Positions 1 through 64,000 of a stretch of DNA of 64,000 nucleotides are shown here, piece after piece. The notes beneath the pieces are model-generated. The model worked only from the letters and a program-made list of their open reading frames with translations. It searched no databases and was not told where the DNA came from. Location of the stretch: assembly GCA_964035545.1 (NCBI GenBank), contig CAXIUT010000183.1:868001-932000 (forward strand). Direction: 5' to 3'. Source of the stretch: Bugula neritina. Lineage: Eukaryota; Animalia; Bryozoa. The stretch's first letter is position 1. Each line of letters starts with the position of its first letter. The position numbers and the translations under genes are program-made.

Positions 1-2987
1 AATATATTGCGACACATTGCAATATACTGTAATATACTGAAAAATGCTGTAGCACACTGAAATATACTGCAATTCGCTGAAATATACTGCAACATACTGA
101 AATACACCGCAACATCCTACAACATACTAAAATACACTGTAACATTTCGAAATACACTGCAACACATTGAATTATACTGAAACATAACGAAATATATGGT
201 AAACTACTGAAATATATTTTAACAAATTGAAAAATACTGCAACATACTGAAATATACTGTAACACACTGAAGTATACTGCAACATACTGAAATACACTGT
301 AACATACTGAAATATACTGCAACATACTGAAATACACTGCTACATACTGAAATATACTGCAACGTACTGCAACATACTGCAACATACTGAAATACACTGT
401 AACATACTGAAATACACTGCAACATACTACCACATATTGAAATACACTGCAACACATTGAAATGTACTGCAACATACCGAAATATATGGTAAACTACTAA
501 AATATACTGTAACACATTGAAATATACTGCAACATACCTAAATATACGGTAATATACTGAAATATACTATAACACACCGAAATATACTGCAACATACTGA
601 AATACACTGTAACATACCGAAATATACTGCAACATACTTAAATACACTGCTACATACTGCAACATACTGCAACATACTGCAACATACTGAAATACACTGT
701 AACATACTGAAATAAACTGCAACATACTACAACATATTGAAATACACTGCAACACATTGAAATATACTGCTACATACCTAAAAATACCGCAACATACTGA
801 AATATACTGCGACACATTGCAATATACTGTAACATATTGAAATATGCTGTAGCACACTGAAATACACTGCAACATCCTACAACATACTGAAATACACTGT
901 AACATATTGAAATACACTGCAAGAAATTGAAATAGACTGCAACATAACACAATATATGGTAAACTACTGAAATAGACTTTAACACATTGAAACATACTGC
1001 AACATACAGAAATATACTGTAACACACTGAAATATGCTGCAACATACTGAAATACACTGTAACATTCTGAAAAATACTGCAACATACTGAAATACACTGC
1101 TACATACTGAAATATACTGCAACATACTGCAAAATACTGCAACATACTGAAATACACTGTAACATATTGAAGTACACTGCAACACATTGAAATATACTGC
1201 AACATACCAAAATATATGGTAAACAACTGAAATATACTTTAACACATTGAAAAATACTGCAACATACTGAAATATACTGCGACACTTTGCAATATACTGT
1301 AACATACCGAAATATGCTCTAGCACACTGAAATACACTGCAACTCACTGAAATATACTGCAACATACTGAAATAGACTTTAACATATTGAAAAATACTGC
1401 AACATACTGAAATATACTGCGACACCTAGCAATATACTGTAACATACTGAAATATGCTCTAGCACACTGAAATACAATGCAACTTACTGAAATATACTGC
1501 AACATACTGAAGTACACTGCAACATCCTACAATATGCTGAAATACACTGTAACATATTGAAATACACTGCAACACTTTGAAATATACTGCAACATACCGA
1601 AATATGCTCCAGCACACTGAAATACACTGCAACTCACTGAAATATACTGCAACATACTGAAATACACTGTGACATCCTGAAATATACTGCAACATTCAGA
1701 AATACACTGCTACATACTGAAATATACTGCAACATACTGCAACATACTGAAATACACTGCAACATACTACAACATACTGAAATACGCTGCAACACATTGA
1801 AATATACTGCAACATACCTAAATATACGGTAATATACCGAAATATACTGTAACGCATTGCAAAATACTGCAACATACTGAAATACACTGCAACATCCTAC
1901 AATATGCTGAAATACACTGTAACATATTGAAATACACTGCAACACTTTGAAATATACTGCAACATACCGAAATATATGGTAAACTACTGCAACATACTAC
2001 AACATATTGAAATACACTGCAACACATTGAAGTATACTGCAACATACCTAAATATACGGTAATATACTGAAATATACTGTAACACATTGAAAAATCCTGC
2101 AACATACTGAAATATACTGTAACACACCGAAATATACTGCAACATACTGAAATACACTGTAACATACTGAAATATACTGCAACATACTGAAATACACTGC
2201 TACATACTGAAATATGCTGCAACATACTGCAACATACTGAAATACACTGTAACATACTGAAATAAACTGCAACATACTACAACATATTGAAATACACTGC
2301 AACACATTGAAATATACTGCAACATACCTAAATGTACGGTAATATACTGAAATTCACTGTAACGCATTGCAAAATACTGCAACATACTGAAATTCACTGC
2401 GACACACTGAAATACGCTGCAAAATACTACAACATACTGAAATAAACTTTAACATATTGAAATACACTGCAACACATTGAAAAGTACTGTAACATAATGA
2501 AATATACTGTAACACACTGAAATATACTGCAACATACTGAAATACACTGTAACATACTGAAATATACTGCAACATACTGAAATATACTGCTACATACTGA
2601 AATATACTGCAACATACTGCAACATACTGCAATACACTGTAACATACTGAAATACACTGCAACATACTACAACATATTGAAACACACTGCAACACATTGA
2701 AATACACTGCAACTTACCGAATATATGGTAAACTACTGAAATATACTGTAACGCATTGAAAAATACTGCAACATACTGAAATATATTGCGACACATTGCA
2801 ATATACTGTAACATACTGAAAAATGCTGTAGCACACTGAAATATACTGCAATTCACTGAAATATACTGCAACATACTGAAATACACCGCAACATCCTACA
2901 ACATACTGAAATACTTTGTAACATATTGAAATACACTGCAACACATTGAAATATACTGCAACATAACGAAATATATGGTAAACTACT

Positions 2988-3067
2988 GAAATATATTTTA
3001 ACACATTGAAAAATACTGCAACATACTGAAATATATTTTAACACATTGAAAAATACTGCAACATACT
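2988..3067. repeat. Local 40-bp doublet GAAATATATTTTAACACATTGAAAAATACTGCAACATACT x2, a recurring landmark cassette
   Basis: Seen directly here and as a doublet again at e.g. ~7763, ~9641, ~11909, ~31271 and ~54591. It is single-copy at e.g. ~10220, ~15605 and ~46608. Confidence 0.85.
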
Positions 3068-4849
3068 GAAATATACTGTAACACACTGAAGTACACTGCA
3101 ACTCACTGAAATATACTGCAATATACAGAAATACACTGCAACATCCTACAAAATGCTGAAATACACTGTAACATATTGAAATACACTGCAACACATTGAA
3201 AGATACTGCAACATACCGAAATATATAGTAAACTACTGAAATATACTGTAACACATTGAAAAATACTGCAACATACTGAAATATACTGCAACATACCTAA
3301 ATATACGGTAATATACTGAAATATACTGTAACACACCGAAATATACTGCAACATACTGAAATACACTGTAACATACTGAAATATACTGCAACATACTGAA
3401 ATACACTGCTACATACTGCAACATACTGCAACATACTGCAACATACTGAAATACACTGTAACATACTGAAATAAACTGCAACATACTACAACATATTGAA
3501 ATACACTGCAACACATTGAAATATACTGCTACATACCTAAATATACGGTAATATACTGAAATATACTGTAACACATTGAAAAAACTGCAACATACTGAAA
3601 TACACTGCAACGCACTGAAATGCACCGCAAAATACTACAACATGCTGAAATGCACTGTAACATATTGAAATCCACTGCAACACATTGAAATATACTGCAA
3701 CATACTGAAATATATTGCGACACATTGCAATATACTGTAATATGCTGAAAAATGCTGTAGCACACTGAAATATACTGCAATTCGCTGAAATATACTGCAA
3801 CATACTGAAATACACCGCAACATCCTACAACATACTAAAATACACTGTAACATTTCGAAATACACTGCAACACATTGAATTATACTGAAACATAACGAAA
3901 TATATGGTAAACTACTGGAATATATTTTAACAAATTGAAAAATACTGCAACATACTGAAATATACTGTAACACACTGAAGTATACTGCAACATACTGAAA
4001 TACACTGTAACATACTGAAATATACTGCAACATACTGAAATACACTGCTACATACTGAAATATACTGCAACGTACTGCAACATACTGCAACATACTGAAA
4101 TACACTGTAACATACTGAAATACACTGCAACATACTACCACATATTGAAATACACTGCAACACATTGAAATGTACTGCAACATACCGAAATATATGGTAA
4201 ACTACTAAAATATACTGTAACACATTGAAATATACTGCAACATACCTAAATATACGGTAATATACTGAAATATACTGTAACACGTGGAAAAAACTGCAAC
4301 ATACTGAAATACGCTGCAACACACTGAAATACACCGCAAAATACCACAACATACTGAAATACACTGTGACATATAGAAATACACTGCAACACATTGAAAT
4401 ATACTGCAACATACCGAAATATATGGTAAACTAATGAAATATACTGTAACACATTGAAAAATACCGCAACATACTGAAAAATACTGTAACATATTGAAAT
4501 ATGCTGTAGCACACTGAAATACACTGCAACATCCTACAACATACTGAAATACACTGTAACATATTGAAATACACTGCAAGAAATTGAAATAGACTGCAAC
4601 ATAACAAAATATATGGTAAACTACTGGAATAGACTTTAACACATTGAAAAATACTGCAACATACAGAAATATACTGTAACACACTGAAATATACTGCAAC
4701 ATACTGAAATACACTGTAACATTCTGAAATATAATGCAACATACTGAAATACACTGCTACATACTGAAATATACTGCAACATACTGCAAAATACTGCAAC
4801 ATACTGAAATACACTGTAACATATTGAAGTACACTGCAACACATTGAAA

Positions 4850-7620
4850 TATACTGCAACATACCAAAATATATCGTAAACAACTGAAATATACTTTAAC
4901 ACATTGAAAAATACTGCAACATACTGAAATATACTGCGACACTTTGCAATATACTGTAACATACCGAAATATGCTCTAGCACACTGAAATACACTGCAAC
5001 TCACTGAAATATACTGCAACATACTGAAATACACTGTGACATCCTGAAATATACTGCAACATTCTGAAATACACTGCTACATACTGAAATATACTGCAAC
5101 ATACTGCAACATACTGAAATACACTGCAACATACTACAACATACTGAAATACGCTGCAACACATTGAAATATACTGCAACATACCTAAATATACGGTAAT
5201 ATACCGAAATATACTGTAACGCATTGCAAAATACTGCAACATACTGAAATACACTGCGACACACTGAAATACGCTGCAAAATACTACAACATACTGAAAT
5301 AAACTGTAACATATTGAAATACACTGCAATACATTGAAAAATAATGCAATATACTGAAATATACTGTAACACACTGAAATATACTGCAACATACTGAAAT
5401 ACACTGTAGCATACTGAAATATACTGCAACGTACTGAAATACACTGCTACATACTGAAATATACTGTAACATACTGCAACATACTGAAATACACTGTAAC
5501 ATACTGAGATACACTGCCGCATACTGCAACATATTGAACTACACTGCAACACATTGAAATATATTGCAACTTATCGAATATATGGAAAACTACTGAAATA
5601 TACTGTAACGCATTGAAAAGACTGCAACATACTGAAATATATTGCGACAAATTGCAATATACTGTAATATACTGAAAAATGCTGTAGCACACTGAAATAT
5701 ACTGCAATTCGCTGAAATATACTGCAACATACTGAAATACACCGCAACATCCTACAACATACTAAAATACACTGTAACATTTCGAAATACACTGCAACAC
5801 ATTGAATTATACTGAAACATAACGAAATATATGGTAAACTACTGAAATATATTTTAACAAATTGAAAAATACTGCAACATACTGAAATATACTGTAACAC
5901 ACTGAAATATACTGCAACATACTGAAATACACTGTAACATACTGAAATATACTGCAACATACTGAAATACACTGCTACATACTGAAATATACTGCAACGT
6001 ACTGCAACATACTGCAACATACTGAAATACACTGTAACATACTGAAATACACTGCAACATACTACCACATATTGAAATACACTGCAACACATTGAAATGT
6101 ACTGCAACATACCGAAATATATGGTAAACTACTAAAATATACTGTAACACATTGAAATATACTGCAACATACCTAAATATACGGTAATATACTGAAATAT
6201 ACTGTAACACGTGGAAAAAACTGCAACATACTGAAATACGCTGCAACACACTGAAATACACCGCAAAATACCACAACATACTGAAATACACTGTGACATA
6301 TAGAAATACACTGCAACACATTGAAATATACTGCAACATACCGAAATATATGGTAAACTAATGAAATATACTGTAACACATTGAAAAATACCGCAACATA
6401 CTGAAAAATACTACGACACATTGCAATATACTGTAACATACTGAAATATACTGTAGCACACTGAAATACACTGCAACATCCTACAACATACTGAAATACA
6501 CTGTAACATATTGAAATACACTGCAACACATTGAAATATACTGCAACATAACAAAATATATGGTAAACTACTGAAATAGACTTTAACACATTGAAAAATA
6601 CTGCAACATACTGAAATATACTGTAACACACTGAAGTATACTGCAACATACTGAAATACACTGTAACATACTGAAATATACTGCAACATACTGAAATACA
6701 CTGCTACATACTGAAATATACTGCAACGTACTGCAACATACTCCAACATACTGAAATACACCGTAACATACTGAAATACACTGCAACATACTACCACATA
6801 TTGAAATACACTGCAACACATTGAAATGTACTTCAACATACCGAAATATAAGGTAAACTACTAAAATATGCTGTAACATATAGAAAAATACTGCAACATA
6901 CTGAAATATACTGCGACACCTAGCAATATACTGTAACATACTGAAATATGCTCTAGCACACTGAAATACAATGCAACTTACTGAAATATACTGCAACATA
7001 CTGAAGTACACTGCAACATCCTACAATATGCTGAAATACACTGTAACATATTGAATTACACTGCAACACTTTGAAATATACTGCAACATACCGAAATATA
7101 TGGTAAACTACTGCAACATACTACAACATATTGAAATACACTGCAACACATTGAAGTATACTGCAACATACCTAAATATACGGTAATATACTGAAATATA
7201 CTGTAACACATTGAAAAATCCTGCAACATACTGAAATATACTGTAACACACCGAAATATACTGCAACATACTGAAATACACTGTAACATACTGAAATATA
7301 CTGCAACATACTGAAATACACTGCTACATACTGAAATATGCTGCAACATACTGCAACATACTGAAATACACTGTAACATACTGAAATAAACTGCAACATA
7401 CTACAACATATTGAAATACACTGCAACACATTGAAATATACTGCAACATACCTAAATATACGGTAATATACTGAAATTCACTGTAACGCATTGCAAAATA
7501 CTGCAACATACTGAAATTCACTGCGACACACTGAAATACGCTGCAAAATACTACAACATACTGAAATAAACTGTAACATATTGAAATACAGTGCAACAGA
7601 TTGAAAAATACTGCAACATA
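4850..7620. repeat. ~2.8-kb block with dispersed paralogs at ~28240-31010 and ~36170-38940
   Basis: There is a constant ORF offset of +23387 (4976/28363, 5571/28958, 6173/29560, 6583/29970, 7172/30559) with near-identical translations. Confidence 0.85.
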
Positions 7621-10600
7621 CTGAAATATGCTGCAACATACTGCAACATACTGAAATACACTGTAACATACTGAAATAAACTGCAACATACTACAACATA
7701 TTGAAATACACTGCAACACATTGAAATATACTGCAACATAACGAAATATATGGTAAACTACTGAAATATATTTTAACACATTGAAAAATACTGCAACATA
7801 CTGAAATATATTTTAACACATTGAAAAATACTGCAACATACTGAAATATACTGTAACACACTGAAGTATACTGCAACATACTGAAATACACTGTAACATA
7901 CTGAAATATACTGCAACATACTGAAATACACTGCTACATACTGAAATATACTGCAACGTACTGCAACATACTCCAACATACTGAAATACACTGTACCATA
8001 CTGAAATACACTGCAACATACTACCACATATTGAAATACACTGCAACACATTGAAATACACTGCAACTTACCGAATATATGGTAAACTACTGAAATATAC
8101 TGTAACGCATTGAAAAATACTGCAACATACTGAAATATATTGCGACACATTGCAATATACTGTAACATACTGAAAAATGCTGTAGCACACTGAAATATAC
8201 TGCAATTCACTGAAATATACTGCAACATACTGAAATACACCGCAACATCCTACAACATACTGAAATACTTTGTAACATATTGAAATCACTGCAACACGTT
8301 GAAATATACTGCAACATAACGAAATATATGGTAAACTACTGAAATATATTTTAACACATCGAAAAATACTGCAACATACTGAAATATATTTTAACACATT
8401 GAAAAATACTGCAACATACTGAAATATACTGTAACACACTGAAGTACACTGCAACTCACTGAAATATACTGCAATATACAGAAATACACTGCAACATCCT
8501 ACAAAATGCTGAAATACACTGTACCATATTGAAATACACTGCAACATACTACCACATATTGAAATACACTGCAACACATTGAAATGTACTTCAACATACC
8601 GAAATATAAGGTAAACTACTAAAATATGCTGTAACATATTGAAAAATACTGCAACATACTCAAATATACTGCGACACCTAGCAATATACTGTAACATACT
8701 GAAATATGCTCTAGCACACTGAAATACAATGCAACTTACTGAAATATACTGCAACATACTGAAGTACACTGCAACATCCTACAATATGCTGAAATACACT
8801 GTAACATATTGAATTACACTGCAACACTTTGAAATATACTGCAACATACCGAAATATATGGTAAACTACTGCAACATACTACAACATATTGAAATACACT
8901 GCAACACATTGAAGTATACTGCAACATACCTAAATATACGGTAATATACTGAAATATACTGTAACACATTGAAAAATCCTGCAACATACTGAAATATACT
9001 GTAACACACCGAAATATACTGCAACATACTGAAATACACTGTAACATACTGAAATATACTGCAACATACTGAAATACACTGCTACATACTGAAATATGCT
9101 GCAACATACTGCAACATACTGAAATACACTGTAACATACTGAAATAAACTGCAACATACTACAACATATTGAAATACACTACAACACATTGAAATATACT
9201 GCAACATACCTAAATATACGGTAATATACTGAAATTCACTGTAACGCATTGCAAAATACTGCAACATACTGAAATTCACTGCGACACACTGAAATACGCT
9301 GCAAAATACTACAACATACTGAAATAAACTGTAACATATTGAAATACACTGCAACAGATTGAAAAATATTGCAACATACTGAAATATACTGTAACACACT
9401 GAAATATACTGCAACATACTGAAATACACTGTAACATACTGAAATATACTGCAACATACTGAAATACACTGCTACATACTGAAATATACTGCAACATACT
9501 GCAACATACTGCAATACACTGTAACATACTGAAATACACTGCAACATACTACAAAATATTGAAATACACTGCAACACATTGAAATACACTGCAACACATT
9601 GAAATATACTGCAACATAACGAAATATATGGTAAACTACTGAAATATATTTTAACACATTGAAAAATACTGCAACATACTGAAATATATTTTAACACATT
9701 GAAAAATACTGCAACATACTGAAATATACTGTAACACACTGAAGTATACTGCAACATACTGAAATACACTGTAACATACTGAAATATACTGCAACATACT
9801 GAAATACACTGCTACATACTGAAATATACTGCAACGTACTGCAACATACTCCAACATACTGAAATACACTGTACCATACTGAAATACACTGCAACATACT
9901 ACCACATATTGAAATACACTGCAACACATTGAAATACACTGCAACTTACCGAATATATGGTAAACTACTGAAATATACTGTAACGCATTGAAAAATACTG
10001 CAACATACTGAAATATATTGCGACACATTGCAATATACTGTAACATACTGAAAAATGCTGTAGCACACTGAAATATACTGCAATTCACTGAAATATACTG
10101 CAACATACTGAAATACACCGCAACATCCTACAACATACTGAAATACTTTGTAACATATTGAAATACACTGCAACACGTTGAAATATACTGCAACATAACG
10201 AAATATATGGTAAACTACTGAAATATATTTTAACACATCGAAAAATACTGCAACATACTGAAATATACTGTAACACACTGAAGTACACTGCAACTCACTG
10301 AAATATACTGCAATATACAGAAATACACTGCAACATCCTACAAAATGCTGAAATACACTGTACCATATTGAAATACACTGCAACATACTACCACATATTG
10401 AAATACACTGCAACACATTGAAATGTACTTCAACATACCGAAATATAAGGTAAACTACTAAAATATGCTGTAACATATTGAAAAATACTGCAACATACTG
10501 AAATATACTGCGACACCTAGCAATATACTGTAACATACTGAAATATGCTCTAGCACACTGAAATACAATGCAACTTACTGAAATATACTGCAACATACTG

Positions 10601-11138
10601 CAACATACTGAAATACACTGCAACATACTACAACATACTGAAATACGCTGCAACACATTGAAATATACTGCAACATACCTAAATATACGGTAATATACTG
10701 AAATTCACTGTAACGCATTGCAAAATACTGCAACATACTGAAATTCACTGCGACACACTGAAATACGCTGCAAAATACTACAACATACTGAAATAAACTG
10801 TAACATATTGAAATACACTGCAACACATTGAAAAATACTGCAACATACTGAAATATACTGTAACACACTGAAATATACTGCAACATACTGAAATACACTG
10901 TAACATACTGAAATATACTGCAACATACTGAAATACACTGCTACATACTGAAATATACTGCAACATACTGCAACATACTGCAATACACTGTAACATACTG
11001 AAATACACTGCAACATACTACAACATATTGAAACACACTGCAACACATTGAAATACACTGCAACTTACCGAATATATGGTAAACTACTGAAATATACTGT
11101 AACGCATTGAAAAATAGTGCAACATACTGAAATATATC

Positions 11139-13593
11139 GCGACACATTGCAATATACTGTAACATACTGAAAAATGCTGTAGCACACTGAAATATACTGC
11201 AATTCACTGAAATATACTGCAACATACTGAAATACACCGCAACATCCTACAACATACTGAAATACTTTGTAACATATTGAAATACACTGCAACACATTGA
11301 AATATACTGCAACATAACGAAATATATGGTAAACTACTGAAATATATTTTAACACACTGAAAAATACTGCAACATACTGAAATATATTTTAACACATTGA
11401 AAAATACTGCAACATACTGAAATATACTGTAACACACTGAAGTACACTGCAACTCACTGAAATATACTGCAATATACAGAAATACACTGCAACATCCTAC
11501 AAAATGCTGAAATACACTGTAACATATTGAAATACACTGCAACACATTGAAATATACTGCAACATACCGAAATATATAGTAAACTACTGAAATATACTGT
11601 AACACATTGAAAAATACTGCAACATACTGAAATATACTGCAACATACCTAAATATACGGTAATATACTGAAATATACTGTAACACACCGAAATATACTGC
11701 AACATACTGAAATACACTGTAACATACTGAAATACACTGCTACATACTGCAACATACTGCAACATACTGCAACATACTGAAATACACTGTAACATACTGA
11801 AATACACTGCAACATACTACAAAATATTGAAATACACTGCAACACATTGAAATACACTGCAACACATTGAAATATACTGCAACATAACGAAATATATGGT
11901 AAACTACTGAAATATATTTTAACACATTGAAAAATACTGCAACATACTGAAATATATTTTAACACATTGAAAAATACTGCAACATACTGAAATATACTGT
12001 AACACACTGAAGTATACTGCAACATACTGAAATACACTGTAACATACTGAAATATACTGCAACATACTCAAATACACTGCTACATACTGAAATATACTGC
12101 AACGTACTGCAACATACTCCAACATACTGAAATACACTGTACCATACTGAAATACACTGCAACATACTACCACATATTGAAATACACTGCAACACATTGA
12201 AATACACTGCAACTTACCGAATATATGGTAAACTACTGAAATATACTGTAACGCATTGAAAAATACTGCAACATACTGAAATATATTGCGACACATTGCA
12301 ATATACTGTAACATACTGAAAAATGCTGTAGCACACTGAAATATACTGCAATTCACTGAAATATACTGCAACATACTGAAATACACCGCAACATCCTACA
12401 ACATACTGAAATACTTTGTAACATATTGAAATACACTGCAACACATTGAAATATACTGCAACATAACGAAATATATGGTAAACTACTGAAATATATTTTA
12501 ACACACTGAAAAATACTGCAACATACTGAAATATATTTTAACACATTGAAAAATACTGCAACATACTGAAATATACTGTAACACACTGAAGTACACTGCA
12601 ACTCACTGAAATATACTGCAATATACAGAAATACACTGCAACATCCTACAAAATGCTGAAATACACTGTAACATATTGAAATACACTGCAACACATTGAA
12701 ATATACTGCAACATACCGAAATATATAGTAAACTACTGAAATATACTGTAACACATTGAAAAATACTGCAACATACTGAAATATACTGCAACATACCTAA
12801 ATATACGGTAATATACTGAAATATACTGTAACACACCGAAATATACTGCAACATACTGAAATACACTGTAACATACTGAAATACACTGCTACATACTGCA
12901 ACATACTGCAACATACTGCAACATACTGAAATACACTGTAACATACTGAAATACACTGCAACATACTACAAAATATTGAAATACACTGCAACACATTGAA
13001 ATACACTGCAACACATTGAAATATACTGCAACATAACGAAATATATGGTAAACTACTGAAATATATTTTAACACATTGAAAAATACTGCAACATACTGAA
13101 ATATATTTTAACACATTGAAAAATACTGCAACATACTGAAATATACTGTAACACACTGAAGTATACTGCAACATACTGAAATACACTGTAACATACTGAA
13201 ATATACTGCAACATACTCAAATACACTGCTACATACTGAAATATACTGCAACGTACTGCAACATACTCCAACATACTGAAATCTACTGTACCATACTGAA
13301 ATACACTGCAACATACTACCACATATTGAAATACACTGCAACACATTGAAATACACTGCAACTTACCGAATATATGGTAAACTACTGAAATATACTGTAA
13401 CGCATTGAAAAATACTGCAACATACTGAAATATATTGCGACACATTGCAATATACTGTAACATACTGAAAAATGCTGTAGCACACTGAAATATACTGCAA
13501 TTCACTGAAATATACTGCAACATACTGAAATACACCGCAACATCCTACAACATACTGAAATACTTTGTAACATATTGAAATACACTGCAACAC
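11139..13593. repeat. Tandem duplication of a 1,149-bp unit
   Basis: ORF offsets are +1149 (11204/12353, 11454/12603, 11648/12797, 11919/13068). The shared variant CTCAAATACACT is near 12067 and 13216. One 2-nt difference was seen at 13283-13284. Confidence 0.92.
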
Positions 13594-13689
13594 GTTGAAA
13601 TATACTGCAACATAACGAAATATATGGTAAACTACTGAAATATATTTTAACACATCGAAAAATACTGCAACATACTGAAATATATTTTA

Positions 13690-16600
13690 ACACATTGAAA
13701 AATACTGCAACATACTGAAATATACTGTAACACACTGAAGTACACTGCAACTCACTGAAATATACTGCAATATACAGAAATACACTGCAACATCCTACAA
13801 AATGCTGAAATACACTGTACCATATTGAAATACACTGCAACATACTACCACATATTGAAATACACTGCAACACATTGAAATGTACTTCAACATACCGAAA
13901 TATAAGGTAAACTACTAAAATATGCTGTAACATATTGAAAAATACTGCAACATACTGAAATATACTGCGACACCTAGCAATATACTGTAACATACTGAAA
14001 TATGCTCTAGCACACTGAAATACAATGCAACTTACTGAAATATACTGCAACATACTGAAATACACTGCAACATCCTACAATATGCTGAAATACACTGTAA
14101 CATATTGAAATACACTGCAACACTTTGAAATATACTGCAACATACCTAAATATACGGTAATATACTGAAATATACTGTAACACATTGAAAAATCCTGCAA
14201 CATACTGAAATATACTGTAACACACCGAAATATACTGCAACATACTGAAACACACTGTAACATACTGAAATATACTGCAACATACTGAAATACACTGCTA
14301 CATACTGAAATATGCTGCAACATACTGCAAGATACTGAAATACACTGTAACATACTGAAATAAACTGCAACATACTACAACATATTGAAATACACTGCAA
14401 CACATTGAAATGTACTGCAACATACCTAAATATACGGTAATATACTGAAATTCACTGTAACGCATTGCAAAATACTGCAACATACTGAAATTCACTGCGA
14501 CACACTGAAATACGCTGCAAAATACTACAACATACTGAAATAAACTGTAACATATTGAAATACACTGCAACACATTGAAAAATACTGCAACATACTGAAA
14601 TATACTGTAACACACTGAAATATACTGCAACATACTGAAATACACTGTAACATACTGAAATATACTGCAACATACTGAAATACACTGCTACATACTGAAA
14701 TATACTGCAACATACTGCAACATACTGCAATACACTGTAACATACTGAAATACACTGCAACATACTACAACATATTGAAACACACTGCAACACATTGAAA
14801 TACACTGCAACTTACCGAATATATGGTAAACTACTGAAATATACTGTAACGCATTGAAAAATAGTGCAACATACTGAAATATATTGCGACACATTGCAAT
14901 ATACTGTAACATACTGAAAAATGCTGTAGCACACTGAAACTTACTGCAATTCACTGAAATATACTGCAACATACTGAAATACACCGCAACATCCTACAAC
15001 ATACTGAAATACTTTGTAACATATTGAAATACACTGCAACACATTGAAATATACTGCAACATAACGAAATATATGGTAAACTACTGAAATATATTTTAAC
15101 ACACTGAAAAATACTGCAACATACTGAAATATATTTTAACACATTGAAAAATACTGCAACATACTGAAATATACTGCAACATACTGAAATACACTGCTAC
15201 ATACTGAAATATACTGCAACGTACTGCAACATACTCCAACATACTGAAATACACTGTACCATACTGAAATACACTGCAACATACTACCACATATTGAAAT
15301 ACACTGCAACACATTGAAATACACTGCAACTTACCGAATATATGGTAAACTACTGAAATATACTGTAACGCATTGAAAAATACTGCAACATACTGAAATA
15401 TATTGCGACACATTGCAATATACTGTAACATACTGAAAAATGCTGTAGCACACTGAAATATACTGCAATTCACTGAAATATACTGCAACATACTGAAATA
15501 CACCGCAACATCCTACAACATACTGAAATACTTTGTAACATATTGAAATACACTGCAACACGTTGAAATATACTGCAACATAACGAAATATATGGTAAAC
15601 TACTGAAATATATTTTAACACATCGAAAAATACTGCAACATACTGAAATATACTGTAACACACTGAAGTACACTGCAACTCACTGAAATATACTGCAATA
15701 TACAGAAATACACTGCAACATCCTACAAAATGCTGAAATACACTGTACCATATTGAAATACACTGCAACATACTACCACATATTGAAATACACTGCAACA
15801 CATTGAAATGTACTTCAACATACCGAAATATTAGGTAAACTACTAAAATATGCTGTAACATATTGAAAAATACTGCAACATACTGAAATATACTGCGACA
15901 CCTAGCAATATACTGTAACATACTGAAATATGCTCTAGCACACTGAAATACAATGCAACTTACTGAAATATACTGCAACATACTGAAATACACTGCAACA
16001 TCCTACAATATGCTGAAATACACTGTAACATATTGAAATACACTGCAACACTTTGAAATATACTGCAACATACCTAAATATACGGTAATATACTTAAATA
16101 TACTGTAACACATTGAAAAATCCTGCAACATACTGGAATATACTGTAACACACCGAAATATACTGCAACATACTGAAACACACTGTAACATACTGAAATA
16201 TACTGCAACATACTGAAATACACTGCTACATACTGAAATATGCTGCAACATACTGCAAGATACTGAAATACACTGTAACATACTGAAATAAACTGCAACA
16301 TACTACAACATATTGAAATACACTGCAACACATTGAAATGTACTGCAACATATCTAAATATACGGTAATATACTGAAATTCACTGTAACGCATTGCAAAA
16401 TACTGCAACATACTGAAATTCACTGCGACACACTGAAATACGCTGCAAAATACTACAACATACTGAAATAAACTGTAACATATTGAAATACACTGCAACA
16501 CATTGAAAAATACTGCAACATACTGAAATATACTGTAACACACTGAAATATACTGCAACATACTGAAATACACTGTAACATACTGAAATATACTGCAACA

Positions 16601-17100
16601 TACTGAAATACACTGCTACATACTGAAATATACTGCAACATACTGCAACATACTGCAATACACTGTAACATACTGAAATACACTGCAACATACTACAACA
16701 TATTGAAACACACTGCAACACATTGAAATACACTGCAACTTACCGAATATATGGTAAACTACTGAAATATACTGTAACGCATTGAAAAATAGTGCAACAT
16801 ACTGAAATATATTGCGACACATTGCAATATACTGTAACATACTGAAAAATGCTGTAGCACACTGAAATATACTGCAATTCACTGAAATATACTGCAACAT
16901 ACTGAAATACACCGCAACATCCTACAACATACTGAAATACTTTGTAACATATTGAAATACACTGCAACACATTGAAATATACTGCAACATAACGAAATAT
17001 ATGGTAAACTACTGAAATATATTTTAACACACTGAAAAATACTGCAACATACTGAAATATATTTTAACACATTGAAAAATACTGCAACATACTGAAATAT
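13690..17100. repeat. Duplicated ~1.5-kb block at offset 1,928 bp (~13690-15170 and ~15620-17100)
   Basis: ORF offsets are +1928 (14075/16003, 14298/16226, 14688/16616, 14951/16879). The shared variant GCAAGATACT is near 14327 and 16255. Boundaries are approximate. Confidence 0.8.
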
Positions 17101-20100
17101 ACTGTAACACACTGAAGTACACTGCAACTCACTGAAATATACTGCAATATACAGAAATACACTGCAACATCCTACAAAATGCTGAAATACACTGTAACAT
17201 ATTGAAATACACTGCAACACATTGAAATATACTGCAACATACCGAAATATATAGTAAACTACTGAAATATACTGTAACACATTGAAAAATACTGCAACAT
17301 ACTGAAATATACTGCAACATACCTAAATATACGGTAATATACTGAAATATACTGTAACACACCGAAATATACTGCAACATACTGAAATACACTGTAACAT
17401 ACTGAAATACACTGCTACATACTGCAACATACTGCAACATACTGCAACATACTGAAATACACTGTAACATACTGAAATACACTGCAACATACTACAAAAT
17501 ATTGAAATACACTGCAACACATTGAAATACACTGCAACACATTGAAATATACTGCAACATAACGAAATATATGGTAAACTACTGAAATATATTTTAACAC
17601 ATTGAAAAATACTGCAACATACTGAAATATATTTTAACACATTGAAAAATACTGCAACATACTGAAATATACTGTAACACACTGAAGTATACTGCAACAT
17701 ACTGAAATACACTGTAACATACTGAAATATACTGCAACATACTCAAATACACTGCTACATACTGAAATATACTGCAACGTACTGCAACATACTCCAACAT
17801 ACTGAAATACACTGTACCATACTGAAATACACTGCAACATACTACCACATATTGAAATACACTGCAACACATTGAAATACACTGCAACTTACCGAATATA
17901 TGGTAAACTACTGAAATATACTGTAACGCATTGAAAAATACTGCAACATACTGAAATATATTGCGACACATTGCAATATACTGTAACATACTGAAAAATG
18001 CTGTAGCTCACTGAAATATACTGCAATTCACTGAAATATACTGCAACATACTGAAATACACCGCAACATCCTACAACATACTGAAATACTTTGTAACATA
18101 TTGAAATACACTGCAACACGTTGAAATATACTGCAACATAACGAAATATATGGTAAACTACTGAAATATATTTTAACACATCGAAAAATACTGCAACATA
18201 CTGAAATATATTTTAACACATTGAAAAATACTGAAACATACTGAAATATACTGTAACACACTGAAGTACACTGCAACTCACTGAAATATACTGCAATATA
18301 CAGAAATACACTGCAACATCCTACAAAATGCTGAAATACACTGTACCATACTGAAATACACTGCAACATACTACCACATATTGAAATACACTGCAACACA
18401 TTGAAATACACTGCAACTTACCGAATATATAGTAAACTACTGAAATATACTGTAACGCATTGAAAAATACTGCAACATACTGAAATATATTGCGACACAT
18501 TGCAATATACTGTAACATACTGAAAAATGCTGTAGCACACTGAAATATACTGCAATTCACTGAAATATACTGCAACATACTGAAATACACCGCAACATCC
18601 TACAACATACTGAAATACTTTGTAACATATTGAAATACACTGCAACACGTTGAAATATACTGCAACATAACGAAATATATGGTAAACTACTGAAATATAT
18701 TTTAACACATCGAAAAATACTGCAACATACTGAAATATACTGTAACACACTGAAGTACACTGCAACTCACTGAAATATACTGCAATATACAGAAATACAC
18801 TGCAACATCCTACAAAATGCTGAAATACACTGTACCATATTGAAATACACTGCAACATACTACCACATATTGAAATACACTGCAACACATTGAAATGTAC
18901 TTCAACATACCGAAATATAAGGTAAACTACTAAAATATGCTGTAACATATTGAAAAATACTGCAACATACTGAAATATACTGCGACACCTAGCAATATAC
19001 TGTAACATACTGAAATATGCTCTAGCACACTGAAATACAATGCAACTTACTGAAATATACTGCAACATACTGAAATACACTGCAACATCCTACAATATGC
19101 TGAAATACACTGTAACATATTGAAATACACTGCAACACTTTGAAATATACTGCAACATACCTAAATATACGGTAATATACTGAAATATACTGTAACACAT
19201 TGAAAAATCCTGCAACATACTGGAATATACTGTAACACACCGAAATATACTGCAACATACTGAAACACACTGTAACATACTGAAATATACTGCAACATAC
19301 TGAAATACACTGCTACATACTGAAATATGCTGCAACATACTGCAAGATACTGAAATACACTGTAACATACTGAAATAAACTGCAACATACTACAACATAT
19401 TGAAATACACTGCAACACATTGAAATGTACTGCAACATATCTAAATATACGGTAATATACTGAAATTCACTGTAACGCATTGCAAAATACTGCAACATAC
19501 TGAAATTCACTGCGACACACTGAAATACGCTGCAAAATACTACAACATACTGAAATAAACTGTAACATATTGAAATACACTGCAACACATTGAAAAATAC
19601 TGCAACATACTGAAATATACTGTAACACACTGAAATATACTGCAACATACTGAAATACACTGTAACATACTGAAATATACTGCAACATACTGAAATACAC
19701 TGCTACATACTGAAATATACTGCAACATACTGCAACATACTGCAATACACTGTAACATACTGAAATACACTGCAACATACTACAACATATTGAAACACAC
19801 TGCAACACATTGAAATACACTGCAACTTACCGAATATATGGTAAACTACTGAAATATACTGTAACGCATTGAAAAATAGTGCAACATACTGAAATATATT
19901 GCGACACATTGCAATATACTGTAACATACTGAAAAATGCTGTAGCACACTGAAATATACTGCAATTCACTGAAATATACTGCAACATACTGAAATACACC
20001 GCAACATCCTACAACATACTGAAATACTTTGTAACATATTGAAATACACTGCAACACATTGAAATATACTGCAACATAACGAAATATATGGTAAACTACT

Positions 20101-23100
20101 GAAATATATTTTAACACACTGAAAAATACTGCAACATACTGAAATATATTTTAACACATTGAAAAATACTGCAACATACTGAAATATACTGTAACACACT
20201 GAAGTACACTGCAACTCACTGAAATATACTGCAATATACAGAAATACACTGCAACATCCTACAAAATGCTGAAATACACTGTAACATATTGAAATACACT
20301 GCAACACATTGAAATATACTGCAACATACCGAAATATATAGTAAACTACTGAAATATACTGTAACACATTGAAAAATACTGCAACATACTGAAATATACT
20401 GCAACATACCTAAATATACGGTAATATACTGAAATATACTGTAACACACCGAAATATACTGCAACATACTGAAATACACTGTAACATACTGAAATACACT
20501 GCTACATACTGCAACATACTGCAACATACTGCAACATACTGAAATACACTGTAACATACTGAAATACACTGCAACATACTACAAAATATTGAAATACACT
20601 GCAACACATTGAAATACACTGCAACACATTGAAATATACTGCAACATAACGAAATATATGGTAAACTACTGAAATATATTTTAACACATTGAAAAATACT
20701 GCAACATACTGAAATATATTTTAACACATTGAAAAATACTGCAACATACTGAAATATACTGTAACACACTGAAGTATACTGCAACATACTGAAATACACT
20801 GTAACATACTGAAATATACTGCAACATACTCAAATACACTGCTACATACTGAAATATACTGCAACGTACTGCAACATACTCCAACATACTGAAATACACT
20901 GTACCATACTGAAATACACTGCAACATACTACCACATATTGAAATACACTGCAACACATTGAAATACACTGCAACTTACCGAATATATGGTAAACTACTG
21001 AAATATACTGTAACGCATTGAAAAATACTGCAACATACTGAAATATATTGCGACACATTGCAATATACTGTAACATACTGAAAAATGCTGTAGCTCACTG
21101 AAATATACTGCAATTCACTGAAATATACTGCAACATACTGAAATACACCGCAACATCCTACAACATACTGAAATACTTTGTAACATATTGAAATACACTG
21201 CAACACGTTGAAATATACTGCAACATAACGAAATATATGGTAAACTACTGAAATATATTTTAACACATCGAAAAATACTGCAACATACTGAAATATATTT
21301 TAACACATTGAAAAATACTGAAACATACTGAAATATACTGTAACACACTGAAGTACACTGCAACTCACTGAAATATACTGCAATATACAGAAATACACTG
21401 CAACATCCTACAAAATGCTGAAATACACTGTACCATACTGAAATACACTGCAACATACTACCACATATTGAAATACACTGCAACACATTGAAATACACTG
21501 CAACTTACCGAATATATAGTAAACTACTGAAATATACTGTAACGCATTGAAAAATACTGCAACATACTGAAATATATTGCGACACATTGCAATATACTGT
21601 AACATACTGAAAAATGCTGTAGCACACTGAAATATACTGCAATTCACTGAAATATACTGCAACATACTGAAATACACCGCAACATCCTACAACATACTGA
21701 AATACTTTGTAACATATTGAAATACACTGCAACACGTTGAAATATACTGCAACATAACGAAATATATGGTAAACTACTGAAATATATTTTAACACATCGA
21801 AAAATACTGCAACATACTGAAATATACTGTAACACACTGAAGTACACTGCAACTCACTGAAATATACTGCAATATACAGAAATACACTGCAACATCCTAC
21901 AAAATGCTGAAATACACTGTACCATATTGAAATACACTGCAACATACTACCACATATTGAAATACACTGCAACACATTGAAATGTACTTCAACATACCGA
22001 AATATAAGGTAAACTACTAAAATATGCTGTAACATATTGAAAAATACTGCAACATACTGAAATATACTGCGACACCTAGCAATATACTGTAACATACTGA
22101 AATATGCTCTAGCACACTGAAATACAATGCAACTTACTGAAATATACTGCAACATACTGAAATACACTGCAACATCCTACAATATGCTGAAATACACTGT
22201 AACATATTGAAATACACTGCAACACTTTGAAATATACTGCAACATACCTAAATATACGGTAATATACTGAAATATACTGTAACACATTGAAAAATCCTGC
22301 AACATACTGAAATATACTGTAACACACCGAAATATACTGCAACATACTGAAACACACTGTAACATACTGAAATATACTGCAACATACTGAAATACACTGC
22401 TACATACTGAAATATGCTGCAACATACTGCAAGATACTGAAATACACTGTAACATACTGAAATAAACTGCAACATACTACAACATATTGAAATACACTGC
22501 AACACATTGAAATGTACTGCAACATATCTAAATATACGGTAATATACTGAAATTCACTGTAACGCATTGCAAAATACTGCAACATACTGAAATTCACTGC
22601 GACACACTGAAATACGCTGCAAAATACTACAACATACTGAAATAAACTGTAACATATTGAAATACACTGCAACACATTGAAAAATACTGCAACATACTGA
22701 AATATACTGTAACACACTGAAATATACTGCAACATACTGAAATACACTGTAACATACTGAAATATACTGCAACATACTGAAATACACTGCTACATACTGA
22801 AATATACTGCAACATACTGCAACATACTGCAATACACTGTAACATACTGAAATACACTGCAACATACTACAACATATTGAAACACACTGCAACACATTGA
22901 AATACACTGCAACTTACCGAATATATGGTAAACTACTGAAATATACTGTAACGCATTGAAAAATAGTGCAACATACTGAAATATATTGCGACACATTGCA
23001 ATATACTGTAACATACTGAAAAATGCTGTAGCACACTGAAATATACTGCAATTCACTGAAATATACTGCAACATACTGAAATACACCGCAACATCCTACA

Positions 23101-24504
23101 ACATACTGAAATACTTTGTAACATATTGAAATACACTGCAACACATTGAAATATACTGCAACATAACGAAATATATGGTAAACTACTGAAATATATTTTA
23201 ACACACTGAAAAATACTGCAACATACTGAAATATATTTTAACACATTGAAAAATACTGCAACATACTGAAATATACTGTAACACACTGAAGTACACTGCA
23301 ACTCACTGAAATATACTGCAATATACAGAAATACACTGCAACATCCTACAAAATGCTGAAATACACTGTAACATATTGAAATACACTGCAACACATTGAA
23401 ATATACTGCAACATACCGAAATATATAGTAAACTACTGAAATATACTGTAACACATTGAAAAATACTGCAACATACTGAAATATACTGCAACATACCTAA
23501 ATATACGGTAATATACTGAAATATACTGTAACACACCGAAATATACTGCAACATACTGAAATACACTGTAACATACTGAAATACACTGCTACATACTGCA
23601 ACATACTGCAACATACTGCAACATACTGAAATACACTGTAACATACTGAAATACACTGCAACATACTACAAAATATTGAAATACACTGCAACACATTGAA
23701 ATACACTGCAACACATTGAAATATACTGCAACATAACGAAATATATGGTAAACTACTGAAATATATTTTAACACATTGAAAAATACTGCAACATACTGAA
23801 ATATATTTTAACACATTGAAAAATACTGCAACATACTGAAATATTCTGTAACACACTGAAGTATACTGCAACATACTGAAATACACTGTAACATACTGAA
23901 ATATACTGCAACATACTCAAATACACTGCTACATACTGAAATATACTGCAACGTACTGCAACATACTCCAACATACTGAAATACACTGTACCATACTGAA
24001 ATACACTGCAACATACTACCACATATTGAAATACACTGCAACACATTGAAATACACTGTAACTTACCGAATATATGGTAAACTACTGAAATATACTGTAA
24101 CGCATTGAAAAATACTGCAACATACTGAAATATATTGCGACACATTGCAATATACTGTAACATACTGAAAAATGCTGTAGCACACTGAAATATACTGCAA
24201 TTCACTGAAATATACTGCAACATACTGAAATACACCGCAACATCCTACAACATACTGAAATACTTTGTAACATATTGAAATACACTGCAACACGTTGAAA
24301 TATACTGCAACATAACGAAATATATGGTAAACTACTGAAATATATTTTAACACATCGAAAAATACTGCAACATACTGAAATATATTTTAACACATTGAAA
24401 AATACTGCAACATACTGAAATATACTGTAACACACTGAAGTACACTGCAACTCACTGAAATATACTGCAATATACAGAAATACACTGCAACATCCTAAAA
24501 AATG
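15244..24504. repeat. Three tandem copies of a 3,087-bp higher-order unit (15244-18330, 18331-21417, 21418-24504)
   Basis: ORF offsets are +3087 twice (15331/18418/21505; 16226/19313/22400; 17323/20410/23497). The private variant TATCTAAATA is at 16351, 19438 and 22525. Similarity trails on to about 24580. Confidence 0.95.
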
Positions 24505-25657
24505 CTGAAATACACTGTACCATATTGAAATACACTGCAACATACTACCACATATTGAAATACACTGCAACACATTGAAATGTACTTCAACATACCGAAA
24601 TATAAGGTAAACTACTAAAATATGCTGTAACATATTGAAAAATACTGCAACATACTGAAATATACTGCGACACCTAGCAATATACTGTAACATACTGAAA
24701 TATGCTCTAGCACACTGAAATACAATGCAACTTACTGAAATATACTGCAACATACTGAAATACACTGCAACATCCTACAATATGCTGAAATACACTGTAA
24801 CATATTGAAATACACTGCAACACTTTGAAATATACTGCAACATACCTAAATATACGGTAATATACTGAAATATACTGTAACACATTGAAAAATCCTGCAA
24901 CATACTGAAATATACTGTAACACACTGAAATATACTGCAACATACTGAAATACACTGTAACATACTGAAATATACTGCAACATACTGAAATACACTGCTA
25001 CATACTGAAATATACTGCAACATACTGCAACATACTGCAATACACTGTAACATACTGAAATACACTGCAACATACTACAACATATTGAAACACACTGCAA
25101 CACATTGAAATACACTGCAACTTACCGAATATATGGTAAACTACTGAAATATACTGTAACGCATTGAAAAATAGTGCAACATACTGAAATATATTGCGAC
25201 ACATTGCAATATACTGTAACATACTGAAAAATGCTGTAGCACACTGAAATATACTGCAATTCACTGAAATATACTGCAACATACTGAAATACACCGCAAC
25301 ATCCTACAACATACTGAAATACTTTGTAACATATTGAAATACACTGCAACACATTGAAATATACTGCAACATAACGAAATATATGGTAAACTACTGAAAT
25401 ATATTTTAACACACTGAAAAATACTGCAACATACTGAAATATATTTTAACACATTGAAAAATACTGCAACATACTGAAATATACTGTAACACACTGAAGT
25501 ACACTGCAACTCACTGAAATATACTGCAATATACAGAAATACACTGCAACATCCTACAAAATGCTGAAATACACTGTAACATATTGAAATACACTGCAAC
25601 ACATTGAAATATACTGCAACATACCGAAATATATAGTAAACTACTGAAATATACTGT

Positions 25658-28600
25658 AACACATTGAAAAATACTGCAACATACTGAAATACACTGCAAC
25701 ATACCTAAATATACGGTAATATACTGAAATATACTGTAACACACCGAAATATACTGCAACATACTGAAATACACTGTAACATACTGAAATACACTGCTAC
25801 ATACTGCAACATACTGCAACATACTGCAACATACTGAAATACACTGTAACATACTCAAATAAACTGCAACATACTACAAAATATTGAAATACACTGCAAC
25901 ACATTGAAATATACTGCTACATACCTAAATATACGGTAATATACTGAAATATACTGTAACACATTGAAAAAACTGCAACATACTGAAATACACTGCAACG
26001 CACTGAAGTGCACCGCAAAATACTACAACATGCTGAAATGCACTGTAACATATTGAAATCCACTGCAACACATTGAAATACACTGCAACATACCGAAATA
26101 TATGGTAAACTAATGAAATATACTGTAACACATTGAAAAATACCGCAACATACTGAAATATACTGCGACACATTGCAATATACTGTAACATATTGAAATA
26201 TGCTGTAGCACACTGAAATACACTGCAACATCCTACAACATACTGAAATACACTGTAACATATTGAAATACACTGCAAGAAATTGAAATAGACTGAAACA
26301 TAACAAAATATATGGTAAACTACTGAAATAGACTTCAACACATTGAAAAATACTGCAACATACAGAAATATGCTGTAACACACTGAAATATACTGCAACA
26401 TACTGAAATACACTGTAACATTCTGAAATATAATGCAACATACTGAAATACACTGCTACATACTGAAATATACTGCAACATACTGCAAAATACTGCAACA
26501 TACTGAAATACACTGTAACATATTGAAGTACACTGCAACACATTGAAATATACTGCAACATACCAAAATATATGGTAAACAACTGAAATATACTTTAACA
26601 CATTGAAAAATACTGCAACATACTGAAATATACTGCGACACTTTGCAATATACTGTAACATACCGAAATATGCTCTAGCACACTGAAATACACTGCAACT
26701 CACTGAAATATACTGCAACATACTGAAATACACTGTGACATCCTGAAATATACTGCAACATTCTGAAATACACTGCTACATACTGAAATATACTGCAACA
26801 TACTGCAACATAGTGAAATACACTGCAACATACTACAACATACTGAAATACGCTGCAACACATTGAAATATACTGCAACATACCTAAATATACGGTAATA
26901 TACCGAAATATACTGTAACGCATTGCAAAATACTGCAACATACTGAAATACACTGCGACACACTGAAATACGCTGCAAAATACTACAACATACTGAAAAA
27001 AACTGTAACATATTGAAATACACTGCAATACATTGAAAAATAATGCAATATACTGAAATATACTGTAACACACTGAAATATACTGCAACATACTGAAATA
27101 CACTGTAACATACTGAAATATACTGCAACGTACTGAAATACACTGCTACATACTGAAATATACTGTAACATACTGCAACATACTGAAATACACTGTAACA
27201 TACTGAGATACAGTGCCGCATACTGCAACATATTGAACTACACTGCAACACATTGAAATATATTGCAACTTATCGAATATATGGAAAACTACTGAAATAT
27301 ACTGTAACGCATTGAAAAAGACTGCAACATACTGAAATATATTGCGACACATTGCAATATACTGTAATATACTGAAAAATGCTGTAGCACACTGAAATAT
27401 ACTGCAATTCGCTGAAATATACTGCAACATACTGAAATACACCGCAACATCCTACAACATACTAAAATACACTGTAACATTTCGAAATACACTGCAACAC
27501 ATTGAATTATTTTGCAACATAATGAAATATATGGTAAACTACTGAAATATATTTTAACAAATTGAAAAATACTGCAACATACTGAAATATACTGTAACAC
27601 ACTGAAGTATACTGCAACATACTGAAATACACTGTAACATACTGAAATATACTGCAACATACTGAAATACACTGCTACATACTGAAATATACTGCAACGT
27701 ACTGCAACATACTGCAACATACTGAAATACACTGTAACATACTGAAATACACTGCAACATACTACCACATATTGAAATACACTGCAACACATTGAAATGT
27801 ACTGCAACATACCGAAATATATGGTAAACTACTAAAATATACTGTAACACATTGAAATATACTGCAACATACCTAAATATACGGTAATATACTGAAATAT
27901 ACTGTAACACGTGGAAAAAACTGCCACATACTGAAATACGCTGCAACACACTGAAGGACACCGCAAAATACCACAACATGCTGAAATACACTGTGACATA
28001 TAGAAATACACTGCAACACATTGAAATATACTGCAACATACCGAAATATATGGTAAACTAATGAAATATACTGTAACACATTGAAAAATACCGCAACATA
28101 CTGAAAAATACTGCGACACATTGCAATATACTGTAACATACTGAAATATGCTGTAGCACACTGAAATACACTGCAACATCCTACAACATACTGAAATACA
28201 CTGTAACATATTGAAATACACTGCAACACATTAAAATATACTGCAACATACCAAAATATATGGTAAACAACTGAAATATACTTTAACACATTGAAAAATA
28301 CTGCAACATACTGAAATATACTGCGACACTTTGCAATATACTGTAACATACCGAAATATGCTCTAGCACACTGAAATACACTGCAACTCACTGAAATATA
28401 CTGCAACATACTGAAATACACTGTGACATCCTGAAATATACTGCAACATTCTGAAATACACTGCTACATACTGAAATATACTGCAACATACTGCAACATA
28501 CTGAAATACACTGCAACATACTACAACATACTGAAATACGCTGCAACACATTGAAATATACTGCAACATACCTAAATATACGGTAATATACCGAAATATA

Positions 28601-31600
28601 CTGTAACGCATTGCAAAATACTGCAACATACTGAAATACACTGCGACACACTGAAATACGCTGCAAAATACTACAACATACTGAAATAAACTGTAACATA
28701 TTGAAATACACTGCAATACATTGAAAAATAATGCGATATACTGAAATATACTGTAACACACTGAAATATACTGCAACATACTGAAATACACTGTAACATA
28801 CTGAAATATACTGCAACGTACTGAAATACACTGCTACATACTGAAATATACTGTAACATACTGCAACATACTGAAATACACTGTAACATACTGAGATACA
28901 CTGCCGCATACTGCAACATATTAAACTACACTGCAACACATTGAAATATATTGCAACTTATCGAATATATGGAAAACTACTGAAATATACTGTAACGCAT
29001 TGAGAAGACTGCAACATACTGAAATATATTGCGACACATTGCAATATACTGTAATATACTGAAAAATGCTGTAGCACACTGAAATATACTGCAATTCGCT
29101 GAAATATACTGCAACATACTGAAATACACCGCAACATCCTACAACATACTAAAATACACTGTAACATTTCGAAATACACTGCAACACATTGAATTATACT
29201 GAAACATAACGAAATATATGGTAAACTACTGAAATATATTTTAACAAATTGAAAAATACTGCAACATACTGAAATATACTGTAACACACTGAAGTATACT
29301 GCAACATACTGAAATACACTGTAACATACTGAAATATACTGCAACATACTGAAATACACTGCTACATACTGAGATATACTGCAACGTACTGCAACATACT
29401 GCAACATACTGAAATACACTGTAACATACTGAAATACACTGCAACATACTACCACATATTGAAATACACTGCAACACATTGAAATGTACTGCAACATACC
29501 GAAATATATGGTAAACTACTAAAATATACTGTAACACATTGAAATATACTGCAACATACCTAAATATACGGTAATATACTGAAATATACTGTAACACGTG
29601 GAAAAAACTGCAACATACTGAAATACGCTGCAACACACTGAAATACACCGCAAAATACCACAACATACTGAAATACACTGTGACATATAGAAATACACTG
29701 CAACACATTGAAATATACTGCAACATACCGAAATATATGGTAAACTAATGAAATATACTGTAACACATTGAAAAATACCGCAACATACTGAAAAATACTG
29801 CGACACATTGCAATATACTGTAACATACTGAAATATGCTGTAGCACACTGAAATACACTGCAACATCCTACAACATACTGAAATACACTGTAACATATTG
29901 AAATACACTGCAACACCTTGAAATATACTGCAACATAACAAAATATATGGTAAACTACTGAAATAGACTTTAACACATTGAAAAATACTGCAACATACTG
30001 AAATATACTGTAACACACTGAAGTATACTGCAACATACTGAAATACACTGTAACATACTGAAATATACTGCAACATACTGAAATACACTGCTACATACTG
30101 AAATATACTGCAACGTACTGCAACATACTCCAACATACTGAAATACACTGTAACATACTGAAATACACTGCAACATACTACCACATATTGAAATACACTG
30201 CAACACATTGAAATGTACTTCAACATACCGAAATATAAGGTAAACTACTAAAATATGCTGTAACATATGGAAAAATACTGCAACATACTGAAATATACTG
30301 CGACACCTAGCAATATACTGTAACATACTGAAATATGCTCTAGCACACTGAAATACAATGCAACTTACTGAAATATACTGCAACATACTGAAGTACACTG
30401 CAACATCCTACAATATGCTGAAATACACTGTAACATATTGAATTACACTGCAACACTTTGAAATATACTGCAACATACCGAAATATATGGTAAACTACTG
30501 CAACATACTACAACATATTGAAATACACTGCAACACATTGAAGTATACTGCAACATACCTAAATATACGGTAATATACTGAAATATACTGTAACACATTG
30601 AAAAATCCTGCAACATACTGAAATATACTGTAACGCACCGAAATATACTGCAACATACTGAAATACACTGTAACATACTGAAATATACTGCAACATACTG
30701 AAATACACTGCTACATACTGAAATATGCTGCAACATACTGCAACATACTGAAATACACTGTAACATACTGAAATAAACTGCAACATACTACAACATATTG
30801 AAATACACTGCAACACATTGAAATATACTGCAACATACCTAAATATACGGTAATATACTGAAATTCACTGTAACGCATTGCAAAATACTGCAACATACTG
30901 AAATTCACTGCGACACACTGAAATACGCTGCAAAATACTACAACATACTGAAATAAACTGTAACATATTGAAATACACTGCAACAGATTGAAAAATACTG
31001 CAACATACTGAAATATACTGTAACACACTGAAATATACTGCAACATACTGAAATACACTGTAACATACTGAAATATACTGCAACATACTGAAATACACTG
31101 CTACATACTGAAATATACTGCAACATACTGCAACATACTGCAATACACTGTAACATACTGAAATACACTGCAACATACTACAAAATATTGAAATACACTG
31201 CAACACATTGAAATACACTGCAACACATTGAAATATACTGCAACATAACGAAATATATGGTAAACTACTGAAATATATTTTAACACATTGAAAAATACTG
31301 CAACATACTGAAATATATTTTAACACATTGAAAAATACTGCAACATACTGAAATATACTGCGACACTTTGCAATATACTGTAACATACCGAAATATGCTC
31401 TAGCACACTGAAATACACTGCAACTCACTGAAATATACTGCAACATACTGAAATACACTGTGACATCCTGAATCATACTGCAACATTCTGAAATACACTG
31501 TTACATACTGAAATATACTGCAACACACTGCAACATACTGAAATACACTGCAACACATTGAAATATACTGCTACATACCTAAATATACGGTAATTACTGA

Positions 31601-34600
31601 AATATACTGCAACATACTGAAATACACTGCAACATCCTACAATATGCTGAAATACACTGTAACATATTGAAATACACTGCAACACTTTGAAATATACTGC
31701 AACATACCGAAATATATGGTAAACTACTGCAACATACTACAACATATTGAAATACACTGCAACACATTGAAGTATACTGCAACATACCTAAATATACGGT
31801 AATATACTGAAATATACTGTAACACATTGAAAAATCCTGCAACATACTGAAATATACTGTAACACACCGAAATATACTGCAACATACTGAAATACACTGT
31901 AACATACTGAAATATGCTGCAACATACTGCAACATACTGAAATACACTGTAACATACTGAAATAAACTGCAACATACTACAACATATTGAAATACACTGC
32001 AACACATTGAAATATACTGCAACATACCTAAATATACGGTAATATACTGAAATTCACTGTAACGCATTGCAAAATACTGCAACATACTGAAATATATTGC
32101 GACACATTGCAATATACTGTAACATACTGAAATACACTGTAACATACTGAAATACACTGCAACATACTACCACATATTGAAATACACTGCAACACATTGA
32201 AATGTACTGCAACATACCGAAATATATGGTAAACTACTAAAATATACTGTAACACATTGAAAGATACTGCAACATACTGAAATATACTGCGACACCTAGC
32301 AATATACTGTAACATACTGAAATATGCTCTAGCACACTGAAATACAATGCAACTTACTGAAATATACTGCAACATACTGAAATACACTGCAACATCCTAC
32401 AATATGCTGAAATACACAGTAACATATTGAAATACACTGCAACACATTGAAATATACTGTGACATACCTAGATATACGGTAATATACTGAAATATACTGT
32501 AACACATTGAAAAATACTGCAACATACTGAAATATACTGTAACACACCGAAATATACTGCAACATACTGAAATACACTGTAACATACTGAAATACACTGC
32601 TACATACTGAAATATACTGCAACATACTGCAACATACTGAAATACACAGTAACATACTGAAATAAACTGCAACATACTACAACATATTGAAATACACTGC
32701 AACACATTGAAATATACTGCAACATACCTAAATATACGGTAATATACTGAAATTCACTGTAACGCATTGCAAAATACTGCAACATACTGAAATTCACTGC
32801 GACACACTGAAATACGCTGCAAAATACTACAACATACTGAAATAAACTGTAACATGTTGAAATACACTGCAACACATTGAAAAATACTGCAACATACTGA
32901 AATATACTGTAACACACTGAAATATACTGCAACATACTGAAATACACTGTAATATACTGAAATATACTGCAACATACTGAAATACACTGCTACATACTGA
33001 AATATACTGCAACATACTGCAACATACTGCAATACACTGTAAAATACTGAAATACCCTGCAACATACTACAACATATTGAAATACACTGCAACACATTGA
33101 AATACACTGCAACTTACCGAATATATGGTAAACTACTGAAATATACTGTAACGCATTGAAAAGTACTGCAACATACTGAAATATATTGCGACACATTGCA
33201 ATAAACTGTAACATACTGAAAAATGCTGTAGCACACTGAAATACACTGCCATTCACTGAAATATACTGCAACATACTGAAATACACCGCAACATCCTACA
33301 ACATACTGAAATACACTGTAACATATTGAAATACACTGCAACACATTGAAATATACTGCAACATATCGAAATATATGGTAAACTACTGAAATATATTTTA
33401 ACAGATCGAAAAATACTGCAACATACTGAAATATATTTTAACACATTGAAAAATACTGCAACATACTGAAATATACTGTAACACACTGAAGTACACTGCA
33501 ACTCACTGAAATATACTGCAATATACTGAAATACACTGCAACATCCTACAAAATGCTGAAATACACAGTAACATATTGAAATACACTGCAACACATTGAA
33601 AAATACTGCAACATACTGAAATACACTGCAACATACCTAAATATACGGTAATATACTGAAATATACTGTAACACACCGAAATATACTGCAACATACTGAA
33701 ATACACTGTAACATACTGAAATACACTGCTACATACTGCAACATACTGCAACATACTGCAACATACTGAAATACACTGTAACATACTCAAATAAACTGCA
33801 ACATACTACAAAATATTGAAATACACTGCAACACATTGAAATATACTGCTACATACCTAAATATACGGTAATATACTGAAATATACTGTAACACATTGAA
33901 AAAACTGCAACATACTGAAATACACTGCAACGCACTGAAGTGCACCGCAAAATACTACAACATGCTGAAATGCACTGTAACATATTGAAATCCACTGCAA
34001 CACATTGAAATACACTGCAACATACCGAAATATATGGTAAACTAATGAAATATACTGTAACACATTGAAAAATACCGCAACATACTGAAATATACTGCGA
34101 CACATTGCAATATACTGTAACATATTGAAATATGCTGTAGCACACTGAAATACACTGCAACATCCTACAACATACTGAAATACACTGTAACATATTGAAA
34201 TACACTGCAAGAAATTGAAATAGACTGAAACATAACAAAATATATGGTAAACTACTGAAATAGACTTCAACACATTGAAAAATACTGCAACATACAGAAA
34301 TATGCTGTAACACACTGAAATATACTGCAACATACTGAAATACACTGTAACATTCTGAAATATAATGCAACATACTGAAATACACTGCTACATACTGAAA
34401 TATACTGCAACATACTGCAAAATACTGCAACATACTGAAATACACTGTAACATATTGAAGTACACTGCAACACATTGAAATATACTGCAACATACCAAAA
34501 TATATGGTAAACAACTGAAATATACTTTAACACATTGAAAAATACTGCAACATACTGAAATATACTGCGACACTTTGCAATATACTGTAACATACCGAAA

Positions 34601-37600
34601 TATGCTCTAGCACACTGAAATACACTGCAACTCACTGAAATATACTGCAACATACTGAAATACACTGTGACATCCTGAAATATACTGCAACATTCTGAAA
34701 TACACTGCTACATACTGAAATATACTGCAACATACTGCAACATAGTGAAATACACTGCAACATACTACAACATACTGAAATACGCTGCAACACATTGAAA
34801 TATACTGCAACATACCTAAATATACGGTAATATACCGAAATATACTGTAACGCATTGCAAAATACTGCAACATACTGAAATACACTGCGACACACTGAAA
34901 TACGCTGCAAAATACTACAACATACTGAAAAAAACTGTAACATATTGAAATACACTGCAATACATTGAAAAATAATGCAATATACTGAAATATACTGTAA
35001 CACACTGAAATATACTGCAACATACTGAAATACACTGTAACATACTGAAATATACTGCAACGTACTGAAATACACTGCTACATACTGAAATATACTGTAA
35101 CATACTGCAACATACTGAAATACACTGTAACATACTGAGATACAGTGCCGCATACTGCAACATATTGAACTACACTGCAACACATTGAAATATATTGCAA
35201 CTTATCGAATATATGGAAAACTACTGAAATATACTGTAACGCATTGAAAAAGACTGCAACATACTGAAATATATTGCGACACATTGCAATATACTGTAAT
35301 ATACTGAAAAATGCTGTAGCACACTGAAATATACTGCAATTCGCTGAAATATACTGCAACATACTGAAATACACCGCAACATCCTACAACATACTAAAAT
35401 ACACTGTAACATTTCGAAATACACTGCAACACATTGAATTATTTTGCAACATAATGAAATATATGGTAAACTACTGAAATATATTTTAACAAATTGAAAA
35501 ATACTGCAACATACTGAAATATACTGTAACACACTGAAGTATACTGCAACATACTGAAATACACTGTAACATACTGAAATATACTGCAACATACTGAAAT
35601 ACACTGCTACATACTGAAATATACTGCAACGTACTGCAACATACTGCAACATACTGAAATACACTGTAACATACTGAAATACACTGCAACATACTACCAC
35701 ATATTGAAATACACTGCAACACATTGAAATGTACTGCAACATACCGAAATATATGGTAAACTACTAAAATATACTGTAACACATTGAAATATACTGCAAC
35801 ATACCTAAATATACGGTAATATACTGAAATATACTGTAACACGTGGAAAAAACTGCCACATACTGAAATACGCTGCAACACACTGAAGGACACCGCAAAA
35901 TACCACAACATGCTGAAATACACTGTGACATATAGAAATACACTGCAACACATTGAAATATACTGCAACATACCGAAATATATGGTAAACTAATGAAATA
36001 TACTGTAACACATTGAAAAATACCGCAACATACTGAAAAATACTGCGACACATTGCAATATACTGTAACATACTGAAATATGCTGTAGCACACTGAAATA
36101 CACTGCAACATCCTACAACATACTGAAATACACTGTAACATATTGAAATACACTGCAACACATTAAAATATACTGCAACATACCAAAATATATGGTAAAC
36201 AACTGAAATATACTTTAACACATTGAAAAATACTGCAACATACTGAAATATACTGCGACACTTTGCAATATACTGTAACATACCGAAATATGCTCTAGCA
36301 CACTGAAATACACTGCAACTCACTGAAATATACTGCAACATACTGAAATACACTGTGACATCCTGAAATATACTGCAACATTCTGAAATACACTGCTACA
36401 TACTGAAATATACTGCAACATACTGCAACATACTGAAATACACTGCAACATACTACAACATACTGAAATACGCTGCAACACATTGAAATATACTGCAACA
36501 TACCTAAATATACGGTAATATACCGAAATATACTGTAACGCATTGCAAAATACTGCAACATACTGAAATACACTGCGACACACTGAAATACGCTGCAAAA
36601 TACTACAACATACTGAAATAAACTGTAACATATTGAAATACACTGCAATACATTGAAAAATAATGCGATATACTGAAATATACTGTAACACACTGAAATA
36701 TACTGCAACATACTGAAATACACTGTAACATACTGAAATATACTGCAACGTACTGAAATACACTGCTACATACTGAAATATACTGTAACATACTGCAACA
36801 TACTGAAATACACTGTAACATACTGAGATACACTGCCGCATACTGCAACATATTAAACTACACTGCAACACATTGAAATATATTGCAACTTATCGAATAT
36901 ATGGAAAACTACTGAAATATACTGTAACGCATTGAGAAGACTGCAACATACTGAAATATATTGCGACACATTGCAATATACTGTAATATACTGAAAAATG
37001 CTGTAGCACACTGAAATATACTGCAATTCGCTGAAATATACTGCAACATACTGAAATACACCGCAACATCCTACAACATACTAAAATACACTGTAACATT
37101 TCGAAATACACTGCAACACATTGAATTATACTGAAACATAACGAAATATATGGTAAACTACTGAAATATATTTTAACAAATTGAAAAATACTGCAACATA
37201 CTGAAATATACTGTAACACACTGAAGTATACTGCAACATACTGAAATACACTGTAACATACTGAAATATACTGCAACATACTGAAATACACTGCTACATA
37301 CTGAGATATACTGCAACGTACTGCAACATACTGCAACATACTGAAATACACTGTAACATACTGAAATACACTGCAACATACTACCACATATTGAAATACA
37401 CTGCAACACATTGAAATGTACTGCAACATACCGAAATATATGGTAAACTACTAAAATATACTGTAACACATTGAAATATACTGCAACATACCTAAATATA
37501 CGGTAATATACTGAAATATACTGTAACACGTGGAAAAAACTGCAACATACTGAAATACGCTGCAACACACTGAAATACACCGCAAAATACCACAACATAC

Positions 37601-40600
37601 TGAAATACACTGTGACATATAGAAATACACTGCAACACATTGAAATATACTGCAACATACCGAAATATATGGTAAACTAATGAAATATACTGTAACACAT
37701 TGAAAAATACCGCAACATACTGAAAAATACTGCGACACATTGCAATATACTGTAACATACTGAAATATGCTGTAGCACACTGAAATACACTGCAACATCC
37801 TACAACATACTGAAATACACTGTAACATATTGAAATACACTGCAACACCTTGAAATATACTGCAACATAACAAAATATATGGTAAACTACTGAAATAGAC
37901 TTTAACACATTGAAAAATACTGCAACATACTGAAATATACTGTAACACACTGAAGTATACTGCAACATACTGAAATACACTGTAACATACTGAAATATAC
38001 TGCAACATACTGAAATACACTGCTACATACTGAAATATACTGCAACGTACTGCAACATACTCCAACATACTGAAATACACTGTAACATACTGAAATACAC
38101 TGCAACATACTACCACATATTGAAATACACTGCAACACATTGAAATGTACTTCAACATACCGAAATATAAGGTAAACTACTAAAATATGCTGTAACATAT
38201 GGAAAAATACTGCAACATACTGAAATATACTGCGACACCTAGCAATATACTGTAACATACTGAAATATGCTCTAGCACACTGAAATACAATGCAACTTAC
38301 TGAAATATACTGCAACATACTGAAGTACACTGCAACATCCTACAATATGCTGAAATACACTGTAACATATTGAATTACACTGCAACACTTTGAAATATAC
38401 TGCAACATACCGAAATATATGGTAAACTACTGCAACATACTACAACATATTGAAATACACTGCAACACATTGAAGTATACTGCAACATACCTAAATATAC
38501 GGTAATATACTGAAATATACTGTAACACATTGAAAAATCCTGCAACATACTGAAATATACTGTAACGCACCGAAATATACTGCAACATACTGAAATACAC
38601 TGTAACATACTGAAATATACTGCAACATACTGAAATACACTGCTACATACTGAAATATGCTGCAACATACTGCAACATACTGAAATACACTGTAACATAC
38701 TGAAATAAACTGCAACATACTACAACATATTGAAATACACTGCAACACATTGAAATATACTGCAACATACCTAAATATACGGTAATATACTGAAATTCAC
38801 TGTAACGCATTGCAAAATACTGCAACATACTGAAATTCACTGCGACACACTGAAATACGCTGCAAAATACTACAACATACTGAAATAAACTGTAACATAT
38901 TGAAATACACTGCAACAGATTGAAAAATACTGCAACATACTGAAATATACTGTAACACACTGAAATATACTGCAACATACTGAAATACACTGTAACATAC
39001 TGAAATATACTGCAACATACTGAAATACACTGCTACATACTGAAATATACTGCAACATACTGCAACATACTGCAATACACTGTAACATACTGAAATACAC
39101 TGCAACATACTACAAAATATTGAAATACACTGCAACACATTGAAATACACTGCAACACATTGAAATATACTGCAACATAACGAAATATATGGTAAACTAC
39201 TGAAATATATTTTAACACATTGAAAAATACTGCAACATACTGAAATATATTTTAACACATTGAAAAATACTGCAACATACTGAAATATACTGCGACACTT
39301 TGCAATATACTGTAACATACCGAAATATGCTCTAGCACACTGAAATACACTGCAACTCACTGAAATATACTGCAACATACTGAAATACACTGTGACATCC
39401 TGAATCATACTGCAACATTCTGAAATACACTGTTACATACTGAAATATACTGCAACACACTGCAACATACTGAAATACACTGCAACACATTGAAATATAC
39501 TGCTACATACCTAAATATACGGTAATTACTGAAATATACTGCAACATACTGAAATACACTGCAACATCCTACAATATGCTGAAATACACTGTAACATATT
39601 GAAATACACTGCAACACTTTGAAATATACTGCAACATACCGAAATATATGGTAAACTACTGCAACATACTACAACATATTGAAATACACTGCAACACATT
39701 GAAGTATACTGCAACATACCTAAATATACGGTAATATACTGAAATATACTGTAACACATTGAAAAATCCTGCAACATACTGAAATATACTGTAACACACC
39801 GAAATATACTGCAACATACTGAAATACACTGTAACATACTGAAATATGCTGCAACATACTGCAACATACTGAAATACACTGTAACATACTGAAATAAACT
39901 GCAACATACTACAACATATTGAAATACACTGCAACACATTGAAATATACTGCAACATACCTAAATATACGGTAATATACTGAAATTCACTGTAACGCATT
40001 GCAAAATACTGCAACATACTGAAATATATTGCGACACATTGCAATATACTGTAACATACTGAAATACACTGTAACATACTGAAATACACTGCAACATACT
40101 ACCACATATTGAAATACACTGCAACACATTGAAATGTACTGCAACATACCGAAATATATGGTAAACTACTAAAATATACTGTAACACATTGAAAGATACT
40201 GCAACATACTGAAATATACTGCGACACCTAGCAATATACTGTAACATACTGAAATATGCTCTAGCACACTGAAATACAATGCAACTTACTGAAATATACT
40301 GCAACATACTGAAATACACTGCAACATCCTACAATATGCTGAAATACACAGTAACATATTGAAATACACTGCAACACATTGAAATATACTGTGACATACC
40401 TAGATATACGGTAATATACTGAAATATACTGTAACACATTGAAAAATACTGCAACATACTGAAATATACTGTAACACACCGAAATATACTGCAACATACT
40501 GAAATACACTGTAACATACTGAAATACACTGCTACATACTGAAATATACTGCAACATACTGCAACATACTGAAATACACAGTAACATACTGAAATAAACT

Positions 40601-41533
40601 GCAACATACTACAACATATTGAAATACACTGCAACACATTGAAATATACTGCAACATACCTAAATATACGGTAATATACTGAAATTCACTGTAACGCATT
40701 GCAAAATACTGCAACATACTGAAATTCACTGCGACACACTGAAATACGCTGCAAAATACTACAACATACTGAAATAAACTGTAACATGTTGAAATACACT
40801 GCAACACATTGAAAAATACTGCAACATACTGAAATATACTGTAACACACTGAAATATACTGCAACATACTGAAATACACTGTAATATACTGAAATATACT
40901 GCAACATACTGAAATACACTGCTACATACTGAAATATACTGCAACATACTGCAACATACTGCAATACACTGTAAAATACTGAAATACCCTGCAACATACT
41001 ACAACATATTGAAATACACTGCAACACATTGAAATACACTGCAACTTACCGAATATATGGTAAACTACTGAAATATACTGTAACGCATTGAAAAGTACTG
41101 CAACATACTGAAATATATTGCGACACATTGCAATAAACTGTAACATACTGAAAAATGCTGTAGCACACTGAAATACACTGCCATTCACTGAAATATACTG
41201 CAACATACTGAAATACACCGCAACATCCTACAACATACTGAAATACACTGTAACATATTGAAATACACTGCAACACATTGAAATATACTGCAACATATCG
41301 AAATATATGGTAAACTACTGAAATATATTTTAACAGATCGAAAAATACTGCAACATACTGAAATATATTTTAACACATTGAAAAATACTGCAACATACTG
41401 AAATATACTGTAACACACTGAAGTACACTGCAACTCACTGAAATATACTGCAATATACTGAAATACACTGCAACATCCTACAAAATGCTGAAATACACAG
41501 TAACATATTGAAATACACTGCAACACATTGAAA
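25658..41533. repeat. Tandem duplication of a 7,932-bp satellite block (copies 25658-33589 and 33590-41521)
   Basis: The ORF track repeats with identical translations at +7932 (25917/33849, 27289/35221, 30865/38797, 32990/40922). Rare variants are shared: GAAGGACA 27953/35885, GAGAAGACT 29002/36934, AATCATACT 31471/39403. The breakpoint is ambiguous over AACACATTGAAA (25658, 33590, 41522). Confidence 0.95.
26540..29930. repeat. Older, diverged tandem duplication of ~1,688 bp nested inside the 7,932-bp unit (also present at +7932)
   Basis: ORF offsets are +1688/+1687 (26675/28363, 26700/28388, 27554/29241, 27873/29560), with several substitutions between copies. Boundaries are approximate. 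Confidence 0.85.
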
Positions 41534-44500
41534 TATACTGCAATATACCGAAATATATCGTAAACTACTGAAATACACTGTAACACATTGAAAAAAACTG
41601 CAACATACTGAAATATACTGCGACACCTAGCAATATACTGTAACATACTGAAATATGCTCTAGCACACTGAAATACAATGCAACTCACTGAAATATACTG
41701 CAACATACTGAAATACACTGCAACATCCTACAACATGCTGAAATACACTGTAACATATTGAACGACACTGCAACACTTTGAAATATACTGCAACATACCG
41801 AAATATATGGTAAACTACTGCAACACACTACAACATATTGAAATACACTGCAACACATTGAAATATACTGCAACATACCTAAATATACTGCAACATACTG
41901 AAATACACTGTAACATACTGAAATATGCTGTAACACATTGAAATACACTGCAACTCACTGAAATATACTGCAAAATACTGAAATACACTGCAACATCCTA
42001 CAAAATGCTGAAATACACTGTAACATATTGAAATACACTGCAACACATTGAAATATACTGCAACATACCGAAATATATGGTAAACTACTGAAATATACTG
42101 TAACACATTGAAAAATACCGCAACATACTGAAATATTCTGCAACGTACGGCAACATACTCCAACATACTGAAATACACTGTAACATACTGAAATACACTG
42201 CAACATACTACCACATATTGAAATACACTGCAACACATTGAAATGTACTTCAACATACCGAAATATAAGGTAAACTACTAAAATATGCTGTAACATATTG
42301 AAAAATACTGCAACATACTGAAATATACTGCGACACCTAGCAATATACTGTAACATACTGAAATATGCTCTAGCACACTGAAATACAATGCAACTTACTG
42401 AAATATACTGCAACATACTGAAATACACTGCAACATCCTACAATATGCTGAAATACACTGTAACATATTGAAATACACTGCAACACTTTGAAATATACTG
42501 CAACATACCGAAATATATGGTAAACTACTGCAACATACTACAACATATTGAAATACACTGCAACACATTGAAGTATACTGCAACATACCTAAATATACGG
42601 TAATATACTGAAATATACTGTAACACATTGAAAAATCCTGCAACATACTGAAATATACTGTAACACACCGAAATATACTGCAACATACTGAAATACACTG
42701 TAACATACTGAAATATGCTGCAACATACTGCAACATACTGAAATACACTGTAACATACTGAAATAAACTGCAACATACTACAACATATTGAAATACACTG
42801 CAACACAATGAAATATACTGCAACATACCTAAATATACGGTAATATACTGAAATTCACTGTAACGCATTGCAAAATACTGCAACATACTGAAATATATTG
42901 CGACACATTGCAATATACTGTAACATACTGAAAAATGCTGTAGCACTCTGAAATATACTGCAATTCACTGAAATATACTGCAACATACTGAAATACACCG
43001 CAACATCCTACAACATACTGAAATACTTTGTAACATATTGAAATACACTGCAACACATTGAAATATACTGCAACATAACGAAATATATGGTAAACTACTG
43101 AAATATATTTTAACACATTGAAAAATACTGCAACATACTGAAATATATTTTAACACATTGAAAAATACTGCAACATACTGAACTATACTGTAACACACTG
43201 AAGTACACTGCAACTCACTGAAATATACTGCAATATACAGAAATACACTGCAACATCCTACAAAATGCTGAAATACACTGTAACATATTGAAATACACTG
43301 CAACACATTGAAATATACTGCAACATACCGAAATATATAGTAAACTACTGAAATATACTGTAAAACATTGAAAAATACTGCAACATACTGAAATAGACTG
43401 CGACACCTAGCAATATACTGCAACATACTGAAATACACTGTAACATACTGAAATATACTGCAACATACTGAAATACACTGCTACATACTGAAATATACTG
43501 CAACATACCGAAATATATGGTAAACTACTGCAACACACTACAACATAGTGAAATACACTGCAACACATTGAAATATACTGCAACATACCTAAATATACGG
43601 TAATATACTGAAATATACTGTAACACACCGAAATATACTGCAACATACTGAAATACACTGTAACATACTGAAATATACTGCAACATACTGAAATACACTG
43701 CTACATACTGAAATATACTGCAACATACTGAAATATACTGTAACACACTGAAGTACACTGCAACTCACTGAAATATACTGCAATATACTGAAATACACTG
43801 CAACACATTGAAATACACTGCAACTTACCGGATATATGGTAAACTACTGAAATATACTGTAACGCATTGAAAAACACTGCAACATACTGAATTATATTGC
43901 GACACATTGCAATATACTGTAACATACTGAAAAATGCTGTAGCACACTGAAATATACTGGAATTCACTGAAATATACTGCAACATACTGAAATACACCGC
44001 AACATCCTACAACATACTGAAATACTTTGTAACATATTGAAATACACTGCAACACATTGAAATATACTGCAACATAACGAAAAATATGGTAAACTACTGA
44101 AATATATTTTAACACATCGAAAAATACTGCAGCATACTGAAATATACTGTAACACACTGAAGTACACTGCAACTCACTGAAATATACTGCAATATACTGA
44201 AATACACTGCAACACATTGAAATATACTGCAACATACCTAAATATACGGTAATATACTGAAATTCACTGTAACGCATTGCAAAATACTGCAACATACTGA
44301 AATATATTGCGACACATTGCAATATACTGTAACATACTGAAAAATGCTGTAGCACACTGAAATATACTGCAATTCACTGAAATATACTGCAACATACTGA
44401 AATACACCGCAACATCCTACAACATACTGAAATACACTGTAACATATTGAAATACACTGCAACACATTGAAATATACTGCAACATACCGAAATATATAGT

Positions 44501-47500
44501 AAACTACTGAAATATACTGTAACACATTGAAAAATACTGCAACATACTGAAATATACTGCGACACCTAGCAATATACTGCAACATACTGAAATACACTGT
44601 AACATACTGAAATATACTGTAACACACTGAAGTACACTGCAACTCACTGAAATATACTGCAATATACAGAAATACACTGCAACATCCTACAAAATGCTGA
44701 AATACACTGTAACATATTGAAATTTACTGGAACACATTGAAATATACTGCAACATACCTAAGTATACGGTAATATACTGAAATATACTGTAACACACCGA
44801 AATATACTGCAACATACTGAAATACACTGTAACATACTGAAATATACTGCAACATACTGAAATACACTGCTACATACTGCAACATACTGCAACATACTGA
44901 AATACACTGTAACATACTGAAATAAACTGCAACATACTACAACATATTGAAATACACTGCAACACATTGAAATATACTGCTACATGCCTAAATATACGGT
45001 AATATACTGAAATATACTGTAACACATTGAAAAAACTGCAACATACTGAAATACACTGCAACGCACTGAAATACACCGCAAAATACTACAACATGCTGAA
45101 ATACACTGTAACATCTTGAAATCCACTGCAACACATTGAAATATACTGCAACATACCGAAATATATGGTAAACTAATGAAATATACTGTAACACATTGAA
45201 AAATACCGCAACATACTGAAATATACTGCGACACATTGCAATATACTGTAACATATTGAAATATGCTGTAGCACACTGAAATACACTGCAACATCCTACA
45301 ACATACTGAAATACACTGTAACATATTGAAATACACTGCAAGAAATTGAAATAGACTGCAACATAACAAAATATATGGTAAACTACTGAAATAGACTTTA
45401 ACACATTGAAAAATACCGCAACATACAGAAATATACTGTAACACACTGAAATATACTGCAACATACTGAAATACATTGTAACATTCTGAAATATACTGCA
45501 ACATACTGAAGTACACTGCTACATACTGAAATATACTGCAACATACTGCAAAATACTGCAACATACTGAAATACACTGTAACATATTGAAGTACACTGCA
45601 ACACATTGAAATATACTGCAACATACCAAAATATATGGTAAACAACTGAAATATACTTTAACACATTGAAAAATACTGCAACATACTGAAATATACTGCG
45701 ACACTTTGCAATATACTGTAACATACCGAAATATGCTCTAGCACACTGAAATACACTGCAACTCACTGAAATATACTGCAACATACTGAAATACACTGTG
45801 ACATCCTGAAATATACTGCAACATTCTGAAATACACTGCTACATACTGAAATATACTGCAACATACTGCAACATACTGAAATACACTGCAACATACTACA
45901 ACATACTGAAATACGCTGCAACACATTGAAATATACTGCAACATACCTAAATATACGGAAATATACCGAAATATACTGTAACGCATTGCAAAATACTGCA
46001 ACATACTGAAATACACTGCGACACACTGAAATACGCTGCAAAATACTACAACATACTGAAATAAACTGTAACATATTGAAATACACTGCAATACATTGAA
46101 AAATAATGCAATACACTGAAATATACTGTAACACACTGAAATATACTGCAACATACTGAAATACACTGTAACATACTGAAATATACTGCAACGCACTGAA
46201 ATACACTGCTACATACTGAAATATGCTGCAACATACTGCAACATACTGAAATACACTGTAACATACTGAAATAAACTGCAACATACTACAACATATTGAA
46301 AAACACTGCAACACATTGAAGTATACTGCAACATACCTAAATATACGGTAATATACTGAAATTCACTGTAACGCATTGCAAAATACTGCAACATACTGAA
46401 ATATATTGCGACACATTGCAATATACTGTAACATACTGAAAAATGCTGTAGCACACTGAAATATACTGCAATTCACTGAAATATACTGCAACATACTGAA
46501 ATACACCGCAACATCCTACAACATACTGAAATACTTTGTAACATATTGAAATACACTGCAACACATTGAAATATACTGCAACATAACGAAATATATGGTA
46601 AAATACTGAAATATATTTTAACACATTGAAAAATACTGCAACATACTGAAATATACTGTAACACACTGAAGTACACTGCAACTCACTGAAATATACTGCA
46701 ATATACAGAAATACACTGCAACATCCTACAAAATGCTGAAATACACTGTAACATATTGAAATACACTGCAACACATTGAAATATACTGCAACATACCGAA
46801 ATATATAGTAAACTACTGAAATATACTGTAACACATTGAAAAATACTGCAACATACTGAAATATACTGCGACACCTAGCAATATACTGCAACATACTGAA
46901 ATACACTGTAACATACTGAAATATACTGCAACATACTGAAATACACTGCTACATACTGAAATATACTGCAACATACTGCAACATACTGAAATACACTGTA
47001 ATATACTGAAATACACTGCAACATACTACCACATATTGAAATACACTGCAACACATTGAAATGTACTGCAACATACCGAAATATATGGTAAACTACTAAA
47101 ATATACTGTAACACATTGAAATATACTGCAACATACCTAAATATACGGTAATATACTGAAATATACTGTAACACGTGGAAAAAACTGCAACATACTGAAA
47201 TACGCTGCAACACACTGAAATACACCGCAAAATACCACAACATACTGAAATACACTGTGACATATAGGAATACACTGCAGCACATTGAAATATACTGCAA
47301 CATACCGAAATATATGATAAACTAATGAAATATACTGTAACACATTGAAAAATACCGCAACATACTGAAAAATACTGCGACACATTGCAATATACTGTAA
47401 CATACTGAAATATGCTGTAGCACACTGAAATACACTGCAACATCCTACAACATACTGAAATACACTGTAACATATTGAAATACACTGCAACACATTGAAA

Positions 47501-49639
47501 TATACTGCAACATAACAAAATATATGGTAAACTACTGAAATAGACTTTAACACATTGAAAAATACTGCAACATACTGAAATATACTGTAACACACTGAAG
47601 TTTACTGCAACATACTTAAATACACTGTAACATACTGAAATATACTGCAACATACTGAAATACACTGCTACATACTGAAATATACTGCAACGTACTGCAA
47701 CATACTCCAACATACTGAAATACACTGTAACATACTGAAATACACTGCAACATACTACCACATATTGAAATACACTGCAACACATTGAAATGTACTTCAA
47801 CATACCGAAATATAAGGTAAACTACTAAAATATGCTGTAACATATTGAAAAATACTGCAACATACTGAAATATACTGCGACACCTAGCAATATACTGTAA
47901 CATACTGAAATATGCTCTAGCACACTGAAATACAATGCAACTTACTGAAATATACTGCAACATACTGAAGTACACTGCAACATCCTACAATATGCTGAAA
48001 TACACTGTAACATATTGAATTACACTGCAACACTTTGAAATATACTGCAACATACCGAAATATATGGTAAACTACTGCAACATACTACAACATATTGAAA
48101 TACACTGCAACACATTGAAGTATACTGCAACATACCTAAATATACGGTAATATACTGAAATATACTGTAACACATTGAAAAATCCTGCAACATACTGAAA
48201 TATACTGTAACACACCGAAATATATTGCAACATACTGAAATACACTGTAACATACTGAAATATACTGCAACATACTGAAATACACTGCTACATACTGAAA
48301 TATGCTGCAACATACTGCAACATACTGAAATACACTGTAACATACTGAAATAAACTGCAACATACTACAACATATTGAAATACACTGCAACACATTGAAA
48401 TATACTGCAACATACCTAAATATACGGTAATGTACTGAAATTCACTGTAACGCATTGCAAAATACTGCAACATACTGAAATTCACTGCGACACACTGAAA
48501 TACGCTGCAAAATACTACAACATCCTGAAATAAACTGTAACATATTGAAATACACTGCAACAGATTGAAAAATACTGCAACATACTGAAATATACTGTAA
48601 CACACTGAAATATACTGCAACATACTGAAATACACTGTAACATACTGAAGTATACTGCAACATACTGAAATACACTGCTACATACTGAAATATACTGCAA
48701 CATACTGCAACATACTGCAATACACTGTAACATACTGAAATACACTGCAACATACTACAACATATCGAAATACACTGCAACACATTGAAATAGACTGCAA
48801 CACATTGAAATATACTGCAACATAACGAAATATATGGTAAACTACTGAAATATATTTTAACACATTGAAAAATACTGCAACATACTGAAATATATTTTAA
48901 CACATTGAAAAATACTGACACATACTGAAATATACTGTAACACACTGAAGTATACTGCAACATACTGAAATACACTGTAACATACTGAAATATACTGCAA
49001 CATACTGAAATACACTGCTACATACTGAAATATACTGCAACGTACTGCATCATACTCCAACATACTGAAATACACTGTAACATACTGAAATACACTGCAA
49101 CATACTACCACATATTGAAATACACTGCAACACATTGAAATACACTGCAACTTACCGAATATATGGTAAACTACTGAAATATACTGTAACGCATTGAAAA
49201 ATACTGCAACATACTGAAATATATTGCGACACATTGCAATATACTGTAACATACTGAAAAATGCTGTAGCACACTGAAATATACTGCTATTCACTGAAAT
49301 ATACTGCAACATACTGAAATACACCGCAACATCCTACAACATACTGAAATACTTTGTAACATATTGAAATACACTGCAACACGTTGAAATATACTGCAAC
49401 ATAACGAAATATATGGTAAACTACTGAAATAAATTTTAACACATTGAAAAATACTGCAACATACTGAAATATATTTTAACACATTGAAAAATACTGCAAC
49501 ATACTGAAATATACTGTAACACACTGAAGTACACTGCAACTCACTGAAATATACTGCAATATACAGAAATACACTGCAACATCCTACAAAATGCTGAAAT
49601 ACACTGTACCATATTGAAATACACTGCAACACATTGAAA

Positions 49640-52600
49640 TATACTGCAACATACCGAAATATATAGTAAACTACTGAAATATACTGTAACACATTGAAAA
49701 ATACTGCAACATACTGAAATACACTGCAACATACCTAAATATACGGTAATATACTGAAATATACTGTAACACACCGAAATATACTGCAACATACTGAAAT
49801 ACACTGTAACATACTGAAATATACTGCAACATACTGAAATACACTGCTACATACTGCAACATACTGCAACATACTGCAACATACTGAAATACACTGTAAC
49901 ATACTGAAATAAACTGCAACATACTACAACATATTGAAATACACTGCAACACATTGAAATATACTGCTACATACCTAAATATACGGTAATATACTGAAAT
50001 ATACTGTAACACATTGAAAAAACTGCAACATACTGAAATACACTGCAACGCACTGAAATACACCGCAAAATACTACAACATGCTGAAATACACTGTAACA
50101 TATTGAAATCCACTGCAACACATTGAAATATACTGCAACATACCGAAATATATGGTAAACTAATGAAATATACTGTAACACATTGAAAAATACCGCAACA
50201 TACTGAAATATACTGCGACACATTGCAATATACTGTAATAACTGAAAAATGCTGTAGCACACTGAAATATACTGCAATTCGCTGAAATATACTGCAACAT
50301 ACTGAAATACACCGCAACATCCTACAACATACTAAAATACACTGTAACATTTCGAAATACACTGCAACACATTAAATTATACTGCAACATAACGAAATAT
50401 ATGGTAAACTACTGAAATATATTTTAACAAATTGAAAAATACTGCAACATACTGAAATATACTGTAACACACTGAAGTATACTGCAACATACTGAAATAC
50501 ACTGTAACATACTGAAATATACTGCAACATACTGAAATGCACTGCTACATACTGAAATATACTGCAACGTACTGCAACATACTGCAACATACTGAAATAC
50601 ACTGTAACATACTGAAATACACTGCAACATACTACCACATATTGAAATACACTGCAACACATTGAAATGTACTGCAACATACCGAAATATATGGTAAACT
50701 ACTAAAATATACTGTAACACATTGAAATATACTGCAAAAAACCTAAATATACGGCAGTATACTGAAATATACTGTAACACGTGGAAAAAACTGCAACATA
50801 CTGAAATACGCTGCAACACACTGAAATACACCGCAAAATACCACAACATACTGAAATACACTGTGACATATAGAAATACACTGCAACACATTGAAATATA
50901 CTGCAACATACCGAAATATATGGTAAACTAATGAAATATACTGTAACACATTGAAAAATACCGCAACATACTTAAAAATACTGCGACACATTGCAATATA
51001 CTGTAACATACTGAAATATGCTGTAGCACACTGAAATACACTGCAACATCCTACAACATACTGAAATACACTGTAACATATTGAAATACACTGCAACACA
51101 TTGAAATATACTGCAACATAACAAAATATATGGTAAACTACTGAAATAGACTTTACCACATTGAAAAATACTGCAACATACTGAAATATACTGTAACACA
51201 CTGAAGTATACTGCAACATACTGAAATACACTGTAACATACTGAAATATACTGCAACATACTGAAATACACTGCTACATACTGAAATATACTGCAACGTA
51301 CTGCAACATACTCCAACATACTGAAAAACACTGTAACATACTGAAATACACTGCAACATACAACCACATATTGAAATACACTGCAACACATTGAAATGTA
51401 CTTCAACATACCGAAATATAAGGTAAACTACTAAAATATGCTGTAACATATTGAAAAATACTGCAACATACTGAAATATACTGCGACATTTAGCAATATA
51501 CTGTAACATACTGAAATATGCTTTAGCACACTGAAATACAATGCAACTTACTGAAATATACTGCAACATACTGAAGTACACTGCAACATCCTACAATATG
51601 CTGAAATACACTGTAACATATTGAATTACACTGCAACACTTTGAAATATACTGCAACATACTGAAATATATAGTAAACTACTGAAATATACTGTAACACA
51701 TTGAAAAATACTGCAACATACTGAAATATACTGCAACATACCTAAATATACGGTAATATACTGAAATATACTGTAACACACCGAAATATACTGCAACATA
51801 CTGAAATACACTGTAACATACTGAAATATACTGCAACATACTGAAATACACTGCTACATACTGCAACATACTGCAACATACTGCAACATACTGAAATACA
51901 CTGTAACATACTGAAATAAACTGCAACATACTACAACATATTGAAATACACTGCAACACATTGAAAGATACTGCTACATACCTAAATATACGGTAATATA
52001 CTGAAATATACTGTAACACATTGAAAAAACTGCAACATACTGAAATACACTGCAACGCACTGAAATACACCGCAAAATACTACAACATGCTGAAATACAC
52101 TGTAACATATTGAAATCCACTGCAACACATTGAAATATACTGCAACATACCGAAATATATGGTAAACTAATGAAATATACTGTAACACATTGAAAAATAC
52201 CGCAACATACTGAAATATACTGCGACACATTGCAATATACTGTAACATACTGAAAAATGCTGTAGCACACTGAAATATACTGCAATTCGCTGAAATATAC
52301 TGCAACATACTGAAATACACCGCAACATCCTACAACATACTAAAATACACTGTAACATTTCGAAATACACTGCAACACATTGAATTATACTGCAACATGA
52401 CGAAATATATGGTAAACTACTGAAATATATTTTAACAAATTGAAAAATACTGCAACATACTGAAATATACTGTAACACACTGAAGTATACTGCAACATAC
52501 TGAAATACACTGTAACGTACTGAAATATACTGCAACATACTGAAATACACTGCTACATACTGAAATATACTGCAACGTACTGCAACATACTGCAACATAC

Positions 52601-53660
52601 TGAAATACACTGTAACATACTGAAATACACTGCAACATACTACCACATATTGAAATACACTGCAACACATTGAAATGTACTGCAACATACCGAAATATAT
52701 GGTAAACTACTAAAATATACTGTAACACATTGAAATATACTGCAACATACCTAAATATACGGTAATATACTGAAATATACTGTAACACGTGGAAAAAACT
52801 GCAACATACTGAAATACGCTGCAACACACTGAAATACACCGCAAAATACCACAACATACTGAAATACACTGTGACATATAGAAATACACTGCAACACATT
52901 GAAATATACTGCAACATACCGAAATATATGGTAAACTAATGAAATATACTGTAACACATTGAAAAATACCGCAACATACTGAAAAATACTGCGACACATT
53001 GCAATATACTGTAACATACTGAAATATGCTGTAGCACACTGAAATACACTGCAACATCCTACAACATACTGAAATACACTGTAACATATTGAAATACACT
53101 GCAACACATTGAATTATACTGCAACATAACAAAATATATGGTAAACTACTGAAATAGACTTTAACACATTGAAAAATACTGCAACATACTGAAATATACT
53201 GTAACACACTGAAGTATACTGCAACATACTGAAATACACTGTAACATACTGAAATATACTGCAACATACTGAAATACACTGCTACATACTGAAATATACT
53301 GCAACGTACTGCAACATACTCCAACATACTGAAATACACTGTAACATACTGAAATACACTGCAACATACTACCACATATTGAAATACACTGCAACACATA
53401 GAAATGTACTTCAACATACCGAAATATAAGGTAAACTACTAAAATATGCTGTAACATATTGAAAAATACTGCAACATACTGAAATATACTGCGACACCTA
53501 GCAATATACTGTAACATACTGAAATATGCTCTAGCACACTGAAATACAATGCAACTTACTAAAATATACTGCAACATACTGAAGTACACTGCAACATCCT
53601 ACAATATGCTGAAATACACTGTAACATATTGAATTACACTGCAACACTTTGAAATATACT
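49640..53660. repeat. Diverged tandem duplication of ~2,008 bp
   Basis: ORF offsets are +2007/+2008 (49671/51678, 50424/52432, 51153/53161, 51626/53634). The copies differ by scattered substitutions and one 1-bp deletion near 50240. Boundaries are approximate. Confidence 0.85.
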
Positions 53661-54179
53661 GCAACATACCGAAATATATGGTAAACTACTGCAACATACT
53701 ACAACATATTGAAATACACTGCAACACATTGAAGTATACTGCAACATGCCTAAATATACGGTAATATACTGAAATATACTGTAACACACCGAAATATATT
53801 GCAACATACTGAAATACACTGTAACATACTGAAATATACTGCAACATACTGAAATACACTGCTACATACTGAAATATGCTGCAAAATACTACAACATACT
53901 GAAATAAACTGTAACATATTGAAATACACTGCAACAGATTGAAAAATACTGCAACATACTGAAATATACTGTAACACACTGAAATATACTGCAACATACT
54001 GAAATACACTGTAACATACTGAAGTATACTGCAACATACTGAAATACACTGCTACATACTGAAATATACTGCAACATACTGCAACATACTGCAATACACT
54101 GTAACATACTGAAATACACTGCAACATACTACAACATATTGAAATACACTGCAACACATTGAAATATACTGCAACATAA

Positions 54180-57100
54180 CGAAATATCCGGTAATGTACT
54201 GAAATTCACTGTAACGCATTGCAAAATACTGCAACATACTGAAATTCACTGCGACACACTGAAATACGCTGCAAAATACTACAACATACTGAAATAAACT
54301 GTAACATATTGAAATACACTGCAACAGATTGAAAAATACTGCAACATACTGAAATATACTGTAACACACTGAAATATACTGCAACATACTGAAATACACT
54401 GTAACATACTGAAGTATACTGCAACATACTGAAATACACTGCTACATACTGAAATATACTGCAACATACTGCAACATACTGCAATGCACTGTAACATACT
54501 GAAATACACTGCAACATACTACAACATATTGAAATACACTGCAACACATTGAAATATACTGCAACATAACGAAATATATGGTAAACTACTGAAATATATT
54601 TTAACACATTGAAAAATACTGCAACATACTGAAATATATTTTAACACATTGAAAAATACTGCAACATACTGAAATATACTGTAACACACTGAAGTATACT
54701 GCAACATACTGAAATACACTGTAACATACTGAAATATACTGCAACATACTGAAATACACTGCTACATACTGAAATATACTGCAACGTACTGCATCATACT
54801 CCAACATACTGAAATACACTGTAACATACTGAAATACACTGCAACATACTACCACATATTGAAATACACTGCAACACATTGAAATACACTGCAACTTACC
54901 GAATATATGGTAAACTACTGAAGTATACTGTAACGCATTGAAAAATACTGTAACATACTGAAATATATTGCTACACATTGCAATATACTGTAACATACTG
55001 AAAAATGCTGTAGCACACTGAAATATACTGCAATTCACTGAAATATACTGCAACATACTGAAATACACCGCAACATCCTACAACATACTGAAATACACTG
55101 TAACATATTGAAATACACTGCAACACATTGAGATATACTGCAACATATCGAAATATATGGTAAACTACTGAAATATATTTTAACAGATCGAAAAATACTG
55201 CAACATACTGAAATATATTTTAACACATTGAAAAATACTGCAACATACTGAAATATACTGTAACACACTGAAGTACACTGCAACTCACTGAAATATACTG
55301 CAATATACTGAAATACACTGCAACATCCTACAAAATGCTGAAATACACAGTAACATATTGAAATACACTGCAACACATTGAAATATACTGCAATATACCG
55401 AAATATATGGTAAACTACTGAAATATACTGTAACACATTGAAAAAAACTGCAACATACTGAAATATACTGCGACACCTAGCAATATACTGTAACATACTG
55501 AAATATGCTCTAGCACACTGAAATACAATGCAACTCACTGAAATATACTGCAACATACTGAAATACACTGCAACATCCTACAACATGCTGAAATACACTG
55601 TAACATTTTGAACGACACTGCAACACTTTGAAATATACTGCAACATACCGAAATATATGGTAAACTACTGCAACACACTACAACATATTGAAATACACTG
55701 CAACACATTGAAATATACTGCAACATACCTAAATATACTGCAACATACTGAAATACACTGTAACATACTGAAATATACTGACAAATACTGAAATACACTG
55801 CCACATACTGAAATATACTGCAACATACTGAAATATACTGTAACACACTAAAGTACACTGCAACTCACTGAAATATACTGCGATATACTGAAATACACTG
55901 CAACATCCTACAAAATGCTGAAATACACTGTAACATATTGAAATACACTGCAACACATTGAAATATACTGCAACATACCGAAATATATAGTAAACTACTG
56001 AAATATACTGTAACACATTGAAAAATACCGCAACATACTGAAATATTCTGCAACGTACGGCAACATACTCCAACATACTGAAATACACTGTAACATACTG
56101 AAATACACTGCAACATACTACCACATATTGAAATACACTGCAACACATTGAAATGTACTTCAACATACCGAAATATAAGGTAAACTACTAAAATATGCTG
56201 TAACATATTGAAAAATACTGCAACATACTGAAATATACTGCGACACCTAGCAATATACTGTAACATACTGAAATATGCTCTAGCACACTGAAATACAATG
56301 CAACTTACTGAAATATACTGCAACATACTGAAATACACTGCAACATCCTACAATATGCTGAAATACACTGTAACATATTGAAATACACTGCAACACTTTG
56401 AAATATACTGCAACATACCGAAATATATGGTAAACTACTGCAACATACTACAACATATTGAAATACACTGCAACACATTGAAGTATACTGCAACATACCT
56501 AAATATACGGTAATATACTGAAATATACTGTAACACATTGAAAAATCCTGCAACATACTGAAATATACTGTAACACACCGAAATATACCGCAACATACTG
56601 AAATACACTGTAACATACTGAAATATACTGCAACATACTGAAATACACTGCTACATACTGAAATATGCTGCAACATACTGCAACATACTGAAATACACTG
56701 TAACATACTGAAATGAACTGCAACATACTACAACATATTGAAATACACTACAACACATTGAAATATACTGCAACATACCTAAATATACGGTAATATACTG
56801 AAATTCACTGTAACGCATTGCAAAATACTGCAACATACTGAAATATATTGCGACACATTGCAATATACTGTAACATACTGAAAAATGCTGTAGCACACTG
56901 AAATATACTGCAATTCACTGAAATATACTGCAACATACTGAAATACACCGCAACATCCTACAACATACTGAAATACTTTGTAACATATTGAAATACACTG
57001 CAACACATTGAAATCTACTGCAACATAACGAAATATATGGTAAACTACTGAAATATATTTTAACACATTGAAAAATACTGCAACATACTGAAATATATTT

Positions 57101-60100
57101 TAACACATTGAAAAATACTGCAACATACTGAAATATACTGTAACACACTGAAGTACACTGCTACATACTGAAATATACTGCAACATACTGAAATATACTG
57201 TAACACACTGAAGTACACTGCAACTCACTGAAATATACTCCAATATACTGAAATACACTGCAACACATTGAAATACACTGCAACTTACCGGATATATGGT
57301 AAACTACTGAAATATACTGTAACGCATTGAAAAATACTCCAACATACTGAAATATATTGCGACACATTGCAATATACTGTAACATACTGAAAAATGCTGT
57401 AGCACACTGAAATATACTGCAATTCACTGAAATATACTGCAACATACTGAAATACACCGCAACATCCTACAACATACTGAACTACTTTGTAACATACTGA
57501 AATACACTGTAACATACTGAAATAAACTGCAACATACTACAACATATTGAAATACACTGCAACACATTGAAATATACTGCTACATACCTAAATATACGGT
57601 AATATACTGAAATATACTGTAACACATTGAAAAAACTGCAACATACTGAAATACACTGCAACGCACTGAAATACACCGCAAAATACTACAACATGCTGAA
57701 ATACACTGTAACATCTTGAAATCCACTGCAACACATTGAAATATACTGCAACATACCGAAATATATGGTAAACTAATGAAATATACTGTAACACATTGAA
57801 AAATACCGCAACATACTGAAATATACTGCGACACATTGCAATATACTGTAACATATTGAAATATGCTGTAGCACACTGAAATACACTGCAACATCCTACA
57901 ACATACTGAAATACACTGTAACATATTGAAATACACTGCAAGAAATTGAAATAGACTGCAACATAACAAAATATATGGTAAACTACTGAAATAGACTTTA
58001 ACACATTGAAAAATACTGCAACATACAGAAATATACTGTAACACACTGAAATATACTGCAACATACTGAAATACACTGTGACATCCTGAAATATACTGCA
58101 ACATTCTGAAATACACTGCTACATACTGAAATATACTGCAACATACTGCAACATACTGAAATACACTGCAACATACTACAACATACTGAAATACGCTGCA
58201 ACACATTGAAATATACTGCAACATACTGAAATACACAGCTACATACTGAAATATACTGCAACATACTGCAACATACTGAAATACACTGTAATATACTGAA
58301 ATAAACTGCAACATAGTACAACATATGGAAATACGCTGCAACACATTGAAATATACTGCAACATACTGAAATATATCGTAAACTACTGAAATATACTGTA
58401 ACACATTGAAAAAAACTGCAACATACTGAAATATACTGCGACACCTAGCAATATACTGTAACATACTGAAATATGCTCTAGTACACTGAAATACAATGCA
58501 ACTCACTGAAATATACTGCAACATACTGAAATACACTGCAACATACTGAAATATACTGCAACATACTGAAATACACTGCTACATACTGAAATATGCTGCA
58601 ACATACTGCAACATACTGAAATACACTGTAACATACTGAAATAAACTGCAACATACTACAACATATTGAAATACACTGCAACACATTGAAATATACTGCA
58701 ACATACCTAAATATCTGGTAATGTACTGAAATTCACTGTAACGCATTGCAAAATACTGCAACATACTGAAATTCACTGCGACACACTGAAATACGCTGCA
58801 AAATACTACAACATACTGAAATAAACTGTAACATATTGAAATACACTGCAACAGATTGAAAAATACTGCAACATACTGAAATATACTGTAACACACTGAA
58901 ATATACTGCAACATACTGAAATACACTGTAACATACTGAAGTATACTGCAACATACTGAAATACACTGCTACATACTGAAATATACTGCAACATACTGCA
59001 ACATACTGCAATACACTGTAACATACTGAAATACACTGCAACATACTACAACATATTGAAATACACTGCAACACATTGAAATATACTGCAACATAACGAA
59101 ATATATGGTAAACTACTGAAATATATTTTAACACATTGAAAAATACTGCAACATACTGAAATATATTTTAACACATTGAAAAATACTGCAACATACCTAA
59201 ATATACTGTAACACGCTGAAGTATACTGCAACATACTGAAATACACTGTAACATACTGAAATATACTGCAACATACTGAAATACACTGCTACATACTGAA
59301 ATATACTGCAACGTACTGCATCATACTCCAACATACTGAAATACACTGTAACATACTGAAATACACTGCAACATACTACCACATATTGAAATACACTGCA
59401 ACACATTGAAATACACTGCAACTTACCGAATATATGGTAAACTACTGAAGTATACTGTAACGCATTGAAAAATACTGTAACATACTGAAATATATTGCGA
59501 CACATTGCAATATACTGTAACATACTGAAAAATGCTGTAGCACACTGAAATATACTGCAATTCACTGAAATATACTGCAACATACTGAAATACACCGCAA
59601 CATCCTACAACATACTGAAATACACTGTAACATATTGAAATACACTGCAACACATTGAGATATACTGCAACATATCGAAATATATGGTAAACTACTGAAA
59701 TATATTTTAACAGATCGAAAAATACTGCAACATACTGAAATATATTTTAACACATTGAAAAATACTGCAACATACTGAAATATACTGTAACACACTGAAG
59801 TACACTGCAACTCACTGAAATATACTGCAATATACTGAAATACACTGCAACATCCTACAAAATGCTGAAATACACAGTAACATATTGAAATACACTGCAA
59901 CACATTGAAATATACTGCAATATACCGAAATATATCGTAAACTACTGAAATATACTGTAACACATTGAAAAAAACTGCAACATACTGAATTATACTGCGA
60001 CACCTAGCAATATACTGTTCTAATGTCCTTGTGTTATTAAATACCTTTGATGAAATAAACCAAACAAACAAACAAACAAACATACTGAAATATGCTCTAG

Positions 60101-61720
60101 CACACTGAAATACAATGCAACTCACTGAAATATACTGCAACATACTGAAATACACTGCAACATCCTACAACATGCTGAAATACACTGTAACATATTGAAC
60201 GACACTGCAACACTTTGAAATATACTGCAACATACCGAAATATATGGTAAACTACTGCAACACACTACAACATATTGAAATACACTGCAACACATTGAAA
60301 TATACTGCAACATACCTAAATATACTGCAACATACTGAAATACACTGTAACATACTGAAATACACTGCCACATACTGAAATATACTGCAACATACTGAAA
60401 TATACTGTAACACACTAAAGTACACTGCAACTCACTGAAATATACTGCAATATACTGAAATACACTGCAACATCCTACAAAATGCTGAAATACACTGTAA
60501 CATATTGAAATACACTGCAACACATTGAAATATACTGCAACATACCGAAATATATGGTAAACTACTGAAATATACTGTAACACATTGAAAAATACCGCAA
60601 CATACTGAAATATTCTGCAACGTACGGCAACATACTCCAACATACTGAAATACACTGTAACATACTGAAATACACTGCAACATACTACCACATATTGAAA
60701 TACACTGCAACACATTGAAATGTACTTCAACATACCGAAATATAAGGTAAACTACTAAAATTTGCTGTAACATATTGAAAAATACTGCAACATACTGAAA
60801 TATACTGCGACACCTAGCAATATACTGTAACATACTGAAATATGCTCTAGCACACTGAAATACAATGCAACTTACTGAAATATACTGCAACATACTGAAA
60901 TACACTGCAACATCCTACAATATGCTGAAATACACTGTAACATATTGAAATACACTGCAACACTTTGAAATATACTGCAACATACCGAAATATATGGTAA
61001 ACTACTGCAACATACTACAACATATTGAAATACACTGCAACACATTGAAGTATACTGCAACATACCTAAATATACGGTAATATACTGAAATATACTGTAA
61101 CACATTGAAAAATCCTGCAACATACTGAAATATACTGTAACACACCGAAATATACCGCAACATACTGAAATACACTGTAACATACTGAAATATACTGCAA
61201 CATACTGAAATACACTGCTACATACTGAAATATGCTGCAACATACTGCAACATACTGAAATACACTGTAACATACTGAAATGAACTGCAACATACTACAA
61301 CATATTGAAATACACTACAACACATTGAAATATACTGCAACATACCTAAATATACGGTAATATACTGAAATTCACTGTAACGCATTGCAAAATACTGCAA
61401 CATACTGAAATATATTGCGACACATTGCAATATACTGTAACATACTGAAAAATGCTGTAGCACACTGAAATATACTGCAATTCACTGAAATATACTGCAA
61501 CATACTGAAATACACCGCAACATCCTACAACATACTGAAATACTTTGTAACATATTGAAATACACTGCAACACATTGAAATATACTGCAACATAACGAAA
61601 TATATGGTAAACTACTGAAATATATTTTAACACATTGAAAAATACTGCAACATACTGAAATATATTTCAACACATTGAAAAATACTGCAACATACTGAAA
61701 TATACTGTAACACACTGAAG
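54180..61720. repeat. Non-adjacent duplicated ~3-kb block (~54180-57160 and ~58710-61720); the second copy carries the 60-bp insertion
   Basis: ORF offsets are +4527 (54206/58733, 55035/59562), then +4587 after the insertion (55535/60122), then +4567 after a 20-bp indel at ~55771-55790 (55865/60432, 56305/60872). Confidence 0.85.
60019..60078 (+). mobile_element. 60-bp non-satellite insertion, probable 3' end of a 5'-truncated non-LTR retroelement (CR1/L2-like LINE or partner SINE) with AATAAA and a (CAAA)n tail
   Basis: Insert TCTAATGTCCTTGTGTTATTAAATACCTTTGATGAAATAAACCAAACAAACAAACAAACA splits the monomer GCAATATACTGT^AACATACTG. AATAAA lies at 60054-60059 and (CAAA)5 at 60061-60080 runs into the target AACA. 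Empty paralogous sites are at 55491/55492 and 41641/41642. ORF 59562..60155 is 20 aa longer than its paralog 55035..55568. The insertion is seen directly; the element class is inference. Confidence 0.7.
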
Positions 61721-64000
61721 TACACTGCAACTCACTGAAATATACTGCAATATACAGAAATACACTGCAACATCCTACAAAATGCTGAAATACACTGTAA
61801 CATATTGAAATACACTGCAACACATTGAAATATACTGCAACATACCGAAATATATAGTAAACTACTGAAATATACTGTAAAACATTGAAAAATACTGCAA
61901 CATACTGAAATAGACTGCGACACCTAGCAATATACTGCAACATACTGAAATACACTGTAACATACTGAAATATACTGCAACATACTGAAATACACTGCTA
62001 CATACTGAAATATACTGCAACATACTGCAACATACTGAAATACACTGTAATATACTGAAAAAAACTGCAACATAGTACAACATATTGAAATACGCTGCAA
62101 CACATTGAAATATACTGCAACATACCGAAATATATCGTAAACTACTGAAATATACTGTAACACATTGAAAAAAACTGCAACATACTGAAATATACTGCGA
62201 CACCTAGCAATATACTGTAACATACTGAAATATGCTCTAGCACACTGAAATACAATGCAACTCACTAAAATATACTGCAACATACTGAAATACACTGCAA
62301 CAACCTACAACATGCTGAAATACACTGTAACATATTGAAATACACTGCAAGAAATTGAAATAGACTGCAACATAACAAAATATATGGTAAACTACTGAAA
62401 TAGACTTTAACACATTGAAAAATACTGCAACATACTGAAATATACTGCAACATACTGAAATATACTGTAACACACTGAAGTACACTGCAACTCACTGAAA
62501 TATACTGCAATATACTGAAATACACTGCAACACATTGAAATACACTGCAACTTACCGGATATATGGTAAACTACTGAAATATACTGTAACGCATTGAAAA
62601 ATACTGCAACATACTGAAATATATTGCGACACATTGCAATATACTGTAACATACTGAAAAATGCTGTAGCACACTGAAATATACTGCAATTCACTGAAAT
62701 ATACTGCAACATACTGAAATACACCGCAACATCCTACAACATACTGAACTACTTTGTAACATATTGAAATACACTGCAACACATTGAAATATACTGCAAC
62801 ATAACGAAAAATATGGTAAACTACTGAAATATATTTTAACACATCGAAAAATACTGCAACATACTGAAATATACTGTAACACACTGAAGTATACTGCAAC
62901 TCACTGAAATATACTGCAATATACAGAAATACACTGCAACATCCTACAAAATGCTGAAATACACTGTAACATATTGAAACTTACTGGAACACATTGAAAT
63001 ATACTGCAACATACCGAAATATATAGTAAACTACTGAAATATACTGTAACACATTGAAAAATACTGCAACATACTGAAATATACTGCAACATACCTAAGT
63101 ATACGGTAATACACTGAAATATACTGTAACACACCGAAATGTACTGCAACATACTGAAATACAATGTAACATACTGAAATATACTGCAACATACTGAAAT
63201 ACACTGCTACATACTGCAACATACTGCAACATACTGCAACATACTGAAATACACTGTAACATACTGAAATAAACTGCAACATACTACAACATATTGAAAT
63301 ACACTGCAACACATTGAAATATACTGCTACATACCTAAATATACGGTAATATACTGAAATATACTGTAACACATTGAAAAAACTGCAACATACTGAAATA
63401 CACTGCAACGCACTGAAATACACCGCAAAATACTACAACATGCTGAAATACACTGTAACATCTTGAAATCCACTGGAACACATTGAAATATACTGCAACA
63501 TACCGAAATATATGGTAAACTAATGAAATATACTGTAACACATTGAAAAACACCGCAACATACTGAAATATACTGCGACACATTGCAATATACTGTAACA
63601 TATTGAAATATGCTGTAGCACACTGAAATACACTGCAACATCCTACAACATACTGAAATACACTGTAACATATTGAAATACACTGCAAGAAATTGAAATA
63701 GACTGCAACATAACAAAATATATGGTAAACTACTGAAATAGACTTTAACACATTGAAAAATACTGCAACATACAGAAATATACTGTAACACACTTAAATA
63801 TACTGCAACATACTGAAATACACTGTAACATTCTGAAATATACTGCAACATACTGAAATACACTGCTACATACTGAAATATACTGCAACATACTGCAAAA
63901 TACTGCAACATACTGAAATACACTGTAACATATTGAAGTACACTGCAACACATTGAAATATACTGCAACATACCAAAATATATGGTAAACAACTGAAATA

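Follow-up and report, generated by a model that had tools for sequence, protein, structure and literature searches.

A 64-base insert in a strand-pure satellite array, very probably the 5'-truncated tip of a young LINE

CR1-like LINEs have microsatellite-like 3' ends, heavily 5'-truncated copies, short or absent target duplications and an ORF1 with a PHD or esterase domain. They (the chicken repeat 1 group) are reportedly the subject of work by Kapitonov and Jurka from 2003, as indicated by its title, which is cited in PMC3747384. L2-clade LINEs of the 'stringent type', eel UnaL2 and zebrafish ZfL2, end 3' in a series of short tandem repeats, for instance TGTAA, a feature associated with template slippage (PMC3747384). 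Waldo elements (R1 clade) are APE-type LINEs targeting ACAY microsatellites (PMC3812793). Dead-on-arrival insertions of human and mouse L1 are 5'-truncated, display microhomology at the 5' junction and occupy a target (TT/AAAA) resembling the tail (PMC2881922).

Here we analyze an insert in a stretch of 64 kb on contig C192, referred to as the window, which consists entirely of satellite DNA. We conclude with high confidence that a young autonomous LINE left the insert as a dead-on-arrival copy with extreme 5' truncation, retaining 43 of 3932 nt together with a full-length tail.

The insert and its empty sites

The satellite filling the window has a 20-bp unit (ACTGAAATATACTGCAACAT), and TRF on positions 55000-64000 returned a period of 20. 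It is essentially confined to one orientation: there are 1384 forward occurrences of ACTGAAAT and none in reverse, and ACAT is found 2366 times on the + strand vs 41 times on the - strand. A satellite 15-mer has 59,599 occurrences in the genome, 610 of them in the window, corresponding to ~2.9% of the 216-Mb assembly. A sequence-only reading of the window had described the insert as the only foreign DNA in 64 kb. In agreement with this, a 7-mer coverage scan of the whole 64 kb showed every other non-satellite run to be 12 nt or shorter. As a separate observation, rare satellite variants repeat exactly 7932 bp apart (27207-27218 and 35139-35150; 28731-28735 and 36663-36667), which points to a large higher-order or segmental duplication within the array.

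The features of the insert and its target are as follows (^ marks a junction or break):

1..64000, + strand: target array, a strand-pure 10/20-bp satellite with the consensus ACTGAAATATACTGCAACAT
60018, + strand: single T common to the target (ACTGT) and the element (..CATTT^TCTAATG), a 1-nt microhomology at the 5' junction
60019..60060, + strand: final 42 nt of the LINE 3' UTR (reference 3891-3932 of 3932), identical to 60 other genomic copies, which extend 5' into the LINE
60054..60059, + strand: AATAAA signal by direct reading, 23 nt upstream of the modal-tail end and present in all copies
60061..60082, + strand: (CAAA)5CA tail of 22 nt, the modal tail length of the LINE family
60079..60083, + strand: AACAT overlapping the tail, target-owned in the empty sites by alignment to the empty paralogs; putative priming/cleavage site
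55487..55496, + strand: empty paralogous site ACTGT^AACAT, break at 55491/55492
41637..41646, + strand: empty paralogous site ACTGT^AACAT, break at 41641/41642

Direct reading agrees with the earlier description of an AT-rich unique part, AATAAA and (CAAA)5CA at 60019-60082, the unique part measuring 42 nt. This 42-mer has a single occurrence in the window and none in shuffles. Behind the tail, the satellite restarts with the T at 60083. Two paralogous blocks match the insert region best (97.5% and 95.1% identity over 1 kb), and both align across the site without the insert, so the sites at 55491/2 and 41641/2 are indeed empty, as had been proposed. The insert is 4.5 kb and 18.4 kb away from these empty paralogs. 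At the empty sites they read ...CAATATACTGT^AACATACTGAAAT, and the break in both is ...ATATACTGT^AACATACTG (ACTGT^AACATACTG). Compared to these blocks, the insert site differs by one clean 60-column gap, a net gain of 60 nt. Thus, the target was neither duplicated nor lost, which bears out the previous statement that a clear target-site duplication and target loss are both lacking. The same alignment shows the overlap of tail and satellite at AACA(T), where an AACA common to both had been noted. Judging from the empty blocks, the insert is younger than the duplications that gave rise to them.

At the 5' junction, a T precedes TCTAATG in all other LINE copies. Consistent with this, all 40 full-length matches in a DNA search start at the T of 60018 (one additional row is a 27-nt partial match).

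The source LINE and its truncated copies

A 25-base word across the boundary between the unique part and the tail identified 61 genomic copies of the LINE 3' end; the reversed control gave 0. This 3' end is therefore present in 61 exact copies and not confined to a single-copy locus. The DNA search likewise placed it at 40 or more other locations with 95-100% identity. In every other copy the upstream sequence continues beyond the 5' limit of the window's copy. We examined 37 of the 61 copies with their flanks, while the remaining 24 were assessed at the 3' side by junction patterns only. Two of the 37 (C135:120k and C135:287k) represent one insertion duplicated with its satellite block, leaving 36 independent copies. 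These two (L006 and L005; G000:C135:120k and 287k) are 164 nt long, have identical flanks and lie 167 kb apart. Since their satellite block was duplicated after the insertion, array turnover is recent too.

Extension of the matches in the 5' direction, which had been suggested as a check, revealed a LINE with endonuclease and reverse transcriptase and with variable 5' truncation. The full element comprises 3932 nt (3.93 kb) plus tail and starts with GGCAGTTGGCTTTCGC, a 5' point common to three copies. Pairwise comparison of copies gave common lengths of ~440 to 3937 bases. The three full-length copies (L027, L028 and L029) vary at their 5' ends by partial GGCAGTT repeats (t, agtt or ggcagtt before GGCAGTTGGC), a sign of variable start sites or of template jumping at the terminus. 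ORF1 encodes 245 aa, with PF25298 (Baculo_FP_2nd) as the sole Pfam match above threshold; a putative coiled coil makes up its N-terminal half. FP25K-like ORF1 proteins in LINEs were sought in the literature, with no result. The 956-aa ORF2 product contains an AP-endonuclease and, behind it, a reverse transcriptase (L029:237-3119:-; PF03372 Exo_endo_phos, 3.6e-10, aa 33-233; PF00078 RVT_1, 1.2e-40, aa 529-779). By this predicted domain content the source family is an APE-type non-LTR retrotransposon (LINE). Both ORFs are open in the three full-length copies, and ORF2 is fully open with 100% aa identity in at least 11 genomic copies. The 3' UTR measures 153 nt. Folding of the last 182 nt of the LINE was no more stable than that of shuffles (z=0.06; the copies are identical).

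All 37 examined copies are co-linear with the 3932-nt element, with a median identity of 99.97% to a full-length copy. As judged from the copies, the family is very young and probably still active. The retained lengths of the 36 independent copies are 43, 66, 94, 164, 256, 260, 367 ... 3826, 3927, 3932, 3932 and 3932 nt, the window's copy being the shortest (43 nt). A 21-mer search needing only 7 unique bases uncovered no additional tips shorter than this. Because the lengths form a continuum from 43 to 3932 nt, the insert represents one end of the normal 5'-truncation spectrum and not a separate kind of element. A SINE was considered and rejected, as none of the 5' boundaries in the 37 copies examined recurred with a foreign head attached.

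A first look at the genome for ORF2 returned 1099 candidates. Related LINE families in the same genome share 40-48% ORF2 identity and have open frames of ~975 aa (G000, for example C2:604087-606900, C3:17893382-17896252 and C7:7718247-7721045). In a word-based protein search, the closest ORF2 relative outside the family was 48% identical, and many relatives, metagenomic and invertebrate, were ~30% identical, some of the latter bearing an N-terminal PHD finger. The best match among solved structures is human L1 ORF2p (1.6e-16), a set that separates only L1 from R2. The ORF2 matches in the protein atlas and the protein search carry no clade names, and the Pfam domains are generic. Our searches of Pfam, protein sequences, the protein atlas, solved structures and the literature returned no name or description for this apparently active family.

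Junctions and the satellite as insertion target

A (CAAA)n tail of 11-50 nt is present in 37 of 37 examined copies, and poly(A) in none. The tail is 22 nt long in 17 of the 36 independent copies (the modal length), and in 24 of 36 its final phase is CA (chi-square p=7e-8). The base directly after the tail is T in 34 of 36 (p=2e-14), or in 27 of 29 when the copies in this satellite are omitted. Flank positions beyond this base showed no conservation. The window copy fits this junction rule of the family, with a 22-nt tail and CA^T at AACAT, and the empty sites reveal that AACAT was already in the target before insertion. The modal tail end is the CA 23 nt after AATAAA, the usual geometry of cleavage and polyadenylation, yet no copy carries poly(A).

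ACAT flanks all three full-length copies on both sides and also occurs in the 5' flank of some truncated copies, which would fit a duplication of 1-4 nt. The window copy is without the ACAT duplication found beside the three full-length copies. Across the family any duplication would be of about 4 bases at most, and long target duplications were in no excess over shuffled pairings. The pattern that had been described for the insert, overlap of tail and target with little or no duplication, holds across the family. An additional feature was observed in a 1168-nt copy (L016/L047; G000:C1:35517k), where a ~12-nt inverted target repeat (gagtagtatata) lies between flank and element. Such a repeat hints at a fold-back or template switch in second-strand joining.

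We analyzed the distribution of copies between the satellite and other DNA. By junction patterns, satellite forms the 3' flank of 8 of the 61 copies (7 of 60 independent), and the other 53 of 61 lie outside it. All satellite insertions have the satellite in forward orientation and none in reverse, so that the seven independent events share one orientation. Five of these are located at a CAACAT step, one at a mutated GAAACAT and one at AATAT. Outside this satellite, many other copies reside within unrelated tandem arrays whose units have ACAT at the junction (in a partly biased sample), and many LINE copies are in unique DNA. One copy, of 532 nt (L013; G000:C106:1-2023; C106:447-523), sits at a switch in satellite orientation, with ~200 bp of reverse-complement satellite on its 5' side and forward satellite on its 3' side. 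Either an inversion junction associated with the LINE or a misassembly close to a contig end would account for this arrangement.

The satellite holds 12% of the independent copies (7 of 60) vs 2.9% of the genome, a roughly fourfold enrichment (p=0.0017 vs uniform). Relative to sampled non-satellite DNA, the density of ACAT in the satellite is 2.7x and that of AACAT 6x, on nearly one strand only. The satellite share expected from motif density alone is 7-15%, bracketing the observed 12%. Being dense in the short preferred site ACAT on one strand, the satellite thus constitutes a favoured and strand-locked target. The array had been proposed as a preferred landing pad. The direction of this proposal was right, given the fourfold enrichment, but the effect is modest, ACAT density explains it, and 53 of the 61 copies are elsewhere. 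The satellite is a favoured but not a dedicated target. That one-strand ACAT arrays in general serve as strand-locked sinks, taking up a sizeable share of an active LINE's new insertions, is a tentative proposal that we consider rather doubtful. If true, the ACAT preference would, together with the fixed 22-nt tail whose CA end lies 23 nt after AATAAA, make the family a natural system to separate the choice of nick site from tail-primer pairing.

Origin of the insert and comparison with known LINEs

From the features read directly (the family, its coding capacity, the truncation continuum, the junction rule and the exact pre-insertion site) we infer the following course of insertion. The element's endonuclease would nick the satellite's bottom strand at the (A)ACAT step, and the 3' end thereby released (..ATGT(T)) would pair with ACA/AACA of the (CAAA)n tail of the RNA and prime reverse transcription. 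cDNA synthesis would abort after ~43 nt of the 153-nt 3' UTR, and the short cDNA would join the upstream end via the one common T, with the target neither duplicated nor shortened. The nicked strand, the pairing step and the position of the nick, in front of AACA or else at ACA^T, are putative assignments. Alternatively, the nick may fall between ACA and T and synthesis may proceed from a fixed RNA end. A fixed RNA start at the CA 23 nt after AATAAA would account for the uniform 22-nt tail. The LINE tip itself, a fragment without coding sequence or promoter, is inert.

Other origins of the insert have to be weighed against this severely truncated LINE copy. One is capture independent of the endonuclease, the templated repair insertion named in the earlier reading, in which repair of a spontaneous double-strand break within the array would have taken up a piece of LINE cDNA or RNA. 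The absence of a target duplication, the extreme truncation and a 5' microhomology of only 1 nt are in line with such an event. However, the insert has a complete tail of modal length, its 3' junction is at the family consensus (CA^T in AACAT; cf. 24 of 36 and 34 of 36), and the orientation is the same as in six other independent satellite insertions. Break repair is not expected to respect site, phase and strand, and we regard capture as very unlikely. The exact register of the upstream flank with the empty paralogs, up to the last pre-insert base, speaks against the notion that a longer LINE copy inserted first and had its 5' part removed later by intra-array recombination or deletion. Recombination is frequent in satellite arrays, and insert-bearing blocks do get duplicated whole (C135:120k and C135:287k), but the removal would need an endpoint exactly at the original junction. 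The probability of this sequence of events is extremely low.

Our case rests on the assembly, and satellite arrays are difficult to assemble, raising the issue of a chimeric read that placed a LINE tail into the satellite. Both junctions are base-precise against the empty paralogs, and the 3' one obeys the family rule, unlike what a chimera would produce; the chance of such an artefact is negligible.

In conclusion, what we have here is a LINE tip of the ordinary dead-on-arrival sort, and it reveals no new mechanism. A 64-base satellite oddity in an invertebrate genome has been traced fully to its source LINE, which is apparently active. Repeat annotation gains from this, as very short LINE tips are easily overlooked. 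It also aids in reading satellite arrays as a record of mobile-element activity.

The family shares with L1 a (here putative) cleavage site resembling the tail and, in the proposed course of events, primer-tail pairing, aborted synthesis and 5' joining by microhomology. Unlike L1, it has no poly(A), a duplication of no more than about 4 nt vs 7-20 nt, and an element size of 3.9 kb. Membership in the L1 clade was rejected, as no copy has poly(A) and long (7-20 bp) duplications are absent. Like Waldo, the family is APE-type and inserts at ACAY-like steps (here ACAT) in repeated DNA. In contrast to Waldo, it is dispersed and has a (CAAA)n tail. A site-specific repeat-targeting LINE of the Waldo, Mino or Kibi type was also dismissed, given that the satellite accounts for no more than 8 of the 61 copies, or 7 of 60 independent ones.

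The resemblance to CR1 lies in the microsatellite tail, the little or absent duplication, the mostly 5'-truncated copies and the PHD finger of ~30% identical relatives. ORF1 differs from that of CR1 in having Baculo_FP_2nd and a putative coiled coil, and Pfam detected no PHD, esterase or zinc finger domain in it. In tail, truncation and junction features the family behaves like LINEs with microsatellite tails, and it is a candidate for the CR1/L2 group. Compared to UnaL2 and ZfL2, its repeat unit is CAAA, no tail-sharing SINE was seen and no significant 3' stem-loop is predicted. As in UnaL2 and ZfL2, ORF2 combines endonuclease and reverse transcriptase, the 3' end is a tandem repeat without poly(A), tail length varies in steps of the repeat unit, the tail overlaps the target, and 5' truncation is frequent.
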